Positions 1 through 64,000 of a stretch of 64,000 nucleotides of DNA are shown here, piece by piece. The notes beneath the pieces were generated by a model. That model searched no databases. It saw only the letters and a list, made by a program, of their open reading frames with translations, and had not been told where the DNA came from. Numbering within the stretch: position 1 is the first letter of the stretch; each line of letters begins with the position of its first letter. The position numbers and the translations under genes were made by a program. Source of the DNA: a virus (Duplodnaviria; Heunggongvirae; Uroviricota; Caudoviricetes); the IMG/VR virus record IMGVR_UViG_3300043406_000147; one strand, 5' to 3'.

Positions 1-651
1 TATGATGAGAAATGGCGAGAAGGGGATGAGGGTAACAACTTCTTGATTTCGGACAAATCAGTCAAGGTGGTTCGTAGTCGGAAGTTCCTGATGCTCGGTG
101 GCGAAATGAACGTCGCTGGTGATCAGAGCAAGATGACCCTGATCGAGAACTCGCTGGATGAAGGCTGGGACGTTACCAAGTTCCCGGAGATGAACAACTC
201 CTCACGCATGGGGTCTTTCAGCCGCGGTGCTGAAACAATGTTGGGTGGGGTGGAAGTGAAGTGGATGCTGCGGGCAGCGTCGAACTTACGCATGACCACT
301 GAGTTCTGCGGGACCAAGCTTGGGATCACCGTAGATGTCACGAAAGACGACCTCAAGCATCTGGTTGGGTTCAGTCGAATTACCGATGCTGGGCATACAC
401 CGATCACAACGCAGGAAGAAGCAGGAAAGTATCTCGGTCAACGGATCATGCTGTCTTCACCGCTCTACTGCAAGCTGGACAAAACCGACTACTGTGCCGT
501 TTGTCTTGGCATTCGTTTGAGCAGCACACCTCACGCAATTCCTCAGGCTGTTTCGGCTTATGGTTCTACATTCATGATGCTTCGAATGAAAGCGATGCAC
601 GGGAAGGCATTGTCTGTGCTGAATGTGAACATCGTCGATAGCCTGTGTTGA
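1..651 (+). CDS. hypothetical protein, 5' end truncated by window edge
   Basis: The frame is open from nt 1 to the stop at 649-651. No stop lies upstream of the listed 43 start, so the gene enters from outside the window. Confidence 0.5.
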   Translation, partial: YDEKWREGDEGNNFLISDKSVKVVRSRKFLMLGGEMNVAGDQSKMTLIENSLDEGWDVTKFPEMNNSSRMGSFSRGAETMLGGVEVKWMLRAASNLRMTTEFCGTKLGITVDVTKDDLKHLVGFSRITDAGHTPITTQEEAGKYLGQRIMLSSPLYCKLDKTDYCAVCLGIRLSSTPHAIPQAVSAYGSTFMMLRMKAMHGKALSVLNVNIVDSLC

Positions 652-712
652 TTCAGTAATTAAAAAACCCTGATCTTTAATTCTGTGCGTTGTCGCACAT
701 AGGAGCGCAAAC

Positions 713-1507
713 ATGGCCCGTGGTTTGAAGAAGGCTCTGCCTTTGAAAGCTAGTGCTTTACCCATCACCGAGAAGGAAGTCCCCGTGAGCACCGAAGAAG
801 ACACCCAAGTCAATCAAGAAACCGCAGCACCCGAAGCCCCCGTGCAAGCAATTCAGCCGGAAGAAGTCCGGCTGGAACCCGTTGATGTTCTTCGGGACAT
901 GGCGAAGGATCTGCTGACGCGCAGCGAATTCGAAGCCGCCGTGGCCGAAGAACTGCCCAAGGTCGAAGCACCCAAAGAAGAAGAACCCAAGGTCGAAACC
1001 TCCTCGGTGGTTCGCTTCAACGGCAAGCTGACCATGACCGTCAGCGATGAGATGCTGCAAATGCTGGGCATCATGCAGTCCAAGGGCAATGCCGCGCTGA
1101 CCCCGGTGCTGGACATCATCAACTACACCAGCACCATGCGCCCTGGCGTTCGCAACGACGAGCAACTGGTCCTGGCTGCTCAGATGAGCCTGTACCGTTC
1201 GATCCTGCTGATCATCCGCACGTCGGAAGAATCGTTCAAGCTGGCATGGCTCACGCTGCTGCGACTGGTGCAGGAACACAAGTACAACGGCGCATGGCGT
1301 GACGACTACCTGTTCCGCGGGATGGAGAACATCGGGCTGAACAAGACTCAGCGCGACTTCTTCGTCAGCATCCTGACGCTGCTGAAGGAAACAAGCGATC
1401 CGGCAACCCGCAAGCAGAACGTCAAGCGCATGAAGTTCGATCGTGAGATGCGCTCGGTGCTGACCGAGGTCGATCGTCAACGACTGAAGGAATTCTACGG
1501 TATCTGA
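713..1507 (+). CDS. hypothetical protein with an acidic Pro/Glu/Lys-rich N-terminal region
   Basis: ATG at 713 sits 7 nt after an AGGAG. It opens a 264-aa ORF with coherent codon usage; the long antisense ORF 758-1549 is its mirror. Confidence 0.6.
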   Translation: MARGLKKALPLKASALPITEKEVPVSTEEDTQVNQETAAPEAPVQAIQPEEVRLEPVDVLRDMAKDLLTRSEFEAAVAEELPKVEAPKEEEPKVETSSVVRFNGKLTMTVSDEMLQMLGIMQSKGNAALTPVLDIINYTSTMRPGVRNDEQLVLAAQMSLYRSILLIIRTSEESFKLAWLTLLRLVQEHKYNGAWRDDYLFRGMENIGLNKTQRDFFVSILTLLKETSDPATRKQNVKRMKFDREMRSVLTEVDRQRLKEFYGI

Positions 1508-1570
1508 TACCGCAGAACGGCCTGGCAATGGGGAGGGTGACCTCCCCATTTATGCCGCATCCTACTAAAA

Positions 1571-1602
1571 CTCTATTCCAGATATTTACAATCACATATA
1601 AC
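1571..1602 (+). promoter_or_regulatory. candidate promoter ATTCCA-N16-TATAAC upstream of the lysis-region genes
   Basis: Same motif as at 49091-49116. Confidence 0.4.
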
Positions 1603-1674
1603 TACAGCGAGACACAGACAATAAAAGTCTGATCCACCCACCATCACGCCGTTAGATCGGCACAAGGAACTCGC

Positions 1675-2193
1675 ATGTTTGCACGCTTCATCACCCGTAT
1701 CAAGAATGCCCTCGCTTCTGCAAAAGAGAAGCTGATTGGCTTCTTCACCCGCCATCCGAAAGTGGCTGCCGGCGTCTCGGTGGCTATGACCACTGGTGTC
1801 GCTCTGATTGCGCCGGCTGCTGCTGGCATCGCGTGCACGATTGGTGCCGTCAGCATGGTCGGCGGCATCATCGCCTCCCGCAAGGCAGTGGGTGGCGTCG
1901 TCAAGGCTGCCACTCTGGGACTCGGCATCGCCGGGACGGCTGCTCTGGGCGGCAAGACCAAGGTGGTGATCGCTGCTGCTGCGGCTGCAATTGCAGTGGC
2001 TGCTGGCGCACCGCACATCGCCGTCGCAATCGGCATGGGCTTTGTGTTTGCGTTCGGCGTCGCCATGTTCGCAACGGGCTTCATCGGTTTCGCTATCGGC
2101 CAAGCCCATTCGGCAATCCAGGCTGTGCGTGACCGCAACGCTGCTCGCGGTGTCGAAGAAGTCGAGAGCGAAGAAATCATCTTCGCTTCGTAA
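1675..2193 (+). CDS. Gly/Ala-zipper multi-pass membrane protein (holin-like candidate)
   Basis: A 172-aa ORF after an AAGGAA RBS. Several hydrophobic GxxxG/AxxxA-rich helices and a charged C-terminus; it lies upstream of the endolysin. Confidence 0.5.
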   Translation: MFARFITRIKNALASAKEKLIGFFTRHPKVAAGVSVAMTTGVALIAPAAAGIACTIGAVSMVGGIIASRKAVGGVVKAATLGLGIAGTAALGGKTKVVIAAAAAAIAVAAGAPHIAVAIGMGFVFAFGVAMFATGFIGFAIGQAHSAIQAVRDRNAARGVEEVESEEIIFAS

Positions 2194-2223
2194 TCCATCT
2201 ATCCATCTCCCGTAGGAACCATC

Positions 2224-2664
2224 ATGTTCAAAAACATCATCGAGAAGATCAAAGCTGCTGCTCGCGCAGCAAAGAACGCCGTCCTCGGGACGGCGCAGTG
2301 GGTCATCGAGCGCCTGGGTGGGCTTGCAGCCCCTCTCGCATCCATCGGCGTCTGCGTCGCCGTCGGTGCTGGCGCTGTCAGCGCTGGCGCCGCCATCGCC
2401 GTCACGGCCGCTGTGGCCGTGGCAGGGTATGCCTCTGTGGCCGCAGACGTTGGCGCCGATGTCGCCATCTCCAGCGCCAAGTCCGACGCGAAGTCGACCG
2501 CAGCGAAGTTCGTCATCATCGGCGCGCTGATGGTCCCGTTCATTCCTGGCATCGGTCTGGGTCTCGTCATCAACGGAGTCATGGGACTCGCCCTGAACTC
2601 GATTTACCGGGCCTCGATCGTGGCCGGATACAATCAAGGCACGCCCATCGCAGCAACTGCATAA
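2224..2664 (+). CDS. Gly/Ala-zipper membrane protein, paralogue of 1675-2193
   Basis: 146 aa with the same N-terminal pattern (MF..I..IK.A...AK) followed by Gly/Ala-rich TM helices. RBS AGGAA. Confidence 0.5.
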   Translation: MFKNIIEKIKAAARAAKNAVLGTAQWVIERLGGLAAPLASIGVCVAVGAGAVSAGAAIAVTAAVAVAGYASVAADVGADVAISSAKSDAKSTAAKFVIIGALMVPFIPGIGLGLVINGVMGLALNSIYRASIVAGYNQGTPIAATA

Positions 2665-2674
2665 GGAAGCGGAA

Positions 2675-3058
2675 ATGAAGAACGTCAAGAAATACACCCC
2701 GGCCGCCGAAGCGGCAATGATTCTTCTGAATCTTGCCGATCGGGGGCGGTTTGAGGACGGGAAGGGGAAGCTGCACGATGCCACGTGGATCGGCATCTGG
2801 AGCGATGGCGACAAAGTCGCCGCTGTTGCGCTGATTCAGAATGCTCGACGACCACTGGTCGGACTCGGTTACGACAAAGAGTTGAGGCAAGTGTTCGTGG
2901 GGACCAAGATGTTTGGTCGCCCCATCGAGATTGCTGACGAAGTGCTGGCTGCAGTACAGAGTTACAACCAAAAGAGCCGGGAGATTGGCTCTGGTGGGTT
3001 CATTTTGAAAGTGGTAGACTATACCACGGACGGTACTGTCCATGAACTCTCCATCTGA
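2675..3058 (+). CDS. hypothetical protein
   Basis: A 127-aa ORF with an AAGGAAG RBS 6 nt upstream. It lies between the membrane-protein pair and the endolysin. Confidence 0.5.
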   Translation: MKNVKKYTPAAEAAMILLNLADRGRFEDGKGKLHDATWIGIWSDGDKVAAVALIQNARRPLVGLGYDKELRQVFVGTKMFGRPIEIADEVLAAVQSYNQKSREIGSGGFILKVVDYTTDGTVHELSI

Positions 3059-3148
3059 AGACCCCTGTGCGAGGGGGCAGGAAAAGAATCTTATAGTCGG
3101 GAGCTTAGGCTCCCGAGCGTGGGGACCTCTTTTTTTTTCTGGAAGAAC

Positions 3149-3958
3149 ATGTCGAAATACCCGCATCCTGAAGTATCCTTAGAAATCCGACTCTTACAGA
3201 GGGCACTCAACGAAATCGTCAAAACGCATTTAGACTTGACTGGTGTATTCGATGAAAGGACGAAGCGGGCGCTTGGCCGATATCAGTCGCAGCAAAAGTT
3301 CATGGAATACGACAAGGCAGGCACGTCGTATGGTTCGGAAAGCCGAGCAAGACTGGGTGTGTATATCGAAGAGCGCTTCATTACAGAAAGAACTGTGCAG
3401 GCCGCAGCTGACATGTTAGAAGTCAAGCTCTCGAACTTAAAAACAGCCATCGGTATTTTCTCACATGGGGACGGCTTCGACCCATCCGGGCTGATTCGGT
3501 TGTCTTTCAATCGCTACCGTTTTTATAACGAGCTGGTTTCGAAACTTGGCAAGAGTGCTGCTGACGAACTTCAGCAAACCAACCCTGATCTGATTCTTCT
3601 TGGTGGTCATTCAAAACCCCCGAGCCTTTTTGAAGTTCATGCGTTCAATCAAGCTGCAAAGCTTGAAGAAGTTTCAGCTTCTAAGTCCTGTATCGTGGGG
3701 ATGTTTCAGGTAAGCTCCGCCGAGTATTTACAGCATGGCTATAAAACCCCACAAGAAATGCTGAGTTCATACAACGTGAGTGAGGTTGAGCAGCTGATGA
3801 GTTTTTGTCGGTTCTTGAAGAATCGCCAGTCTCTGCTTGACGCCCTGCGAAAATCTGATTGGACGACTTTTTACCACCGAGCAGGTGACCTTAACGTCAG
3901 AAAGGTTTCGCCAGCCGGCATCGGTAACCTCTGGTTGACGCATTTGAGTGGCGGGTAA
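3149..3958 (+). CDS. endolysin: N-terminal peptidoglycan-binding domain (PG_binding_1-like) plus a muramidase-like (DUF3380-type) domain
   Basis: The N-terminus EVSLEIRLLQRALNEIV...GVFDERTKRALGRYQSQQKF matches the LQ..L...G.....DG.FG..T..A...FQ peptidoglycan-binding repeat. The ATG at 3149 is preferred over the GTG at 3119. Confidence 0.55.
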   Translation: MSKYPHPEVSLEIRLLQRALNEIVKTHLDLTGVFDERTKRALGRYQSQQKFMEYDKAGTSYGSESRARLGVYIEERFITERTVQAAADMLEVKLSNLKTAIGIFSHGDGFDPSGLIRLSFNRYRFYNELVSKLGKSAADELQQTNPDLILLGGHSKPPSLFEVHAFNQAAKLEEVSASKSCIVGMFQVSSAEYLQHGYKTPQEMLSSYNVSEVEQLMSFCRFLKNRQSLLDALRKSDWTTFYHRAGDLNVRKVSPAGIGNLWLTHLSGG

Positions 3959-4023
3959 ACACGCATGGTCCGCCTCTCCATCTGGGTTTTTACGCCCAGA
4001 TGGAGAGGCAGTATGCCGCCTAC

Positions 4024-5766
4024 TTAGTTCAGGTAAATGTTAGTCGGTTTGACTTGGCTAACACCGCACCCTTCGACAGTTCTTCCAGTCGACAGGAGAT
4101 AGGCATTAAGCATTTCATCCAGATTTGGCATGTGCAGAATATCGTTGCAGAACTCAAGGGCGTTGACGTGACCTGCTGAGAAGTTGATGACGTTCATGCG
4201 GACGGTTTGAACATCCACACCGCGGATCTTTACCAGCTCTCGAACCGTTGTTTCTTTGGAAATATTGGCTGCGTCTTCACCTGTCGGATAGGCAGCGCGC
4301 ACATCCAAGTCAGAAGTTCCAATTCGAATTGTAGTTCTCAGTGTTGGATCTTCTTCAATCAGACATAGCCCGGAATCCGTGATTGGATGTGATGGTAACA
4401 TCACGATCCATTCATCCAACCCCCAAGTCATCTCGTCGTACTCGTCCGACATCTTAGCACCGGTACTGCCGATGACATGTGGCGGGTCGTATTTAAGTTG
4501 GAAAGAATGTAGCTTGTCTACTTTTCTTCTTGGTTGGGAATTAAATCGGCTGAAGTCTGAACAGCCTGAATAGAGCGGCAACTTCACTTGCAAGTCGACA
4601 GTCTCTTCGTCAAGAAGCTCAACACCGATACAGTCAAAAATGTTGTACACCACGTATTCCAGCGGGTACTGTGACTGCATGAACACGTGCCATTGTGCCT
4701 TGTTAGTAATGTGATCGGCTTGAGCAAAGCTCAGCTTGCGCATCCCTAAGTGCTTGAACAGGATAGAATCCAACGCGTAGCTTGGTTCTTCGGCTTGTCC
4801 TTGTCGGATTTGGCGGTATGCGCACATGGCATCCACCCAGACAAAGGAGGCTGGCGCAAAAACGTAGTGCCATCTTTGAGACGGCTTGAAAACCTGAACA
4901 ACGCCTGATGACGTTATCTTCTTAGCAGGGCCGACTTTTAGTCTATAACTTCTGAACTCAAGAGGGACTGAGGGGTCGCAGAACAAGTCAGCGATATCGA
5001 CTTCGGCCCTTTTACATGCTTCTTCAATTTTCTCCAAATCGAAGAGCATGTTCCAAGCAGCCAAAAAGTCTGGCTTCCATTCATGCGCTTTCCCGATTGT
5101 TTTGAATAGAATGTCAATTTCAGAATCGACAATTTCAACATCAAGCTTGATGTTTCTTTTTGTTAGAATCTCGCCCAAATACTTGTCGGCAAGACTCTTG
5201 ATGTGGTCAACCGGATTACCGTACTTTCTTACGAAATGGTCAGTGACAGCCGTGTAGACTTTCTCTTTGTAAGAGATCGTCGCCATGATGATCTGCTTGT
5301 TCCCGTCCACCATGTCTGTCTCTGTATCGAAAACAGCTACGCTATAGGGGGACTTAACGTCCGGGAACTTATCCATGTAATACTGCTTGATCAAAGCAGT
5401 GCTGTCGATGTCCGAACCGTACAGGTATGGGCTGTTCGACAAATCTCGCAAAGTCCCACGAAACCAAGGCGTGCCAAGTGCACGAGCGACGGATTGCGTC
5501 AGCTTAGTTTGCGTTGTCTTGAATTCGTTCAGCTTAGAGAGTTCTTCTCTTTCTTTTTTGCTCTTGTGATTTTGGAAACCTTTTTTGGTCACCCAAAATT
5601 GACGCTGGTAATTTGTGATGATTCTGGTCTGCGGTACTTTGCGACCATCTGCATAATGAGCGATCTCTTTGACGAAATGAATGTCGTCATCGGACTCGCA
5701 GGATCTGGAATAAAACACGCTCCTACATTCATAAGCAATCGGTTTATCTAAGGCTGATGAGGTCAT
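4024..5766 (-). CDS. DEDDy 3'-5' exonuclease-domain protein (possible exonuclease moiety of a split B-family DNA polymerase)
   Basis: A 580-aa ORF. Exo I-like FDTETD, Exo II-like AAWNMLFD and Exo III-like YNIFD motifs occur in the canonical order. Confidence 0.4.
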   Translation of the reverse strand: MTSSALDKPIAYECRSVFYSRSCESDDDIHFVKEIAHYADGRKVPQTRIITNYQRQFWVTKKGFQNHKSKKEREELSKLNEFKTTQTKLTQSVARALGTPWFRGTLRDLSNSPYLYGSDIDSTALIKQYYMDKFPDVKSPYSVAVFDTETDMVDGNKQIIMATISYKEKVYTAVTDHFVRKYGNPVDHIKSLADKYLGEILTKRNIKLDVEIVDSEIDILFKTIGKAHEWKPDFLAAWNMLFDLEKIEEACKRAEVDIADLFCDPSVPLEFRSYRLKVGPAKKITSSGVVQVFKPSQRWHYVFAPASFVWVDAMCAYRQIRQGQAEEPSYALDSILFKHLGMRKLSFAQADHITNKAQWHVFMQSQYPLEYVVYNIFDCIGVELLDEETVDLQVKLPLYSGCSDFSRFNSQPRRKVDKLHSFQLKYDPPHVIGSTGAKMSDEYDEMTWGLDEWIVMLPSHPITDSGLCLIEEDPTLRTTIRIGTSDLDVRAAYPTGEDAANISKETTVRELVKIRGVDVQTVRMNVINFSAGHVNALEFCNDILHMPNLDEMLNAYLLSTGRTVEGCGVSQVKPTNIYLN

Positions 5767-5966
5767 GGCGGAGGGTAAGTTAAATCGTTTGAAGAACCCG
5801 AGGGGGTAAGCCTTGATAGCTTATTCTCGTACTTGAAGAGGTGTGACTACTTTGACGCTGGTAGGATTGCGTCACCATCTGATAGTTGGGTTTGGTTGTT
5901 TTTGAATCGTTCTTCCAGAGCATCGTTTAACCCCTTGAACACTGACGTGTAGAAAAAGCAGGTACC

Positions 5967-7259
5967 ATGAAAGTCCAACTCGGAATCCTCAATCGGAGGT
6001 TTGGTCTGGAATCAATCGACTTTCAAGATGGGTCTTTTTTCAAAGACCTGACGAAAGCAATTGAAAACCTCCAATCTGACAAAGAAGCAAAGAAGTACAA
6101 GAAGAAAGACTTCTACACCTGTAAGGGTGTGAAAGCCGTGGTTGATGTGGTCAAAGAGCACACCAATATCAACGTGTGGTTTTCGGATGGTGGGCCGGCG
6201 ATCTACACCCCAAACGTCAATGCAAGCCACATCTTCTACGATCACGAGCTGATCGAGATGTTCGAGTGGGAGAAGGAAGCCGAAAAAGATGTGACCCAGC
6301 TGATGAAAAAGCTCAAGGTCAACGCCATCACTGGCATTGTTGACATGCGGAACTCGAAGGTTGGTGGGGCATTCGAAAAAATGCTTTTCAACGTGATGAT
6401 GCCGTACGACATGCTCACGCGCACTACTTTCCCGGCAGATGAAGTCTCTGCTATTCTGATCCACGAAATTGGTCACGCATTCACGTTCTTGGAATACGCA
6501 TGCCGACAAATCACCACCAATCACGCTCTGCAGAACTTGGTGCGGATACTGGACAAGAGCTTCGACAATGAAAAACGAGTGATGTTGTTTGACCAAGCAG
6601 CAAAGTCGATGGAGATGAGCGCTGAGCGCACGCGTGCTCTGAAAGAGTGCAAGACGGCTGAGCAGCTCACAGTGGTGGTGATGGATCAAGCAGTCTCTCA
6701 CTGTAAGTCGGAGCTGGGTGGGTCTGTCTATGACGTGAACTCGTGTGAATACTTGGCGGATCAGTTTGCTGCACGACATGGCGCTGGGCGTGCTTTGGTG
6801 ACCGGGCTTGATCGGCTGTTCAAAGACTACGGAATGACGCAACGCGAAATGAACTTTGCAGAAAACGCATTCTGGGTTTTCATGCTGATCACTTCTGCGA
6901 TGACGATGGGGATGGCATTCCCGATCTGGGCTTTGCTTATGATTTTTGGGCCGGATAAGAGTGCCCAGATCTACGACAACGCCAACGCACGGATGAACCG
7001 TGTCAAGCTGCAGATCGTTGAGAAACTCAAGGACCCGAACATCGAAGGTGCGACTCGCGCAATGCTGCTCGACGAAGTCAAGGCCATCGAAAAATGCATG
7101 GAAAACTACGATGATGAACTCAATCGTAGTGAAAAGGTAGCGTATTTCTTCCGGCCTGCGTATCGCAAAGCACACGACATCGAGCAGATCCAAAAAGATC
7201 TTGAGAAGCTCGCGGCTTCGGACATGTTCGTCACCGCTGCCAAATTGAAAATGATTTGA
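5967..7259 (+). CDS. HExxH zinc-metallopeptidase-like protein
   Basis: Contains the motif ILIHEIGHAF (HExxH) and a C-terminal hydrophobic segment. 430 aa. Confidence 0.45.
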   Translation: MKVQLGILNRRFGLESIDFQDGSFFKDLTKAIENLQSDKEAKKYKKKDFYTCKGVKAVVDVVKEHTNINVWFSDGGPAIYTPNVNASHIFYDHELIEMFEWEKEAEKDVTQLMKKLKVNAITGIVDMRNSKVGGAFEKMLFNVMMPYDMLTRTTFPADEVSAILIHEIGHAFTFLEYACRQITTNHALQNLVRILDKSFDNEKRVMLFDQAAKSMEMSAERTRALKECKTAEQLTVVVMDQAVSHCKSELGGSVYDVNSCEYLADQFAARHGAGRALVTGLDRLFKDYGMTQREMNFAENAFWVFMLITSAMTMGMAFPIWALLMIFGPDKSAQIYDNANARMNRVKLQIVEKLKDPNIEGATRAMLLDEVKAIEKCMENYDDELNRSEKVAYFFRPAYRKAHDIEQIQKDLEKLAASDMFVTAAKLKMI

Positions 7260-7304
7260 TTGACAGCTTGATCGCTGCTTCTTCTACTTGACTACAGGTG
7301 ACAT

Positions 7305-7763
7305 ATGCTTCAAACGAATCTTCTCGAACTCTCCGGCTTTCTGAAATCGAAAGTCGTCAACATGGGTGATCTGAAAAAGGCCACCAGCATCGCGCTCGGG
7401 ATTGGTCTGAGCTTTCGGCTCCAAGTCCCAACGTCCGATGGTGGGCATGTGGCTCACTACGACAGCGTGCTGGTCCACAGTGCGCTGAAGATGATCAGTG
7501 ATTTCAACGAAACGATCCTCGTGGACGTTGATCTGGCTGCCCGCACTTGCCGATCGTATTGGTTGATGCGCTATGCAGCAGCGACTCGCAATCCCACCGG
7601 CATCGCATCCCCGAATGCGAAGGGGTCTTTCACCGAAAAGATCTTCGGAATGCACCACTACGCCATTCCGGAAGTGCAGGATTTTCTGGAAAACAACTCC
7701 GAGGTGATGGTGGTCATCATCAATCGGATGTCCATGGTGCTCGGCCCCGCCGAACAAGTCTGA
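7305..7763 (+). CDS. hypothetical protein
   Basis: A 152-aa ORF with an AGGTGA RBS. Confidence 0.45.
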   Translation: MLQTNLLELSGFLKSKVVNMGDLKKATSIALGIGLSFRLQVPTSDGGHVAHYDSVLVHSALKMISDFNETILVDVDLAARTCRSYWLMRYAAATRNPTGIASPNAKGSFTEKIFGMHHYAIPEVQDFLENNSEVMVVIINRMSMVLGPAEQV

Positions 7764-7872
7764 TCGCTCGCTGAGTTCAGCTGAGGGTGGGGAAACCCAC
7801 CCTCTATGCTGTATTGTAAAAATGTACAGACATGTACTATTTAGAGGTACATCAACTCGTTAAGAGGAACTC

Positions 7873-8457
7873 ATGGAACTCGATCAATCGTACGTGGAAG
7901 ACTATCCCATCATCGAAGTTGCTGCGACGATGAACGTCAGCATGACGCGCGTTCAAGAACTCGTAAAGCAACGGCGCCTGCACCGAGGGCCGGACCGGCG
8001 CCAAACGGCATGCATCACTCGGGCCAGCCTGGTCACCTTCTTTGGGGGTGAGGAGGTTTTCCAGACAAAATTTCTAGAGATCAGAAAGGCGCAGATCGAG
8101 AAGGCTGGGAAGTATTCTCGTGGATCGAACAGACATCCTGTTCTTACGGCTCCCGGCGCTGCGCTGTTATGCGACCTGAGACCCTCTGACATTCACCTGC
8201 TTTGTGAGAAGGGCGAGATCCCTCACTACAAAACCGCTGGCAGGCATCGGCGCATAAGCCTGATCGACCTGGAGAAGTGGCACCTCCTGACTCGCGGTAA
8301 GCACATATCCCCTCTGGTTCTGGCACACTTGCAGGACTGGATCTCGGCTCCGGCTGAGGAGGCTCAGAAAACTAGCACGAGTATCTGTGACAAGTGTGCA
8401 GATGTGGATGTTCGTGAGGCGTACGCCGACTACACGTCTCCAAAAGCTACGGAGTAA
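7873..8457 (+). CDS. DNA-binding protein with two tandem excisionase/MerR-type helix-turn-helix domains
   Basis: Two repeats: (EVAATMNVSMTRVQELVKQRRL) and (IPHYKTAGRHRRISLIDLEKW), the second matching the excisionase-family HTH consensus. AGAGGA RBS. A TACTAT promoter-like motif lies upstream. Confidence 0.5.
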   Translation: MELDQSYVEDYPIIEVAATMNVSMTRVQELVKQRRLHRGPDRRQTACITRASLVTFFGGEEVFQTKFLEIRKAQIEKAGKYSRGSNRHPVLTAPGAALLCDLRPSDIHLLCEKGEIPHYKTAGRHRRISLIDLEKWHLLTRGKHISPLVLAHLQDWISAPAEEAQKTSTSICDKCADVDVREAYADYTSPKATE

Positions 8458-8584
8458 ATATTTATAGGTACTTCTATGGTATAGGAAACTAGCCGCGTGC
8501 GGCCACTTGCATCTCCCTGCGGGGTATTGCCGGAGGCCGCAGAGTCGTCTAGTAGCTGGGTACTACTCCAGCAAGGGGAGATCC

Positions 8585-8914
8585 ATGACGCCAATAAGAC
8601 CCCTGTCTGTTCTTCGGCGGTTCAAGTCAAGGTTAGGAGCCACATTGAGAGTTTTAGTAGTAGACGGCTTTTGCAGAAGTATCGCACGAGCAGTGAGAAC
8701 GATCTTGATGGATGCTTGTTCTTTGTTTGCAGAGGTGGACCAAAGTACACGGTACACCTTCACTGGCACCTTGTGGGCTGGTGATTGCATGGGGCGGTCT
8801 GAGACCGACATGCGCTGTAATCGGCAAGCGTTGAACGCTCGCTTGGATATGGTCGGAATCCGGTATCCAAAACCAATGACGCCACATTGTCACTGGTCAT
8901 GTAGCCGATTGTGA
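8585..8914 (+). CDS. small Cys/His-rich hypothetical protein (start uncertain)
   Basis: ATG at 8585 preceded by an AAGGGGAG RBS. The region 8460-8950 has competing ORFs in several frames, so coding status is uncertain. Confidence 0.3.
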   Translation: MTPIRPLSVLRRFKSRLGATLRVLVVDGFCRSIARAVRTILMDACSLFAEVDQSTRYTFTGTLWAGDCMGRSETDMRCNRQALNARLDMVGIRYPKPMTPHCHWSCSRL

Positions 8915-9007
8915 CGATCTAAGCGATCAAACAACCACAAAAGGCACGGGTGGTGCGGGTTCGTCCCGCACCATTTATGCTGTTAGTTCCTACTTCAGGA
9001 GAACGAC

Positions 9008-9580
9008 ATGAATTTTATCGAAGACGACAACTATCAAAAAGATTTCATGGCGGGTCTGCTTGCAGCACTGTTCACACGGAACAAGCCGTTCGCAGGGCCT
9101 GCGAGTGTTGTGAGCGTCTGCGCCATGACGCGTCTGGAGACGCACACTGAGCAATCATTCATCGTCACCCACGGCCTGGCTTACCCTCGGGATTACATCG
9201 AACGCACGTGGGGTCCCGTGTACCAGGTGCTTCAAGACCTGTTTGCAATCAGTGAGTTCTACCTCACCGATTTGGATTCAATGAATCCAACTGCTTTCTG
9301 GGAAGTGCGGCTGACGGACCTGGCGAATCTCAAGCGGTTTGACTACCCATTTGACCATCTCCCACCACAACACAACCAATCGACCTACTACGCTGGGGTG
9401 CATTATTCCCGGATTGTTCTGACGAACTACATTGAAGCCGCTAAGAAAGAAAAAGCGGCCTTGATCGAAAAAGGTGTCGTCACCGATAAAACGGGTGAAG
9501 GTGAGAACGCACGGGAAGAGCGCAGGCGCTTGGCCCGGCTGACTTCAGTTCTGAACTTTTTCACTGCGAAGGAATTCTGA
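9008..9580 (+). CDS. hypothetical protein
   Basis: A 190-aa ORF with an AGGAG RBS, immediately after a terminator hairpin and a TATGCTG motif. Confidence 0.5.
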   Translation: MNFIEDDNYQKDFMAGLLAALFTRNKPFAGPASVVSVCAMTRLETHTEQSFIVTHGLAYPRDYIERTWGPVYQVLQDLFAISEFYLTDLDSMNPTAFWEVRLTDLANLKRFDYPFDHLPPQHNQSTYYAGVHYSRIVLTNYIEAAKKEKAALIEKGVVTDKTGEGENAREERRRLARLTSVLNFFTAKEF

Positions 9581-10017
9581 TGGCGATGTCTTGTGCATAC
9601 ATGGGGACGGGCACCCCACAGACAATCTTTGATCGAACAGTAACGACGCTGGTCGAGAAGATCGTGGACAGCGGAAACCTCATCTACGATGAAGGAGTCC
9701 CTCGGAATGTGAGGGAAAATGGGGCGCTGATCGTGGTCAACTGCCCTGGTAGTACGGTTTTGTTTCTGTGCTACGTCCTGCCTGGCGCTGCAAATCTGCT
9801 GCCGCTGTACTACGACATGTCCAGCCGAACGGTGAAGAAAACACCGTCTCTGGTGCCTGGCGCTACGTTCACCTGGCTCAACGCCAGCATCACGAGTGCT
9901 GCCGAAGAGCACAATGCGGGATCACGAATGCTCAAGATCGTGGGCACCTACTCTGGCGGAGCGTTTACACCAACGTCCGCCTACGCCACCAAGAAAGATC
10001 TGCTGCCAACACCATGA
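9580..10017 (+). CDS. hypothetical protein
   Basis: A 145-aa ORF whose start overlaps the previous stop (TGATG). Confidence 0.45.
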   Translation: MAMSCAYMGTGTPQTIFDRTVTTLVEKIVDSGNLIYDEGVPRNVRENGALIVVNCPGSTVLFLCYVLPGAANLLPLYYDMSSRTVKKTPSLVPGATFTWLNASITSAAEEHNAGSRMLKIVGTYSGGAFTPTSAYATKKDLLPTP

Positions 10018-10547
10018 AGCATTACCCACCAGCTGACTTTGTAGAAACTCCGCTGGTGCGGGGTCTTTATATCAACAAAGATCGCAAGGTCTTTAATGCG
10101 ACAACCGGAACTTACCCTAAACCGGTACGGCATAGAAAGCACGGGTACATTAATGTCAATTTCTACGACTCCAGCGAAAAGACAACGATCATGGTGTCTC
10201 TCGCTAGGCTCGTGGCAAGTTGCTTTGTTGCTGTTCCCGATGAGCTGAAACACTTGGCTTATGACGGATTGACAATTCGTTTCAAGGACGGTAATCGAGA
10301 AAACCTGAGCAACGACAATTTACTTTGGGTTCGGTCCGGAACATTCATCACGCCGAAAGGTCCTAATCAAAGTGCAATCTTAACTGATGCTCTAACTGGG
10401 GAAGTGTTGAATTTTCCCACAATTGCCGAGGCTGCACGTCATGTAGGTGTAGAGCCGGCACAAGTCTATGTTTGGAAAGTCAAGGGTTTTCCAAAACATC
10501 ATCGTCAATACAGTTGGGATTTCCCAGCTAAACCAAGTGAGGCTTAG
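10014..10547 (+). CDS. HNH homing endonuclease (HNH_3-type with a C-terminal NUMOD/IENR-like HTH)
   Basis: Motifs HRKHGYINVNF, SLARLVASCF and IRFKDGNRENLSNDNLLWV, plus C-terminal AEAARHVGV...VYVWK. ATG at 10014 overlaps the upstream stop (ATGA). Confidence 0.55.
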   Translation: MKHYPPADFVETPLVRGLYINKDRKVFNATTGTYPKPVRHRKHGYINVNFYDSSEKTTIMVSLARLVASCFVAVPDELKHLAYDGLTIRFKDGNRENLSNDNLLWVRSGTFITPKGPNQSAILTDALTGEVLNFPTIAEAARHVGVEPAQVYVWKVKGFPKHHRQYSWDFPAKPSEA

Positions 10548-10549
10548 AA

Positions 10550-10960
10550 ATGAAAAGTGATATGTCTGCAATTGCTGAAAAGGCTCAGAAGTTTCATGAC
10601 ACCACAGTCAAAAAGAAATGGAGATACTACGGCGGTACGTCGAAGAAGATGATCCCGGTTGTTGAGGACTACGGGGTTGTGCTCGTGGAACATGGGGTCT
10701 CGTACCTCTACTACTGGGAGCGTGACATCGGTAGTCGCCCGGTCTATCTCGGTCGAGGCTGTGTCATCGAAGAACCCGACACCACCACGTTCCCGCAAAT
10801 GGATGAAAGACATTGGCGGATGCGTGATGTCTCGGCAATGTTCGACAAGCAAAATGAAGATCACCGAGAAGGTCGCTCGCGGCAATACGTCTCGCACTGG
10901 TTTTCGAAAATCACTGGGCGGTTTCACGAGACCGCGTACTTCAAAGAACTGAACCAATAA
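10550..10960 (+). CDS. hypothetical protein
   Basis: A 136-aa ORF packed tightly after the HNH gene. Confidence 0.45.
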   Translation: MKSDMSAIAEKAQKFHDTTVKKKWRYYGGTSKKMIPVVEDYGVVLVEHGVSYLYYWERDIGSRPVYLGRGCVIEEPDTTTFPQMDERHWRMRDVSAMFDKQNEDHREGRSRQYVSHWFSKITGRFHETAYFKELNQ

Positions 10961-10972
10961 GGAAAAACCCGC

Positions 10973-11425
10973 ATGCTGCTCATCACCTTTCTCCTGGACC
11001 GGGGCATTCGTCTGAGCGAATGGCGCAAGTACGAAGCCGAAGTGGCGCAGCTCACTCGGGTGACGGCTGGCACGACGTTCAACACGTCGATCCACGCCAA
11101 GACCGAAAAGCAAGCGCAAGCAATCGTCACGCAACTCTCCCACGATGACGTTGTGGAACTGGTGGCAAACGAGTGGGGAAAGATTGAAGGCGTTCTGCGC
11201 ATGGCGATCTCCCAGAAGTGCAACGAAGCCAACGTGTCCGGCAATGTGCGCAAGAACATCCAGCGTCTGGACCGTCGCTTGAACGGCAAGCTGCTCCGTG
11301 CAAAAGAGGAGTTTGTGATCAAGACGCGTACGCGCGTTGAGGGCCCTAACGGCGTGCGTTATGTCGAACGTGGCATTTCTCGCTCCGAGGTGGGTGCTCG
11401 CCAGAAGTACCAGCTTTTGAAGTAA
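10973..11425 (+). CDS. hypothetical protein
   Basis: A 150-aa ORF with an AAGGAAAAA RBS. Confidence 0.5.
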   Translation: MLLITFLLDRGIRLSEWRKYEAEVAQLTRVTAGTTFNTSIHAKTEKQAQAIVTQLSHDDVVELVANEWGKIEGVLRMAISQKCNEANVSGNVRKNIQRLDRRLNGKLLRAKEEFVIKTRTRVEGPNGVRYVERGISRSEVGARQKYQLLK

Positions 11426-11473
11426 GCAGAAGGGGGTGTCTTTCGGCACCCCTTGAAACAAGGAGCGAGCAAA

Positions 11474-11920
11474 ATGAGACAGTATTGCGTTGGGCACTCT
11501 CCGGAATTCTTGGCCAATGACCTGAAAGCATTTCTCGATCGAACTGACTGGAGCCTTCGTCACTGTGGTCGACCAGAAGTCATGTTTGAAGTAGGGTTTG
11601 TTCGGGAGTATTACCTTGGGACAAACAACCCAAAATGGTTGGCTACGATTGGTGGTGTCTGGGGATCTTGCCCTTATTGGGGTCCTGGCTTTGCCTACCT
11701 CAACAAATCTGGTAGCGACAGCTTTCTACCATGTCCACTCAAGCAACAGCCGGACACTCACCTGGTGATTGATGACCCCGATTTCAAAACGGACACAGAA
11801 AGAAAGATCAACAATTTGAATGAACTTCTCGGTGCGCGCCGAGGAATCATCACCCACTGGTTTCTACGAGGGGATGCCAGCATCACGCAGACAAAGATGT
11901 TTTTGGAGTTGTCTCGCTGA
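11474..11920 (+). CDS. hypothetical protein
   Basis: ATG at 11474 after an AAGGAG RBS. The TTG at 11453 in the ORF track is rejected. Confidence 0.5.
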   Translation: MRQYCVGHSPEFLANDLKAFLDRTDWSLRHCGRPEVMFEVGFVREYYLGTNNPKWLATIGGVWGSCPYWGPGFAYLNKSGSDSFLPCPLKQQPDTHLVIDDPDFKTDTERKINNLNELLGARRGIITHWFLRGDASITQTKMFLELSR

Positions 11921-11934
11921 AACATCGACGATGC

Positions 11935-11980
11935 AGCATAATAGCCGGGCTGAGCCCGGCTATTATGACGTTTCTTTTTT
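11935..11980. terminator. bidirectional rho-independent terminator between converging genes
   Basis: Hairpin GCATAATAGCCGGGC-TGA-GCCCGGCTATTATG followed by a T-run. Confidence 0.6.
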
Positions 11981-11985
11981 TTTTC

Positions 11986-14967
11986 TTAGATCCCGATGCC
12001 GTGCTTCACAAACGTGACGGTCACGTCTTCTTCGATCGACACCGAATCATCCACATAGTGAACGAGCCGTTTGCGCAGACCAAGCCGAGCACTGGGATCG
12101 ACCAGTGTCAGTGCTGCCATCTTGGCTGCGCCTCCAATTCCAGACACCTCCACATCAAGAACATCTTCCTGATAGGAGTCTCTCAGCATCGATTCGATTT
12201 CCGACACAGTGATTGTTTGCTTGTCAAAAGCTTTGTCGATGACCTTGATGGTATTGGTTGTCAGTGCTGAGCAAAGCTCTTGGTCTTCGTAGACCATCGG
12301 GGAAACATAGAGCTTGACCTTGATGCTCTGTGAGGAGCTGATCGTAACGACTTCGTTCTTCGAGTCCAGCACCTGGACGTTGCCCGTGGTGATTCTGGGG
12401 TAAAAGTAAATGCGAGTTTGTTCCAGCAACTTTGCTTCGTATTGTTGCAAGTCGGTGGTGATCCACTTGATCAGATTTTTGATTGACTCTGTGATGTACG
12501 CATACGTCGTGGTGTCATAGATGAAGTAGTATGCGCCCTCCACTAGGAACACATCGATGATCCGTGTCATGTCACGCACAAAGCCTTCCTCAGGCACCGG
12601 ACGTGGGTCGGGTACAAAAATTTCACCTGAAGGCAGTGTGATTGGTGCTTGTTCCGCCATCACGATGTCATTGACACGATAGAGGTATTCCGGTTGATTG
12701 GAGACAGGGTCAAGAACCGGGTCCCCCGCAGAGTGCAGTTTCTTGTAGACCAACTGCCCATCTGCTCCAACTGTGAACGAAGCACCAGTAGCCGGATCTA
12801 CTTCGTAAACGTCCTTGAGATACCGCTTGGGTACGTCAACTGTGTGTCGTGCCAGCGGGATACTCGACTGAACACTTCGGGCACGGGCCCAAAGGTTCTT
12901 CAAGTAAATACCGAACTCGATCGTGAGTCTTTCGTGAGAGACGACGAAATACTTCCGACCTTTCGGGAGTAGGGATGTATCGATTAAATCATCCATCTTT
13001 GACTTCTGATAAGTCAAGGGCATCTCTGTACCCACGATAAAGAGGAAATCAAAAACATCCGTCAAGAGTGCTTTTACAGGCAGGCCATTACCGCCTGATT
13101 TCAAGTTGGTCAGTGTGATGTATCCGTCTTTATCAATATCGAAATTGGTTTTCAACTTGAAAGTAAATGTTCTCTCAGAGCCGGGATCTGACAGGGGGCG
13201 AGGAACTGTCGTGCCCAGTGCATAAACGCGCTGGTCCTGATTTGTAGACTTCAAGGACATCTGCACATATACCCGCTCGTCCGTCAGGTCTCGATAATTC
13301 GAAGACGACTTGGTTCGAATTGAGATGGTATATTCGTCACCGATCTTTGTCACTGAGTAGTTCGAACCAATACCGACCTGGAATCCGGTCGTTGGATTGT
13401 CATCTACGAAGTTTCGTGCGGTGACTTTGGGATCATCAAGGTAATACGGCCGGAGATCGAACATTTCCTCACTGGCGTCGAGAACATAAGCCCACGGTGA
13501 GTAAAAATAGTCGTTCTCTGCGATCTTCTTGGAAATCACAGCTGTGGAGCTGACTGCAAAAGCACTGAACTCATCAGCGGTGACAACCGAAATGACTCCG
13601 TTGTCGTTCTTGTAGAGTGCTTTTGAAGTGATCGTGGTTCGATTAGCGTTGGTGTAGACACCCGCCGAGCCTTCAATGGCATTCATCGACAATGCGACAG
13701 TGGCCATGGTGACACCCATCGGGGTCAGAATGTCTCTGTTTTGAGAGTACGGCATCTTCTTGGAAGCCAAGAATGTTCGATTTGTCAAGGAATCGATCTT
13801 CGCCGTGATGGTGTAGCCGAGATCCAAGATGTCGGCTTGAATTTGAGCATTCGTGATTGGCAGACTTTGGTTACCAATCGCGTTACGCATTACACGAGTC
13901 TTGAGGTCCTTGAACGACAAGCTGTTACGCCCACCACTCACCCGTGTCCTGGAGAAGACTCCGATATCGCGGACATTACGAATTGCGACGTTGAACAGGT
14001 CGTCTTCTTTCTGATCAACGTTGTACCACGTTGCGGAGAATTCCTTCAGCGTGTAGTCTTCCAGATTCATCGAGACATCGCCTTTGGTCTGGTAAACGTC
14101 AAAGCGAATCTGACCATTCAACAGACCACTGGCAACGTAGACACTCGGAATAATTGCAACGACTTTCTTCTCATACACCCGAACCAACACTGTGGGGGTG
14201 TTAGGGTCGTAGACTTGTTGGGTGTGCGTGGTTCTCAGTTCCACCCATTTCCCGTCCTGCATGGCATAACAACGGATGAAGTAAAACTGATCGTCAATAT
14301 CGATGCTGGTTTGCAGACCTGAAGATGCGCTGACGTTGTTGTAAATTGTTTCGATCTTGAACTGACTGGTGGGCACCGTGAACATGATGTACTTCACATC
14401 ACCCGGTGCTGTGGTGGCGACCCAGTCGATTTGATTCGTCTCCAGGGATTGGAGAGGGGAAGTTACTTCATTCAGATAAACAATCTGAAGACCACCATGC
14501 TTCAGCAGTCGGATTTCAATGGGGTACTGAATACTGAATGACACCCCTGACACATGGAACATGGTGTTCCGAGGGATCACCATTCGGTGCATATCTCGGG
14601 AAGCATCATACGTCAGGTTAGAATACAGCTCGTCTTTGCTGATGACAATGGTGAAGTCAGCCGAAGTTGGTTGAGAGAAGCGGCCCTCATAGTCCAGGTC
14701 GGACATGTGCAGGTACAACTCCTCTTCCGTGCTGGCTGCGCTGGGGTAGAGTCGACGAGTGGCTGCTTCCATCTCCTGCATGAACATCGCCGTGTTGACA
14801 CAGCTGGCTTCAAGTGCAAAAACAAACGGGTTTGTGGGGTCGACAATGTCAATGTCACCATTGGTGGCTGTGGAAAGTGCCTTAAGAACTGTGCTCTGGA
14901 TCTTGAGGGGGTTGTACTTGTATTGTGCAACGTCACCCAAGAGGGAGGCAAAAGAAACGGTGGTCAT
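11986..14967 (-). CDS. large virion structural protein (993 aa)
   Basis: A long uninterrupted ORF on the minus strand in a divergent two-gene block. Composition is rich in Thr/Ser/Val/Asn beta-rich segments typical of virion proteins. No enzymatic motifs seen. Confidence 0.5.
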   Translation of the reverse strand: MTTVSFASLLGDVAQYKYNPLKIQSTVLKALSTATNGDIDIVDPTNPFVFALEASCVNTAMFMQEMEAATRRLYPSAASTEEELYLHMSDLDYEGRFSQPTSADFTIVISKDELYSNLTYDASRDMHRMVIPRNTMFHVSGVSFSIQYPIEIRLLKHGGLQIVYLNEVTSPLQSLETNQIDWVATTAPGDVKYIMFTVPTSQFKIETIYNNVSASSGLQTSIDIDDQFYFIRCYAMQDGKWVELRTTHTQQVYDPNTPTVLVRVYEKKVVAIIPSVYVASGLLNGQIRFDVYQTKGDVSMNLEDYTLKEFSATWYNVDQKEDDLFNVAIRNVRDIGVFSRTRVSGGRNSLSFKDLKTRVMRNAIGNQSLPITNAQIQADILDLGYTITAKIDSLTNRTFLASKKMPYSQNRDILTPMGVTMATVALSMNAIEGSAGVYTNANRTTITSKALYKNDNGVISVVTADEFSAFAVSSTAVISKKIAENDYFYSPWAYVLDASEEMFDLRPYYLDDPKVTARNFVDDNPTTGFQVGIGSNYSVTKIGDEYTISIRTKSSSNYRDLTDERVYVQMSLKSTNQDQRVYALGTTVPRPLSDPGSERTFTFKLKTNFDIDKDGYITLTNLKSGGNGLPVKALLTDVFDFLFIVGTEMPLTYQKSKMDDLIDTSLLPKGRKYFVVSHERLTIEFGIYLKNLWARARSVQSSIPLARHTVDVPKRYLKDVYEVDPATGASFTVGADGQLVYKKLHSAGDPVLDPVSNQPEYLYRVNDIVMAEQAPITLPSGEIFVPDPRPVPEEGFVRDMTRIIDVFLVEGAYYFIYDTTTYAYITESIKNLIKWITTDLQQYEAKLLEQTRIYFYPRITTGNVQVLDSKNEVVTISSSQSIKVKLYVSPMVYEDQELCSALTTNTIKVIDKAFDKQTITVSEIESMLRDSYQEDVLDVEVSGIGGAAKMAALTLVDPSARLGLRKRLVHYVDDSVSIEEDVTVTFVKHGIGI

Positions 14968-14992
14968 GTTTGTGTCCTAGGAAAGGTGTGAT

Positions 14993-16099
14993 TTATCTGA
15001 CAAACTTGGGCGAGGTAACTTCTGCCCACTTAGAGTCACTTACTCGCGGAGTCGCTTCAACTCGCGTGGTCACCGCACTGGTAAACTTCTCATACGCCGC
15101 CAAAACAGCGTTGTAAGCTGAGACAGTCACATACCACTCCAGTTCGTGAGTTTCTGGATTGATTCGCGGATAACCCCGATTATTGAAAACTCCAAGTAAG
15201 GAGTACGGGATCTTTTTCATCATTGTTCCGATGAGATCATCCCGCATGCTGCTATTGAAAATGCGCGAGCACTTATTGAACTCATCGATGAGAATAGGAT
15301 CATTGTAGCACGCACCCATGGACTTGAACTGGATGGTGATATCGTTGTTTGAAAGATTCAATGGCGCATCGATTTGGTAATCGAACGATTTTGACAGTGG
15401 ATTTGTGGTTGGGAACGAAGCGCCAGTGCAGCCGATCTTCTGGACATAAGTTTTGGTCGAGTCCAAAACAAGACGCCAAATGCGCGTGCAGTAATCGAGC
15501 CGATTGTGAATGATGTAATCGAAATACGGCATCATGATGCCTTGGAAGACATTCGACTGGTATGCCTCCCACGTTTGGAAAAGAAGCGTGATCGGGTCAG
15601 ACGCCATGTTTCTAAACGTGCAGGTCAAATCGTAAACGCCGTAGAAATCATTCGTCGAGTCAACCATGGCAAAAGCTTCTTTGTAGTAGCCAGGTTTTGA
15701 TGTATATGTGTCCAGCATTTGATCCATCCAACCTGACACACCTGTGCAGTGATTTGTCAGAATTGGAATAAACGGCATTTGCGGATCAACATACGGACAG
15801 GTAATGTTGTCACCATGCAGCCGGGGGTCTAGGGTGCTTCGGATAATTCTTTGAATGGATGCGGGCTCTTGAGTTGTGAGCGGATTGAACTTTCGATCTG
15901 CTCTCAAATTCTCAAGAGTCATGTTCAGTTGGGGCCTGGTGAAAAACGTCAAGCCGTAGCTGTCCTTATTGATCGGAATTGGGGAAGGTGTTTGCCGGTG
16001 GTTAATGCCGTAGAACGCCAACCCCATGCTGGATTCAATAGATCCAACTGGCGTGCTTCTGAAGAGATCGTCGAGTGACGTATTTAAACGAGTAGCCAT
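14993..16099 (-). CDS. hypothetical (probably structural) protein
   Basis: Start set at the internal ATG (MATRLN...) at 16099, because the listed upstream extension overlaps the divergent + gene. 369 aa. Confidence 0.5.
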   Translation of the reverse strand: MATRLNTSLDDLFRSTPVGSIESSMGLAFYGINHRQTPSPIPINKDSYGLTFFTRPQLNMTLENLRADRKFNPLTTQEPASIQRIIRSTLDPRLHGDNITCPYVDPQMPFIPILTNHCTGVSGWMDQMLDTYTSKPGYYKEAFAMVDSTNDFYGVYDLTCTFRNMASDPITLLFQTWEAYQSNVFQGIMMPYFDYIIHNRLDYCTRIWRLVLDSTKTYVQKIGCTGASFPTTNPLSKSFDYQIDAPLNLSNNDITIQFKSMGACYNDPILIDEFNKCSRIFNSSMRDDLIGTMMKKIPYSLLGVFNNRGYPRINPETHELEWYVTVSAYNAVLAAYEKFTSAVTTRVEATPRVSDSKWAEVTSPKFVR

Positions 16100-16138
16100 T
16101 TTCTTTTTTTCACACCTTTGAAATGTTGGAGTAGAGCC

Positions 16139-17368
16139 ATGGGAATTTACGACACCACCACCGAAGCCGCACGTGGCGTGCTGGACGTTGCACGTGACAT
16201 CAACGCAGCGCTGGATGAAGCCGACAAATACACAGGCGGAAAAAGTCTGATTGACGTGTCGAAAAACGCACGTGTCGAGCCGCTGTTCATCGTGGACAGC
16301 GCGCTGCTTGCGTACGAACACATGCCTGATATTGCTCAAACGATGCAATCCATCTTTGCGGGCTACTACCTGCAAGCCGTGGAACACATCACCACAATCG
16401 GTGGGATCAAAGTCACTGACAAGCTGGCTCCTCTGAACCCGAATCGGAAGGTCGACATCGGCCTGATGAGCGAGAACGTGATGGTGCCGTATGCACAGAG
16501 CGCATGCGCCAGCGTGGATGAGTGGCGCCTGAAGGCCGACTCCTACACCTTTACGCTGCCGACCACGAAGAACCGTGTGAAGATCGGCAACGAATCGATG
16601 GTTCCGACCATGAGCACGGAAACGTTGCGCCTTGTGCGGGAACCCATCAAGTCCATCGGCACGGAAGCTGACGATGACAAGAAGGACAAGAACAGCAATT
16701 TCAAAGATGCTGGCAAAGTGATCGGCGAAGTGGCGGCTCTGTCGGTGGGCAAGCTGTACACAATCACGTTGAAAAACGACAAGCAGAGCGTGCCTGTGAC
16801 GGTGGCGATTCGCCTGATGGCCCGCACCATCCCGACCAGCTCACTCACGAGCATCTTCACGTTCAACAACCGTGAGGACATGGATTTCATGGAACGTGTC
16901 CACGGTTGGCGTTCTGGCCGGCTGGAGCTGATCAACGATCTGATCCTGTGCAACGACCTGGTGGATGCCCATCGGAAAAACCTGATCAATGACAAGACGG
17001 GACTCTACCAAGAAATTCTGTCGCGTCAAAACAACGGCCTGGCTGCTGGGCTGCTGGAGCGCAATCCTTCGTTGGCGGTGGCGAGCAACCTCTGTGTCAT
17101 CGACTCATCCACACTGGCGGCGATCGAGATCAAGATGGGTGGGGCGTTCGACAACTACAAGGTTCGTCGCGAGGTGTTCAACACCACCAACATGATGATC
17201 ATGGCTGTGGTGGATCGCGGCTACGATCGGGTGACGTTCTATCACCGCGGTATCGCCACCACCACCGAGATGTCCATCCGTGACATCAAGGTCTCCAACA
17301 AGGGCAATGGTCCGGATGTCACTGACATCCTGAAAGCATTCATGGGTGGGAAAGCCCCTGTTCTCTGA
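16139..17368 (+). CDS. hypothetical protein (possible capsid/virion protein)
   Basis: ATG at 16139 after a GGAG. 410 aa. Divergent from the minus-strand structural genes across a 39-nt promoter region. Confidence 0.5.
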   Translation: MGIYDTTTEAARGVLDVARDINAALDEADKYTGGKSLIDVSKNARVEPLFIVDSALLAYEHMPDIAQTMQSIFAGYYLQAVEHITTIGGIKVTDKLAPLNPNRKVDIGLMSENVMVPYAQSACASVDEWRLKADSYTFTLPTTKNRVKIGNESMVPTMSTETLRLVREPIKSIGTEADDDKKDKNSNFKDAGKVIGEVAALSVGKLYTITLKNDKQSVPVTVAIRLMARTIPTSSLTSIFTFNNREDMDFMERVHGWRSGRLELINDLILCNDLVDAHRKNLINDKTGLYQEILSRQNNGLAAGLLERNPSLAVASNLCVIDSSTLAAIEIKMGGAFDNYKVRREVFNTTNMMIMAVVDRGYDRVTFYHRGIATTTEMSIRDIKVSNKGNGPDVTDILKAFMGGKAPVL

Positions 17369-17408
17369 CCTTCTATTTCTGACCCTCTGACCTTAGGACC
17401 ACGCAAAA

Positions 17409-18299
17409 ATGTTCAGCAAATATCTCTCCCTGCTGCTGCCGAGCTTCGAGCGCTCGCAAGTGATCGCCAGCGCCGAAACCAGCCGGCAAGTCATTCTGGA
17501 GCAAACCCTCCCGTCGATTTCGGGGGCGGAGAAACTCTACGCTGGGAAGAAGCCGGCCAGCAAAGAAGGGCAAGCCCTCGACAAAGCCATCGCCGCGGCG
17601 GTGGGAAACAAGCCACTCTTCACCAACTTGGCGCGTGTTCTCAAGAAGTCCACGGACATTCTTGACTTCTGCATCAAGTACGGTGAAAAAGCTTTCGCCA
17701 ACACGGAAACCAATCGGGCTCTGACATACCCGAAAGTAGCAGTGATTCGCACTGTGGAAGCCAGCGAATACGTCAGCACGTATTGCCGGCGCATGCTGAA
17801 CTACTTCCTGGTGTTCGAAACCATCGCATCGGGTGGTACGACGGCTGCGCTGTCGTCCAGCGAAAAGCTCTGGGTGGAACAAAACCTCCCGGACTTCTGC
17901 ACGGCTCTGAAGTCTCTGGACATCGAAGTGGATGTCTTCGAGCGCATGCTCAAGGATCTCCCTGATGCCGTGGTAAGCGAGCTGGCGGACCGCTCCTTCT
18001 CGAACGTGTCGGGTGTGGGCAAAATCGACCCCATGAACATGCGCAACTTCAGCGCAAAGATCAATCCGTTCTACCTGATTCGGATGACCAAAGCGGCGTG
18101 GGACGCTGAGCGCTATGACTCCGTCAAGGAAGAGCGCAAAATGCTGCAGCTGCGAATGATGCAGTTGGAGCGTCAACGCGACGGCAAGCCCGATGCGAAG
18201 CTCGATGCACAAATCGAGTATCTCCAGAACCGCATCACGGCGCTGAATCAGAAGGCCGAGAAAATGGAGAAGGAATGGCTGAACGGGGACTCCAAATGA
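17409..18299 (+). CDS. hypothetical protein with a C-terminal coiled-coil
   Basis: A 296-aa ORF. The C-terminus (RKMLQLRMMQLERQRD...LQNRITALNQKAEKMEKEW) is heptad-like. Confidence 0.5.
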   Translation: MFSKYLSLLLPSFERSQVIASAETSRQVILEQTLPSISGAEKLYAGKKPASKEGQALDKAIAAAVGNKPLFTNLARVLKKSTDILDFCIKYGEKAFANTETNRALTYPKVAVIRTVEASEYVSTYCRRMLNYFLVFETIASGGTTAALSSSEKLWVEQNLPDFCTALKSLDIEVDVFERMLKDLPDAVVSELADRSFSNVSGVGKIDPMNMRNFSAKINPFYLIRMTKAAWDAERYDSVKEERKMLQLRMMQLERQRDGKPDAKLDAQIEYLQNRITALNQKAEKMEKEWLNGDSK

Positions 18300-18865
18300 G
18301 CGATGTGAAAATCTACCCGAGTGGGTTCATCGGGTCGGCAAAAGTACGTCAAACGAAAACAAAGGGCTTTGAAGACATTGCCCGACGAATCATTGACCGA
18401 GCTGTCAGTTCTGATTCTTCGAACTACACCGCCAGCTTGGATGTGATCGAACTCTGGGATGTCGTTCGGCAAAACAAGCCGGAATTCCGGACGTTCGAGT
18501 TCAAAGAAAAGATCATTGTCACGGCGCTGAACACCTTCGGCGCTTCGACATTGGGGCAGTGGATTGATTTGCAACTGTCCTCCGAGGAGCACAGCTCGCA
18601 TCACACAGCCTGGCTCGAAGAAACAATGGGCTACGTCATTCTGGGTGCTCGACGAAAGCTGAACTATGACAGCTGGACCATGCTTTTGTCTGCGGACGGG
18701 AAGCCCGAAAGAACCACAAATCGTGGTTGGAAGCTCGATCAGCTGTTGAAAGACCGCCCCTACCAAAACATGACGATGCGAAATGTCGTGCTGATGTGGG
18801 TGCAACGCGAAGGCGGGATCAACGATCTGATCGAAAGTCTGTTCGTCTTGTACGGTCCTCGTTAA
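18296..18865 (+). CDS. hypothetical protein
   Basis: ATG at 18296 overlaps the upstream stop (ATGA). 189 aa. Confidence 0.45.
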   Translation: MSDVKIYPSGFIGSAKVRQTKTKGFEDIARRIIDRAVSSDSSNYTASLDVIELWDVVRQNKPEFRTFEFKEKIIVTALNTFGASTLGQWIDLQLSSEEHSSHHTAWLEETMGYVILGARRKLNYDSWTMLLSADGKPERTTNRGWKLDQLLKDRPYQNMTMRNVVLMWVQREGGINDLIESLFVLYGPR

Positions 18866-18886
18866 TCAGAAGGCGAAGGGGTGTCT

Positions 18887-20323
18887 ATGTCTGAGAACAA
18901 CGACAACCTGCAGGAATGGTCGGCTGACCAGGAATACAGGCAACACCCCATCTGCGTCTTTGAAGATGACGAGCTGCATCTTGCAGAGCAGATGGATCAA
19001 AAAACCATTGCCATGGCAAGCGACATCGCAACCAAATGTGATGCCGTGGTTTCCATGGAAGCGGTTGTGAATTACATCGACGTACAAGGTAAGTCGGTGA
19101 CACTGGGCAACACCACCATCGCCATGGCCAACATGGCCATTGGTGGGTTCGCTGATCAAGCAGGTATTTCTACCGATGCTCGTCTGCTTTCGATGGAGAG
19201 TGACGGGTATAGCCAAAGCGTAGACCAGATGAAAAGCGCGATCGACAGCGCTTACTCCGGCATCAAGAAGAAGTTGACATTCTTAGCCAAACATGTGGCT
19301 GAGGTGCTGGCTTTCTTTGGTCGGAATCTGATGAAACTGAAAATCAAGCTGAAGCTGCTGGAGCAGTCTCTGGCTGAGATGAAACAAGAACACCCGAAGC
19401 TCAACGCCATCAAAGCAGAGAACTGGTGCGAATACCTGTGCTACTCAAACAAAGGCTTCGTGGCGGGCTTGGGTGGCATTGGTGAGGCTATTGAAGAGCT
19501 GATTTCGTCACATCGAAAGATGTCGACGGATGCTGTTCACAAGTACACCGGGTGGCTGAAAGACAATCGTGGGTTTTTCAGGGATGCGCCTGACACACAG
19601 GCAGTCGTGGGGCAGTTTGCTGAACTGACTTCGAACTCAAACGAGTTTCTACTGCCCAACATGTCATTGTTCAACCGAACAATTGGGCTGGATGAGCCGG
19701 CTGATGGCTTCGCCTTCTATCGCTCGAAAGAGCTGCCGGGTGGGCGAGCCTTCTATTCGGAAGTCTGTCCTGGAGAAAGCAAGTCCACCGATGTCATCAG
19801 CGCACTGAGTGGCCTTAACTTTCGAGTGGATTACTTCGATCCGACATCCTACAAGACAATGAAGATGAAGGTCGTGGCTGCGGTAGCCATTCCGATGTCT
19901 GTATGGTTGGCGTATGTCAACCCTGCACTCGGACTGGTGGCTGGTGCAGGCACTGCGCTTTATCTGAGCCAACAAAAGATCAACGGGTCTGGCAACGACC
20001 AAGTGCGAATGACAAAAGACATGGTCTACCCGTGTCTGACAAAAGCACAACTGGAGAAAGTCATCCAAGTTGTCAAAGAGAACATCAAGGCCCTTGAAAA
20101 ATGGGATCACGATGTCCTGCAGGATGCTTGGAAAGCAAACGACATTGACGAAGTGATCGCATCGGTCACAGACGGAGAAGTCGAACATCCTGTTCTCAAG
20201 AGTTACTGCAATGCGCTGTTGGCTTTGATTGCCAAGATTGGTTCTGGTGTTCAGAATTACGCATTTCGCGTACTGAACGCAATGATCAACTTTGCACAAA
20301 AAAGTCAAATCCAGTACGTCTAG
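18887..20323 (+). CDS. divergent sixth member of the tandem paralogue family (internal virion protein-like)
   Basis: Shares GI.T..R...MESD......Q.....I.....IKK.L.F.AK...E...FF with the downstream paralogues. RBS GAAGGGG. Confidence 0.5.
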   Translation: MSENNDNLQEWSADQEYRQHPICVFEDDELHLAEQMDQKTIAMASDIATKCDAVVSMEAVVNYIDVQGKSVTLGNTTIAMANMAIGGFADQAGISTDARLLSMESDGYSQSVDQMKSAIDSAYSGIKKKLTFLAKHVAEVLAFFGRNLMKLKIKLKLLEQSLAEMKQEHPKLNAIKAENWCEYLCYSNKGFVAGLGGIGEAIEELISSHRKMSTDAVHKYTGWLKDNRGFFRDAPDTQAVVGQFAELTSNSNEFLLPNMSLFNRTIGLDEPADGFAFYRSKELPGGRAFYSEVCPGESKSTDVISALSGLNFRVDYFDPTSYKTMKMKVVAAVAIPMSVWLAYVNPALGLVAGAGTALYLSQQKINGSGNDQVRMTKDMVYPCLTKAQLEKVIQVVKENIKALEKWDHDVLQDAWKANDIDEVIASVTDGEVEHPVLKSYCNALLALIAKIGSGVQNYAFRVLNAMINFAQKSQIQYV

Positions 20324-20416
20324 GTCGGAATCTTTTGACCACCATGGCCTCAGGCACTTCAGGTGCTTGGGGCCGTTTTATGCTGTTTATCCACAGAACA
20401 CAGGAGTACCGCTAAA

Positions 20417-22342
20417 ATGCGATTCACAATAGGTACGGCTCGACGCGTTGGGATGGAAGACGACGATGTCGATACAGACAAAAAAATAGAACCGGCACCC
20501 AAAGAGCCGGAGAAGCCCAAAGAAGAGCCTGAGAAAAAAGAAACGCCTCCGGAGGAGCCGAAACCAGAGGAAGATCCTCCTGCTGAAGACCCGCCACCAG
20601 AAGCGAATGAAGATCCTCCTGCCGACACAGCGGAATCACCTGCTGACGATGGTGTGTCAGGCGACGCGCAAACCACACCTGAAACTCCGCCTGCTGAACC
20701 TGTCGTGCAAATCAAAGGGCAGCTGAATGTGGATAAAGCAGTTGAGGACATCGAAAACAAAGCGGCCGCTGATGAAGTGGCCAAGTCTGAACAGAACGCC
20801 TTAGGAAAAATCGTGAGCAACATTGATCAAAGTGCAAACATTGCCAACGAAGACGCTCTCCATCAGCGGATGGTGGACGCTCTTCCGTATGAGAATCCGA
20901 CCAGTGTGGCTGCAGATGCTGCGCGCATCACCCTTGAATTCGAAGGAATTCAAGATGAGCTTGACAACGCAAGTGAAACAATCGAAACAGTGTCAGATGT
21001 GGCGAGTACTCTCTCGCAAGCCAGTCCAAGTGAAATGAATAATGCGTCGGGGCAAGCGCTTTGTGCTGCCCTCGAACACTTCCGCACCAGCTTAGGCGTT
21101 CGGAAAACAAACTTTGGGATGGAAGGCTATCTCACGGGTCGCTACACCTTGAAAGCCAAACACTCGATGGCAATGGAAGGCATCAAGGAGTTCATGAAAG
21201 ACCTCTGGGAGTTCATTATCGAAACCACCAAGAAAATCGGTGAATGGATCAAGGGGTTCTTCAAGTGGGTGTGGGGTGTGCTGACCAAGCAACGCCGAGA
21301 TGCGCAGCGGGCACAAGAGGCTTGTGTTGCGGCAAAAAAGAAGGAGCAAGACGCCCCTTCTGAAGCGGTGGTCTTGGCAGATCAAACAGAAACCGAACTG
21401 GCTGTTTTGGAGAAAGGCAGCAAGGCTGAGTTTGACAAAGCCATCGAAAAGATCAAAGCAAGCAACAATGTCACAGCGCTGATCCTGAAGGAAATGAAGC
21501 AGCAACCTTCCCAGCTGTACATGAAAGAATTCAGCTTCCTGCATAAGGACGGCGTGCCTCTGACCGCACAAGAAATCCAAGACCTTTCTGTCAAGGGCTT
21601 CAGTTTGATTGAAAACGAGATGGTGCACCATCTCGGTGAGATGAACATTTTGCAAAAAGCAGTGGATGACTTTTTACAGGTGGCCGATCGCACTTCTGAT
21701 GAGTTGTATCGGGCAAGCCTCGCATTGCCTGGGGTTGTTCGTCCAACAGCTGTCGGTCAATATGAGACCTATGAGCTGTATGACGATGGCACTGCGCAAT
21801 GCTTGATTCGCCATTTGCCTGGCAATCACGCTGTATATCGACTGTGCTTGCAGGACACAACTCAAGAAGCATTTAAAGACAATATTCGCACGCTGAAGAA
21901 ATATGTGTTGCCGCTTGAAAAGAGCGCCGACCCTGACGCAGCTTTGGAATATACTTCGGTTGACAGGGCGTATGTTTTCTTGGATTACTTCAAGAAAGCG
22001 GACGCGAAGATCGAACAGGGTATCGGCGAACTCCGAGACAAGATCGAGGCAGCCCTGGATTATCTTCACGACAAAGCTACCGAGATGAAGAAAAACTTCG
22101 GTAAAGAAGAGCAGCTCCCAGTTGAGGATGGGCGCGAATATCCGCTGTCAGTGCGGCGTGTGCTCGACTTTTATCGAAATCAAATGAGTTCATTCACGAT
22201 CACATTTTCAAACTACTACATCAAACTCAAGGAACAACTGATCAGCTACATGACGCAATGTGCGCAGCGGCGGTATCAGCTTATTCATGCGAGTGAGGAA
22301 GTGTTGAAAGAAATTGCGAAGATGAACCCTTCGCTTGTGTGA
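20417..22342 (+). CDS. paralogue family member 1 (Pro/Glu/Lys-rich N-terminal low-complexity region)
   Basis: ATG at 20417 after an AGGAG. Conserved core AMEGIKEFMKDLWEFIIETTKKIGEWIKGFFKWVWG. Confidence 0.6.
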   Translation: MRFTIGTARRVGMEDDDVDTDKKIEPAPKEPEKPKEEPEKKETPPEEPKPEEDPPAEDPPPEANEDPPADTAESPADDGVSGDAQTTPETPPAEPVVQIKGQLNVDKAVEDIENKAAADEVAKSEQNALGKIVSNIDQSANIANEDALHQRMVDALPYENPTSVAADAARITLEFEGIQDELDNASETIETVSDVASTLSQASPSEMNNASGQALCAALEHFRTSLGVRKTNFGMEGYLTGRYTLKAKHSMAMEGIKEFMKDLWEFIIETTKKIGEWIKGFFKWVWGVLTKQRRDAQRAQEACVAAKKKEQDAPSEAVVLADQTETELAVLEKGSKAEFDKAIEKIKASNNVTALILKEMKQQPSQLYMKEFSFLHKDGVPLTAQEIQDLSVKGFSLIENEMVHHLGEMNILQKAVDDFLQVADRTSDELYRASLALPGVVRPTAVGQYETYELYDDGTAQCLIRHLPGNHAVYRLCLQDTTQEAFKDNIRTLKKYVLPLEKSADPDAALEYTSVDRAYVFLDYFKKADAKIEQGIGELRDKIEAALDYLHDKATEMKKNFGKEEQLPVEDGREYPLSVRRVLDFYRNQMSSFTITFSNYYIKLKEQLISYMTQCAQRRYQLIHASEEVLKEIAKMNPSLV

Positions 22343-22371
22343 TTTTTTTTCCTGTAAAGAGAGTTTTCATC

Positions 22372-23778
22372 ATGAAACGAAATCTGACCCTGGCCACCAT
22401 CAATCTCAACGTCGGTCTTCTGAGTGAGCAAGAAGACAGCGCCGCCATGGCGGCTGCCCTTGCGGCGTATGAGCAAACCGAACCGACTGCGGCAACTGGT
22501 CTGGTTGAAGCCGGCACCGAGCTGGAAAACGTGACCCAAGCCGTCGAAGATGGGGGCGAAGCGGCACAAGTCGTCGATGCTGCACTGGCTCCCCTGGAAG
22601 AATCCCAAGAAGAAATCAACACCCCGGCGTTGGAGGCATTGCGGATCTGCCTGAAGCACATGTCCGGCCAACTCGGTATTCCGACGAGTCGTCGGATGGG
22701 CATGGAGTCGGACGCCACCCTGACCAATCGGCAAATTGCCATGGAAGGGATCAAGGAGTTCGCTTCCAAGATCTGGGAGGCGATCAAAGCAGCTTTCGCA
22801 AAGATCAGCGAATGGATCAAGGGGTTCTTCACATGGCTCTTCCGAATGGGTGACCGGACAGAGAAGGCGCTGGCTGTTGAAGAAAAGCGTGCGGAATCGC
22901 TGAGCAAGGTTGACATTTCCGAAAAGGCTGCGGAGATGGCAAAACAGCACAAAGAAGAACTACATGCCCTTTCTGGGCAGTCCAGTGCTGGCTCGCACCC
23001 GTACCTGTATGTCCCGAATGGCGGTGAGTCGGTTGAAGGGGGTAACTTCGTCAAAGCGGTGGAGAACACGTTCTCTTATGTGAGCAAGAGCATCGAAGCC
23101 AAGTTCCTGTCGAAGACGAGCTGCAACAACCTTGCAGCTCTACTGCTCCAAGACATGAAGCACTTCGCTGATGAAAAGATCGAGGCGCTGAAGTTCACCC
23201 AAGAAGTGGCTGAAAAGTATTACTTCATGGCCGAAGAAAAAGTCGACGGTCAGAAATATCGCTCTGCACAACCTCTGCTGGGTGATTACCAAGTGCTGGA
23301 GCAGCGCCCCGACAGCCCGACAGCCCGGTACCATATCGGGTTCGAGCGCGCAGGCGGCGCAACCGATCAAATCATCAAAACTCTCACCCCCGCTGAATCG
23401 AAACAGCTGGCAAAAATGGCAGGCAAATTCATCGACAGGAGTTCGCTTTCTGACGTTGAGAAGTTTGTGACTTCGAAAATCGAGGAGCTTTCGAAAGAGC
23501 TGAATACGGCAAGCCTTGCTGCCACTAAGAGCAGCCTCAAGGCGGCTGCTGGAGGCGGTAGTTTTGGAGACAGTCCGACGCGTGACGTGTTCAACAACAT
23601 CAAGCGTGGCTTCGATCTCTTCCAGGTCATTTTCTGCGGATTCCTGCCCAAGGTGCTTTCGTACAAAGTCACACTGTGCGAAAATATCAAACACCATGTG
23701 AAAGTGTCGAACGACTTTGCTGAATCTGTGAGCAAATTCAATCAGCAAATGGAGAATGGCGAGGCGTTCGTGCTGTAA
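22372..23778 (+). CDS. paralogue family member 2
   Basis: The conserved ALEALRICLKHMSGQLGIP motif precedes the AMEGIKEFASKIWEAIKAAFAKISEWIKGFFTWLF core. Confidence 0.6.
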   Translation: MKRNLTLATINLNVGLLSEQEDSAAMAAALAAYEQTEPTAATGLVEAGTELENVTQAVEDGGEAAQVVDAALAPLEESQEEINTPALEALRICLKHMSGQLGIPTSRRMGMESDATLTNRQIAMEGIKEFASKIWEAIKAAFAKISEWIKGFFTWLFRMGDRTEKALAVEEKRAESLSKVDISEKAAEMAKQHKEELHALSGQSSAGSHPYLYVPNGGESVEGGNFVKAVENTFSYVSKSIEAKFLSKTSCNNLAALLLQDMKHFADEKIEALKFTQEVAEKYYFMAEEKVDGQKYRSAQPLLGDYQVLEQRPDSPTARYHIGFERAGGATDQIIKTLTPAESKQLAKMAGKFIDRSSLSDVEKFVTSKIEELSKELNTASLAATKSSLKAAAGGGSFGDSPTRDVFNNIKRGFDLFQVIFCGFLPKVLSYKVTLCENIKHHVKVSNDFAESVSKFNQQMENGEAFVL

Positions 23779-23887
23779 AGCCGAGGGCTTGTCGATCACA
23801 TACTGTGACAATTGTCGTCACCCCACTATTGATCATGGTGGGGTTTCACCCGAATTTTCATTTCACTTTCCACGTGGAGCTACAAAC

Positions 23888-25255
23888 ATGGCACGAGTTA
23901 CCCTGGGCCGCATCGGTCTCGAAAACGAAGAAGTCACTCCGGAAGTCACGGACGAAACGCTGAACGCGATGGCCGAAGCTCCGGATCAGGAAATCGCCGA
24001 CGCGACCCAGATCGCCGCCGAGCTGGACGCCATCGACGGCGCCATCGAAGAAGGCGTGGACACCGCCGACACACTGGGCGAAGTCGCCGCTCCGCTGCAA
24101 GAAGCCGTCGACTCCGGTGAAGGCATCCCGGCTCCCGCCGCGGAATCGCTGCGCATCCTGGTCAGCCACATGACCTCGCGCATCGGCGTGCCCGTGCGGA
24201 CCAAGACGTTCGCGATGGAATCCTTCAAGGGCAAGCAGACGCGCCTGCAAGCCACCCAGATCGCTCTGGAAGGCATCAAGGAAACCGCACAACGCATCTG
24301 GGCCCAGATCGTCGAAGCCTTCAACAAGGCCATCGACTGGATCAAGTCGTTCTTCGCCAAGCTGTTCGACGGCGCCGTCAAGCTGAAGGCCGCTGGCGAG
24401 AAGCTGAGCAAGGCCGCTGGCGAGAAGGCCAGTGCCACGATGGAAAAGGACACCATCGAGTCGGCCGGTTTCGCTGAAAAGCTGCAAGTCGGTGGCGCTG
24501 CTCCGGCTGGTGACGCGTTCGCTGCGCAGTTCAAGAGCTTCGTCGACAGCTACAAGACCTACATCGGCGCGACCGAGGCCGCTTCGAACCGCACCTTCAT
24601 GGACAACGTGAAGCAGCTGTTCGCCAACGCGACCGACGGCGCGAAGGCCAAGGAAAAGCTGAAGGTTCTGGCGCACAAGATCACCTTCGGCAAGAAGGGT
24701 CAGTCGGCACAGACCCCGCCCGAAGGCATGGAAGTCCAAGTTCTGGACCTGACGAAGATCGGCGACAAGCAGATCAGTGGCTTCGCCTTCACGGCGGCAG
24801 CGACGGACGAGCAAGTGCTGGCCAACATCGGTCGTGTCAAGGTCTGGGTGGAAGACGTGGCTGGTCGCAAGGCCGTGGATGGCAAGAACGTCAAGGCCCT
24901 GACGGCGTCGGCTGCCAAGGAAGTCGCCGACAGCGTGGTCACCCTGGCCGCAGCACTGATCGACGGCAAGAAGGCTGCTGCTGCTCTGGAAACCGAGCAG
25001 AAGAACCTGCAGAAGCTGGCTTCTGACATGTCCAAGAAGGCACCTTCGATGGCTGGTCCCGCACCGGAAGGCGGTCAAACGTCGTCTGAAGCCGCACCGA
25101 GTGTGCTGGCCGCTGCTGTGCGTTCGTCGATCAACCTGACCACGACGGCTCTGTCGCAGACCCGCAGCTACGGCCTGACCACCGGCAACGCCGCGCTGGC
25201 CTACGTCTCGGCGTCGCTCAGCCTGCACAAGGCCGCTGCCGCTGCTGCCAAGTAA
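23888..25255 (+). CDS. paralogue family member 3 (GC-rich, Ala-rich)
   Basis: N-terminus MARVTLGRIGLENEE. Core ALEGIKETAQRIWAQIVEAFNKAIDWIKSFFAKLFD. Markedly higher GC than its neighbours. Confidence 0.6.
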   Translation: MARVTLGRIGLENEEVTPEVTDETLNAMAEAPDQEIADATQIAAELDAIDGAIEEGVDTADTLGEVAAPLQEAVDSGEGIPAPAAESLRILVSHMTSRIGVPVRTKTFAMESFKGKQTRLQATQIALEGIKETAQRIWAQIVEAFNKAIDWIKSFFAKLFDGAVKLKAAGEKLSKAAGEKASATMEKDTIESAGFAEKLQVGGAAPAGDAFAAQFKSFVDSYKTYIGATEAASNRTFMDNVKQLFANATDGAKAKEKLKVLAHKITFGKKGQSAQTPPEGMEVQVLDLTKIGDKQISGFAFTAAATDEQVLANIGRVKVWVEDVAGRKAVDGKNVKALTASAAKEVADSVVTLAAALIDGKKAAAALETEQKNLQKLASDMSKKAPSMAGPAPEGGQTSSEAAPSVLAAAVRSSINLTTTALSQTRSYGLTTGNAALAYVSASLSLHKAAAAAAK

Positions 25256-25351
25256 GCAGCTCAACTAGGCGAACAACGTCTTTCGCCTAACCGCGTAATG
25301 GAGGGGTTCGCCCCTCCATTATGTCTGCCTCATCTTCACTGGGAAGAAAAT

Positions 25352-26698
25352 ATGAAAATCAATCTGGGCCGCATCGGTCTCGAAAACGAAGGAGTCGCTC
25401 CGCTGGCTGATGACTCCACAGTCCAAGCGTTTGACGAGTTCAATCAGCAAGACGCGCAGTGCATGAACGAAATCGCTGTCGAGCTGGACCTCCTCGACGG
25501 CGCCATCGAAGAAGGCGAAGAAACCGCAGCAGTGGTGGAAGAAGCAGCTGCCCCGTTGCAAGAAGCCGTCGACTCCGGCGAAGGCATCCCGGCTCCCGCC
25601 GCGGAAGCTATTCGGATCTGCCTGAAGTACCTCAGTGGGCGTACGCAGGTGCCGATGCACATGACCGCTGTTGGGGTGGAGTCCTTCAAGGTCAAGCAAA
25701 CCCGCCTGAACGCTACCAAGATTGCCATGGAAGGCATGAAGGAGTGGGCGAAGAAAATCTGGGACGCCATCGTGGCGGCTTTTGATTCCGCTATCGAGTG
25801 GGTCAAGGGCTTCTTCTCGAAGCTGTTCGATGCAGCTGTTCGCATGAAGAAGGAAGCCGAGGCCCTCAAGCAAAAGAGCGAATCGCTGGCTGGGAAAACT
25901 CCCAAGGCCGGGGCGAAGCTTGAGAAAAGCTCGCTGACGACCAAGCTGATGTTCGGCGGGAAGATCCCCGATGGCAAGACGTTCGCCAGCTTCTACGAGA
26001 AGACGATCGCCACTTACATCGACGTGGCCAAGAAGAGCGTCGGTGAGGACACCGTCCTGAAGATGCTCGAAGGCACCGCGACCATTCTCGCTTCGGCGGA
26101 TGAGTCGGTTGCGAAGCTGGAGCCGCTCGTCAAGGAGGTCACGACGATTCCGTTCGCTGGCAACGAGACGCGCATCCCCGGTGAAACACCGGCCGACGGT
26201 ATGACTCTGAAAGCCAGTGCAACACTGGTGGGCGATGTCAATATCTTCCTGGAGACGTTCAAGGAAGACGCCTCCCTGGATCAGCGCACGGACAACTTCG
26301 GTCGCATGAAGATCTGGGTGGGCCCGGCCATCACACAAAAAGAACTGACGGCGTCCGACATCACGCCGATGAAGCCTGACGACTGCAAGAAGGTTTGCGT
26401 CGCCACGGCGGAGCTGGCTGACAGCATGCTGGAGATCAAAGCCAACGTGACCAAACTGGAAGCTGTACAGAAGAAGATCGCTGGTGAAGCCAAGCGTCTG
26501 AGCAACGCAAAAGACGACGCTGGTGGTGATGACGGCAGCAAGAAGTACCATGCTGCTGCGTCCCGACTGGCACGGGCAATGCTCAGCATGAGCACCAACG
26601 GTCTGAGCGGCATCCGCACGTACGGCGTGAACACGGGCAATGCGTCCCTTTCGTTCGTGAAGCAGTCTCTGGCTGCGCTGGAAAAAGAAGGCGCGTAA
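25352..26698 (+). CDS. paralogue family member 4
   Basis: N-terminus MKINLGRIGLENEG. Core AMEGMKEWAKKIWDAIVAAFDSAIEWVKGFFSKLFD. Shares near-identical DNA tracts with member 3. Confidence 0.6.
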   Translation: MKINLGRIGLENEGVAPLADDSTVQAFDEFNQQDAQCMNEIAVELDLLDGAIEEGEETAAVVEEAAAPLQEAVDSGEGIPAPAAEAIRICLKYLSGRTQVPMHMTAVGVESFKVKQTRLNATKIAMEGMKEWAKKIWDAIVAAFDSAIEWVKGFFSKLFDAAVRMKKEAEALKQKSESLAGKTPKAGAKLEKSSLTTKLMFGGKIPDGKTFASFYEKTIATYIDVAKKSVGEDTVLKMLEGTATILASADESVAKLEPLVKEVTTIPFAGNETRIPGETPADGMTLKASATLVGDVNIFLETFKEDASLDQRTDNFGRMKIWVGPAITQKELTASDITPMKPDDCKKVCVATAELADSMLEIKANVTKLEAVQKKIAGEAKRLSNAKDDAGGDDGSKKYHAAASRLARAMLSMSTNGLSGIRTYGVNTGNASLSFVKQSLAALEKEGA

Positions 26699-26796
26699 AG
26701 CGCTGAGCATGTGAGTGCAGAGAGGGGAGTCATCCCCTCTCTTATGCCGTTTAAATCGTTTGATCAGATAAATACCGCTTCTTTCGGAGAATACAC

Positions 26797-28350
26797 ATGC
26801 CCACGGTAATGCTGCCTACACCCAATACCCATTGGACAATTGACCGGCCTGTCGTGGTCGGTGTCCTGAAAGATTTGATTCAAATCACAAGAATCAGTCA
26901 CACCACTCCGATCAGCTTCTACAGTGAAGAAGCTAAAAGCTATCAACAAGGCTCTACGTTAGCCAGTGAAGGCATTGAAGAAAACCTTTGGCCTCACGAT
27001 GATCGGCTGTTTGTGGAGGTCAAGGAAGAGATTGACCTGGACCGAATCTATTCGAACAGAGTGGCTCAGAACGAGCACCCTCACATTTTCTCTGACAGTG
27101 CGCTCGGCATCTCCATCAAGCCTGTTTACTTCTATACCAAGCTGTCTATTTCAGTCAAGTACCGCGCATCAGATCGAAACAAAGCAGAAATGTGGCGTAA
27201 CGAAATGGCTGTTCGGGCGGCAATGCTTCGGGACATCAACTTGCACGAGTTGGAGTTTGGGTTTGAAATACCTGCGGCGTTTTTGTTCATCATTGAGGAG
27301 CTGCATCGGCTTCGCGAGAATGTGGCTGGGTATGGTCAGGATCTGAACGATTATTTTACGTCGAACTTGTCAACCAATACTTCACTGACCACGAATTTGA
27401 ACGCGAGCACTTTTGCATGGTGTACCAAGGAAAGGCAAATTGGTGTGCAGGGGTGGTTTGAGTTTGATAAGGTTCCCGACAAGGCAGAGCGGGAAAACGA
27501 TCATGATGCTTACACAAGCAGTTTCAGCTATGTGCTGCACTACCAAAAGCCGATTGCGTCTAACATGACGTATCCGTTAATGGTGCATCAACAAGTCTTG
27601 GACGCTAAATTCAGGCCAGAAGAAAAAGCTTACAGCCTCTATGACCAACCTGCCTACTATAGTCAGAGTGGGAGAGCGGCAGCGTACTTCAGCAGTGACG
27701 CCCGTGTTAGGAGAATTGGCAGTAAGGAGGGCGTGAGCATTCCAGCTTACGATGAATTCAAACCGAGAACAGTGCCGAGTTCATCTGTCAAGATTTTTAA
27801 CGTGATGGTCTGCGTGACCCCTGAAGATAAACGCACGCTGATTAACTTGGGTGAGTTAGGGGATTTCGTTCTTGACTCTGATATCCTTGAGTTCATCAAA
27901 ACGTCCGAACACTCATTCATGACGGGAGATTACCAGTCCATCTTACAGCTGAATCTGTATTCGAACTCAGAGCAACTGGACAAAGGGTGCATCACTTTAT
28001 CGAACGATCTGACACTCAGCGCGACGCGTGATTTGGATCTTCGGAAAGTGTACCATGTGCGCATGAGCGTCATCACCAATATCAGCTACTTGCCTGTGCA
28101 AGCACTCAAGCGAATCCAGCAGAACCCCGTGGTGGGGATGAAACTGGTGAACGCAATCAATGCTTCAATCACCGGGTTCAATGGATCAAGGGCAGACATT
28201 CGAAAACAAGTTCTGTCAGTAGAAGACGTTTTGTTGTTAACCAGTAAGCGACTGAGCCCGAGTTACATGCGTGGACATTACCCGCACTTCATCGCGGAAA
28301 TGTTTGCTGGGACGACAAAGCAAAAAGAAGTGTTGATTAAAAACACTTGA
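26797..28350 (+). CDS. hypothetical protein (517 aa)
   Basis: GGAGA RBS. Unrelated to the flanking paralogue family. Confidence 0.5.
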   Translation: MPTVMLPTPNTHWTIDRPVVVGVLKDLIQITRISHTTPISFYSEEAKSYQQGSTLASEGIEENLWPHDDRLFVEVKEEIDLDRIYSNRVAQNEHPHIFSDSALGISIKPVYFYTKLSISVKYRASDRNKAEMWRNEMAVRAAMLRDINLHELEFGFEIPAAFLFIIEELHRLRENVAGYGQDLNDYFTSNLSTNTSLTTNLNASTFAWCTKERQIGVQGWFEFDKVPDKAERENDHDAYTSSFSYVLHYQKPIASNMTYPLMVHQQVLDAKFRPEEKAYSLYDQPAYYSQSGRAAAYFSSDARVRRIGSKEGVSIPAYDEFKPRTVPSSSVKIFNVMVCVTPEDKRTLINLGELGDFVLDSDILEFIKTSEHSFMTGDYQSILQLNLYSNSEQLDKGCITLSNDLTLSATRDLDLRKVYHVRMSVITNISYLPVQALKRIQQNPVVGMKLVNAINASITGFNGSRADIRKQVLSVEDVLLLTSKRLSPSYMRGHYPHFIAEMFAGTTKQKEVLIKNT

Positions 28351-28367
28351 TCAACACCAACGAAACA

Positions 28368-29933
28368 ATGTCACTTGCGAGACTGACCATGAGCTTATCT
28401 GACAAACAAATCAAAGCAATTGCCCTGAACGCTGAAATGTGCGCGCAGGATGCGCAATTTCAAGGGCTTGGGCTTGTACTTGAATCCGCACAAGAAGTGC
28501 TTGAACAAGCCGACTCGGATGAGCGGGCTATTCAAGACGCAAAAAGCGCGATCGAGGCATCCGATCAGGAATTCTCTTCGCCTGCGTTAGAAGCACTGCG
28601 GATTTGTATCAAGCATTTTGAGAAGATCAACGGACTCTCGCCTTCGAAGCGGCCTGGCGTGGAGTCTTCTAATGCAAAATCAAATCGGGCGATTGCGCTG
28701 GAGAGCGTGAAAACATTCTTGATCACACTGTGGGAAAATGTCAAGCGAGCAATCTCCTACGTCTGGGGTAAAATTCGCGAATTCTTCAAGCTACTGCTTG
28801 GTAAGAAAGAAAAGAATCTTGGTGACGAAACGCTTCGCTTAACTGGGATTCGCAAAGACTATGATCGCTTCTTGGCCACTGAGAAGGAGTTCTTAGAAAA
28901 AACAATCGGAGTAGAGCTGATTCAATCTGAGCTGCATAAATCCGGGGATAATACCCCGGAAGTGCAAAGAAGTATAGCAGCAATGATTGGGCGGGTCGAT
29001 CCAGGTCATGCCGCTGAGAGATTGAAAGAAGTCCAAGCACTCTTCAAGGAAATCAGCGAAGTCAAGCAAACGATCGAAGCCAGGGAATTTCGACTCTTAA
29101 GCGCCGATGCGGGTTGTTTAGATGAGCAGATAGAAGCTGCAAACGACACATTTCACGGTATTTTTGACGTGATTGATTTCTTGTACGACCAGCACATTCG
29201 TCAACGTGTTATTCGTGCAACGTTTCAGCGAGACGCAATGGAGCGGACAACAGATCACGGGCCTGCAAAGAAAACGGATGCGGAGTTAATTGAATACTAC
29301 GCTGACGATTTCAAATATGGGCAAACACTTACAAACCACATCGAAGATCTGAATCGTGAAAAACTATGTGGAACAACTTTGGTCATGACGGCGGTGGGTG
29401 CTTCTATTGAGCGAGATGGCATCAAGTCAATTCACGACTTAGGCACTGCTCAAAAATACAGCATTCAGATCGAAGAGAAAAAGAAACCGATCAGCGCTGA
29501 TCAAAAATACGCCTCCGGAAAAGCGGACTTCTACCAAGTCGCGCATAAGGCAGGCGATGTGGCTAAGGAATACACCAATGCTATTGCTGACATCACAGAA
29601 AAAGCAATGTCGCAGGATGCCGGGCTAAGCCAAGACATCATCGCAGATGGTCTGGATGATACATCTCGTCTGATTTCAAAATTTGATGGCGAGAACCCCA
29701 AAGATCCTTTTCATGCGACGTTCTCCGCGCGAGCACGTGTCATCATTGACATGAACAGAGCTGCTCCAAATTTGATGTTTGCTGCCACGAACCTGTTGCA
29801 AAAGGGGACAATTTACCATGGTGAACTGCTGTGGTTGATTGAGAAAAACTACTTCATCTACAAAACCATGGTCTATGCGATGCGGGTTTTGAAAGAAGTT
29901 GACTTGATGACGAAGGGTGCTTTGTCGAAGTAA
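28368..29933 (+). CDS. paralogue family member 5
   Basis: SSPALEALRICIKHFEKINGLSPSKRPGVES...ALESVKTFLITLWENVKRAISYVWGKIREFF. The start is uncertain (ATG 28368 or 28389, or TTG 28347). Confidence 0.5.
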   Translation: MSLARLTMSLSDKQIKAIALNAEMCAQDAQFQGLGLVLESAQEVLEQADSDERAIQDAKSAIEASDQEFSSPALEALRICIKHFEKINGLSPSKRPGVESSNAKSNRAIALESVKTFLITLWENVKRAISYVWGKIREFFKLLLGKKEKNLGDETLRLTGIRKDYDRFLATEKEFLEKTIGVELIQSELHKSGDNTPEVQRSIAAMIGRVDPGHAAERLKEVQALFKEISEVKQTIEAREFRLLSADAGCLDEQIEAANDTFHGIFDVIDFLYDQHIRQRVIRATFQRDAMERTTDHGPAKKTDAELIEYYADDFKYGQTLTNHIEDLNREKLCGTTLVMTAVGASIERDGIKSIHDLGTAQKYSIQIEEKKKPISADQKYASGKADFYQVAHKAGDVAKEYTNAIADITEKAMSQDAGLSQDIIADGLDDTSRLISKFDGENPKDPFHATFSARARVIIDMNRAAPNLMFAATNLLQKGTIYHGELLWLIEKNYFIYKTMVYAMRVLKEVDLMTKGALSK

Positions 29934-30018
29934 GGAACATACATCGGGGCGCAAGCCCCGATGTATGCCGTAAGCATGGTTTGAGTATTGTTTAACGCAC
30001 CCATTCAGGAGAACACAC

Positions 30019-31533
30019 ATGCCCATCGCTGGATCAAACAAAGACGTTGCATCGATCATCAAAGCTGCTCCACTGGCCGCTGCGCCGTCGAAAGTACAAG
30101 TCGTTACACCGACTGAAGTTGCATTCAAGCCGACCAGTGTTGACCTACGCTGGCAAGCAAAAGAAAACCTTTTGATGCATATCGAAGGGTCGAGCTGGTC
30201 TGTCAAGAGCTATTTTAGCCAAGTGCTGACCACTGATTCTGATCTGTCGGGGCAACAGCTCAGTGCATCTGGTGTTCATCAGCAGTACATCGAGATCAGG
30301 GATTTGGAACTCAAGGTCACGTCTGCTTTGAACACATCTCAAGATAGCGTGACAAAAGCAATGACAGTGGAAGGCACCTCGATGGTGTACCCGTACATCA
30401 TTCCCAATGAAGGGGATATGTTCATTGCAGACATTGGGGAAGGGCGGCTGGCATTGTTCCGACTGCGCAGCACCACGAAGAAAAGCATCTTCAAACAAGC
30501 TTGTTATGAAATCACGTATGCGCTAGATACAACGGACTCCACCAAGATGGAGTCCTTGAAATCAAAAGTAGTGCAGACATACTACCATCAGAAAAACTTT
30601 CTGACGTACGGGAAGAACCCTCTGCTCGTCAGGAGTGAAGTGGATGCACTGATCAATCTCGAAAAGCAGTACATGTTGATCGTGGATTACTACATGAAAC
30701 GGTTCTTCAGCGCCGAGTACAAGACTCTGATGGTGCCGATGCAGAAGTATCCGACGTACGACCCATTTCTGGTGGAGTTCATTCTGAAAACATTCAGTGT
30801 TTTGGACCATGTCCGCATCCAGGAGATTCGCCAACTCAACACCATGGACGACAGTGGTCTGAAGTCCGATAGCTTCTGGAAAGCAATCCAATACCGAAAC
30901 GAGCTGTACATGAACACCTGCTTCCAAGAATTTGGATTGGTGGACACACGGTGGTTCTCGACTGACCCAGTGTATAACTCTTTGCGCTGGAGCGGATTCG
31001 CCTATGTGATCTATCCAAAGAATCCGATTCTTGGTGTTGATGACATGCAGTGTAATTCAATCAAAGAAATATCAACACTTCAGAGCTTTTTGCCGAAGCT
31101 GCGCCCTGTGCCGACAACCCCAGCGGTTGGGGACTTGGACATGCTGGAAACGTACTCGCCTAGCGATGACGACGAGATGAATTACGCCTATACACAGGAC
31201 CCGAGCCCAATACCAGAGCCTGCTGAAAAAAGCTTGGACCCCAAGTATGCGGCTGTTCGGGCTTTCAATTTGAGAAAAGAGCCGATTCATCACCAAGCCA
31301 GTATTCGGGCAATCAGTGCAGAGCAATACGTGCTGAGCGATCATTTCTACAAACGAGATTCGGAAATGTGTGTGTTTGAAGGGATGGTGTGGGAACACAT
31401 CGAAAACAAACGCGCTGATCCAAACCAACTGCTGGACTTAACCAAATTGTGCTGGGCATGGGGGGTGGTGGAACAATTCTACTACATGCCTATTCTGTTG
31501 GCAATGATTGGCTCTGCCATTCGTGGTGCTTGA
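30019..31533 (+). CDS. hypothetical protein (504 aa)
   Basis: AGGAG RBS. Preceded by a hairpin and a TATGCCG motif. Confidence 0.55.
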   Translation: MPIAGSNKDVASIIKAAPLAAAPSKVQVVTPTEVAFKPTSVDLRWQAKENLLMHIEGSSWSVKSYFSQVLTTDSDLSGQQLSASGVHQQYIEIRDLELKVTSALNTSQDSVTKAMTVEGTSMVYPYIIPNEGDMFIADIGEGRLALFRLRSTTKKSIFKQACYEITYALDTTDSTKMESLKSKVVQTYYHQKNFLTYGKNPLLVRSEVDALINLEKQYMLIVDYYMKRFFSAEYKTLMVPMQKYPTYDPFLVEFILKTFSVLDHVRIQEIRQLNTMDDSGLKSDSFWKAIQYRNELYMNTCFQEFGLVDTRWFSTDPVYNSLRWSGFAYVIYPKNPILGVDDMQCNSIKEISTLQSFLPKLRPVPTTPAVGDLDMLETYSPSDDDEMNYAYTQDPSPIPEPAEKSLDPKYAAVRAFNLRKEPIHHQASIRAISAEQYVLSDHFYKRDSEMCVFEGMVWEHIENKRADPNQLLDLTKLCWAWGVVEQFYYMPILLAMIGSAIRGA

Positions 31534-31545
31534 AAGGGGTGAGTC

Positions 31546-32169
31546 ATGGAACAACCTGTTCGCAAATATGAGCTTCCCGCCGCGCTGGCTAAGACTGAGA
31601 AGATTCTGTTCAAGCGGCTCTACCAAGTCACAATGCGGTACGTGGATTCACGGTCGATCGATGAGCTTCGCGTGTTCGGTATCCCTAGCCTAGGCGACGC
31701 CAAGGTCGATACCTACATCGAGAATGACGATTTCCACACGTATAAGAAAATCCCTGAGCTGATGGAATTGTACCAGTCTGGGATTAACTTCACGTTTGTA
31801 AATCCAAAAAACACAAAGGAAATTTACGAAATCATCGTCGAATACATCCAAGGATGGAAAGACTACATGAGTGGGAGCATGAACGCTGCGCACCCAGATG
31901 TGGAGTTCTTAACCAATCTGGACCGGTTTGCAGGTAAAGTGTTCCCTCATGCAGCTGCGTTCATTCCGAAACACGTCGTTGTGGATGATTTCTTTTCGAA
32001 GTTCGATGTGAACCTGACTGCACAAACTTTGATTGATATCACAACGCAAAAGAAAGATGCGGGTGAGATGACTGAAGAGGCTGAGGAGCAGAAGAGAATT
32101 GCAAATCTGCGCAAGCATGCTTCCAGCGAAGACTATTTTGTTTCTAATACCCGTGTACTGAAGTGGTGA
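31546..32169 (+). CDS. hypothetical protein
   Basis: A 207-aa ORF with a GGGGTGAG RBS. Confidence 0.5.
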   Translation: MEQPVRKYELPAALAKTEKILFKRLYQVTMRYVDSRSIDELRVFGIPSLGDAKVDTYIENDDFHTYKKIPELMELYQSGINFTFVNPKNTKEIYEIIVEYIQGWKDYMSGSMNAAHPDVEFLTNLDRFAGKVFPHAAAFIPKHVVVDDFFSKFDVNLTAQTLIDITTQKKDAGEMTEEAEEQKRIANLRKHASSEDYFVSNTRVLKW

Positions 32170-32174
32170 GCTAA

Positions 32175-33524
32175 ATGGAAATCGAAGACACCCCACTGTA
32201 CTACGAGTTGATGGAGACCTTCATCAAATGCGACAAGCAAAGTCAGTCGTACTACAAGGTCATGATTCATCTGGATGATCAAGGCGCACTCTACGAACCA
32301 ATGGTGGTAAAGAGTATCACAAACCGACGCGACTATGTTGGTGCGTTTTGTGATGAGGTCGTCTGCACTGTGGTGATGCCGCTTGGGAAGTATGCTCTCA
32401 AAGTGTACCCCAATCGGAATCACCTTGAAATCACCATCGAGAAGTATTTCCTGAAAGAAAACTCGACGACGATCGATTACGACAAGCCTTTGTTGTCAAG
32501 ACGCTACACTGCTTTTTTGATTGAGGATTTGCCGGCAATCAAAGAGGTGCAAGGACAAGAAGCGAAAGACGAGCACGCCCTCGACCATGTCAGTTTGGAA
32601 GAAGTTCGATTCCAGCTGTTCAACAAAGTGGAGGAGCGCATACGGGTTGCAGCTGTTGGCGGCATTTACCGAAAGATGCGTGTTGATCAACTCCTTCTTG
32701 GATTAATCACTGAAGTCACGAAGAAAATCAAGGCTGACACACGAATCATGCTCAAAGGAGTTGACATGGTTCCTGTTAACAATGTAAAGCCACTCGAACA
32801 GATTGTCTTGACCCACGGGTTACATCTGAGTGATTTGAGTGGTTTCTTACAGAAAAAATACGGGGTATATTCCGCTGGGCTTGGGAGCTACGTCCAGAAT
32901 CAGAACTGGTTCATCTATCCGTTATTTGATACGGCTCGGTACAAGAAAGCCATACGAACTGCAAACATCTACATCTTACCCAAGAAGAAATTCCCAGAGG
33001 TGGAGAGAACTTACCGCGTAGTAGGTCCCGTCGTTTCGATCATGTCCACTTCGAATACCGAATTCAAAGGGGATAACGATCTAAGCTACGCTCAGGACGG
33101 TAACGGGGTTCGGTTTGCAGAAGCTTCTAACTTCATGGAAAAGTTCCAGAAGACAGCTGGGAATAAAACTGGGATCAAACGAAAAGACAACAATAACGAA
33201 TTCTCAGCACAAACGGTGGGGAGCAACGTAGATTACGCGCCTGTTCCTCAAGAGAGAATCACCAGTAATCCATTCCAGCACTACAGCGACCTAGCAAAAC
33301 GAAAAGGTGGCGTGGTCTCTCTGAATTGGGAGAACTCAAGTCCAGACTTGATTGAGCCCGGAATGCCAGTTAGATTCATCTATTTTGACGATGATAAAAT
33401 CAAGGAAGCATATGGCATCATGGTGGGAGCGTCCCACAGCGTCGCAAAGGTAGGCGACATGATGATGCAAAAACACACGACAAACTCAATGCTGTTGGTT
33501 TTCACAAATCTGAAGCAGAAATGA
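32175..33524 (+). CDS. hypothetical protein (449 aa)
   Basis: Compact spacing after the previous gene; RBS GGTGAG. Confidence 0.5.
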   Translation: MEIEDTPLYYELMETFIKCDKQSQSYYKVMIHLDDQGALYEPMVVKSITNRRDYVGAFCDEVVCTVVMPLGKYALKVYPNRNHLEITIEKYFLKENSTTIDYDKPLLSRRYTAFLIEDLPAIKEVQGQEAKDEHALDHVSLEEVRFQLFNKVEERIRVAAVGGIYRKMRVDQLLLGLITEVTKKIKADTRIMLKGVDMVPVNNVKPLEQIVLTHGLHLSDLSGFLQKKYGVYSAGLGSYVQNQNWFIYPLFDTARYKKAIRTANIYILPKKKFPEVERTYRVVGPVVSIMSTSNTEFKGDNDLSYAQDGNGVRFAEASNFMEKFQKTAGNKTGIKRKDNNNEFSAQTVGSNVDYAPVPQERITSNPFQHYSDLAKRKGGVVSLNWENSSPDLIEPGMPVRFIYFDDDKIKEAYGIMVGASHSVAKVGDMMMQKHTTNSMLLVFTNLKQK

Positions 33525-33529
33525 CGGTA

Positions 33530-33566
33530 CGGCATAAATGGGAGGCCGGGCCTCCCATTTATGTTG
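33530..33566. terminator. bidirectional terminator, member of the conserved palindromic repeat family
   Basis: CGGCATAAATGGGAGGCCGGGCCTCCCATTTATGTTG lies between a + gene end and a - gene end. Confidence 0.6.
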
Positions 33567-33583
33567 TTTACCTCGAAACAAGT

Positions 33584-33964
33584 TTACACAGTAATGTGTT
33601 CAATGGGACCGGATGGTTGTTGAGCGATCTGGGGGCGATGCTCGAAGTAGGCCAGGGCTTTGAGCAAATGTTCCAGCGCGCGGCCTTCATCTTCGCTCGG
33701 AACGAGTTCGTTGATGTACGTGGTGCGATGAATCAGCATGCGCAACACAGCCGGCGTCGTGAGTCCATTGGGACCCACCTTTTCGATGTCGCCATCCTGG
33801 AATCGCAGGTGTTGATACGTCGAGCCATGCGTGATCCGGTAGTGATGGCCGTAGACATCCCGATCACCTTCATCCACGAATTCCATCTGCACTCGAAGGG
33901 AGTGTTCATCCTGGTACAGAAGAACAGGGCTGATGGGTTTGGTATCGGGTATTGCGGGGGACAT
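33584..33964 (-). CDS. hypothetical protein (weak MazG/HisE-like NTP-pyrophosphohydrolase resemblance)
   Basis: 126 aa with a GGAGA RBS. The C-terminal half shows only weak resemblance to HisE/MazG (GSTY...KVG...EDEGRALEHLL). Confidence 0.35.
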   Translation of the reverse strand: MSPAIPDTKPISPVLLYQDEHSLRVQMEFVDEGDRDVYGHHYRITHGSTYQHLRFQDGDIEKVGPNGLTTPAVLRMLIHRTTYINELVPSEDEGRALEHLLKALAYFEHRPQIAQQPSGPIEHITV

Positions 33965-34075
33965 GTTTAATCTCCGAAGAGGTTGGGGTTTAACGAATAC
34001 TTACCCACATCCGAGAGCATCGAGTGTAGGCGATACTTGCTTTCCAAAGGGTTCTTCGATGTGGGCGCACTTCGC

Positions 34076-34825
34076 TCAAACGATCTGTCCATCTGTGTCG
34101 TCGCCATCAGTCGACAAGTATCCAAAAAAATGCTGGTGGGAGAGCGGGTTCACGTTCTCGTTCGTGAAGATCTGATCCAAGCCGTTGATCACTTGCGCTT
34201 GAACGGCCACCCAGTCTTGAGAGGCGTCGATCACGATGATGCGTGGACCCATCCCTGGCTCTTGCATCACTTCTTGAAAATGGGCTCGCCATAAGGAATA
34301 TACATCGACACCGTTTTCAGTGTGGATTTTATCCAAGCCATTTTGGCGACGAGTGTCCAACCGGGACAATGCTACTTGACGATCAACGTCGAAGAAGAAG
34401 GTGTAGTCCGGACGCACAGCCGTGATGCGCATGCCAGGCGCTGCCTGGAATGCTTCGATGGTCGGGAACATGCCTTTCATGCGTCCTTGAAAGACATGGG
34501 TACTGTCGATGTACCGATCGCAAATAACCGACTTACCTGCCGTGAGGGCGGGTAGGATTGTTGACACTAAGTGCTGCTTCCGAGCAGCGAGGAAAAGCGC
34601 GACTTGGGTAGCATCGTCGATCTTTTCAATCTTGGGATCTTCATTGACCACAATCTGCCGAATCTGCTCGGCGACAACACTGCCTCCTGGCTCCCGTGTC
34701 GAGATATAGTCCTTTTTCAGTTGCCAGAAGTAATGATTGATTGTCCCAATTGCGGCTGTTTTGCCAGCGCCGTCTCCACCTTCAACGGTGATGAACAGAG
34801 GCGGCTTCAAGTAGTCTTCGTTCAT
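34076..34825 (-). CDS. tmk: thymidylate (dTMP) kinase
   Basis: P-loop ITVEGGDGAGKT, the REPGG motif and DRY..S..VFQG, as in Tmk. GGAGAG RBS. Confidence 0.65.
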   Translation of the reverse strand: MNEDYLKPPLFITVEGGDGAGKTAAIGTINHYFWQLKKDYISTREPGGSVVAEQIRQIVVNEDPKIEKIDDATQVALFLAARKQHLVSTILPALTAGKSVICDRYIDSTHVFQGRMKGMFPTIEAFQAAPGMRITAVRPDYTFFFDVDRQVALSRLDTRRQNGLDKIHTENGVDVYSLWRAHFQEVMQEPGMGPRIIVIDASQDWVAVQAQVINGLDQIFTNENVNPLSHQHFFGYLSTDGDDTDGQIV

Positions 34826-34852
34826 GGATCTCTCCGGCTCTTTTGGAAGGGA

Positions 34853-35854
34853 TTAAAATTCAGTGTCCACATCGGCCAGTAGTTGCAGAACCACCGGCTT
34901 GTTGTTGAATGTGTAATACTTCTCGCCTTTGATGACGTAGTCGTACACGAACTCATCAGGCTCACAAAGATAGTCACGCGGTACAGGGTGTCCGATTGAC
35001 AGGAGTGCCATCGTCATGATTTTCTTCATCATGACGGTGTCATTTTTCGGCAGTAGTGTCTTCACCCCAGGCGCTTGGAGTGTTTGCATAAAGGAGCGGA
35101 ATGGCAGAAGGCGTTTGTTATCCTTGCCTATCATCCAGGAAATTCGACGCACCGCAGGCAGTACGCATTCAGCTTGGTAGCGATTTGCTGCTTTTTGTTC
35201 ATCCGTGTAGCTCACCGAATGTACTTTGGCATCAAGTGCTTGTTTGAAACTGCTGATCACTTCCTTGACCGGAATGGTCTTTGTCATGCACAAGAAGCAG
35301 CACACATATCGCATTGTCTCTTCATCGACATGGACACATGAAGGCGGGAGGCTAAAAGAGAATATCATTGCCGACGCAGTGAGTATTCTCTTTTTATGGA
35401 CAACCACACCGGTATCCTTGGGTGGGGTGGCGTGGATTCGCCCACATGCCTCGATCAGCTCCGCTTTCGAATACTCGCGCAGCTGACCATGCACACCTTC
35501 ATTCTGAAAAGGTGTGAGCCAAACGTGCATCGTTTTTTCACATTCAAGTAAAGCCGAATGAAAGCTTCGAATCTTCTCATCCTCGGTCAAGCGGATTTCG
35601 ACCCATGTGAATGCCGGGGCAAGAAAAGCATGCGTATCTGCCGTGATTTGTTGCATGCTTTTCTTTTCTTCCTGCGCTTTTTGGACGGACCCTCCTAAGA
35701 GAAAGAGGTAGCTGCCAAACCACGTTAAAACGGAAGAGCCAAGTAGCAGTGGCGTGCTGGCATTTGTGGTGACGGTATCGACCACAATGAAAGCGATGCC
35801 GGCAAAGATGGTTGCCAGCTTCATTGCCCGGAAAACTTCGACGTTATTTTTCAT
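34853..35854 (-). CDS. membrane-anchored hypothetical protein
   Basis: Two N-terminal hydrophobic helices. 333 aa. First gene of a three-gene minus-strand block. Confidence 0.5.
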   Translation of the reverse strand: MKNNVEVFRAMKLATIFAGIAFIVVDTVTTNASTPLLLGSSVLTWFGSYLFLLGGSVQKAQEEKKSMQQITADTHAFLAPAFTWVEIRLTEDEKIRSFHSALLECEKTMHVWLTPFQNEGVHGQLREYSKAELIEACGRIHATPPKDTGVVVHKKRILTASAMIFSFSLPPSCVHVDEETMRYVCCFLCMTKTIPVKEVISSFKQALDAKVHSVSYTDEQKAANRYQAECVLPAVRRISWMIGKDNKRLLPFRSFMQTLQAPGVKTLLPKNDTVMMKKIMTMALLSIGHPVPRDYLCEPDEFVYDYVIKGEKYYTFNNKPVVLQLLADVDTEF

Positions 35855-35986
35855 GGGGAACTTTCTTCTTTCAGATTGAAAAAGGTAATTGCGTAAAAAC
35901 TCGATTCCACTAAATTATAGTCACGTACTATAAAAATGAGCAAACACCGCTCTAACCATCATTCCTTCTTCGGAGAACTTTCAACA
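35855..35986. promoter_or_regulatory. AT-rich divergent promoter region (contains TTCCAC-N15-TACTAT)
   Basis: The intergenic stretch between divergent genes contains TACTAT at 35926-35931, 15 nt after a -35-like TTCCAC. Confidence 0.35.
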
Positions 35987-36997
35987 ATGCAAACCACCAC
36001 CTTCGCCGCTCTGCAAACCGCCGTCAACGCCGCCTCGACCGCTGCTGGCATCGATGCCGTACTCCACGATGTTGGCACCAGCATCGCCAGCAACGGCCGC
36101 TACATCCGCGCCATCGGGAAAACGGCGGCTCGCTACAGCGGCCCGCAAACCCTCCGGGCACGCCGCAAGGTCATGGCCGCACGCAGCGCGCGCACCTGGC
36201 ACTTCAACCAAGCATCGTCCAAGATCAGCCTGATCAAGGGTGAAGTGCCCCTGCTCAGGACCCTCGAACGCATCGGGGAAGAGCTGCAGGATGCCGACAT
36301 CACCAAGCATCGTTCGCTCAAGCGCCTGGCCATAAATCTGCTCAAGCAGATCATCGATGGCAATCTCCCCGCTGCGCTCGGCGCTGAAGCACGAAAAGAA
36401 GACCGGATGATCCGGTTGCTCGATACCATGAAAGGTGGAGACGGCGCATCCGCCCTGGATTACGTTCTGGCACTCTGCCAGAACATCTGGGCTGAAGAAG
36501 TGGCGGCCGAAAAGAACGAGATGCGCCGGTACTTCATGCCAACGATGATCGAGGAAAACGAGCGCCTGGTTCGCGTTCGCGCGGGCGAGTACATCGCCAA
36601 CCAGAGCAAGATCACCCTCTTCGTCATCGTCAAGGATGATCACGATGGCGAGCCCGTCAAGGTGCAATTCACCTACGACGCGGCGGCGCAATCCGAAGAG
36701 CAGACCAAGGCACTGCTGGAGTTCGCCACAACCTACGGCCTGAAGTTCTACAGCGTCGAAGCACGGCACGCGAAGATGGTCCGGCAGACCCGGCAAATGG
36801 GCCTGATCACGGAACGGTTCGAAAGCACCGACGGCGGCGTCCTCGGTGATGACGAAGGCGTCGTTCCGAAGATCCGCAAGACCGTCTCGGCGAACGAGTG
36901 GATGAACAACGCGCATCCGCGCGATGCTCGCTACTGGTATATCAATGGCACCTACGCCCTCGAAGGCGTGGAGGAAATCGGCGTGCAGTACACCTGA
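35987..36997 (+). CDS. GC-rich hypothetical protein
   Basis: ATG at 35987 (MQTTTFAALQ). Higher GC than its neighbours. The antisense ORF 35981-36916 is its mirror. Confidence 0.45.
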   Translation: MQTTTFAALQTAVNAASTAAGIDAVLHDVGTSIASNGRYIRAIGKTAARYSGPQTLRARRKVMAARSARTWHFNQASSKISLIKGEVPLLRTLERIGEELQDADITKHRSLKRLAINLLKQIIDGNLPAALGAEARKEDRMIRLLDTMKGGDGASALDYVLALCQNIWAEEVAAEKNEMRRYFMPTMIEENERLVRVRAGEYIANQSKITLFVIVKDDHDGEPVKVQFTYDAAAQSEEQTKALLEFATTYGLKFYSVEARHAKMVRQTRQMGLITERFESTDGGVLGDDEGVVPKIRKTVSANEWMNNAHPRDARYWYINGTYALEGVEEIGVQYT

Positions 36998-37149
36998 GCG
37001 AAACTGCGCTCGGCTCTGAGTAAGTAGAGTGTGTCTGGGGTGAAAGCCCCAGACACACTGCTATGCTGTTTCTTTTTTGCTAAGAAAATGGTATGCCCGC
37101 ATGGTTTTTTATATCATGCTTTTTTTGTTCTGTTCAGGAAGGATTCATT

Positions 37150-39489
37150 GTGGCTGATCCGATTTATGTAGATGTCAGTAAAGTCGAAACTAAAATGACG
37201 ATGGTGGCTGATGACAAAGTGTTATTCAACCGAGCAGGTGCTGGTCCATTTCAGGCAGCGCTGAGTGTGTTAGCACTGGCAATCATTCCAGCCATTCAAT
37301 CAGGGTTCGATGCCAGGTATGCTGCGAAAGGAACCGCGACAACATCACCAGGAGTTCTTACTGTTGGCGGAGTTTCCACGACGGGTAGCGTTGTCAAAAC
37401 GAACTCAGTGACAGTTGTCGAGAACGTGGTGAACACGTCCACTGCACTCGGTACAAGCAACCCCGTCACAGCCGCGTTGACAGGCACGCGCACATTCAAC
37501 GCAACCAACCTGACTGAGTTTGATCTGATCCCGTTTGCAACGTTGCAGCCGGGAGATGTGGTCAACATCTTTCACAACGCTATACCGTACAACCGGATTA
37601 TTCGTATATCGGATTCGGGCACGGCAGCAAACCCCATCATCATCAACGGGGTGACCAACGCCAATGGGGATCGACCGGTTATCAGTGGTGCCAATGCACG
37701 TGTGACACCGGGTTCCATGCCAGGAGGCACTGCAAACATCTTCAACAGCACCTCAACAGCATCTTGGGCATACCGAGAAGGAACGTCGCTTGTAGGTACC
37801 GCCTGTCGCGTCACAGACCCATGGAACGCGTACCGGCCGAAGCACATCCAGTTCAAGAACTTAGAAATCGTCGGTGCTGTCAAAGGCAACTACTTCTACG
37901 ACAACTTCGGCACAGTGCATGCTTGGGATCAAGCCAGCGGTTTCCGTGTGCAAGAAGGCGAAGGCATCATTGGAGATAACCTGGTCATCCACAACAATGA
38001 TTTTGGTTATTTCACGCAAGCCTACAACGGGCTGCCCAACTACGCGCCTCTGAATTGCGTGCTCCGCAATTCTCGCGTTTACGATTGTGGAATGGTCGGT
38101 CGCTCGTCTGAGCATGGCGCTTACATTCAAGGCATCAAGCCCATTTTGGAAAACAACTGGTTTGGTCCGAACAAGATCGGCAGCTTAGGCTCCACGATCA
38201 AATTGCGCGCAGCAGGGTTCATCATTCGTCACAACTGGATGATGTCTTCTGATGGTCGTCTGTTGGACATCGTTCAAACAGAAGATAGCAATGACGGTGT
38301 CCGTGTGGACGCATCGTACGGCTACGGTCACGTGTACGGGAACGTGATCACAAATCTCTGGTCCGCCACCGTCGTCGGTGCTTCATTCCCCATTCACATC
38401 GGTGGGGATAACGCAGGTGAAGATAAAACGGCAACTGAATGGATCGGGGGTGTTCAAGTACCGACCAACACCCTCACTGATGCTGACTTGACTGGTCCGT
38501 CTACAGGGATCGTTGCAAAGTACATCCACACGGTGTACTTCTACGACAACACGGTGGTATTCAAGAGCGATTCCTCTCAAAAGTGGAGGTGTGCAATATT
38601 TGATCTCTCCCTCTCAGGGACCGCTACCAATCCACGCACAAAGGTGTGGGAGTGGAACAACGCATTCCGCATGATCGGCACCACTCGTTGGTCGCGTGTG
38701 CGCAACGCAGGCCATGTCGCACACATGGGCGGATCTGTCTGGGATGTGGATGGTGATTTGTTCGACGCGCACGAAGAAGCCAAGGCAGATCGTTACTCAT
38801 TCTCAGGAACACCGAAAGATGGTGTTTTGGGACTGGTGACTGACACATGGCTGCCCACAGCTCAAACGTTGACTCATGCACGCCTGAGCACGCCTCCAGC
38901 GGGCTTGCCTGCGACGTTTGATTCCACGCTCGTGGCGAATCGACAAATTGGTACTGCCACAAACTCACTGGCAACGCGCAACCCCGTTGCAGTCGGAGCG
39001 TTGGATGTATCGAGTGCTACTTCAACCCCAGTCAGTCGGGTTGAAACCACAACAACATTGGAAAGCGCACCAGCTGTCACAGCCGACACGCTCATCAAAG
39101 ACGAGACTTCTTTCAGCCTCACCAATGGCTCTAAAAAGGCCGTAGCGAGCTTTAATGTCGACTATACCAGTGGTTGCTCATCTTTAACATTTGAAGCGCT
39201 TGTAGCCGTTTCTGATGCGAATGGAATCCAGCAAACGATTCAACAACGTGTGGATGTGGTGATCTTGGTTGCCAACTCTGTGATCACTGTCAAGAGTCAA
39301 TCTGCTCCATCGCTCAGCTCCTGTCTTGCAGGCACACTGACCCTGGCAATGGTGACAGTGGTTTACAACAAAACTGTCAACTTGTGCTTGACGCCCACGT
39401 CCTCACTCACACCAACTTCGATTGGTGGATATGTGGCACTCAGCGCAGCGCTCGGTAGCCCAGTCACTGGGCTGGCACTGCTGACCTAA
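37150..39489 (+). CDS. tail fibre/tailspike-like protein with a pectate-lyase-type beta-helix
   Basis: GTG at 37150 after an AGGAAGGA RBS. Internal repeats such as NLVIHNNDFGYF and SEHGAYIQG are typical of right-handed beta-helix depolymerase/tailspike domains. A Thr/Ser-rich C-terminus. Confidence 0.45.
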   Translation: MADPIYVDVSKVETKMTMVADDKVLFNRAGAGPFQAALSVLALAIIPAIQSGFDARYAAKGTATTSPGVLTVGGVSTTGSVVKTNSVTVVENVVNTSTALGTSNPVTAALTGTRTFNATNLTEFDLIPFATLQPGDVVNIFHNAIPYNRIIRISDSGTAANPIIINGVTNANGDRPVISGANARVTPGSMPGGTANIFNSTSTASWAYREGTSLVGTACRVTDPWNAYRPKHIQFKNLEIVGAVKGNYFYDNFGTVHAWDQASGFRVQEGEGIIGDNLVIHNNDFGYFTQAYNGLPNYAPLNCVLRNSRVYDCGMVGRSSEHGAYIQGIKPILENNWFGPNKIGSLGSTIKLRAAGFIIRHNWMMSSDGRLLDIVQTEDSNDGVRVDASYGYGHVYGNVITNLWSATVVGASFPIHIGGDNAGEDKTATEWIGGVQVPTNTLTDADLTGPSTGIVAKYIHTVYFYDNTVVFKSDSSQKWRCAIFDLSLSGTATNPRTKVWEWNNAFRMIGTTRWSRVRNAGHVAHMGGSVWDVDGDLFDAHEEAKADRYSFSGTPKDGVLGLVTDTWLPTAQTLTHARLSTPPAGLPATFDSTLVANRQIGTATNSLATRNPVAVGALDVSSATSTPVSRVETTTTLESAPAVTADTLIKDETSFSLTNGSKKAVASFNVDYTSGCSSLTFEALVAVSDANGIQQTIQQRVDVVILVANSVITVKSQSAPSLSSCLAGTLTLAMVTVVYNKTVNLCLTPTSSLTPTSIGGYVALSAALGSPVTGLALLT

Positions 39490-39493
39490 CCGT

Positions 39494-39540
39494 CAGCCTA
39501 ATTGGAACAGGACAAACTACTCCCGCAAGGTACTGTAGTC
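39494..39540 (+). terminator. long hairpin terminator after the tail-fibre gene
   Basis: GGAACAGGAC...GTCCTGTTCC has a 10-bp perfect outer stem. It is followed by TATGCTG. Confidence 0.5.
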
Positions 39541-39828
39541 GTCCTGTTCCACCCTCTACCTATGCTGCCTGATCTTACGGCATAAAGGCACCCCTTTTAG
39601 GGTGCTTTCTTACGATAATTTTGATGTATCATAGTTATTAGAAAAATAATAACTTTTTATCGTGTATTCATATAGGATGACTACAGTACAGTAGGGTAAG
39701 GAAGAAGTGTTGACTACGTCAAAGAAATAGAAGTCGCTCCGCTACGCTCCGACTCCAAAGAAAGAAAAAGAAAGAAGTGATATTACTAAAGTAATATAGA
39801 CATAAGGATCGGGGGGTGAAACCCCCCT

Positions 39829-39847
39829 CTTACTTACTTACTTACTT
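39829..39847. repeat. (TTAC)n microsatellite in an AT-rich non-coding island
   Basis: CTTACTTACTTACTTACTT follows directly after the GGGGGGTGAAACCCCCC hairpin (39811-39827). Confidence 0.7.
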
Positions 39848-40163
39848 CATATGATTATAGTAAAAATAAAATAAATATAACAGTAGAGTAGAGATCTTTC
39901 TTTTTTGCTTCTTTTTTCTTTGAAAAGAAGCAACTACAGATCTATCGAAACCTACAACTTGAGAGGAAAGAATCCTCTCAATGTACATACGAAGATCTAC
40001 TACGGTAGATGAAAGAATAAGAATTCTTTCAAAAGTAGATACAACAAAACCTACCACCTCATAGAACCGAGCTATAAGCTCGGAATAAATGAATCAAACG
40101 TACTCTTAGGGCGCGGTGGCGAAATTGGCAAATATGATTAGAGGTGAGAATAATACTTGATAG

Positions 40164-40194
40164 ACGCCATTTGAGGCGTTTTTTATGCCGCATG
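40164..40194 (+). terminator. rho-independent terminator with a TTTATGCCGCAT tail
   Basis: ACGCCATTTGAGGCGT followed by a T6 run and ATGCCGCAT. Confidence 0.55.
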
Positions 40195-40252
40195 TACGAA
40201 TGGGTCAAGTAATCGATTGAGGCGCTCATTTGAGCGTTTAAAGGGATTTAAA

Positions 40253-40771
40253 GTGGATACTACGACAAAAGACACCACGGGTGATGGATTCAATGACACA
40301 GGGACGATCAGGTTCGATGTGATGATTCCGCCTCATGACCCAAGGATAGACACACCGCTGTATATCCGAACGCGCAAGCTGCTGATCACACGGGACAAGA
40401 TGTGCTTTGTGTGCCAGAGAACTGCGAGACAATCAGGTGCTCCTTTGGAAGCACATCACCATCCCATCATGCGTTCAATGATGAACATGGTAGATTGGCC
40501 GAGGTTTATTCGCCTAGCTAGGTTGGGTCACTGGGGACCTAACGTGCAGGCTTTCAACTGGGACAAGTTCAGTTTAGATGACGTTGTTAAGTTTGTGGAT
40601 GATATGCGCTACAACGGAATGCTGCTTTGCGCGACGCACCACAGGGCAATGAATGCTGGGATACACGCATTACCGTACCCTCTCTTTTTAGCACAAGCGT
40701 ACGGCTTGGAAGGCTATCAATTTAGCAAAACACAAACACTGGTACATGCAGATGACGATCCTGTAATTTGA
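40253..40771 (+). CDS. HNH endonuclease
   Basis: CFVCQ...EAHHHP and a later CATHHRAMNAGIH form a CxxC...HH...N...H HNH signature. The GTG start at 40253 is chosen by RBS AAAGGGA; the TTG 40217 and ATG 40322 alternatives are possible. Confidence 0.5.
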   Translation: MDTTTKDTTGDGFNDTGTIRFDVMIPPHDPRIDTPLYIRTRKLLITRDKMCFVCQRTARQSGAPLEAHHHPIMRSMMNMVDWPRFIRLARLGHWGPNVQAFNWDKFSLDDVVKFVDDMRYNGMLLCATHHRAMNAGIHALPYPLFLAQAYGLEGYQFSKTQTLVHADDDPVI

Positions 40772-40778
40772 TTTGGTG

Positions 40779-40828
40779 TCATAGACCCTCCTGAGCTGCC
40801 GACTAAGCAAGCTCAGGAGGGTCTATGA
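40779..40828. repeat. perfect 18-bp-stem hairpin
   Basis: TCATAGACCCTCCTGAGC-(14 nt loop)-GCTCAGGAGGGTCTATGA lies directly after the HNH gene. Confidence 0.7.
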
Positions 40829-40894
40829 TTGCATTGAATTATGGACATAGATTATTGATTGGAACACCCGTTCAAACCACTTAGGAGTTATCGC

Positions 40895-41560
40895 ATGTCT
40901 TCCGATTTTCTTGATACCAGTGTTGTTCGTTCGATTAACCTGGATGCTGTTCGTGCTGGTGAACAACCTGATGTTTCGGTCAATTTCAAAAATGCAGCCT
41001 TTATGCAAGGCTCAATGGGTGCGCTGTCCATCAAATTCGAAAAGGGCTGGATGATCCTGGAGGATGAATCGTTCTACGAGGGGGTGCATGACGGTACCAG
41101 AATCAGAGTCAAGCCGCCCGTAGCGCAAGTTGTTCGGCCAATCAACTTTGTTGTTGAAGAGCGAGACTTCACTGAAGCCGGTGGTGATTTGTGGTCGGTT
41201 GTGGTACAGATCGACCCGTATCGGCAGCCAGTGGCTTTTTCTCGCATAGGTCAGCGTTACGAGCGATTCTTGCTCAACTCAGAAGTCGTTGCGTTCGATT
41301 CGAACGTCTGCGATTTAATCATGGACAAGAAGGTAGTTGAGACCAGTTTGCCCGACTCTCGAATTCGGCTCCTTGAGAAGCCGCAAGATGGCAAGAAGCC
41401 GTTGATTCTGAAACCTTTCATCAAGTTTTACGCCAGCCTCGATGTGCTCCCGCAGCTTGGGCGTTGCCTGGAAAAATGCAGGAAAATGAATGGAGATGAA
41501 CCGCCCCTGGCATCGGCCAGCATCGAAGTAGAAACTCTGAAATACCAACTGGTTTCGTGA
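40895..41560 (+). CDS. triplicated family A member 1 (FEKGWM(I/V)LE(D/N)E motif)
   Basis: TAGGAG RBS and the motif SIKFEKGWMILEDESFYEG. Confidence 0.55.
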   Translation: MSSDFLDTSVVRSINLDAVRAGEQPDVSVNFKNAAFMQGSMGALSIKFEKGWMILEDESFYEGVHDGTRIRVKPPVAQVVRPINFVVEERDFTEAGGDLWSVVVQIDPYRQPVAFSRIGQRYERFLLNSEVVAFDSNVCDLIMDKKVVETSLPDSRIRLLEKPQDGKKPLILKPFIKFYASLDVLPQLGRCLEKCRKMNGDEPPLASASIEVETLKYQLVS

Positions 41561-41613
41561 ACGAAGGGGTGATGCGTCACCCCACAGCATCCCACATTAC
41601 TTAGGAGAACGAA

Positions 41614-42258
41614 ATGCCAGTGTGGCAGCATCTCGGTGTCAACTACCCAAGCGTTCAGGCGGCGGAAGAAACACCCATGAACGAAGAAGCGAACCGCTTT
41701 CCGGATACCGTATATCTGACGCATGATCCGAAAAGACCCCTTTGCGTCAAGTTTGAAAAGGGCTGGATGGTTCTGGAAGACGAACGTCGCTACCCCAACA
41801 ATCTTGGCGAAGATAAAAAACCACCGATCATTAGTGCGATTCATCCGGTTGAACTTAGAATTCTTGACCAGGATTCGGAAGACCGGGAGCGTGGTGAAAT
41901 TGTGTTCGAGGTGCTTTTCAGAGAGTACGTGGGGATACGAGCTTGTCGGGTGGATGAAAGTTATTTGGATGCAGGCTCTATTCCAGCCCCTCGCAGAATC
42001 GTCGATAGCCCAATAGTGCTTGCTGATTTTATCCGGCACTGTTGGCGAGAAACCATTCTGCCCGCCATGGGCGTGAAGATTTTACACTACACCGACCCTG
42101 GCGAACGAGAAACCAGAAAGAATTCTTCGCGTGAACCGCGTTTGATTCTGGTCGTGAAGCAGCGTTACGCTAGTCAGATTGCTTGTGCAATTCGCAAGCA
42201 CAGCACCGTAAATATTTTTAGCGAATGGGAGCACGCTGAGCACTTTTATAAGAAGTGA
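41614..42258 (+). CDS. triplicated family A member 2
   Basis: Motif CVKFEKGWMVLEDERRY...VFEVLFREYVGIRACRVDESY. TAGGAG RBS. Confidence 0.55.
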   Translation: MPVWQHLGVNYPSVQAAEETPMNEEANRFPDTVYLTHDPKRPLCVKFEKGWMVLEDERRYPNNLGEDKKPPIISAIHPVELRILDQDSEDRERGEIVFEVLFREYVGIRACRVDESYLDAGSIPAPRRIVDSPIVLADFIRHCWRETILPAMGVKILHYTDPGERETRKNSSREPRLILVVKQRYASQIACAIRKHSTVNIFSEWEHAEHFYKK

Positions 42259-42306
42259 AACCCCTACCGGTGATTACCGCCACTTTGAAATCACAAAGGA
42301 TTCTCC

Positions 42307-42900
42307 ATGAGTCAAACCGACTACCGCGCAATTTCTTTCTTCAATGCAGTCACCCTCCCGACCGATCCTGATATTGAACTCACCATTCGATTTGAGAAGG
42401 GTTGGATGGTCCTTGAGAATGAACACGTTTATGACGTGTTGGATCGGGGGGTTGTTCGAAAAATGAAAGACCCCATTCGCTTGTTCATTCATCCGACCGA
42501 TTACTTCGTGGTCGATCAGGATGCTGATGAATATCAAAAAGGAATTGAAGTATCACAAGGGGTGGGGATCTTTGAAGTCGTTTTCAAACCGCACGTTGGG
42601 CTGACGGCTTGTCGTGCGGATGAGTCATATTTTCAATTGGGACCTATTACAACACCCGGTCACATTGTGCGGGATGTTGTTCAGTTGAAAACCATGATTC
42701 AAGAAGGCAAGCTGATGGAGGCTATCCTCCCAGAAGCACGTGTGAACGTGTTGTTCTTACCGAAGGATTCCGTGCTTGGTCCGCTTTATAGACCATCCCG
42801 CAGAGATCCGCGACTGGTGATGTACGTGAAGAATAACTACGCTGGCGTTGTCTCTAACGCAATTGACCATCATCAGAAAATCAACATCTACGAAGCGTAA
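42307..42900 (+). CDS. triplicated family A member 3
   Basis: Motif TIRFEKGWMVLENEHVY...IFEVVFKPHVGLTACRADESY. AAGGA RBS. Confidence 0.55.
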   Translation: MSQTDYRAISFFNAVTLPTDPDIELTIRFEKGWMVLENEHVYDVLDRGVVRKMKDPIRLFIHPTDYFVVDQDADEYQKGIEVSQGVGIFEVVFKPHVGLTACRADESYFQLGPITTPGHIVRDVVQLKTMIQEGKLMEAILPEARVNVLFLPKDSVLGPLYRPSRRDPRLVMYVKNNYAGVVSNAIDHHQKINIYEA

Positions 42901-42938
42901 CTGCATAACCATCGCTTCAGCGAAAGGAACATCTAGAA

Positions 42939-43370
42939 ATGAACGAGAAAATCAAAACCGGATATGCGTGGGCGTCACCCGCGCTTGTGAAGTTCGTCCG
43001 CTCAAAAGCAACGAACGATTTCATGGAGCTACAAAAACTCACCGATCGCGAGTTTGGCACTATCATCCAGTACCCTGAGATTTCGGGGTACGATAAATTG
43101 GGCTCGCATTGCCACCCTGTTGCAATGAAAGGTCCGAATTTCCCACCCCATGTCGATCCGCGAATTATTGTCGGAAACCGGCCGTGGCGCGCGTTTTTCT
43201 GGGTTCTTGATACACCAGAAAGCGGGCAGGAAGTGCATCTCCAAGTGGGGAATCGTTGCATTGGTTTGTGCAAAGGAGATTACGCTGTCTTCGATGCGGA
43301 ACTGATGCACTCGGCACAATCCTCGCGGGTCTGGTACGGTATCAGCGCCCAATTTGAAATCGTGAAATAA
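42939..43370 (+). CDS. small cupin/2OG-Fe(II)-oxygenase-like protein (weak)
   Basis: The order PHVDP (HxD) ... ELMHS (His) ... RVWYGIS (Arg) fits the double-stranded beta-helix oxygenase facial triad; the call is speculative. Confidence 0.35.
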   Translation: MNEKIKTGYAWASPALVKFVRSKATNDFMELQKLTDREFGTIIQYPEISGYDKLGSHCHPVAMKGPNFPPHVDPRIIVGNRPWRAFFWVLDTPESGQEVHLQVGNRCIGLCKGDYAVFDAELMHSAQSSRVWYGISAQFEIVK

Positions 43371-43382
43371 GGAAATTTTGTC

Positions 43383-43880
43383 ATGGTTCTCACTTCTCTT
43401 GAAAAGGGTGGAATATCCCCCTTCGACACGTATCCCGAACTGAATACGATTTGGTCGCCCGAGCATACGGCTTTAGCCAGGGCTGCAACTGACGACTGGC
43501 TGCAGACCGATGATTCTGGGGAAATCTGCCTGATCGAATGCATTGCGGATACAGGTGTGGTTATTGCTGGAATCACTGGTTGGTGGCCGTTAGACAAAAC
43601 CAGAGCCGGCCTGCGCTGGCACGGCGTCGTCGAGCAATACAGAATGAAACGCATCTCACGCGGTGCGATTCGCAGAATGTGCAACACCTCTTTGTTGGAC
43701 TTTGACCAACTCGTTGAAGTCACGATGAGTGATGCGCCGGTCGATCACTTTCTCGCTGTAGGCTTCGTCGAGGTAACAGATGAAAAAGAAAAAGAAGAAC
43801 TGTTCGACTTAGTCGGTGGTTATGGTCACCGCTTTCTCACGCTGGATGTGAACATCTACCGCAACCGCAATTTTCTCTGA
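43383..43880 (+). CDS. hypothetical protein
   Basis: A 165-aa ORF with an AAGGA RBS. Confidence 0.45.
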   Translation: MVLTSLEKGGISPFDTYPELNTIWSPEHTALARAATDDWLQTDDSGEICLIECIADTGVVIAGITGWWPLDKTRAGLRWHGVVEQYRMKRISRGAIRRMCNTSLLDFDQLVEVTMSDAPVDHFLAVGFVEVTDEKEKEELFDLVGGYGHRFLTLDVNIYRNRNFL

Positions 43881-43892
43881 TTGGAATCAAAC

Positions 43893-44681
43893 ATGTCTGA
43901 AGATAAACTGATTGAACACCCCGGTACCTTTATCAGCACGCAATACAACCCCGCCTGCCATCAAATTTTTGAGAGTACCCGAGTGAATCTCTTGGCGACT
44001 TTCATGGAGGATCGGCTCTCAGACTTACTTGGGGTGTTCAAACCCTTCCTCAGAGCTGGTTACTGTACCATCGGAAACTACGACATTGCTACGGTGCGTC
44101 TCGATCTTTTGCGCTTGCCCGATGATGCATTCGACCGTTTTTGTATGGCTTACATGCTTACTGTACTGAGCGGTAATTCGCAGCTGTTCCATACGGGGAA
44201 TAAAGGATGGGATGCTGTTTATTTGGTAAAATGCCAACTTGAGATTTTCAAGCCGACCACCTTGACCTTTCAGCATAACACTTATGAAATGCTCCGAAGG
44301 ATAGGCTGCGCTTCAAGCACTTGTGCGGACCTTAAAGGCGAATTTGAAGACCAGCAAAAGAAAGAAAAAGACGAAGAAAGTATTTGGAGACAAACGTGTA
44401 GTTTCCCAGATAACTACTTCGTAAATGTCTGCAGTAAGACTTTTAAAGAAATGGACGTTGACTACGACATTGGCGTGGAATCTATCTCCGTACCAATGTT
44501 TACTTTTGAAACATTTAGAAAAATTCATCACGCTGACAGTAATTCAGCGCAAGCCCTTTATATTGCAGTTTGCGCAGCAATTCGGAATTTAACGATTACT
44601 GATCCTCGCCTCCCGACAGACGTTCGACGTAAAAATCTAACGCGAACCGATTTCTACACTCCCGAAAAGGAACCAACATGA
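43893..44681 (+). CDS. triplicated family B member 1 (FD.FCMAY motif)
   Basis: Motif DAFDRFCMAYMLTVLSGNSQLFHTGNKGWD. ATG at 43893. Confidence 0.5.
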   Translation: MSEDKLIEHPGTFISTQYNPACHQIFESTRVNLLATFMEDRLSDLLGVFKPFLRAGYCTIGNYDIATVRLDLLRLPDDAFDRFCMAYMLTVLSGNSQLFHTGNKGWDAVYLVKCQLEIFKPTTLTFQHNTYEMLRRIGCASSTCADLKGEFEDQQKKEKDEESIWRQTCSFPDNYFVNVCSKTFKEMDVDYDIGVESISVPMFTFETFRKIHHADSNSAQALYIAVCAAIRNLTITDPRLPTDVRRKNLTRTDFYTPEKEPT

Positions 44682-45454
44682 CTGCAATCACTAGCGCAAT
44701 CGCGCACAAGTACACCTCCGGCGAGTCGCACTCCGACGACTACATGAAATTCAAGATGCTGGCAAGTAGTGTCTTCATGGATCTTGTCAAATCAGTGTTT
44801 GGTACTTTTGGTGAGTACCTGGAGATCATGGATGTGGATCTCTCATCCACCCGCGGTACCGTGAAGCTCAAGCTCATCAAATCCCCGGATGGGTTTGATG
44901 CCTTTTGTATGGCCTTTGCTCTGATGAAGGCGTCCGGCCTACCTGATGAAAATGATATCGGAGAAGAAGTATGGTGGCGGCAAGTCCACCTCCTCACTAT
45001 TCAGATGAGGCAGTACCGGGAAGCGAAGATAATCCTTTCCAACAAACTGTACTTCTTCAATGAGCGATTAGACGCCGCGCTCTCAGCGGGCAAACATGCG
45101 CTTATGCAGAAGTACATGGAACAGGCTGAACAACAGGGGCTTCGAGAAGTGGTGCGAGATAAAGTAGCTGGCCGCCTCGGCTTATTTTACAGCATCTTTC
45201 AAGACCATCTGGATCTGACGGCTACAAAGCTGGCAATGTCGGGCTGGGATCGGGGTAGTCATCGTGTCCCAATGATCGCCTTTTACCAGTTCAACGAGAT
45301 CACGATGCAAATGAAGGATCAACCAGCAAGCCACGAAGACTTGTACATCGCGTATTGCGAGTGCTTGGTCCGCCTGACAGGCATCGACCCTTCGCAACCA
45401 ATCGATATTCGTCAGATGAATCTGAAGAGTATTAGCCGTTACCACGCTGCCTAA
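44678..45454 (+). CDS. triplicated family B member 2
   Basis: Motif DGFDAFCMAFALMKASGLPDENDIGEEVWW. AAAGGA RBS; the start overlaps the upstream stop. Confidence 0.5.
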   Translation: MTAITSAIAHKYTSGESHSDDYMKFKMLASSVFMDLVKSVFGTFGEYLEIMDVDLSSTRGTVKLKLIKSPDGFDAFCMAFALMKASGLPDENDIGEEVWWRQVHLLTIQMRQYREAKIILSNKLYFFNERLDAALSAGKHALMQKYMEQAEQQGLREVVRDKVAGRLGLFYSIFQDHLDLTATKLAMSGWDRGSHRVPMIAFYQFNEITMQMKDQPASHEDLYIAYCECLVRLTGIDPSQPIDIRQMNLKSISRYHAA

Positions 45455-45643
45455 CTGAGTCTCAATAGGGGAAGATTGGTACGGGCCTAGGAAAGTACAC
45501 GGCCCTCAAATTTTAGACCACCACACTACTCTTCTACGTGATACCTCAAACCGAGAAGCGATCCGTGAGCTGTACGAAAAGGTTTCCGCGATGGCCAAAA
45601 AGTACAGCATCACCATCAAAGGGCTGAGTTAGCCCGAACCAAG

Positions 45644-45673
45644 CGGCATAAATGGGGGCGCATGCCCCCGATG
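45644..45673. repeat. conserved palindromic repeat family copy (CGGCATAAATGGGGGCGCATGCCCCCGATG)
   Basis: Same CGGCATAAATGGG arm as the copies at 33530 and 62411. Lies in a 250-nt intergenic gap. Confidence 0.6.
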
Positions 45674-45703
45674 TTCAATACTTACCTAGGAATGCGAATC
45701 ACC

Positions 45704-46039
45704 ATGGCAAAACCATCCCGCAATCTTTCAATTCTCGCTTCCATGCTGGTGAAGCATGTCGAACGTGGCCACCACACTGACGGGTTTTTCCTCGACCTCA
45801 CTATATTAGATCCCTTCTTTGTTTCTCGTGGACTCAAGAAATATCCCCTAAGTGCACCACTTCGTCGTCGATCCGGCATTCAGAAAGCCGCGATTCTTCG
45901 ATTAGCTGACGAGCGACTGAAGAAAAAGAAGATTGATCGAATCAAACAGGATAGAAAAATAGCAGAAGAATTAGCAGCACGCCTTAAGCCATTCATGTAC
46001 GACATTAAACCCAAAGCCTACCGGCAAAGTTACTACTAA
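45704..46039 (+). CDS. small basic hypothetical protein (start uncertain)
   Basis: ATG at 45704 (MAKPSRN...). The upstream ATG at 45662 lies inside the repeat hairpin. Confidence 0.3.
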   Translation: MAKPSRNLSILASMLVKHVERGHHTDGFFLDLTILDPFFVSRGLKKYPLSAPLRRRSGIQKAAILRLADERLKKKKIDRIKQDRKIAEELAARLKPFMYDIKPKAYRQSYY

Positions 46040-46050
46040 GGAGCCCGATC

Positions 46051-46875
46051 ATGGAAGTCTACTTCAAAAACGGAATACCCCTCCCGGCAGCGTACGCTCC
46101 TGTCCTTGAGGATAGTTTGTTCATGCAGGCTGTCTCCCGTAACACAGACCTAAACGACCAGACCTTCTCCGGACTGGTGTACGAAACAACCCAGCGTGTG
46201 CTTACCTCCGCGCTGGCGCCGTTCATTGATAAGTTTTTGAAAATCAACAAAGTCGAGGTGCAAGGCACTTCCACTGCTTTGGATATAGAAGTAGTCAGCA
46301 TGCCTTCGAAGGAGTTCGATATCTTCTACATGGCGTACTGTCTGGCAAAGATCTCCAACCTGAATCCGATGGTGAACTCCTCGCGTTCTGGTTGGGACAT
46401 GGTGCTCGATTTGACCGTGCAGCTGAAGCGAAATCAGGGTGTTGTTTTGTATTTCGCAATACCTTCGTTTGTTCTAATGGAGAGATTATTCATTCTGAGT
46501 GCCGACCGCGATGTGGGTGGATTGTGTTCGGCATACGTTGACAGTGTGGATCGTCTGTCTGCGGTCGCAGACAGCATAAGGGAAATAACACCCGCACTGG
46601 GTCAAGAGTATGTTTCTTTGTTCGAACGTGTTTTCAAAGACACGGGTGGATATGTGGATGCTCGCGGCAAGTGTGCTCCCCAGATTAACCAAGTTGAATT
46701 CGCTCATCTCGTTGAATCCTACTGGCTACCCACCCGTCACGATCAAAGCGAGCTTCGTAAGCTCCACACGCTCTACGCTTCCTACATCACTGGAAAAGCA
46801 GGCCGATCTCCGGCGTTCCACGCTGATGTTCATTCGCTCAACTTGTTCACCCCCCACACCTACCGGTTCAATTAA
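46051..46875 (+). CDS. triplicated family B member 3
   Basis: Motif SKEFDIFYMAYCLAKISNLNPMVNSSRSGWD. AAGGAG RBS. Confidence 0.5.
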   Translation: MEVYFKNGIPLPAAYAPVLEDSLFMQAVSRNTDLNDQTFSGLVYETTQRVLTSALAPFIDKFLKINKVEVQGTSTALDIEVVSMPSKEFDIFYMAYCLAKISNLNPMVNSSRSGWDMVLDLTVQLKRNQGVVLYFAIPSFVLMERLFILSADRDVGGLCSAYVDSVDRLSAVADSIREITPALGQEYVSLFERVFKDTGGYVDARGKCAPQINQVEFAHLVESYWLPTRHDQSELRKLHTLYASYITGKAGRSPAFHADVHSLNLFTPHTYRFN

Positions 46876-46878
46876 AAA

Positions 46879-47436
46879 ATGAAGACCATTACCACAGTAC
46901 ACAAGGTTCGCCCAGGACTCCCCAATTTTTCAAAACTGGGAGATGTACCCGTGCACTTATTGGAAACGCGAGTGATCAACTTTCTGCATGGATACGCTCG
47001 TGCAGAAGGCATCGGCTTGCCAGTGAAGTTGCCAACCGAATCCGATGTGACTCGCGTAGCCGAACATCTGGCGAAGTCATACCGGAGACTCTCTCCGTTC
47101 ATCCTCCTCAAGATGGGAAAACGCGGGGAGGTGGTATTCATGCTGCCTGCATGGGTAGACTCCATTCAAGCACGAAAAGTCGTCGAGTCGTATTTCTGCA
47201 TTTACCGAGTGATTGGTTTTTGCAAGCAAACCTGCCACCTTGGCTTGTTCAAGGTGTTCAAGTTTGCGCCGATCATCATCGACAACATTGTCTTTGACTT
47301 GTCCGCGTATTCTGAGCAGATGAAGTTTTTTGACACAACACTCCCAATGCACCTTCAGTTTGTACTCAACACACAGACTGGGCGAATCAGCTCAGAATGG
47401 TGTAATGTCAAGGAGGATGAAAATGCCGATTTTTAA
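46879..47436 (+). CDS. hypothetical protein
   Basis: A 185-aa ORF tightly following the previous stop. Confidence 0.45.
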   Translation: MKTITTVHKVRPGLPNFSKLGDVPVHLLETRVINFLHGYARAEGIGLPVKLPTESDVTRVAEHLAKSYRRLSPFILLKMGKRGEVVFMLPAWVDSIQARKVVESYFCIYRVIGFCKQTCHLGLFKVFKFAPIIIDNIVFDLSAYSEQMKFFDTTLPMHLQFVLNTQTGRISSEWCNVKEDENADF

Positions 47437-47818
47437 ATGGGAAGAAGGTCGCCAAGGCGGGTACGAGAAACTCACCATCTTCAGCCTCAAGAAGTTAAAG
47501 TGTGATCTTCACTTGATCCGATTAAAGCCATTTTGTTGCGTGCCTTGGCACAAGGACCCTGTTGCTGATGGGTTTGAGCATCACCGAATCAACTTGGATC
47601 TGATTCGCCCGTCTAAAGGAGGAGTGACAAAGATCGCAAAACATGAAAGGCCGTTAGCTACCCATGTCGCCCCAAGATTGTACCGATTTCGACCCGATTT
47701 GCAATATCACGAGGTCAGCACGGTTTGTGACCCAAATGTGAGGGGTGAATCACTCCTCATCCTGAGCTTTGGATGGCTCAAGAAAGTTAAGCCACATGTC
47801 ATCGGAAGATTCCGATGA
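47423..47818 (+). CDS. hypothetical protein (possible degenerate 2OG-oxygenase-like fold)
   Basis: ATG at 47423 after an AGGAGG. Contains WHKD...EHHRINLDLIR. Confidence 0.4.
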   Translation: MPIFKWEEGRQGGYEKLTIFSLKKLKCDLHLIRLKPFCCVPWHKDPVADGFEHHRINLDLIRPSKGGVTKIAKHERPLATHVAPRLYRFRPDLQYHEVSTVCDPNVRGESLLILSFGWLKKVKPHVIGRFR

Positions 47819-47863
47819 CATGTGGATGTACGACGACTGTGACGATTAAGAAAGAATACTGCC

Positions 47864-48520
47864 ATGACCATCACCCGCAATCATAACGTCCGCGCTGCTG
47901 CCATCGCGCTCCTCAAATTGGCATACGTCGACAAGGTGGAGATCACACCAGAGACCATGCAAAAATACAAGGCCAGTCGACGCGCCCTGAAGAAGGGCTG
48001 CTTCAGTATGACTTGTCGCGTTGCTTTCGATCTCGCCATGAAGAAATACAACAGCGATCTGTTTTTCCAAAACAAGAAAAACAGAGAAGAGAACTTCAGC
48101 CGGGAAGTTCGTAAACATATGGATCGGATCGAAGAAGAGTTCTTCGAGAAAGCCAAGCTGCTTCTGTCCAAGCTGCAGGAGACCCGGCATATCTGGGGTG
48201 CGTTAAAAACAGGACATGACATCCAGAAATTTTTATTTGAAGAAGAGCGGTTTGCTAAAGAACTCTGGATTTTGATCACCAACGTTTCAATCGTTACACA
48301 TCGCTTCGAAAAGTACAAAGACGGCCTGTGGTTTGTCGTCGAGGATTTTGTTGGGTATTCTTGTCAAATAGGCGGATCGTTAGTCCTGTTTCCGAATGAC
48401 GACTACCCCGGCGGGCTCGCACTTACCTACCCCGAAGGAAAACACTCGTACATCTGGACTAACTTCGAGAACTATCACATCACGCCGATTCCCCCAACGG
48501 GTGAGATTGTCGAAGGTTAA
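47864..48520 (+). CDS. hypothetical protein
   Basis: A 218-aa ORF from an AT-rich segment. Confidence 0.45.
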   Translation: MTITRNHNVRAAAIALLKLAYVDKVEITPETMQKYKASRRALKKGCFSMTCRVAFDLAMKKYNSDLFFQNKKNREENFSREVRKHMDRIEEEFFEKAKLLLSKLQETRHIWGALKTGHDIQKFLFEEERFAKELWILITNVSIVTHRFEKYKDGLWFVVEDFVGYSCQIGGSLVLFPNDDYPGGLALTYPEGKHSYIWTNFENYHITPIPPTGEIVEG

Positions 48521-48525
48521 GTGTG

Positions 48526-48762
48526 ATGGATAACGAAAAGAAGCTAGACAGTGCAATTCGCACATTAAAGTTGGTCGAAACAATCAGCAATGAAGCAATC
48601 AAAGCTGAGCGAACGCGGCCATTAATTCACGCAGCTAAGCACGATTATGCACTCAGGTGGACACGAGATGCAGCAGATGCACTACGGTCGATCGCAGAGA
48701 TTGTAGAAGGTGGGGATTATAAAGCCCTGTCTACTCTAATTTCGAGATTAAAGGAAACCTAA
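48526..48762 (+). CDS. small hypothetical protein
   Basis: A 78-aa ORF with ATG at 48526. Confidence 0.35.
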   Translation: MDNEKKLDSAIRTLKLVETISNEAIKAERTRPLIHAAKHDYALRWTRDAADALRSIAEIVEGGDYKALSTLISRLKET

Positions 48763-48772
48763 AAGGACAGCC

Positions 48773-49066
48773 ATGAACCACAGACGAACCATCTCCATCG
48801 CAGCGAGCCGGCTTATTCGCAATGTCTTTGTTGACAAATGTAAATACAGCACATCTGCTTTTTCCAAAGGTAATGTGCTTCACAAAGCAAAAAAGCACAA
48901 ACTGCGTAGAAAGGTCCTTCAACTTGCCAATCACCGCCTAGAGAAAAAAGGGCTACCTTCTATAGAACAACAAATCAGCAACAACTGGTGGGCTGAAATG
49001 GTCGCCGATTATGATGGTGATCCGATCCCGCACGGTGGTTGGTTTGTTGAAATCCCGACGACGTGA
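48773..49066 (+). CDS. small basic hypothetical protein
   Basis: A 97-aa ORF. Confidence 0.35.
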   Translation: MNHRRTISIAASRLIRNVFVDKCKYSTSAFSKGNVLHKAKKHKLRRKVLQLANHRLEKKGLPSIEQQISNNWWAEMVADYDGDPIPHGGWFVEIPTT

Positions 49067-49090
49067 TCGCCCAGCTTAACAAAATAGCAT

Positions 49091-49116
49091 TCCAAAAAAC
49101 TACAATCACATATAAC
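49091..49116 (+). promoter_or_regulatory. candidate promoter ATTCCA-N16-TATAAC, sharing a 16-nt identical core with 1587-1602
   Basis: TACAATCACATATAAC is identical at 1587-1602 and 49101-49116. Both copies are preceded by ATTCCA at the same spacing, and both lie upstream of gene starts. Confidence 0.4.
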
Positions 49117-49184
49117 AAGAGAGAGTGCTGGGGCTATTCCCAGCACCGAACCGCTCACCACGAGCTAACCCGAAGGATTTTGAA

Positions 49185-49775
49185 ATGAAAAACGATCGTC
49201 TGATCAGCGTTGCTGCTTCTGCTGTGGTTAAATTTGTCAAGGGTGGCGGTCTGGTATATTCTTCCCTCCCGGATTTCCCGATCATTCGGAAGGCCAAGGT
49301 CCGTGGATTACAGCGAGCCGTTTTCCGCTTGGCGGAAGCTCGCTGTATCCGTTCCTGCAGAATGGAGCTGGCAGCGCTTTCCCGCAAGAACGAGGAGAGT
49401 ATGCCGAAAGTATTTGCGGAACAAACCACCGAAACAGCAGCCAAAGAAGCCGGCCGTCTGATTCTCGGGATGATCCAAGAAAACAAGGAGTGGGAGGTTC
49501 TTAGCTACTATGGGCAAGAGCTTTTCTTGAAGGAGATCTCGAAGAAGACTGGAATCACTGTTGACGACCCGTACTTCTACAGCACAAGCAAAACGACATC
49601 CAGTTGCTATGTGGATGTCGGATTCCCGCACAATGTAGCGGTTACGCTACCGAATGCTAAACAGGGCATTGCCGGTGAAGTGATCGGGAAGCTTGAACTT
49701 CTGGAAAGGAGCGCACAATTTGACGCTGATCACGATTACCCCGATTGCAGCGAAGGTGATTGGGATGTCGTCTGA
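49185..49775 (+). CDS. hypothetical protein
   Basis: ATG at 49185 after an AAGGA. 196 aa. Confidence 0.45.
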   Translation: MKNDRLISVAASAVVKFVKGGGLVYSSLPDFPIIRKAKVRGLQRAVFRLAEARCIRSCRMELAALSRKNEESMPKVFAEQTTETAAKEAGRLILGMIQENKEWEVLSYYGQELFLKEISKKTGITVDDPYFYSTSKTTSSCYVDVGFPHNVAVTLPNAKQGIAGEVIGKLELLERSAQFDADHDYPDCSEGDWDVV

Positions 49776-49852
49776 TGCGGCATAAAAGATCGCCTTCGGG
49801 CGATCTAAGAAAAGGCTTGTCCTTTTCTTTTTTCTTTCTTGAGAGGTACGTT

Positions 49853-50197
49853 ATGCCAGTTATTACGATTGAACCCGATGGGTGGTCTTGCTCAGAAGTT
49901 TTTGGAGTGACGCCATTTCCGAGGGTGCTGAATAAATACAAACTACAACCAGGAGAGACTGGTATTTACTGCGGCCGAGGCTCACCATGGGGTAATCCTT
50001 ACTCAATGCGACAGGGTGAAGATCCTACAAAAGAACGTGATCGGGTGTGCGACTTGTTTGATCAATATGTGGTAAATCGACCCGATTTAATTGAGCGGGC
50101 AAAAGTTGAACTCAGGGGTAATGACCTCATTTGCTTCTGCGCACCGAAACGGTGTCACTGTGACACCTGGCTAAGACTGGCAAATCTCGAAGAGTAA
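49853..50197 (+). CDS. DUF4326-like small protein (GRGSPWGNPY motif with a C-terminal Cys/His cluster)
   Basis: ATG at 49853 after a GAGAGG. Contains GRGSPWGNPY and FCAPKRCHCD. Confidence 0.4.
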   Translation: MPVITIEPDGWSCSEVFGVTPFPRVLNKYKLQPGETGIYCGRGSPWGNPYSMRQGEDPTKERDRVCDLFDQYVVNRPDLIERAKVELRGNDLICFCAPKRCHCDTWLRLANLEE

Positions 50198-50270
50198 TTG
50201 CAATAAATTACAGGCATAAATCATAGAGTAGCTACAACACCTTAGTGACATTCACCTAGAGGCATATCTC

Positions 50271-51908
50271 ATGCAAGCTCCCGCAGACACCATCATCACC
50301 TCCGCCCCCACCACCGTCAAGTGGACCAGTCTCGGCGATTATCCCATCTTCCTGGAACGCGTGAAGGCGCGGTTCCTGAAGAACACCGACAACGGCAAGC
50401 GGCCGGTCTTCGCCACCACCACCACCGGCTTGTGGGAGATGTACCTCGACGGGATCGCTGACCCCGTGGAGCGCCAACACAAGAACTGCCGCACCTGCAA
50501 GAAGTTCATCGAAGCCTACGGCACCCTCGCCGTGGTCGATGAGGACGGCATCCTGCGCTCGCTGATGTGGGATGAAGAAGACGCACCCGAATCGCTGCGC
50601 CTGTCCATCGCCAACATGGCCAAGACGGTCCGCCGGGCCGAAATCAAGACGGCGTACTTCTCGCCGCTGGCAACCTGGGGGACGGCGGTCACCGGAGACT
50701 GGTCGCATCTTTCGGTCGACGTGCCCCCGATGATGCGCTTTCGCCACCCGGTGATGGAAGCACACCAGCTCTCGGCCGAAAAGATCCAGGAGTTCAACTC
50801 GGTCAAGCTCGCCCTCAGCGAGTACACCGTGGACCACCTGACCACGGCGGTTCAGCTGCTGAACGCCGAAGCGCTCTACCGCACCGAAAAGGTGTTGGGT
50901 CCGGCGCAGTGGCTGCTCGAACGAAAGCAAGAGCAAGCCAGCACGGCGGGGACTCAGCGGCAAGACAACCTGCTCTGGAAAGCGATCGCCACCGCGCCGT
51001 CCGGCTTCTGCCACCCGCGCTCCAGCATGATCGCCACGCTGCTGGATGACATCGCCGCCGGAAAAGACTTCGAAGCAGTCAAGCGCTCCTTCGACGTCAA
51101 GATGAACCCGACGGTCTACATGCGTCCGCAAACGGGCCCGTCGGCCGGTGAAATCGCGGCTGCCGAAAAGCTGTTCGAGCAGCTCTCGTCTGGCGATTCC
51201 CTGCGCCGCCGTTTCGCACGACTGGATGAAGTCAAGGCCATCTGGAAGCCGGCACCGAAGAAGGAAGAAAAAGCAACGGGTGACGGCCTGTTCTCGCATC
51301 TGAAGCTCAAGACGGACGCATCGTCCAGCGAAAAGATCGCCCTGCAACTCCCGCCGAAGCTGATGACGTGGGAGAAGTTTGCTTCCACGGTGCTCCCCAC
51401 TGCGGAACGCATTCAACTGCACACACCGATCTACGGCGCATACGCGCCCCTGGTCACCGCCGCGAACATGGATGCGCCTCCGATCATCCAGTGGGACACC
51501 GAAGAAAACCGCAACCCGGTCTCCTGGTATTTCCGCTCCAACGGTTGTTCTGCTCGCACGTTTGGGCTGGCCTCTGATGTGTTCGTGGAAGTGGAAGCTG
51601 TCACGATGCAACCGTCCATGTGGAATGGCGGCTTCGAGCACCAGGGTGCCGGCGTGATGTTCATCCTGCAGGGTGCGCATGAAACTCAAGAAGCGGGCGC
51701 TGCGCTGTTCCCCGAAATCCTGAAAACGGAGTATCGGGGTATTCGTTCTGTGCTGGAGGCATACTCCAACCATGCGAAAATTGAAGGCATCAACGAACCC
51801 CATGCTGCCGGCGTCATGCTCAGCAAGAACCGCGCAGGCTGGGACCAGATTCTGAAGGTCTGGTCGGATGGCAAGGCCAGCACGTACAAGCTGGATCGCT
51901 GGGAATAA
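50271..51908 (+). CDS. GC-rich hypothetical protein (545 aa; moron-like)
   Basis: AGAGG RBS and a strongly elevated GC3. Long mirror ORFs lie on the opposite strand. Confidence 0.5.
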   Translation: MQAPADTIITSAPTTVKWTSLGDYPIFLERVKARFLKNTDNGKRPVFATTTTGLWEMYLDGIADPVERQHKNCRTCKKFIEAYGTLAVVDEDGILRSLMWDEEDAPESLRLSIANMAKTVRRAEIKTAYFSPLATWGTAVTGDWSHLSVDVPPMMRFRHPVMEAHQLSAEKIQEFNSVKLALSEYTVDHLTTAVQLLNAEALYRTEKVLGPAQWLLERKQEQASTAGTQRQDNLLWKAIATAPSGFCHPRSSMIATLLDDIAAGKDFEAVKRSFDVKMNPTVYMRPQTGPSAGEIAAAEKLFEQLSSGDSLRRRFARLDEVKAIWKPAPKKEEKATGDGLFSHLKLKTDASSSEKIALQLPPKLMTWEKFASTVLPTAERIQLHTPIYGAYAPLVTAANMDAPPIIQWDTEENRNPVSWYFRSNGCSARTFGLASDVFVEVEAVTMQPSMWNGGFEHQGAGVMFILQGAHETQEAGAALFPEILKTEYRGIRSVLEAYSNHAKIEGINEPHAAGVMLSKNRAGWDQILKVWSDGKASTYKLDRWE

Positions 51909-51939
51909 CTACCCAGTTCTGAAGTAGTATCGAAACAGT

Positions 51940-51972
51940 AAATGGGGGCGTGTCCCCCATTTATGCCTTATC
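51940..51972 (+). terminator. conserved palindromic repeat family copy / terminator
   Basis: AAATGGGGGCGTGTCCCCCATTTATGCCTTAT. Confidence 0.55.
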
Positions 51973-51988
51973 AGCAAAGGAAACCACC

Positions 51989-52351
51989 GTGAGCAAAGAA
52001 GACAACGAACGCGTCCGAGAAAAACACTATCAGGGCATTCTGCCCGTAAACCAAACGTTGCGAGAACGAATCGCAAAGATCAATTCGGTGCAACATGTTC
52101 AGTCTTGGCCGGATTTGGCATTTCAGACCTGGTTGGTGATGCATGAAATAATGCTGGGTCAGTTCTCTAATGCGTTGAAACTGGTCAACGCCGCTCCTGA
52201 TAATGCCGACCCAAAGGACTGGCCGGAGAAGACGCCTGAATTCATCGAGGCAGAACAAGAATGCTTGCGCTTAACTGAACAAGCGACCCAGGCAGTCGAA
52301 ATGGTCAAGCGTCTTCGTACCGCACCAGTCAGCAACTCTACCGTTCATTAA
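51989..52351 (+). CDS. hypothetical protein (start uncertain)
   Basis: GTG at 51989 after an AAAGGA. The ATG at 51950 lies inside the hairpin. Confidence 0.35.
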   Translation: MSKEDNERVREKHYQGILPVNQTLRERIAKINSVQHVQSWPDLAFQTWLVMHEIMLGQFSNALKLVNAAPDNADPKDWPEKTPEFIEAEQECLRLTEQATQAVEMVKRLRTAPVSNSTVH

Positions 52352-52370
52352 ACTCCCAAAGGAGAAACAA

Positions 52371-53180
52371 ATGCAAGCTCAGACCCAGACCCCTTCCGAC
52401 ATTTTCTTCAAGAACTTCAAAGGTCGGCCTTACAAGCTGCGAAATCTGCCAACGAACATTGCTCCTCAAGGGGAGTTGTGGACGGTGTCCGGCATTCATG
52501 TCTCGAAGACTTCGTTCACAGCAGGCGCGCTGGAGTGGTGCAAAGATGAGGAAGACGCTCTGCGCGTGCTCCGGTCGATGCAGCACGACCACACGTACTA
52601 CGACCTCCGTGCACTCCGTGTGCAGAACTTCTCCAAGCTGCGCGGTGCTTCCAAAGACGCCGGTAAAGCGACCCAAGTATCGGGGCATAAAACCAAACAA
52701 CAGCGCCGCGATGAAGCCGCACTGCGAGCAGCACGAGGAATCTTCACCAACTACCGGTTCATCCGACTGTGCCATGAATTTCTCACCCATCTCGGCGCAC
52801 TGAGCAAGCCCCAGTATTTTGTTCCGCTACGCCTTGGTGAGGAGGACACGTCTGCGGACCCCTACGTTGGTGTGATGAACACCACGGTCAAGGAAATCGA
52901 TCAAATGGCCCTGAAAGCGGGCATGTTCCGAAAAGTTACCGACCTGTTCAGCATGGCAGCACATGACTGGGATGCTGTCCGAAAATACTTCTATGGAATG
53001 CTGATCGCCATGCGGCCGCTTGTGACGGTAGAAGTCAATACAGGCAGTATCAAGGTCGCTTGGTGCGTCGACTCGCTCCCCGAGCGTTTCGACCAAACGG
53101 AGCAAATGCGTCGCCAGAGTTTTGAGCGTGTCGGCCTGCCTGACTTCCCGATCCCCTTCGAGTTGACCAACAAATTTTGA
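52371..53180 (+). CDS. hypothetical protein
   Basis: AAAGGAG RBS. 269 aa. Confidence 0.5.
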   Translation: MQAQTQTPSDIFFKNFKGRPYKLRNLPTNIAPQGELWTVSGIHVSKTSFTAGALEWCKDEEDALRVLRSMQHDHTYYDLRALRVQNFSKLRGASKDAGKATQVSGHKTKQQRRDEAALRAARGIFTNYRFIRLCHEFLTHLGALSKPQYFVPLRLGEEDTSADPYVGVMNTTVKEIDQMALKAGMFRKVTDLFSMAAHDWDAVRKYFYGMLIAMRPLVTVEVNTGSIKVAWCVDSLPERFDQTEQMRRQSFERVGLPDFPIPFELTNKF

Positions 53181-53286
53181 AAGGAAACAAACACAGCGAA
53201 AATTAACACACAGGCCAATTCTTTGGAACTTCAGCAGAGTCCCTGTTAGAAGAGCCATACATCAACATTGTTCAGAGGAACACATC

Positions 53287-53874
53287 GTGAAGAAAACCTT
53301 TTGGAAGTTTGTGGCGGCTTTGTTCGTCGGTCTCGTGAGCTTCGCCGCTCATGCTCAGTACAGTGCGCGCGTGACGCTGGATGGAAACTGGTACCTCCAG
53401 GCCGGGCAAGTGGAGAACTTCACCCCAGGCGTCAACATCGTCGGCATGCGCTACTCCACCGGCCTGCATGAGGACGGCGGTGCCGTGTTCGAGCAGTACA
53501 TCGCAGGCGACACGCGGGACGGCTGGCTCACGCCCCAGAACACGCACTACAGTGTGTCGGACTGGAGCACCTCCCTGGCGGCGGGTCAGACCTTCACCTT
53601 CTCGGGCCTGGATCTGGACATCATCACCAACATCGCAACCAACGAGGTGGACAGCCAAAATCTCGACACGGTGGGCACATCACTGCGGACGGCGTACATC
53701 GAACTCACGTTCGCTGACGGCTACTACAAGGTACTGCATCTGAACCCGACGCCGTGGAGTGTCACGCAGGTCCTGGAGTTCGGCGTCGCCCCGATTCCGG
53801 AGCCCGAATCCTACGCCATGATGCTGGCAGGGCTGGGTGTTCTCGGCGCCGTTCGGCGTAAGGCCAAGGGCTGA
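53287..53874 (+). CDS. secreted PEP-CTERM domain protein
   Basis: N-terminal signal peptide MKKTFWKFVAALFVGLVSFAAHAQ. C-terminal PIPEPESYAMMLAGLGVLGAVRRKAKG matches PEP + TM helix + basic tail. GTG start with an AGAGGA RBS. GC-rich. Confidence 0.55.
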   Translation: MKKTFWKFVAALFVGLVSFAAHAQYSARVTLDGNWYLQAGQVENFTPGVNIVGMRYSTGLHEDGGAVFEQYIAGDTRDGWLTPQNTHYSVSDWSTSLAAGQTFTFSGLDLDIITNIATNEVDSQNLDTVGTSLRTAYIELTFADGYYKVLHLNPTPWSVTQVLEFGVAPIPEPESYAMMLAGLGVLGAVRRKAKG

Positions 53875-53942
53875 ATAAGTCCAAGCAGGTAGAATAAATG
53901 GCGGGTATGAGCCCCGCCATTTATGCCGCATCAGGAGAAAAC

Positions 53943-54530
53943 ATGTCTGACAGTTGGTTTTTAATTGATGATCTTAAGCGGTTTGCCGAACTGGCCTGTG
54001 CAAAAGCGAAGTACGCGCCGTGCTCAGGCAGTAAACATAAAGAGGATTTTTATTTTTATAACTACAGATCGCAATCGCATACGTTTTTCTGGTGTACCAT
54101 CACCAGCGGAAACTTTTCGAGCTACGATCAAAGTCTTCTGTTAGGTGATTTTCAATCATGGTTCCCAGAGGGAAAACCAGGGATGCTTCTAAAAACCTCT
54201 CATCGGCATGAAGATGTACAAGCTGGTGCAGAAAGCATGATTCGACTTTGTTTGATCATGCGCCGGTTCATTGAAGAAACGATGAGTCTGACCAAAGGAA
54301 ATACCAAGGTTCAGCTCTACTGGTGCTCACCATGGCATTTCATTTTTGGTCTTCAAGGCCATAATGGTGCTTCTTACGAAAGGAAGGAGGAGAACATATT
54401 GGCAGCCTACGAAAGGTTGCGAGTCGAAATCGAGCCCAATGTGCAAGACGCACTAAAGCGACGTTTTATTGATGTGCAGTATCTTAATGGAGACATCACC
54501 CACGAACGTTTTTACCCACTAGGAGAGTAA
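53943..54530 (+). CDS. hypothetical protein
   Basis: ATG at 53943 after a CAGGAG. The ATG at 53898 lies inside the repeat hairpin. Confidence 0.45.
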   Translation: MSDSWFLIDDLKRFAELACAKAKYAPCSGSKHKEDFYFYNYRSQSHTFFWCTITSGNFSSYDQSLLLGDFQSWFPEGKPGMLLKTSHRHEDVQAGAESMIRLCLIMRRFIEETMSLTKGNTKVQLYWCSPWHFIFGLQGHNGASYERKEENILAAYERLRVEIEPNVQDALKRRFIDVQYLNGDITHERFYPLGE

Positions 54531-54535
54531 CCCCA

Positions 54536-54709
54536 ATGAAGTTTCTGACCGCATTCGCTACACTTGCACTCATGCTGATCGGCGTGATTGCGGTGCCTGC
54601 ACCCTACCGAGAAGCATTCATCCAATCGATGAAAGAATACGCCAAGCCGATCCTGGCCGCTGCCGTGTTCGTCATCTTCGCAGGCATTCTTGCCTACCAC
54701 TTCAACTGA
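54536..54709 (+). CDS. small two-helix membrane protein (57 aa)
   Basis: MKFLTAFATLALMLIGVIAVPA...AAVFVIFAGILAYHFN. It is below the ORF-track length cutoff and sits immediately upstream of the SPFH gene. Confidence 0.35.
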   Translation: MKFLTAFATLALMLIGVIAVPAPYREAFIQSMKEYAKPILAAAVFVIFAGILAYHFN

Positions 54710-54724
54710 AAGAGAAACGAAAAA

Positions 54725-55651
54725 ATGAACTTCCAACAACAGACCGAACAGCGCAAATCCGGTTTACTCGAACGGTATCGCGCCGGCATTGCGGCATTCG
54801 TCGTGATACTCCTCACCATGATCTTGGCGGTCGGCTGGACGCAAGTGCCGACCGGTGCGGTCGGTATCGTTCGAACAGCTGGAAAGATCCAGCCTTCCGT
54901 CCTCTTGCCAGGGGTGTACTTCTACTGGTTCTCCAAGGTGGAATACATCAGCACGAAAGACGTTCCGTTTGTTCTGGAAAACCAGGCTCCACAAACCAAA
55001 GAAACACTCAGCATGGCTGAAGTGGATATCGATGTGTTTGTGCGGGTCAATCCGGCTTTCGTTGTGCCCCTGGTGATCAAATACCAAGGCGACCTGGTCC
55101 AGCTCAAAAACACCATCAAGAGTGGTAAGGATGTCGTGACGACCGACGCCGATGATTTGTATGTGGTCAACTACAACCGGATCATGCGTGAAGGCCGAGA
55201 TGCCCTCTACCGAACGTTCGCGGAATACGATGCAAAGGACATCAACGCTTCGCGTGGGCAAATCGCGACCAACTTCACGGCCAAGCTTCAGAAGTCGCTG
55301 GACGCTTCCGATCCTGGCGCATTCATTGTGGCAGATGTGAGTGTTCGCAAACTCGAAGCCGATGCAACCATTGCCAAGACCGTCGCGGATCGAGCAAAGG
55401 CCGCACAAGCCATCGAAGTCGAACAACTGCTGATCAAGAAGGCTGAAGTCGAGGCGCAGCGCCTCATTGTCACAGCTGAAGGCCAGGCGAAAGCCAATCG
55501 CATTCTGAGCGAATCCCTGACCCCGGCGCTCACTCAGCTCAAGATGAAAGAAATGGAACTGATGGCCATGCGCGAGCTGGCGACTAAGCCTGGCAACGTG
55601 ATCATGCTTGGGAACGGCGGGACGGCGCCTGTCGTCCAAATGGGTAAGTAA
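54725..55651 (+). CDS. SPFH/band-7 (stomatin/prohibitin/HflK-like) membrane protein
   Basis: An N-terminal TM helix, then GAVGIVRTAGKIQPSVLLPGVYFYWF... and a C-terminal Ala/Glu-rich coiled region typical of band-7 proteins. Confidence 0.55.
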   Translation: MNFQQQTEQRKSGLLERYRAGIAAFVVILLTMILAVGWTQVPTGAVGIVRTAGKIQPSVLLPGVYFYWFSKVEYISTKDVPFVLENQAPQTKETLSMAEVDIDVFVRVNPAFVVPLVIKYQGDLVQLKNTIKSGKDVVTTDADDLYVVNYNRIMREGRDALYRTFAEYDAKDINASRGQIATNFTAKLQKSLDASDPGAFIVADVSVRKLEADATIAKTVADRAKAAQAIEVEQLLIKKAEVEAQRLIVTAEGQAKANRILSESLTPALTQLKMKEMELMAMRELATKPGNVIMLGNGGTAPVVQMGK

Positions 55652-55720
55652 GACCCTCCTGCAACAACGATACACGGCCTTTTGTGCCGTGTATCTGTCC
55701 GTAAAATTCAGAGGTGATCA

Positions 55721-55939
55721 ATGAGTATCCCGACTCCAAAGAAAGAATTTCGCATCAGATTCAAAGGGAACAGTGGGGCGCGATTCGATCAGTTAGTCAA
55801 AGAAACAGGAGGCACCGAAGAGCAAGTCTTTCTCAACGCCCTCCGGTTGTACGAGGAGTTCATTCGACTCCACAAAGCCGGCCACAAGATCTACTCCGAT
55901 GAAACCGGGAAGATCGCCCAGGTAAACATTTTCGACTGA
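55721..55939 (+). CDS. small ribbon-helix-helix-like protein
   Basis: A beta-alpha-alpha pattern: KKEFRIRFKG then ARFDQLVKETGGTEEQVFLNALRLYEE. AGAGGTGA RBS. Confidence 0.35.
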   Translation: MSIPTPKKEFRIRFKGNSGARFDQLVKETGGTEEQVFLNALRLYEEFIRLHKAGHKIYSDETGKIAQVNIFD

Positions 55940-55954
55940 ATCAAGGAGAACGAG

Positions 55955-56512
55955 ATGAAACAGTATTTTGGCGGAGATCATTTCACCCGCGACGAATTCA
56001 TGCAAGAGCCTCTCTTGCTGAATCGCCGGTACACGGAATTGCCAGACGTGTTGTTGGATGGCTTCATCAACTACCCCACCATCCTCAGTGCTTTTCTGAT
56101 TGATGATCGGAATCCACTGAACGAGCCGGGCGATTCCCTGAACCCGATCTCACTTCGAGTCGGTGGCGTCTGGAAGGAAATCGAAGTCAAGTCCAAGAAG
56201 GAAGCACTTGAGCTGTTGTTCAAGGACAACTGCGATGGCGTCTGTCACCCTGAAATCCATCACCTGCAAGATGAGGTGTTCATCCTGGCAGAGTACCAGG
56301 GCGTCTACTGGTACTTCGATTATGGTTTCACCGGCCATGATTGCGAGTTGGGGCGATTCAAGGCGACTGACTCGAAAGAAGTGGTCATGCATGTGTTCAA
56401 GGAACACGTCGCACAGATCTACAACGAGAGGATGCGGCGCAGCCGTCATCCGAAGCTGGCTCCGACAGAAGTCCCCCTGCAGTTTTTCCAGCGTGGCTGG
56501 ATCTCCTGGTAA
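55955..56512 (+). CDS. hypothetical protein
   Basis: AAGGAG RBS. 185 aa. Confidence 0.45.
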   Translation: MKQYFGGDHFTRDEFMQEPLLLNRRYTELPDVLLDGFINYPTILSAFLIDDRNPLNEPGDSLNPISLRVGGVWKEIEVKSKKEALELLFKDNCDGVCHPEIHHLQDEVFILAEYQGVYWYFDYGFTGHDCELGRFKATDSKEVVMHVFKEHVAQIYNERMRRSRHPKLAPTEVPLQFFQRGWISW

Positions 56513-56536
56513 TTCATTCAACAGAAGGAACACACC

Positions 56537-57223
56537 GTGAAAACGTATATCGACAATGCACGAAAAATCCTCGCAGAAGGTCAACTGCGTGGTAACCGTA
56601 CCGGCATGCCTGCCATTTCCACATTCGGTCTTCGAATGGAGTTCAACCTCCTGAGCGGTTTTCCGCTGCTCACGACGAAGCATGTTCGTCTCAAGTCCAT
56701 CTTCACAGAGCTGAAGTGGTTCTTGCGCGGTGACACCAACATCGGGTTCCTCAAGGACAACGGCAGCTCAATCTGGGATCAGTGGGCAGACGCTGACGGT
56801 GAAGTTGGTCCGATGTACGGTTTCCAGTGGCGCAACTGGGTGCGCTGGGGAGGCCAGCCTTCTGTCGACCAGATCCAGGAGCTGCTGAAGAACCTGACGG
56901 AGCGCCCGTACTCCCGTCGGCATTTGGTGACGGCATGGAACGTGGAAGATCTCCCTGACGAAAGCATCACCCCCCAGGAGAACGTGGCGAAAGGAAAGAT
57001 GGCCCTGGCGCCGTGCCACGGCACTTTCCAGTGCTACGTCGATGAGATGGATCTCGCCCAGCGGGATCAGTGGGCAATGCTGCACGGTGTGATTTACAAC
57101 GATACCGTCTGGATCGAGATGACCAAGACTCAAGCGGGTCTGGGCTTCCTCGACGGAATGGGAAAGTTTTTTGATGAGCACAACGTGCCCACCAAGCGAC
57201 TGAGCCTGCAGGTTTATCAGCGT
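56537..57223 (+). CDS. thyA: thymidylate synthase, exon 1
   Basis: GTG start after a GAAGGA. Matches ThyA through ...MALAPCHGTFQCYV...LSLQVYQR. Carries a 47-aa in-frame insertion compared with canonical ThyA. Confidence 0.65.
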
Positions 57224-57524
57224 TAATCAGTAGCGCCCCTGGTAAGTAATTATCCAGGTGAAGAATCTCTCTAAACGGAGAACGTCCCTTCGTATTGGAA
57301 AAAAGCGAATGGATAACTAACCGTGCTAAGTCTGCGCTGGTCCTTAAGATCAGGCGTAGTAAAAGCCTAACGAGCATCCCGCAAGGGAGTATGGGACAAG
57401 CGTCTCAGAAACGAGAGAAACCCGACCATTCAGTTGAGGGTTGTGATGTGCTCTGTTCCACCAGTAATGAGTGGCGGGTGTCTAAGCACACCGGGTATGC
57501 CTAGCGAGCATACTGGACAGTAAG
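57224..57524 (+). ncRNA. group I self-splicing intron (no ORF) interrupting thyA
   Basis: Exon 1 ends in T and the intron ends in G (omegaG). The intron contains ATCTCTCTAAACGGAGAAC and CCGTGCTAA, which resemble the T4 td-type P3-P4 core. The reading frame resumes exactly at SADFPVGVPFNIASYALL. Confidence 0.55.
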
Positions 57525-57821
57525 TCTGCAGATTTTCCAGTGGGTGTTCCGTTCAACATCGCGAGCTACGCCCTGCTCACCGAGATGCTGGCCCACTCGC
57601 TGTGCATGGCACCCGGCACGCTGATCTGGATTGGCGGGGATTGCCACATCTACGAGAATCAGATCGAGGGGATTCGTGAGCAGATCACGCGTGACCCCAA
57701 GGCACTACCCCTTCTCAAGATCAATCCGGACAAGCGAAACCTGTTCGAAATTGATTTTGACGACATCACGTTGATGGGCTACGATCCGCACCCGGTGATC
57801 GTTTACCCGGTGGCGAAGTAA
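57525..57821 (+). CDS. thyA: thymidylate synthase, exon 2
   Basis: VGVPFNIASYALLTEMLA...GDCHIYENQ...GYDPHPVIVYPVAK is the ThyA C-terminus. Confidence 0.65.
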   Translation, partial: SADFPVGVPFNIASYALLTEMLAHSLCMAPGTLIWIGGDCHIYENQIEGIREQITRDPKALPLLKINPDKRNLFEIDFDDITLMGYDPHPVIVYPVAK

Positions 57822-57826
57822 GTTCA

Positions 57827-57878
57827 GGCAGGGAGGTACGAAAGTACCCCCTGCCCGTACCCTTTCTTTTTTTTTGCC
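57827..57878 (+). terminator. rho-independent terminator after thyA
   Basis: GCAGGGAGGTAC-GAAA-GTACCCCCTGC followed by CGTACCC and a T9 run. Confidence 0.6.
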
Positions 57879-57956
57879 GCATATGTAGTGCAAAGCCTCA
57901 AATTAAATCAAGCCGAGCATAATGTGGAAAACGATTAAACATTGAGAAAACCCGCG

Positions 57957-58892
57957 ATGAAACACCATCAATTTTTATCCGACGAAGAGATCGTCGAGTG
58001 GCTGAAAATGTCAGTCAAGGTCAAGCTCAATGAGAGCAACGATCTGTGCGTTTCCGGATATCCGGAGCAAACCCTCGAAGTGAAATTCTTCGATCACGCT
58101 GCGGTTTACATGAAACCCGAACAGCAGTGCGAGTTGCTTCGTGATGCTCTTTTTGACGCCGAACACAAAGGCAAGAAACTCGAAAAGATCTGGGTCTCCA
58201 AGTACATGACGGTGGAGAACCTGACGATCCTGCAGCCGGTGATGTACATCTGCAAAATGGGAGTGAGCCTCGACGGTGTTTACGTGTCCTACCCGTTTGT
58301 CGACATCCTCGAAAAGCTGTGCTCGATGGCGCCGACGGAAGATGACTTCCGAGACTCCCTGCGTGGCGTGAAGGCCCTCAGTGAGTTCTGGAACACCCAA
58401 GTTGATTCGAAGAAGGCTCGGTTTGACTCCCAGACCGACCATCGTCGGTACCAAGCAGCGCTCAAGCAGCTGGTGAAAATCAATGACCTTCGACTCGACA
58501 TCGCCTCGCAAGCCATGTCTTCTCTCGGGTTTGCGTATCAGAACGACTTTCTGCATTCGAAAGACACGTTCTACACCTCACTGCCGTGGGCCGCGGCTTA
58601 CGTTCGTGCAAAGTGCGTCCTCGACACATCCCACATGGTGGTGCTGGCTGAATGGTTTGCGCGAGCTGCCACCAAGACCCATGGCGGGTACAACTTCGTC
58701 GACGGTTGCCACGCGTTCGATCGTCGGGTGGGTGGGAAGACGTTCTACACCTTCTACGAGGAGATGTCCATGGCATACGCAATGCCCAACCGTGAGCAAG
58801 CCATCAAGCAAGCCATCGGTCGCGCAATGCAGCGTGTGACCAAGACGATCGTCCAACCGCGCGCTGCGCTGAACCAAACCGAATGCAACTGA
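57957..58892 (+). CDS. hypothetical protein (311 aa)
   Basis: ATG at 57957. The TTG at 57942 is rejected. Confidence 0.45.
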   Translation: MKHHQFLSDEEIVEWLKMSVKVKLNESNDLCVSGYPEQTLEVKFFDHAAVYMKPEQQCELLRDALFDAEHKGKKLEKIWVSKYMTVENLTILQPVMYICKMGVSLDGVYVSYPFVDILEKLCSMAPTEDDFRDSLRGVKALSEFWNTQVDSKKARFDSQTDHRRYQAALKQLVKINDLRLDIASQAMSSLGFAYQNDFLHSKDTFYTSLPWAAAYVRAKCVLDTSHMVVLAEWFARAATKTHGGYNFVDGCHAFDRRVGGKTFYTFYEEMSMAYAMPNREQAIKQAIGRAMQRVTKTIVQPRAALNQTECN

Positions 58893-58985
58893 GCGAAAGC
58901 TCAAACCTCTCACTTCTGGGGGCATGGCGAGACAGTCTCACCATGCTTCCATTTTGCCCTTAGTTTCTTTTTTCGGACTTTTTTC

Positions 58986-61247
58986 ATGATCGAACAAATC
59001 ATCAAGCGCAACGGGATGACCGAGGCATTCGACCCCTCCAAGCTCATCAAGTGGATGATGTGGGCGGACACGCGCTTCAAAAATCTGTCTGATTGGGCCG
59101 AAGCTTCAATCGACGTGATCAACACCTTGAATGGTCGGGTGCATTCTCAGACGTTACAGAAGCGTCTGATTCGCCGACTTCTGGAGCTGGGTGGCTGGGC
59201 TAACAACTGCGTGGCGGGCCGACTCTACGCGTGCTTGGTTCGCAAAGAGATCTTTGGCGACAAGATGCCCACGGTTCGCCGTGCTCTGGAAATCGCACAC
59301 TACGCCGGCCTGGCTCGAAAGTTCAACTACACCGACGACGAATGGACTCAGATCGAGTCGTTCATCGATCATGACCGTGACAACGAAATGGCGTATTTCC
59401 AGATACGTCAAGTGGTGAAGAAGTACAGCATCCAGAATCGCCACACGAAGAAGTATTTCGAAACACCGCAAATCACATACATGCGACTGGCTCTTGCACT
59501 GGCGGAGTCCGAGCCTGTTGAGGAGCGGATGATTCATGCGAAGAATTGGTACGACCATTTCAGCCTGAATCGCATCAACTCCCCCACCCCGAATTACCAA
59601 AGTTTGGGCACCTACAACAACGGTCTGGCTTCTTGCTGCTTGTTTGGTGCTGATGATACGGCAGCATCGATCGCGGCTGGTCAACTCATCGCCAACACCA
59701 TGGTTTACATGGGATCTGGAATCGGCGGCACGGTCAATTGCCGCAGTGAAGGCGAGCCCATCCGAAATGGCGCCATCATCCACCAAGGGAAACTGCCGTA
59801 CTACATGGCGTATGGCAAGACCATCAAGTCGAACAAGCAAGGCACGCGAGGTGGCGCTGGTACGTTTTACTACAACGGCTTCGACAAAGATGCTGATGGC
59901 CTGGCGATGGCTCAAAATCCACGCACGCCTGAAGCCCGTCAAAACCGGGACCTGCATTTCGGTTATCAAACCAACGCCTTCTTCGCTTGGAAAGCAGCCC
60001 GCAATGAAGACGTGTTCGCTTTCAATACGTTCACTGCTCCCGATCTGATGGAGAAGTTCTACAGCGGTGACATCGATGGTTTTGCTGCGCTTTACAAGAA
60101 GTACGAAGCCGACGAGGGCTTTGTCAAGCATTACCGAAGTGCTCGTGAGTTCATCATCAAGGCTCGTCGTCAGAGTTACGAAGTCGGCACCCACTACCCG
60201 ATGTTTGTCGACGAGGTGAACCGCCACACGCCGTTCCTCGAACCCATCCGGTCATCCAATCTTTGTGCGGAAATCATGCAGCCCACAAAGCCCTACATGG
60301 ATGCAAGCTACCTCTATCGCAGCGACGATCACCAGCAAGGTGAAGTCTCGATGTGCAGTCTGGCTGCCCTGGTCGTCTCGAACCTCCACACCGACGAGGA
60401 GTACGAAAGTGCAGCCTATTACGCTGCCAAAATGATTGACAAGTGCATCGATCTCTCAGACTACCCATTCCCCCACGTGGCATTCACGTCCAGAATGCGT
60501 CGCAACGCTGGCATCGGAATGACGGGTGTGGCAACCGTGATGGCTCGTGCTGGAGTCAAGTATTCCGAACAAGCCGGCCTCGAAGAACTCGACCGGATCG
60601 CCGAACGTCATTCGTGGTTCTGTATCAAGGCAGCCTTGAAGCTTGGGCAAGAAAAAGGCAACGCTCCTTGGATACATAAGACCAAGTGGCCTCAAGGTTG
60701 GCTGCCGCGTGACACCTACAACCGCGGTGTGGATGAACTGGTCGCCCCGGTTTGGCGGTATGACTGGGATCGCATGAGTCAGGACATCATCGACAACGGC
60801 GGTATCCGTTTCTCATGTGTGATTGCACACATGCCCACTGAGAGTTCTTCGAAGAGTTCTGGTGCGCCGAATTCCTTCCTCCCGATCCGTGAACTCTGGA
60901 TGGCCAAGACGGACGGCGATAACCTGATCGACTGGGCTGCCACGGATTCCAACATCCTCGCCGACAAGTATGAACTGGCTTGGAAAATCCCAATCATCAG
61001 TCAGATCCAATGCTGGGGTGTTGTTCAGAAACACACCGACGGTGGCGGGTCTTACGACCTATACGCAGACCGAAGCAAGGACCTGACACTCTACACCGAC
61101 AACATGCTCGCAGAATACCTGGAAATGGTCAAGCGTGGTCTGAAATCGCATTATTACCAAAACTCACTGACGACTGACCAAAAGGGAAATTCAGTTGAGT
61201 TGGCGATTGAAGATGCCTGCGGTCCCAATGGCGGCTGCAAACTGTAA
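58986..61247 (+). CDS. nrdA: ribonucleoside-diphosphate reductase alpha subunit (class Ia, with an ATP cone)
   Basis: The N-terminal KRNGMTEAFDPSKL is ATP-cone-like, and SSNLCAEIMQPTKP is the active-site motif. 753 aa. Confidence 0.7.
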   Translation: MIEQIIKRNGMTEAFDPSKLIKWMMWADTRFKNLSDWAEASIDVINTLNGRVHSQTLQKRLIRRLLELGGWANNCVAGRLYACLVRKEIFGDKMPTVRRALEIAHYAGLARKFNYTDDEWTQIESFIDHDRDNEMAYFQIRQVVKKYSIQNRHTKKYFETPQITYMRLALALAESEPVEERMIHAKNWYDHFSLNRINSPTPNYQSLGTYNNGLASCCLFGADDTAASIAAGQLIANTMVYMGSGIGGTVNCRSEGEPIRNGAIIHQGKLPYYMAYGKTIKSNKQGTRGGAGTFYYNGFDKDADGLAMAQNPRTPEARQNRDLHFGYQTNAFFAWKAARNEDVFAFNTFTAPDLMEKFYSGDIDGFAALYKKYEADEGFVKHYRSAREFIIKARRQSYEVGTHYPMFVDEVNRHTPFLEPIRSSNLCAEIMQPTKPYMDASYLYRSDDHQQGEVSMCSLAALVVSNLHTDEEYESAAYYAAKMIDKCIDLSDYPFPHVAFTSRMRRNAGIGMTGVATVMARAGVKYSEQAGLEELDRIAERHSWFCIKAALKLGQEKGNAPWIHKTKWPQGWLPRDTYNRGVDELVAPVWRYDWDRMSQDIIDNGGIRFSCVIAHMPTESSSKSSGAPNSFLPIRELWMAKTDGDNLIDWAATDSNILADKYELAWKIPIISQIQCWGVVQKHTDGGGSYDLYADRSKDLTLYTDNMLAEYLEMVKRGLKSHYYQNSLTTDQKGNSVELAIEDACGPNGGCKL

Positions 61248-61262
61248 ATCTAGGAGAACGAC

Positions 61263-62393
61263 ATGAGCGAAATCATTCTTGACGACAAGATTTTCAACAC
61301 CGAGAAGACGGACTACGAAGACACCCCGTTGTTCTTGGGACAAGCCTCCGGCCTATACGACACGATCAACGGGAAGTACCCCCAGATCGAGAACCTGACA
61401 CTGAAGATGCAGGCGCTGGATTGGTCGGAGCGTGAAGTTCCGTTCGATACCTGCAACGCTGAATTCAAGAGCGTACCAAAGTCGATCTACGACATGGCGT
61501 TCCTGAACCTGGCATTCCAATGGGAAGGGGATAGCGTCGCCGCCCGGTCGCTCACGCCGATCATGGCACCGTTCGTCAGCTCTTCGCAGCTGTGGACAGC
61601 TTACACCGAGATCCAGAAAAACGAAGGCGTGCATGCGCGCGCTTACGGCGAAATGGTTCGACTCTCGTTCGATGATCCGAACGCTGTGATCCGGCACATT
61701 CATTCACTCAAAGATACCTTTTACCGACTCAAAACGGTTGGTGAGGTATTCCGCGACGCTTACGTGGCTTCCCACAAGTACGCGCTTGGGTTGATCCCCA
61801 ATGACAAGCACTTGTACAAGACGCTGATGCTTTACGTGGTGGCAATGTACCTGATGGAGCGAATCCAGTTCATGGCCTCGTTCGCTGTCACGTTCTGTCT
61901 GTCTGATGAAGGGTTGTTCATGCCTATCGGTCAAGTCGTGCAGAAAATCTGTCAAGATGAATTCGAAGTACATGCTCGCCTCGGCGAAGCTGTGCTCGAC
62001 ATCGAGCTGAAGACGCATCGCGGCATGATGTTCTGGTACGAGAATTCCGACCAGATCAAGCAAATGATCATGGACGTGACACAGAGCGAAATCGAGAACA
62101 TCAAGTATCTCCATCAAGAAGGCCGCCGTCTTCCGAATGCCACGGAAAAGCAGCTGGTGGATTGGGTGTACTGGAACGTTCTTCCGGTGTACTCGTTCTT
62201 CCGCATTCGTCCTGAAGTGCCGGTCCTGTCGAAGAACCCACTTCCAATCATGAACAACTGGACCAACATCGGCCTCCAGCAAAACTCCCCCCAAGAGCAG
62301 AAGAACATGCAATACTTCCTTGGGCAAGTGGTGGATAACCTGGGAACAAAACCAATTGCTACCATGGCGCACTTGGATTCCCGGTTCGGTTAA
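61263..62393 (+). CDS. nrdB: ribonucleoside-diphosphate reductase beta subunit
   Basis: Ferritin-like di-iron ligands (KNEGVHARAYGE; QDEFEVHARLGE). TAGGAG RBS. 376 aa. Confidence 0.65.
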   Translation: MSEIILDDKIFNTEKTDYEDTPLFLGQASGLYDTINGKYPQIENLTLKMQALDWSEREVPFDTCNAEFKSVPKSIYDMAFLNLAFQWEGDSVAARSLTPIMAPFVSSSQLWTAYTEIQKNEGVHARAYGEMVRLSFDDPNAVIRHIHSLKDTFYRLKTVGEVFRDAYVASHKYALGLIPNDKHLYKTLMLYVVAMYLMERIQFMASFAVTFCLSDEGLFMPIGQVVQKICQDEFEVHARLGEAVLDIELKTHRGMMFWYENSDQIKQMIMDVTQSEIENIKYLHQEGRRLPNATEKQLVDWVYWNVLPVYSFFRIRPEVPVLSKNPLPIMNNWTNIGLQQNSPQEQKNMQYFLGQVVDNLGTKPIATMAHLDSRFG

Positions 62394-62410
62394 ACCGGCA
62401 TCGAAGTAGA

Positions 62411-62447
62411 CGGCATAAATGGGAGGCCCGGCCTCCCATTTATGCTG
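62411..62447. terminator. conserved palindromic repeat / bidirectional terminator
   Basis: CGGCATAAATGGGAGGCCCGGCCTCCCATTTATGCTG. Confidence 0.6.
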
Positions 62448-62536
62448 CTTGATCATTTCAGATCAAGCCAAGGAAACATGATCATGACCCAGATTTTGAA
62501 GGCAATGTCATTGCCGTAGAAGATCAGTCCCATGAC

Positions 62537-63526
62537 TTACGCCTTGCCAAGGGTAGCCAGGTAGGCCACGTACTTGGGTTTGCGTGTGAACATCACGAGC
62601 TTGGGATACTCGCGGTTGATTTCGTAGAAGCTCTTGCCGTAGCCAGGCAGTGCGACTTTGGCCAGCCGAGTGGTTTTCTCAGCATGCCCGAACCACTTCG
62701 ATGGATCACAGCCAGGTGTGGCCTGACACATTTTCCGATCCGAAATCACCCGCCCAGAGCCGCCGTTGTACGCGATCAACATCATGGCGACATGGTCTTC
62801 CTCCGTCGCTGCGCCAGTGATTCGCTGATAGTTCTGCTTGTTCTTCAGAACGAGACCTCGAAACTGAAGAGCGGGGTCATACAGTCGAGCGGAATCCCAA
62901 TCCCAGCCACGAAGCTCTTGAGGGAAGTGACCTCGCAGTTCAGTGAGGGCGTCCATCGTATTCGTTTTGGTGATTTGGCCAAAGCCAACGCCTCGCTCGC
63001 GAGATGTTTTCAGTTCAGCGGACGGGGTCCAGCACTTCGAGTGTTTCAGCGAAACGCAAGACTCCTGTTCCGTCTGCGATGCAAACAAGGCGATGTCGGC
63101 TCCCGGCCAGTAGGTCATGGTCTCCGAGATCAGGACCGGCATGTACTTCACGGCACCCGGCGGTACTCCTTGAGCCCGCGCAGGCGACACGCTCAGCAGC
63201 AGAGCTGCCAAGACCAGACACACGCCCAGAAACGTCAGGCCAGCACCAGTGGGGCTCTTACAAGCTTTCTGAGCGACATTCCGCAGATCCAGGTACGGAA
63301 ACAGCAGTCGGCGGAAGACGTGCGTGCATGCCACCGCAATGGTTGCACCAGCCATCCACATCCCGATGACAGCCAGAGAAGGCTCGCCGACCACCACCGC
63401 CAACGGGGTAGAGCCGACCAACATCACCGTTGCGATCAGCAGGAATACCAACACACGAATGGTGTCAGCTCCTTTCTTCCTTCGGACCTCCATGTGGGAG
63501 TCGTCCGGTTCATTCACTTCGTTCAT
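62537..63526 (-). CDS. membrane-anchored lytic transglycosylase (SLT domain)
   Basis: N-terminal TM helices, then ...QTEQESCVS...GFGQIT...LIAYNGGSGRV, matching the SLT catalytic-Glu and AYNAG motifs. ATG at 63526 is preferred over the TTG at 63580. Confidence 0.55.
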   Translation of the reverse strand: MNEVNEPDDSHMEVRRKKGADTIRVLVFLLIATVMLVGSTPLAVVVGEPSLAVIGMWMAGATIAVACTHVFRRLLFPYLDLRNVAQKACKSPTGAGLTFLGVCLVLAALLLSVSPARAQGVPPGAVKYMPVLISETMTYWPGADIALFASQTEQESCVSLKHSKCWTPSAELKTSRERGVGFGQITKTNTMDALTELRGHFPQELRGWDWDSARLYDPALQFRGLVLKNKQNYQRITGAATEEDHVAMMLIAYNGGSGRVISDRKMCQATPGCDPSKWFGHAEKTTRLAKVALPGYGKSFYEINREYPKLVMFTRKPKYVAYLATLGKA

Positions 63527-63556
63527 GGCGCACAGCCCTTTCGTGAGGATTAAAAG

Positions 63557-63582
63557 AATTGACAAAGTGACCTGTGTCAATT
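63557..63582. promoter_or_regulatory. operator-like inverted repeat in a divergent promoter
   Basis: AATTGACA-N10-TGTCAATT overlaps a TTGACA hexamer. Downstream on the + side lies TTGCAT-N15-TACTAT. Confidence 0.4.
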
Positions 63583-63685
63583 GATGGTAAATTTATTTAT
63601 GCCCAAATAAGTACAACATTGCATTTTTATACGATGCTGTACTATGTGTTAGAGTAGTCACAGGTGTTTGCCAACAGGAGTACCC

Positions 63686-63934
63686 ATGGCAATTGCACAG
63701 TTTGCACTCTTTGATGAAAATCCGCAAAAGGACCCAAAATGCGAAGCGGAACTGGTCAACGGAGTGGCGCACTTAGGGGAAGTAGCCGCTGAACTAATCG
63801 ATTGGGTTACTCGTTTTGAGAGGGGCATCAGCCGCCCAACAGAGAGGGACGTTTGCTATTACGCGGGCCGCCTCACCGCGGTGAACATGTTACTTGACAA
63901 CCTTGTTTTGCAACTGAAGGAATTGGAAAAATGA
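63686..63934 (+). CDS. hypothetical protein
   Basis: ATG at 63686 after a CAGGAG. 82 aa. Confidence 0.4.
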   Translation: MAIAQFALFDENPQKDPKCEAELVNGVAHLGEVAAELIDWVTRFERGISRPTERDVCYYAGRLTAVNMLLDNLVLQLKELEK

Positions 63935-64000
63935 ATACAAAAGGTGAGATTATCTTTTGCCCAATACATAAAGGCATGTTGCCTTTTGCGCCAATGGCTG
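63931..64000 (+). CDS. hypothetical protein, 3' end truncated by window edge
   Basis: An ATG overlapping the upstream stop (ATGA) opens a frame that remains open to the window end. Confidence 0.25.
   Translation, partial: MNTKGEIIFCPIHKGMLPFAPMA

Follow-up and report, generated by a model that had tools for sequence, protein, structure and literature searches.

What is the largest gap between called genes in this phage DNA for? The stretch that we analysed, referred to here as the window, comprises 64,000 nt of an uncultivated phiKZ-like giant phage, and the gap spans positions 39490-40252, adjoining an HNH endonuclease gene. On one side of it are conserved virion genes, and on the other a block of genes that vary from strain to strain. 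The gap is real, AT-rich and without a gene, and we refer to it as the island. A sequence-only reading had proposed four roles for it: a replication origin, a packaging site, a cluster of small RNAs, or a scar of HNH-mediated insertion.

An island without genes, dense in hairpins and bounded by terminators

The GC content of the island ranges from 0.24 to 0.40 against a window mean of 0.513, bearing out the earlier remark that its composition is far from that of its surroundings. It is the sole stretch that falls below 0.30 GC in 200-nt windows, and its most AT-rich part, about 35 nt at 39848-39882 with roughly 90% AT, is the GC minimum of the whole window.

The earlier reading had also seen no open reading frame (ORF) or tRNA, and three analyses agree with it. 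Each of the six frames has 9-16 stops, and since every frame contains several TAA, TAG and TGA codons, no ORF can be rescued by recoding a single stop; stop-codon recoding was discarded on this ground. ARAGORN found no tRNA or tmRNA gene in the whole window, and neither type of RNA had an Rfam match at E<=10. More broadly, a search of Rfam 15, covering families such as group I/II introns, GOLLD, ROOL, HEARO, CsrB/RsmZ, CRISPR-DR and 6S, gave no island match at the gathering score and none at E<=10, the best sub-threshold scores being 12-22 bits against thresholds of 34-100. The proposed comparison with relatives revealed no conserved coding frame: island ORFs of 22-71 aa are disrupted by indels in two related contigs, L002 and L016, and the invariant part has too few substitutions for a codon-position periodicity to show.

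Perfect hairpins are far more frequent than expected by chance. The island has seven with a stem of at least 7, compared with 0.42 +/- 0.61 in 500 dinucleotide shuffles (maximum 3), and the density in the rest of the window is 1.4 per kb. RNA folding z-scores are -6.1 on the plus strand and -7.4 on the minus strand; since both strands fold equally well, folding picks neither a strand nor RNA over DNA cruciforms. The island block is single-copy within the 64 kb.

Every feature named in the sequence-only reading is present: the polypurine runs, GGGGGGTGAAACCCCCC followed by the (TTAC)n tract, the AT-rich repeats, the hairpins and the terminator with its tail. One detail needed correction, namely that the hairpin followed by TATGCTG has a stem of 11 bp and not 10. 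The features are as follows, with divergence given for two related lineages, L016 and the L001 group.

39503-39513/39541-39551, plus strand: hairpin H1, TGGAACAGGAC/GTCCTGTTCCA, 11-bp stem, 27-nt loop (inverted repeat I6)
39561-39567, plus strand: TATGCTG, terminator or late-promoter-type motif (TATGCCG in L016, within consensus)
39578-39606, minus strand: left boundary terminator; hairpin GCACCC-CTTTTA-GGGTGC at 39588-39606, with CGGCATAAA just 5' of it at 39578-39586; read on the minus strand as hairpin plus CTTTATGCCG
39633-39654: AT-only hairpin H3, AGTTATTA-GAAAAA-TAATAACT; left edge, partly conserved
39661-39893: conserved module L, with H4, CGCTCCG x2, polypurine mirror repeat, H5, H6, (CTTA)4.8 and AT-rich stretch
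39710-39722: hairpin H4 (module L)
39735-39751: GC-rich segment with CGCTCCG x2 (module L)
39757-39777: polypurine AAAGAAAGAAAAAGAAAGAAG, 2 x AAAGAAAGAA by TRF, with a perfect 19-nt mirror repeat within
39780-39797: hairpin H5, ATATTAC/GTAATAT (module L)
39811-39827: hairpin H6, G6T/AC6 (GGGGGGTGAAACCCCCC; module L)
39829-39847: (CTTA/TTAC) x 4.8 tract (TRF), directly after GGGGGGTGAAACCCCCC
39855-39888, plus strand: promoter-like element; TTATAGT 39855-39861, 13 nt, ATATAAC 39875-39881, N6, candidate start G39888
about 39865-39879: AT-rich run ATAAAATAAATATAA
39894-40034: conserved module R, fully invariant, with H7, a rod of about 75 nt, H9 and H10
39905-39933: hairpin H7, 11-12 bp (module R)
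39934-40008: extended rod, about 75 nt, H8 at the tip; pairs two AGATCT palindromes
39959-39981: hairpin H8, TTGAGAGGA-AAGAA-TCCTCTCAA, rod tip
39995-40010: alternative hairpin H9, ATCTAC-TACG-GTAGAT
40010-40031: hairpin H10 (module R)
40035-40062: variable linker; divergence 33% (L016) and 7% (L001 group)
40063-40089: conserved segment with hairpin H11, CCGAGCT-ATA-AGCTCGG, at 40067-40083; 1/27 differences in L016
40090-40162: right flank of the unit, variable; divergence 11-12% in each of the two lineages
40163-40193, plus strand: right boundary terminator; hairpin 40164-40179, then TTTTTTATGCCGCAT; stem extendable to 7 bp with one G.U
40253-40771, plus strand: HNH endonuclease gene with GTG start (PHROG 8048, E 8.5e-17)

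The motifs TATGCTG, CGGCATAAA and TTTATGCCGCAT are not oddities of the island. They are the ordinary terminator signature of this phage, a GC hairpin followed by TTATGCYG, and they bracket the AT-rich part on both strands. TATG[CT][CT]G follows GC hairpins at about 20 intergenic sites in the window, no 7-mers are more specific to intergenic DNA than TTATGCC and its flanks, and the signature is bidirectional at convergent gene pairs. The motif also occurs in the more distant relatives L004 and L005 and in L019. The sequence-only reading had not recognised it as a genome-wide signature.

In phiKZ, the terminator motif is a hairpin followed by TTATKYYGT (PMC10914365), and the late promoter contains TATG (PMC7598289). 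Both island boundary elements have the phiKZ-type arrangement of a GC-rich stem-loop followed directly by TTAT-K-Y-Y-G(T) (PMC10914365): GCACCC-TAAAAG-GGGTGC plus CTTTATGCCGT on the minus strand at the left (39606-39578), and ACGCC-ATTTGA-GGCGT plus TTTTTATGCCGC on the plus strand at the right (40164-40192). On the plus strand, the left hairpin also ends the upstream gene, which encodes a 798-aa protein, with a TTTCTT tail. Both boundary copies stay within the consensus in L016, where the left motif is kept as TATGTCG and the sole change at the right terminator is C to T, giving G.U in the plus-strand RNA and A.C on the minus strand. The TATG of the right terminator may double as a promoter of the HNH gene.

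Conservation and distribution

Six related metagenomic contigs carry the same island, giving seven sequences together with the window. Within it, a core of about 375 nt (39661-40034) differs from the L001 group at 2 of 374 positions (0.5%) and from L016 at 5 of 373 (1.3%), plus two indel columns. The same comparison of the window with L016 shows 27% and 42% difference at third codon positions, 2.7-3.8% at codon positions 1+2 and 11-33% in adjacent non-coding segments. The core is more constrained than codon positions 1+2 of the flanking genes. By Fisher's test, it differs less than third positions do (p 1.7e-36) and less than the non-coding flanks do (p 9.5e-17), and the rate reduction is roughly 20-fold. 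These comparisons show that the core is under very strong purifying selection: it is nearly unchanged while neutral sites differ by a quarter or more, so it is a working non-coding element.

The few changes are clustered rather than spread. Module R has none in its 141 nt in all three lineages, while in L016 all core substitutions and one of the two single-base deletions (39694) fall in module L. Three substitutions lie near the candidate start, at 39886 and 39887 in the N6 spacer and at 39893 (+6). The length polymorphism suggested earlier for the (TTAC)n tract is absent, the tract being identical in all seven sequences. In the consensus fold, no pair has changes on both sides, and covariation has no power here because the core is almost invariant. 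Outside the core, the edges change more. H3 has three changes in L016, two of which weaken its stem. H1, placed 3' of the stop of the 798-aa gene, has in L016 a replaced loop that is 18 nt longer and a compensatory change of its basal pair from T-A to C-G.

The HNH gene, which the sequence-only reading had identified correctly, is an independent neighbour outside the element. Its protein shares 29% identity with the AR9/PBS1 HNH, and the gene differs by 16.5% in L016, at 3.8% of codon positions 1+2 and 42% of third positions, as expected under ordinary protein-level selection. Homologues with 51-57% identity occur in four other phage contexts, where the genes are closely packed and no island is present. 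The L019 homologue (60%) is the sole one that is likewise preceded by an AT-rich non-coding stretch; the resemblance of that stretch to the island is not significant, as 10 of 300 shuffles scored as high. The proposed scar of HNH-mediated insertion is thereby ruled out: the core is conserved and its (TTAC)n tract invariant, it differs by 1.3% where the endonuclease gene differs by 16.5%, and it has its own constraint and does not travel with that gene.

According to the earlier reading, absence of the island from syntenic relatives would have spoken against it. The island is indeed missing at the syntenic site of the two more distant relatives, L004 and L005, which marks the element as lineage-specific without showing that it lacks function. 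In Burkholderia phage FLC9, the closest cultured relative, the region is densely coding and has no island. L004, whose version of the 798-aa protein has 64% aa identity, carries an analogous 790-nt AT-rich, ORF-free island with seven perfect hairpins, at another position of the same variable region and with no HNH gene there. Homology between the two islands is weak (Smith-Waterman z about 3.3, with 1 of 200 shuffles higher), and the sole block that stands out, weakly, pairs 39664-39734 with L004 8121-8201. Between them, nhmmer gave no significant match, and MAFFT with RNAalifold no usable alignment; the L004 island matched nothing in Rfam, and a degenerate pattern from the shared block returned only false positives in ribonucleotide-reductase coding sequence.

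We searched for the island by blastn against GenBank phages, with exact patterns in IMG/VR and with two core patterns in GTDB genomes. Outside the window's own lineage, no relative was found in IMG/VR, GTDB genomes, GenBank phages or plasmids. JGI metagenome_contigs gave 0 island matches, and this collection evidently does not include the source samples. The neighbouring 798-aa protein likewise had no relative in IMG/VR or GenBank phages, and in the literature we found no described jumbo-phage origin or conserved non-coding RNA of this kind.

What the core may be

Our leading reading, which we hold tentatively, is that the core most likely specifies structured non-coding RNA, as one molecule or two. 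The island would then be a stand-alone non-coding transcription unit of the phage, insulated by terminators. The promoter-like element TTATAGT ... ATATAAC-N6-G39888 in the central AT-rich stretch would fire rightward, giving an RNA of about 300 nt that comprises H7, the H8 rod, H10, the variable linker and H11 and ends at the intrinsic terminator at 40164-40190. A second RNA, with its end at the G6/C6 hairpin, could come from the left module (39661-39885), which holds the purine tract, H4, H5, that hairpin and the tetranucleotide tract; alternatively, the module could be read leftward to the minus-strand terminator at 39606-39578.

Both halves of the candidate promoter recur between called genes only: TTATAGT has four copies in the window, and ATATAAC has three, all on the plus strand. 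A contiguous form, TA[CT]A[AG]TCACATATAAC-N6-GAG, stands 5' of genes at four sites (1587, 49101, L001:16055 and L005:12909). Promoters of the jumbo-phage virion RNA polymerase, whose AT-rich element is highly conserved, have been described as 'extended AT-rich element-(6N)-G+1' (PMC5312081), and the N6-G format of the island resembles this early promoter format. The island copy is split, with TTATAGT displaced by an extra 10 nt so that 13 nt instead of 3 separate the halves, and it agrees with the contiguous form at 10 of 16 positions, a comparison with few reference sites.

The folding of the island adds to this picture. Module R folds with z-scores of -6.6 (plus) and -6.1 (minus), whereas module L as a whole is not unusual (-1.1/-1.7). 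Perfect stems extend into nested interrupted helices: the 75-nt rod around H8 and, in the consensus fold, a longer helix of CCTACCACC.. with ..GGGCGCGGTGG that can enclose H11 and includes G.U pairs. The plus-strand loop C(UACG)G is a tetraloop. As modelled, these nested helices and the tetraloop, together with the G.U-giving terminator change and the H1 stem kept with its loop replaced, support an RNA-like architecture. Several points weigh against a non-coding RNA. The loops, linkers, microsatellite and AT-rich spacer are kept as strictly as the stems, which is unusual for an RNA selected for structure only. The two strands fold equally well, the promoter match is split and based on few reference sites, homology to the L004 island is weak, and the database searches gave no relative outside the window's own lineage.

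The small-RNA cluster is the best fit among the four roles first proposed, with terminators on both strands, a promoter-like element, no ORF and nested helices in its favour; that the selected product is an RNA, which strand is read, the start site and the RNA's role are what we infer. We favour an accessory RNA, of a kind involved in host interaction, that would act in trans as a regulator or bind proteins, because the element edges a hypervariable accessory-gene region and is missing at the syntenic site of more distant relatives.

Several more specific candidates were tried and rejected. A CsrA/RsmA sponge was dropped with 4 GGA motifs in 380 nt, about the expected number, and an Hfq/Crc sponge of CrcZ type with a few AANAANAA motifs and no Rfam support. 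For a diversity-generating retroelement (DGR) template, a reverse transcriptase is lacking and the upstream gene does not have its 3' end repeated; for a group I intron, that gene stops where its homologues stop; and for a MITE or transposon, there are no terminal inverted repeats. A long-range pairing of 39530-45 with 39674-89 is broken by two L001-group substitutions. Two motif searches, for TAGAGTAG and for CACATATAAC with mismatch, gave no overall enrichment, and the intergenic enrichment of TAAGTA is explained by multi-frame stop clusters at gene ends.

An unlikely alternative is that the core acts as DNA, as a replication origin combining a promoter, an AT-rich unwinding element, polypurine/polypyrimidine tracts and a G6 run. 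A persistent RNA-DNA hybrid would prime replication, as at T4 and T7 origins and in ColE1, and the hairpins would be cruciforms or single-strand initiation signals. The lowest GC of the window beside the promoter-like element qualifies as an unwinding element, and a perfect homopurine mirror repeat with complementary pyrimidine tracts is present. All stems are perfect Watson-Crick palindromes of equal stability on both strands, and spacers kept this strictly would suit a DNA element that is densely read. Against this, neither the cumulative GC skew nor the cumulative AT skew peaks, dips or changes slope at 39.5-40.3 kb (weak evidence, as skew follows the direction of transcription); the GC-skew maximum of the window falls at 43.8 kb, within a broad plateau. 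Iterons are lacking, for the direct repeats, 11-28 nt long with 71-92% identity, have only two copies each. GATC is not enriched (4 sites vs 3.6 expected at the window rate), and the idea of a Dam/GATC cluster was dropped. No initiator, helicase or primase gene adjoins, gene orientation does not switch at the island, and the element is missing at the syntenic site of L004, L005 and FLC9. The earlier suggestions of an origin or a packaging site are thus not supported, there being no adjoining terminase gene either. We know of no defined origin or packaging signal in the phiKZ-like group.

We regard as distinctly unlikely a transcription-control hub without a functional RNA, in which terminators, promoters and protein-binding palindromes would insulate a late structural operon from a variable, possibly early, gene block. 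The terminators at both edges, the promoter-like element and the location between virion genes and the strain-variable block all suit it, as does a possible bidirectional terminator at the G6/C6 hairpin (on the minus strand, the hairpin plus GATCC TTATGTC). Other intergenic regions of the window, 60-160 nt long, nevertheless do the terminator-plus-promoter job in <150 nt. The 375 invariant nt with at least nine different palindromes would need many different binding proteins, and the HNH gene has its own TATG motif 3' of the right terminator.

It is very unlikely that the core is nearly identical because a short segment recently spread by recombination among strains that circulate together, and not through selection on function. 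The block edges are fairly sharp (about 39628-39661 and 40034-40089), and the region is recombination-prone and variable, with a homing-type endonuclease adjoining. The same short tract would, however, be needed in three lineages. Core divergence grows with lineage distance, from two differences to five, as in the flanks, a pattern that a rate lowered throughout explains better than a single recent transfer would. The adjoining HNH gene has not been homogenised in L016, and the remaining substitutions are clustered.

A decoy RNA array, whose hairpins would mimic host RNA ligands such as the solitary CRISPR repeats that serve as RNA anti-CRISPRs, appears highly improbable. Several different short perfect hairpins do stand in a promoter-to-terminator unit, and H9, AUCUAC-UACG-GUAGAU, resembles the UCUAC..GUAGAU stem of Cas12a repeats. 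This resemblance is post hoc and covers 11 bases. CRISPR-DR and the other Rfam families gave no match even at E<=10, the L004 island has no such hairpin, and the 18-mer GATCTACTACGGTAGATG, in which the hairpin lies, also turns up by chance in coding regions of IMG/VR that are unrelated. Phage RNA anti-CRISPRs as such do exist (PMC10651486).

Least credible of all is a translated micro-ORF, for example a basic peptide of 30-35 aa at 39905/39919-40012: a U-rich leader, TTTCTTTTTT, precedes it, as it does several genes (12-28 nt 5' of the start codons at 37069, 49824, 58964 and 16100), but the start is TTG with no Shine-Dalgarno sequence, the frame runs across three hairpins, coding cannot account for the lack of any change at about 47 third positions, other small ORFs are broken in L002 and L016, and the only JGI gene call inside the island, in one of three related contigs compared, is on the opposite strand.

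Comparison with known systems

It is possible, though we think it rather unlikely, that the core represents an undescribed class of large structured RNA of phiKZ-like jumbo phages, or a divergently transcribed RNA pair, with partners reading the entire sequence and not the helices alone, or else the first recognisable replication-initiation region of such a phage. In either case, a hypervariable accessory region would harbour a non-coding element as constrained as rRNA. The non-coding functions of jumbo phages are almost unexplored; to our knowledge, the small RNAs seen in phiKZ number only a handful, none with a known role and none reported to have conservation comparable to that of the island. 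The island offers a testable handle, being single-copy and gene-free with clear boundaries and a candidate start site, and the terminator signature and candidate early-promoter consensus provide annotation rules for this phage clade.

T7 and T4 origins that combine a promoter with an unwinding element resemble the island in having a promoter-like element beside the most AT-rich DNA, and the purine/pyrimidine asymmetry of the island could stabilise an R-loop. These origins are about 100-200 bp long and are not hairpin arrays; unlike them, the island has no skew signal and no positional conservation in relatives. The T4-type PeSL cassettes of hyperplastic regions also consist of a promoter and stem-loops bordering strain-variable blocks of small genes. 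PeSLs are short elements of which one sequence recurs in many copies, while the hairpins of the island are each unique and its block occurs once in 64 kb. RNA anti-CRISPRs and solitary repeat units (PMC10651486) are likewise small phage hairpin RNAs with their own promoter, but the island matches no repeat family and has many different hairpins.

GOLLD and ROOL, the large ornate phage RNAs, share with the island a length of several hundred nt, multiple hairpins, carriage by phages and high conservation. They are built of multi-way junctions and pseudoknots, whereas the island is AT-rich, with mostly simple perfect hairpins and purine/pyrimidine linkers, has no Rfam model match and is not beside tRNA genes.

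Finally, phiKZ makes small RNAs, both intergenic and 5'UTR-derived, that are delimited by terminators (ONT-cappable-seq; PMC10914365). They measure 70-200 nt, have been seen experimentally and have no sequence similarity to the island (blastn against phages), whose putative unit would span 0.4-0.55 kb. In other respects the two are alike: they belong to the same type of phage, share the terminator signature of a hairpin followed by TTATKYYGT, and take the form of short, ORF-free promoter-to-terminator units.

Setting of the island and its terminators

The window comes from an 86.9-kb JGI metagenome contig of a phiKZ-like jumbo phage that has not been cultivated. PHROG matches identify genes in it for phiKZ-type virion proteins and internal head proteins, as well as for a DNA polymerase and a ribonucleotide reductase. 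The phage's best cultured relative is Burkholderia phage FLC9, with only 38.6% aa identity in a 993-aa virion protein. Between about 36 kb and 62 kb every gene lies on the plus strand, including the two that flank the island:

37093-39489, plus strand: 798-aa gene, left neighbour
39490-40252: AT-rich non-coding island, with a core at 39661-40034
40253-40771, plus strand: HNH endonuclease gene (PHROG 8048 match), right neighbour

The 798-aa gene has no match in PHROG, Pfam or GenBank phages, and a search of 5.8 billion proteins gave few homologues of its product. The HNH gene shares 29% identity with its AR9/PBS1 counterpart.

Every island feature listed in a sequence-only reading was found in place by sequence, repeat and tandem-repeat checks. 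The island is the largest gap separating called genes in the window, and its composition is as unusual as that reading held, 200-nt GC falling below 0.30 only here (window mean 0.513, sd 0.055). Nor is there a credible ORF or tRNA: no tRNA was detected, and each of the six frames is interrupted by a mixture of TAA, TAG and TGA stops, which also excludes a recoded gene. Rfam gave no match to the island, neither at the gathering score nor at E<=10, and searches of IMG/VR, GTDB genomes, GenBank phages and plasmids gave no relatives beyond the window's own lineage. Seven perfect hairpins (stems 7-11 bp) lie in the island; the number expected from dinucleotide shuffling is 0.42 +/- 0.61 (maximum 3 in 500 shuffles), and the remainder of the window holds 1.4 per kb. 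On either strand the island's predicted fold is far more stable than that of shuffled sequence (z -6.1 and -7.4).

Three motifs that had seemed odd are the phage's ordinary terminator signature. A scan of the window for TATG[CT][CT]G gave about 20 sites with the heptamer directly 3' of a GC-rich hairpin at a gene end; where genes converge there are pairs, with a site on each strand. No 7-mers of the window are more intergenic-specific than TTATGCC and its neighbours. The conserved phiKZ terminator is likewise a stem-loop followed by TTAT, BCCYCCCCHWWDGGGRRGGBYTTATKYYGT (PMC10914365), and the phiKZ late-promoter element, TATG, overlaps the heptamer (PMC7598289). The three motifs are:

39561: TATGCTG after a hairpin, terminator signature
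39578: CGGCATAAA before a hairpin; on the minus strand, hairpin 39588-39606 followed by CTTTATGCCG
40182: TTTATGCCGCAT tail, terminator signature

The island is edged by a minus-strand terminator on the left and a plus-strand terminator on the right, so transcripts born inside its AT-rich part would be stopped on both sides. Genome-wide, the terminator is a GC hairpin ending ..ATT, then TATGCYG (examples at 1551, 7805, 26743, 29964, 33536/33560, 53922 and 62417/62441). Nearly identical bidirectional copies, AATGGGAGGCC[C/G]GGCCTCCCATT, stand at convergent junctions 29 kb apart (33536-33560 and 62417-62441).

Several other features of the window were recorded. Thymidylate synthase is split between ORFs 56537-57226 (PF00303 profile positions 1-179) and 57540-57821 (174-265); the ORF-free 313 nt between them (57227-57539) look like a self-splicing intron by analogy with T4 td, with no Rfam intron match even at E<=1. 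In the related contig L001 the gene appears to lie directly 3' of the Band_7 gene. A T-rich decamer, TTTCTTTTTT, occurs nine times, eight on the plus strand (including 37069, 49824, 58964, 16100, 11971, 57863 and 5550). For most copies the place is 12-28 nt ahead of a start codon or immediately 3' of a terminator hairpin, and no Shine-Dalgarno sequence can be recognized for some of the genes behind it, the ribonucleotide reductase large subunit at 58986 among them. A simple codon-usage caller left stretches of 420-660 nt without a confident gene (8458-9007, 11426-11985, 47437-47863, 48763-49184 and 53875-54535); these are not AT-rich, and genes whose usage or starts are atypical probably lie in them.

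Relatives and the conserved core

Six metagenomic contigs from this phage group have the island and HNH gene at the same place. One of them, L017, hardly differs from the window; gene divergence is about 3-5% in L001, L002, L003 and L018, and 11-16% in L016. The comparisons rest on three independent lineages. The island is missing at the syntenic site in the more distant contigs L004 (64% aa) and L005 (58% aa), an absence that, if without phenotype, the sequence-only reading had said would count against it, and that marks the element as lineage-specific. There the next gene begins about 40 nt past the stop and downstream genes are unrelated to the window's; the syntenic region of FLC9 is densely coding. 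This places the island at the edge of a hypervariable block, in which even the window and L001 differ. A 2.5-kb segment with four ORFs of unassigned function (40902-43418) follows the HNH gene directly in the window and L017, where L001, L002 and L018 have about 30 nt instead; beyond it lies a second indel of about 460 nt (44788-45244). Both mark a strain-variable accessory region.

Divergence from the window, computed from an alignment of seven sequences (segment; L001 group; L016)
798-aa gene, 3' end; 3.4%; 10.8%
HNH gene; 5.3%; 16.5%
Third codon positions, 798-aa gene / HNH; 7.8% / 13%; 27% / 42%
Codon positions 1+2, 798-aa gene / HNH; 1.2% / 1.5%; 2.7% / 3.8%
Left non-coding flank 39490-39627; 8.7%; 24.6%
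Core 39661-40034; 2/374 (0.5%); 5/373 (1.3%)
Variable patch 40035-40062; 7.1%; 33%
Right flank 40090-40162; 12.3%; 11.0%

The core differs from third positions (Fisher p = 1.7e-36) and from neighbouring non-coding segments (p = 9.5e-17), with p = 0.07 against codon positions 1+2; its last 141 nt (39894-40034) show no difference in any lineage. Base composition cannot explain this, since the adjacent variable segments are AT-rich too. Core divergence grows with lineage distance roughly in parallel with the flanks, which fits a uniformly lowered rate better than one recent transfer. The suggested length polymorphism of the (TTAC)n tract was not seen, the length being equal in all seven sequences. 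Outside the core, a T-A to C-G double change preserves the stem of hairpin H1 (39503-39551), whose loop has given way to a longer one, and terminator motifs vary only inside the consensus. By this comparison the core is a functional non-coding element and the island is neither junk nor, as had been proposed, a scar of HNH-mediated insertion, which we reject.

The HNH gene is probably not part of this element. It evolves as an ordinary protein gene, and its homologues (51-57% identity) in four other phage contexts sit in tightly packed gene rows with no island. The closest homologue outside the window's family (60% aa) is on contig L019, from a low-GC phage (32%) that shares the terminator signature. 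Upstream of this homologue lies a non-coding stretch, cut at the contig's 5' end (L019:1-290; 18.5% GC), where palindromes, a hairpin with (ATAC)3 behind it and a GC-rich terminator with TTTTTTGCCGCA occur; similarity to the island is not significant (10/300 shuffles score equally high). The window's HNH gene scores poorly under the phage's own codon usage (the caller kept only the last 75 codons), consistent with a recent foreign origin, and its homologues span a variety of phages as well as bacterial genomes, among them Pandoraea and a deltaproteobacterial MAG.

Elsewhere in L004, 4.4 kb downstream of its 776-aa gene, a 790-nt, AT-rich, ORF-free island (L004:7710-8503) is an analogue of the window's and possibly a distant homologue. 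It has seven perfect hairpins, a polypyrimidine half with several CCUCC motifs, then a polypurine half in which GCAGTTAG-like motifs recur; no HNH gene lies close by. Neither nhmmer nor blastn gave a significant match between the two islands, and Rfam gave none to that of L004; one 70-80-nt block aligns weakly (window 39664-39734 with L004 8121-8201, z about 3.3) and keeps a hairpin with one G-C to T-A exchange.

Anatomy and a promoter-like element

The core falls into two modules:

39661-39893, left module, in order: small hairpin TTGAC-TAC-GTCAA; GC-rich segment carrying two copies of CGCTCCG, 10 nt apart; perfect 19-nt homopurine mirror repeat; hairpins ATATTAC/GTAATAT and G6T/AC6; tetranucleotide tract; most AT-rich stretch
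39905-39933, right module: 12-bp hairpin H7
Right module: interrupted rod of about 75 nt, two AGATCT palindromes and flanking bases pairing around the 9-bp hairpin H8 (39959-39981)
39995-40010, right module: alternative hairpin H9, loop C(UACG)G
40010-40031, right module: 9-bp hairpin H10

Taken whole, the left module shows no unusual degree of structure (z -1.1 and -1.7), whereas the right (39894-40034) is very structured (z -6.6 and -6.1). To the right of the core, the conserved hairpin H11 (40067-40083) can be enclosed by a longer helix of CCTACCACC with GGGCGCGGTGG, G.U pairs included. A single C to T change in the right terminator stem of L016 gives G.U on a plus-strand RNA and an A.C mismatch on the other strand. 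These pairing details are modest hints that may favour a plus-strand RNA; overall, the two strands cannot be told apart by folding energy, and the consensus fold, in a core with very little variation, has no pair changed on both sides.

An 18-nt core sequence, CCGACTCCAAAGAAAGAA (39749-39766), recurs exactly on the same strand at 55730-55747 (search E 3e-4), as codons 4-9 of a 72-aa ORF (55721-55939) with no Pfam match. A minus-strand island transcript would perfectly complement the initiation region of that ORF's mRNA; L001 lacks the 72-aa gene yet keeps the core 18-mer.

All four window copies of TTATAGT and all three of ATATAAC, the latter all on the plus strand, lie between called genes. 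A fused form, TA[CT]A[AG]TCACATATAAC-N6-GAG, occurs at four sites, 60-75 nt upstream of small genes:

Window 1587-1609
Window 49101-49123, sharing an identical 16-mer with the first
L001:16055-16077, homologue of the 49101 site
L005:12909-12931

The L001 copy differs from its window homologue in one element base and two N6-spacer bases, and in nothing else. Promoters of phiKZ-related virion RNA polymerases have an extended, highly conserved AT-rich element, six bases and a G start (PMC5312081); by analogy, the fused layout appears to match this rule, and it may be the early promoter of the window's clade. The island has a split plus-strand copy: TTATAGT (39855), ATATAAC (39875), AGTAGA and G39888, with halves 13 nt apart rather than three, one extra helical turn. 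Three of the five core substitutions between the window and L016 fall at this element (39886 and 39887 in the N6 spacer, 39893 at +6), as does one of the two in the L001 group (39887). The pattern suggests a plus-strand start at 39888, from which an RNA of about 300 nt would run to the terminator at 40164-40190. With few sites and a split match, we treat this start as a lead.

Interpretation and comparison with known phages

The best-supported reading, still tentative, is that the island encodes one or more structured non-coding RNAs in an insulated unit. It accounts for the missing ORF, for terminators at both edges, for helices that nest, and for constraint that is very strong. It also covers the promoter-like element with variation confined to the spacer, and the location in an accessory region counts towards it. 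Among the roles proposed from sequence alone, a small or structured RNA is therefore favoured and the scar discarded, while a replication origin found no support. An origin would suit the AT-rich centre, purine/pyrimidine tracts and perfect palindromes; with no iterons, skew signal at the island, adjoining replication genes or positional conservation, we consider it unlikely. A control region with no RNA product is slightly less likely still, the island seeming over-built beside the window's other intergenic regions. Recent recombination is an improbable source of the core's near-identity, given divergence proportional to lineage distance and a divergent HNH gene next door. Decoy hairpins, such as RNA anti-CRISPRs, are a long shot, and a micro-ORF a marginally longer one.

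The structured-RNA reading has a parallel in phiKZ, which makes terminator-delimited small RNAs (PMC10914365); among phage-encoded structured non-coding elements, the notable trait of this island is its degree of conservation.

Follow-up and report, generated by a model that had tools for sequence, protein, structure and literature searches.

An orphan trio of tandem paralogs sharing an invariant FEKGWM(V/I)LE(D/N)E motif in an accessory-like region of a phiKZ-like jumbo phage

Are three small, consecutive phage genes that share the short motif FEKGWM(V/I)LE(D/N)E members of a genuine protein family, and if so, what might such a family do for the phage? The genes lie in a 64,000-nucleotide stretch of viral DNA (IMG/VR record IMGVR_UViG_3300043406_000147), referred to below as the window. 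Judged by its closest matches, the window belongs to a distant jumbo phage of the phiKZ-like (chimallivirus-type) group. The best matches of its 992-aa virion protein, at 33-38% identity, were found in Burkholderia phage FLC9, Ralstonia RP12, and Xanthomonas/Pseudomonas giant phages, and 290 records of the phiKZ-like group match this protein. The preliminary description of the locus had reported three consecutive genes, each with a strong ribosome binding site (RBS), and we found all three, as plus-strand open reading frames, where it had placed them. The genes, designated g1, g2, and g3, and the features in and between them are as follows.

40895..41560, plus strand: g1, 221 aa, ATG start, RBS AGGAG at 40883-40887
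41036..41068, plus strand: g1 motif FEKGWMILEDE, residues 48-58
41566..41583, plus strand: small hairpin GGGGTGA-TGCG-TCACCCC in the g1-g2 spacer, with no T-run behind it as read from the sequence
41614..42258, plus strand: g2, 214 aa, RBS AGGAG at 41603-41607
41752..41784, plus strand: g2 motif FEKGWMVLEDE, residues 47-57
42307..42900, plus strand: g3, 197 aa, RBS AAGGA at 42296-42300
42391..42423, plus strand: g3 motif FEKGWMVLENE, residues 29-39

Each ATG stands 6-7 nt behind its AGGAG or AAGGA Shine-Dalgarno sequence, in keeping with the strong RBS originally claimed for every gene. The lengths first given as 233, 214, and 197 aa hold for g2 and g3 but not for g1, whose 233-aa frame results from an in-frame TTG at 40859; from the ATG at 40895, g1 encodes 221 aa, which agrees with the public gene call. 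An N-terminal extension of approximately 26 residues is present in g1 and g2 and absent from g3. The encoded proteins are mildly acidic (pI 5.3-6.3), have masses of about 22-25 kDa, and contain no 19-residue hydrophobic stretch that would indicate a transmembrane segment, and so are predicted to be soluble.

All three pairs were related by BLASTP. The g2 and g3 products align over their full length (37% identity, 188 aa, E 8e-35), those of g1 and g3 over 134 aa (27% identity, E 1e-12), and those of g1 and g2 over 82 aa (28% identity, E 1e-8). Pairwise alignments falling below significance had been named beforehand as an outcome that would speak against a family; every pair was significant, at E 1e-8 or better. 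The alignment also bore out the shared motif, FEKGWM(V/I)LE(D/N)E..Y being invariant in three of three paralogs. The most diverged copy is g1, whose N-terminal ~165 residues align with g2 and g3 and whose last ~55 residues form a tail of its own that cannot be aligned with either. Two further blocks ascribed to all three proteins, FEV.F..VG..ACR.DESY and a C-terminal block, were confirmed for g2 and g3, but g1 has neither. We looked for internal repeats within the three proteins and found none. An ancient tandem triplication of a genuine protein family, located in an accessory-like region, is the origin supported by these comparisons. Nucleotide identity among the paralogs is only 41-46%, and synonymous differences are saturated (pS 0.74-0.84), as expected of the old duplication proposed at the outset.

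The nonsynonymous differences between paralogs (pN 0.45-0.55) remain far under that saturated pS. The contrast is sharper across the 16 motif codons, where a pS of 0.7 or more stands against a pN of 0.16, with synonymous differences such as TTC/TTT, GAA/GAG, GGC/GGT, and CTG/CTT. Since these codons differ synonymously while pN is low, the motif is held by selection at the protein level and not by gene conversion or as a DNA repeat. This bears on whether the frames are spurious or decaying, that is, functionless duplicates or a DNA-level repeat that reads as protein, as might be suggested by the finding of homologs nowhere else and by the loss of the C-terminal blocks from g1.

Strain variants of the trio region, present in three public datasets, bear on the same question. 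The source samples are JGI 3300048671, SRR35184734, and ERZ15186004. A JGI contig (L004) carries the same gene order (a 798-aa gene, HNH, g1, g2, g3) and is nearly identical; being ~100% identical across the trio, it was uninformative about selection. The identity of a Logan contig (L001) is 99.94%. In an ENA contig (L006), g1 has diverged further, differing at 21 of 221 residues, and it yielded dS 0.22, dN 0.043, and dN/dS 0.20. Over g1 residues 45-62, which span the motif, none of the 18 amino acids differed between the two strains, with two synonymous changes. For the HNH gene, the same comparison gave a dN/dS of 0.04; g1 is under purifying selection that is approximately five times looser than that on this neighbor. 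The frames of the trio are intact in every strain seen, and each gene has its RBS. The spurious or decaying reading is effectively refuted, and we hold it to be extremely improbable. We conclude that g1, g2, and g3 are real, selected, protein-coding paralogs, whose family is found only in a single lineage, at species level, of an uncultivated phiKZ-like jumbo phage.

The trio is placed beyond the structural block of the window. Upstream of it lies a gene for a 798-aa protein, followed by AT-rich non-coding DNA of about 700 bp at 39.5-40.2 kb and then by an HNH gene. The features of this setting are listed here.

20363-26698 and 28347-29933: five internal head protein paralogs
40217..40771, plus strand: HNH endonuclease gene directly upstream of the trio (phrog_8048, 1.1e-16)
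43881-44681, 44678-45454, and 46051-46875: second three-member orphan family, downstream of the trio

The HNH endonuclease named in the preliminary description as the upstream neighbor was thereby substantiated, but the "2OG-oxygenase-like" assignment downstream found no statistical support. The 143-aa protein so described had no match in Pfam, PHROGs, NCBIfam, or the PDB, and its sole relative is a strain variant. It is one of several tightly packed orphans that follow the trio, together with a 165-aa protein and the second three-member family, whose 266-, 258-, and 274-aa products showed no relation to the trio. In contigs L003 and L004, which come from one JGI sample, the segment from about 42786 to 45459 is only 86% identical, against 99.9-100% in its flanks; it starts inside the 3' end of g3, and its genes have dN/dS values of 0.06-0.18. 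This segment is a recombination mosaic within the accessory region. With the orphan neighbors and the second orphan family, it upholds the accessory-like location that was originally proposed.

We searched widely for relatives of the trio. An exhaustive HMMER search of 1.84 billion cluster representatives with a three-sequence profile recovered only g1, g2, and a g3 fragment, and a profile search of 5.8 billion protein clusters at E<=10 returned the trio alone. Nothing beyond the trio and its strain variants came from a single-sequence search with g3 or from scanning viral, metagenome, and GTDB contigs with degenerate patterns. There was no match in the Pfam, PHROGs, NCBIfam, or PADLOC profile libraries, none to the PADLOC defense-system models at E<=0.1, and none by tblastn against 50,697 phage genomes at E<=10. 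The family HMM run against all open reading frames of the window revealed no fourth copy, an Rfam scan of the trio region returned nothing, and Foldseek of a structure model against viral structure models gave no match. By these searches the family is an orphan and would be new as a sequence family.

One database match deserves comment as a candidate that we rejected. The family profile searched against the PDB aligned over 49 residues (E 0.002) with the second fibronectin-III (FN3) domain of the human growth hormone receptor (PDB 3hhr and others), in a stretch reading 'KGWMVLEYELQY...DPI'. The match is driven by the exact word KGWMVLE, and its 21 bits come mostly from that one 7-residue word; by our own estimate, an exact 7-mer match to a 200-aa query is expected by chance in such a large database. 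It was accompanied by no FN3 Pfam match and by no WSxWS-type motif in the trio alignment, the exhaustive search retrieved no further cytokine-receptor or FN3 protein, and its source is a vertebrate receptor, unlike the phage trio. We regard it as coincidence.

Might the proteins instead be nucleases, phospholipase-D-like phosphodiesterases, or other enzymes whose active site has diverged? Conserved acidic residues are present, namely the E, E, D/N, and E of the motif, a DQD/EER run, and the DESY of g2 and g3, and g3 weakly matched E. coli PssA, a member of the phospholipase D superfamily, in the PDB (E 0.028). We rejected PssA as a relative, the match being to g3 and not to g1 or g2. The HKD motif HxK(x)4D of phospholipase D and PssA is nowhere conserved in the trio alignment, a PD-(D/E)xK nuclease pattern is not invariant in it, "FEV(V/L)F(K/R)" being missing from g1, and no conserved catalytic pattern could be recognized in the alignment as a whole. 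We consider an enzymatic role very unlikely. The suggestion of decoy proteins also gains no specific support, since with a pI of 5.3-6.3 the proteins are not strongly acidic DNA mimics.

AlphaFold models of g3 and g2, built on the one alignment available, were poor, with a pLDDT of 41.6 for g3 and of 42.5, with a pTM of 0.44, for g2. In both of these low-confidence models the N-terminal half is beta-rich, and the C-terminal part is alpha/beta with a helix at the end. The g2 model (pLDDT 42.5) places the motif in a beta-hairpin, with strands at residues 43-48 and 51-56 and a turn between them. The models are possibly those of a beta-rich core with a PH-like sandwich closed by the C-terminal helix. 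At pLDDT values of only 41.6 and 42.5, the PH-like match could be artefactual, the product of a generic beta-sandwich guess, and none of the three proteins matched the PH or bacterial PH profiles of Pfam or NCBIfam at E<=0.1.

The region between the HNH gene and g1 holds two candidate transcription signals.

40784..40823, plus strand: GC-rich hairpin with a 14-bp stem and a 12-nt loop, between the HNH gene and g1
40824..40827, plus strand: TATG, a candidate promoter of the non-virion RNA polymerase, directly after the hairpin and 71 nt before the g1 ATG

The hairpin is bordered by CATA (40780-40783) and TATG, so that the palindrome extends further, and in strain L006 the loop is present as its reverse complement; the hairpin probably acts as a terminator or an RNA-end element. 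The late promoter of the phiKZ non-virion RNA polymerase is 5'-TATG-3', with transcription starting at the G, and this tetranucleotide is necessary yet insufficient for promoter function (PMC4666361). The 5'-TATG-3' of a phiKZ-type late unit is thus present upstream of g1, as a match at the level of sequence. Hairpin+TATG cassettes number 29 in the window, compared to about three in shuffled sequence. Their commonest form, a hairpin followed by (A)TT and TATGC(C/T)G, precedes virion genes at 26797, 30019, and 37093; a short hairpin and TATGCCG at 40184 also precede the HNH gene. Before g1, the TATG is followed by ATT instead of the commoner C(C/T)G. A sigma-70 promoter scan of the sequence gave nothing above shuffles, and an AT-rich "TACAAC"-type early-promoter motif was not enriched. 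The arrangement suggests that the trio forms one transcription unit read by a phage polymerase, possibly late in infection. The g1 cassette, of the type seen before virion genes, fits late expression and would be less typical of host-takeover genes.

The promoter-like cassette brings up the possibility that the trio encodes virion-associated proteins, either minor head-packaged and ejected proteins or other minor structural ones, made late, with g1 and g2 processed by prohead protease cleavage behind an N-terminal A-x-E. The phiKZ propeptide cleavage motif is S/A/G-X-E. In the related phage SPN3US, cleavage occurs after A-X-E and yields N-terminal propeptides (PMC10052503). The residues A21-G-E23 of g1 and A15-A-E17 of g2 fall at aligned positions, several virion proteins of the window have a single N-terminal A-x-E site, and A-x-E occurs 1.7-2.4 times per 100 aa in the internal head proteins of the window versus a mean of 0.6, a three- to four-fold enrichment. 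Tandem paralog families of phiKZ-like phages are, moreover, often virion proteins, and the cassette before g1 resembles those preceding virion genes (PMC4666361). However, the N-terminal A-x-E is missing from g3, the trio is not A-x-E-rich, and we estimate that such a site arises by chance within the first 25 residues of about 13% of proteins (expected frequency 0.53 per 100 aa). The cassette is likewise not confined to virion genes, since others adjoin non-structural genes (51962, 53922), and the trio itself stands outside the structural block, behind the 700-bp non-coding stretch and the HNH gene. Assignment to a known virion component, which the preliminary description had named as evidence that would contradict it, emerged neither from PHROGs nor from tblastn nor from profile comparison with the FLC9 array, and the trio resembles no PHROG virion family. 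That array, some 15 paralogs for virion or baseplate proteins at the matching position of Burkholderia phage FLC9, showed no relation to the trio by hmmsearch and hhalign, and all-versus-all BLASTP gave no link from the trio to the internal head protein family. A virion-associated role, the main rival of the reading that we favor below, seems unlikely to us, although not so unlikely as an enzymatic one.

The reading that we tentatively prefer is that the trio encodes non-enzymatic binding proteins with a shared, constrained hairpin, diverged surfaces, and an accessory role; we offer it as a possibility that falls short of an even chance. As binders or adaptors, the proteins would have a beta-rich core, of which the invariant FEKGWM(V/I)LE(D/N)E would form the first beta-hairpin. 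The motif hairpin could serve either as part of the fold core or as the contact for one shared partner, and the diverged remainder of each paralog would give every copy a binding target of its own. The genes would probably be transcribed as a single unit from the hairpin+TATG before g1 by the phage's own RNA polymerase. Their role would most likely be accessory and at the phage-host interface, in host takeover or counter-defense, rather than in metabolism or as an essential part of the virion. The anti-defense, host-takeover, and decoy roles suggested earlier all fit the orphan status, the divergence of the paralogs, the looser constraint (dN/dS 0.20 versus 0.04), and the absence of catalytic motifs from the alignment.

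A more specific version of the adaptor proposal can be imagined, which we think quite unlikely. The trio would then be a new fold-level adaptor family from a new branch of nucleus-forming jumbo phages, with the hairpin docking all copies on one conserved partner, such as the phage protein-import or shell machinery or a host hub protein, and the remainder of each protein picking a different cargo or target, for example host defense proteins.

The trio is a clean functional orphan family, with no relative among approximately 15 billion proteins and with clear purifying selection. It is no more surprising than the orphan genes around it, as the neighbors that we searched are equally orphan; small-protein families that are confined to one lineage and have duplicated in tandem in the accessory regions of giant phages are an ordinary and common phenomenon. 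Should a function come to light, the trio would represent a new protein family whose 11-residue hairpin is under striking constraint, and its source would be a giant-phage branch that has only 30-40% identity with cultured members. Such paralog sets are productive ground for new phage-host interaction proteins.

Among known systems, PH-like domains, including the bacterial PHb/bPH families, offer a tentative structural comparison. The PH-like superfold is an antiparallel beta-sandwich of seven strands with a C-terminal alpha-helix capping one end. The trio differs from such domains in having no Pfam PH or bPH match, in the ~40-residue insertion that the domain would contain, and in the position of its invariant Trp, which would lie in strand 2. 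In classical PH domains, the invariant Trp is in the C-terminal helix. The tandem paralog families of phiKZ-like phages, represented by the head proteins of the window and by gp311-gp326 of FLC9, come from the same kind of genome and are likewise old, diverged duplicates on one strand with short spacers. The trio nonetheless shares no sequence or profile similarity with those families, is not A-x-E-rich, belongs to a non-structural accessory block, and has no PHROG family. The remaining comparison is with the small orphan accessory proteins of lytic phages that act in anti-defense or host takeover. The trio has no homology to those described, and its promoter-like element is of the late-gene and not the early-gene type. 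Like them, however, the trio proteins are small, soluble orphans that have duplicated and diverged, that are under looser constraint than their neighbors, and that are encoded in a mosaic accessory region.

TATG lies directly 3' of GC-rich hairpins at 29 places in the window, against ~3 in shuffles, and there often begins TATGCCG or TATGCTG. Many of these sites are full CATA...TATG palindromes and read alike on both strands. Examples are as follows.

Examples of GC-rich hairpins followed by TATG
1527-1557
7783-7811
26719-26749
29942-29970
37028-37068
40784-40827, between the HNH endonuclease gene and g1, the first gene of the trio
62418-62447

Judged by their sequence, these sites look like a terminator and a phiKZ-type late promoter combined in one cassette; the identity of the window phage to phiKZ relatives is only ~35%.

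The hairpin between the HNH endonuclease gene and g1 was compared with its counterpart in L006, an ENA contig from a diverged strain. Both stem arms are identical in the two sequences, and the 12-nt loop at 40798-40809 is the exact reverse complement of L006 684-695 (GCCGACTAAGCA versus TGCTTAGTCGGC). These sequences suggest that the loop was flipped by an inversion across the stem arms. Non-coding DNA also precedes the HNH endonuclease gene.

39490-40216, AT-rich non-coding DNA of ~700 bp, separating the gene for a 798-aa protein from the HNH endonuclease gene

This stretch contains the simple repeats CTTACTTACTTACTTACTT and GAAAGAAAAAGAAAGAAG and several small hairpins, with TATG sites on the + and - strands alike, and no match to it was found in Rfam.

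The following genes lie downstream of the trio.

42939-43370, 143-aa protein
43881-44681, 266-aa protein, second orphan paralog family
44678-45454, 258-aa protein, second orphan paralog family
46051-46875, 274-aa protein, second orphan paralog family

The preliminary description had called the 143-aa protein 2OG-oxygenase-like. Its HVD ... H ... R spacing could fit that fold, but the label found no database match: searches of Pfam, PHROG, NCBIfam and PDB returned 0 sequence matches, and the sole relative is a strain variant with 92% identity. Members of the second family, directly downstream of the trio, matched one another by BLASTP with E values of 5e-14, 3e-6, and 5e-5, and hhalign revealed no relationship between this family and the trio.

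Comparison with L003 (1-2571) and L004 (11890-11948), two strain-variant contigs from one JGI sample, revealed a mosaic segment at ~42786-45459 that is only 86% identical between strains, while the flanks on both sides are 99.9-100% identical. The segment spans the 3' end of g3 (the last trio gene), the genes for the 143-aa and a 165-aa protein, and two paralogs. For the 266-aa protein, identity between strains drops to just 62%, with a dS of 1.9, and dN/dS is 0.06-0.18 across all four genes of the segment.

Elsewhere in the window, a candidate module and a PEP-CTERM motif were found.

50271-51908, 545-aa protein (phrog_1735)
49760-50197, 56537-57226, and 34076-34825, further loci listed for the candidate module
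53287-53874, 195-aa protein

The best homologs of the 545-aa protein are in Rhizobium phages, Bacillus phage SP-15, Brevibacillus Sundance, and many Salmonella phages. Hypermodified thymidine occurs in some of the phages in this list. Nearby are genes encoding a DUF4326 protein, a thymidylate kinase, and a thymidylate-synthase-like protein whose match covers only positions 1-179 of a 266-position profile. Together, these may constitute a DNA base-modification module. The 195-aa protein has a PEP-CTERM motif at its C-terminal end (Pfam PF07589, 9.5e-8), which bacterial exosortase systems use as a sorting signal. Phages rarely have this motif, and it may hint at the host.

Burkholderia phage FLC9 carries ~15 consecutive genes at 21753-40218 that are paralogous to one another. 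All are annotated only as "hypothetical"; their products are virion or baseplate-type (phrog_1037 and phrog_3545), and the array occupies the position corresponding to the accessory region of the window.
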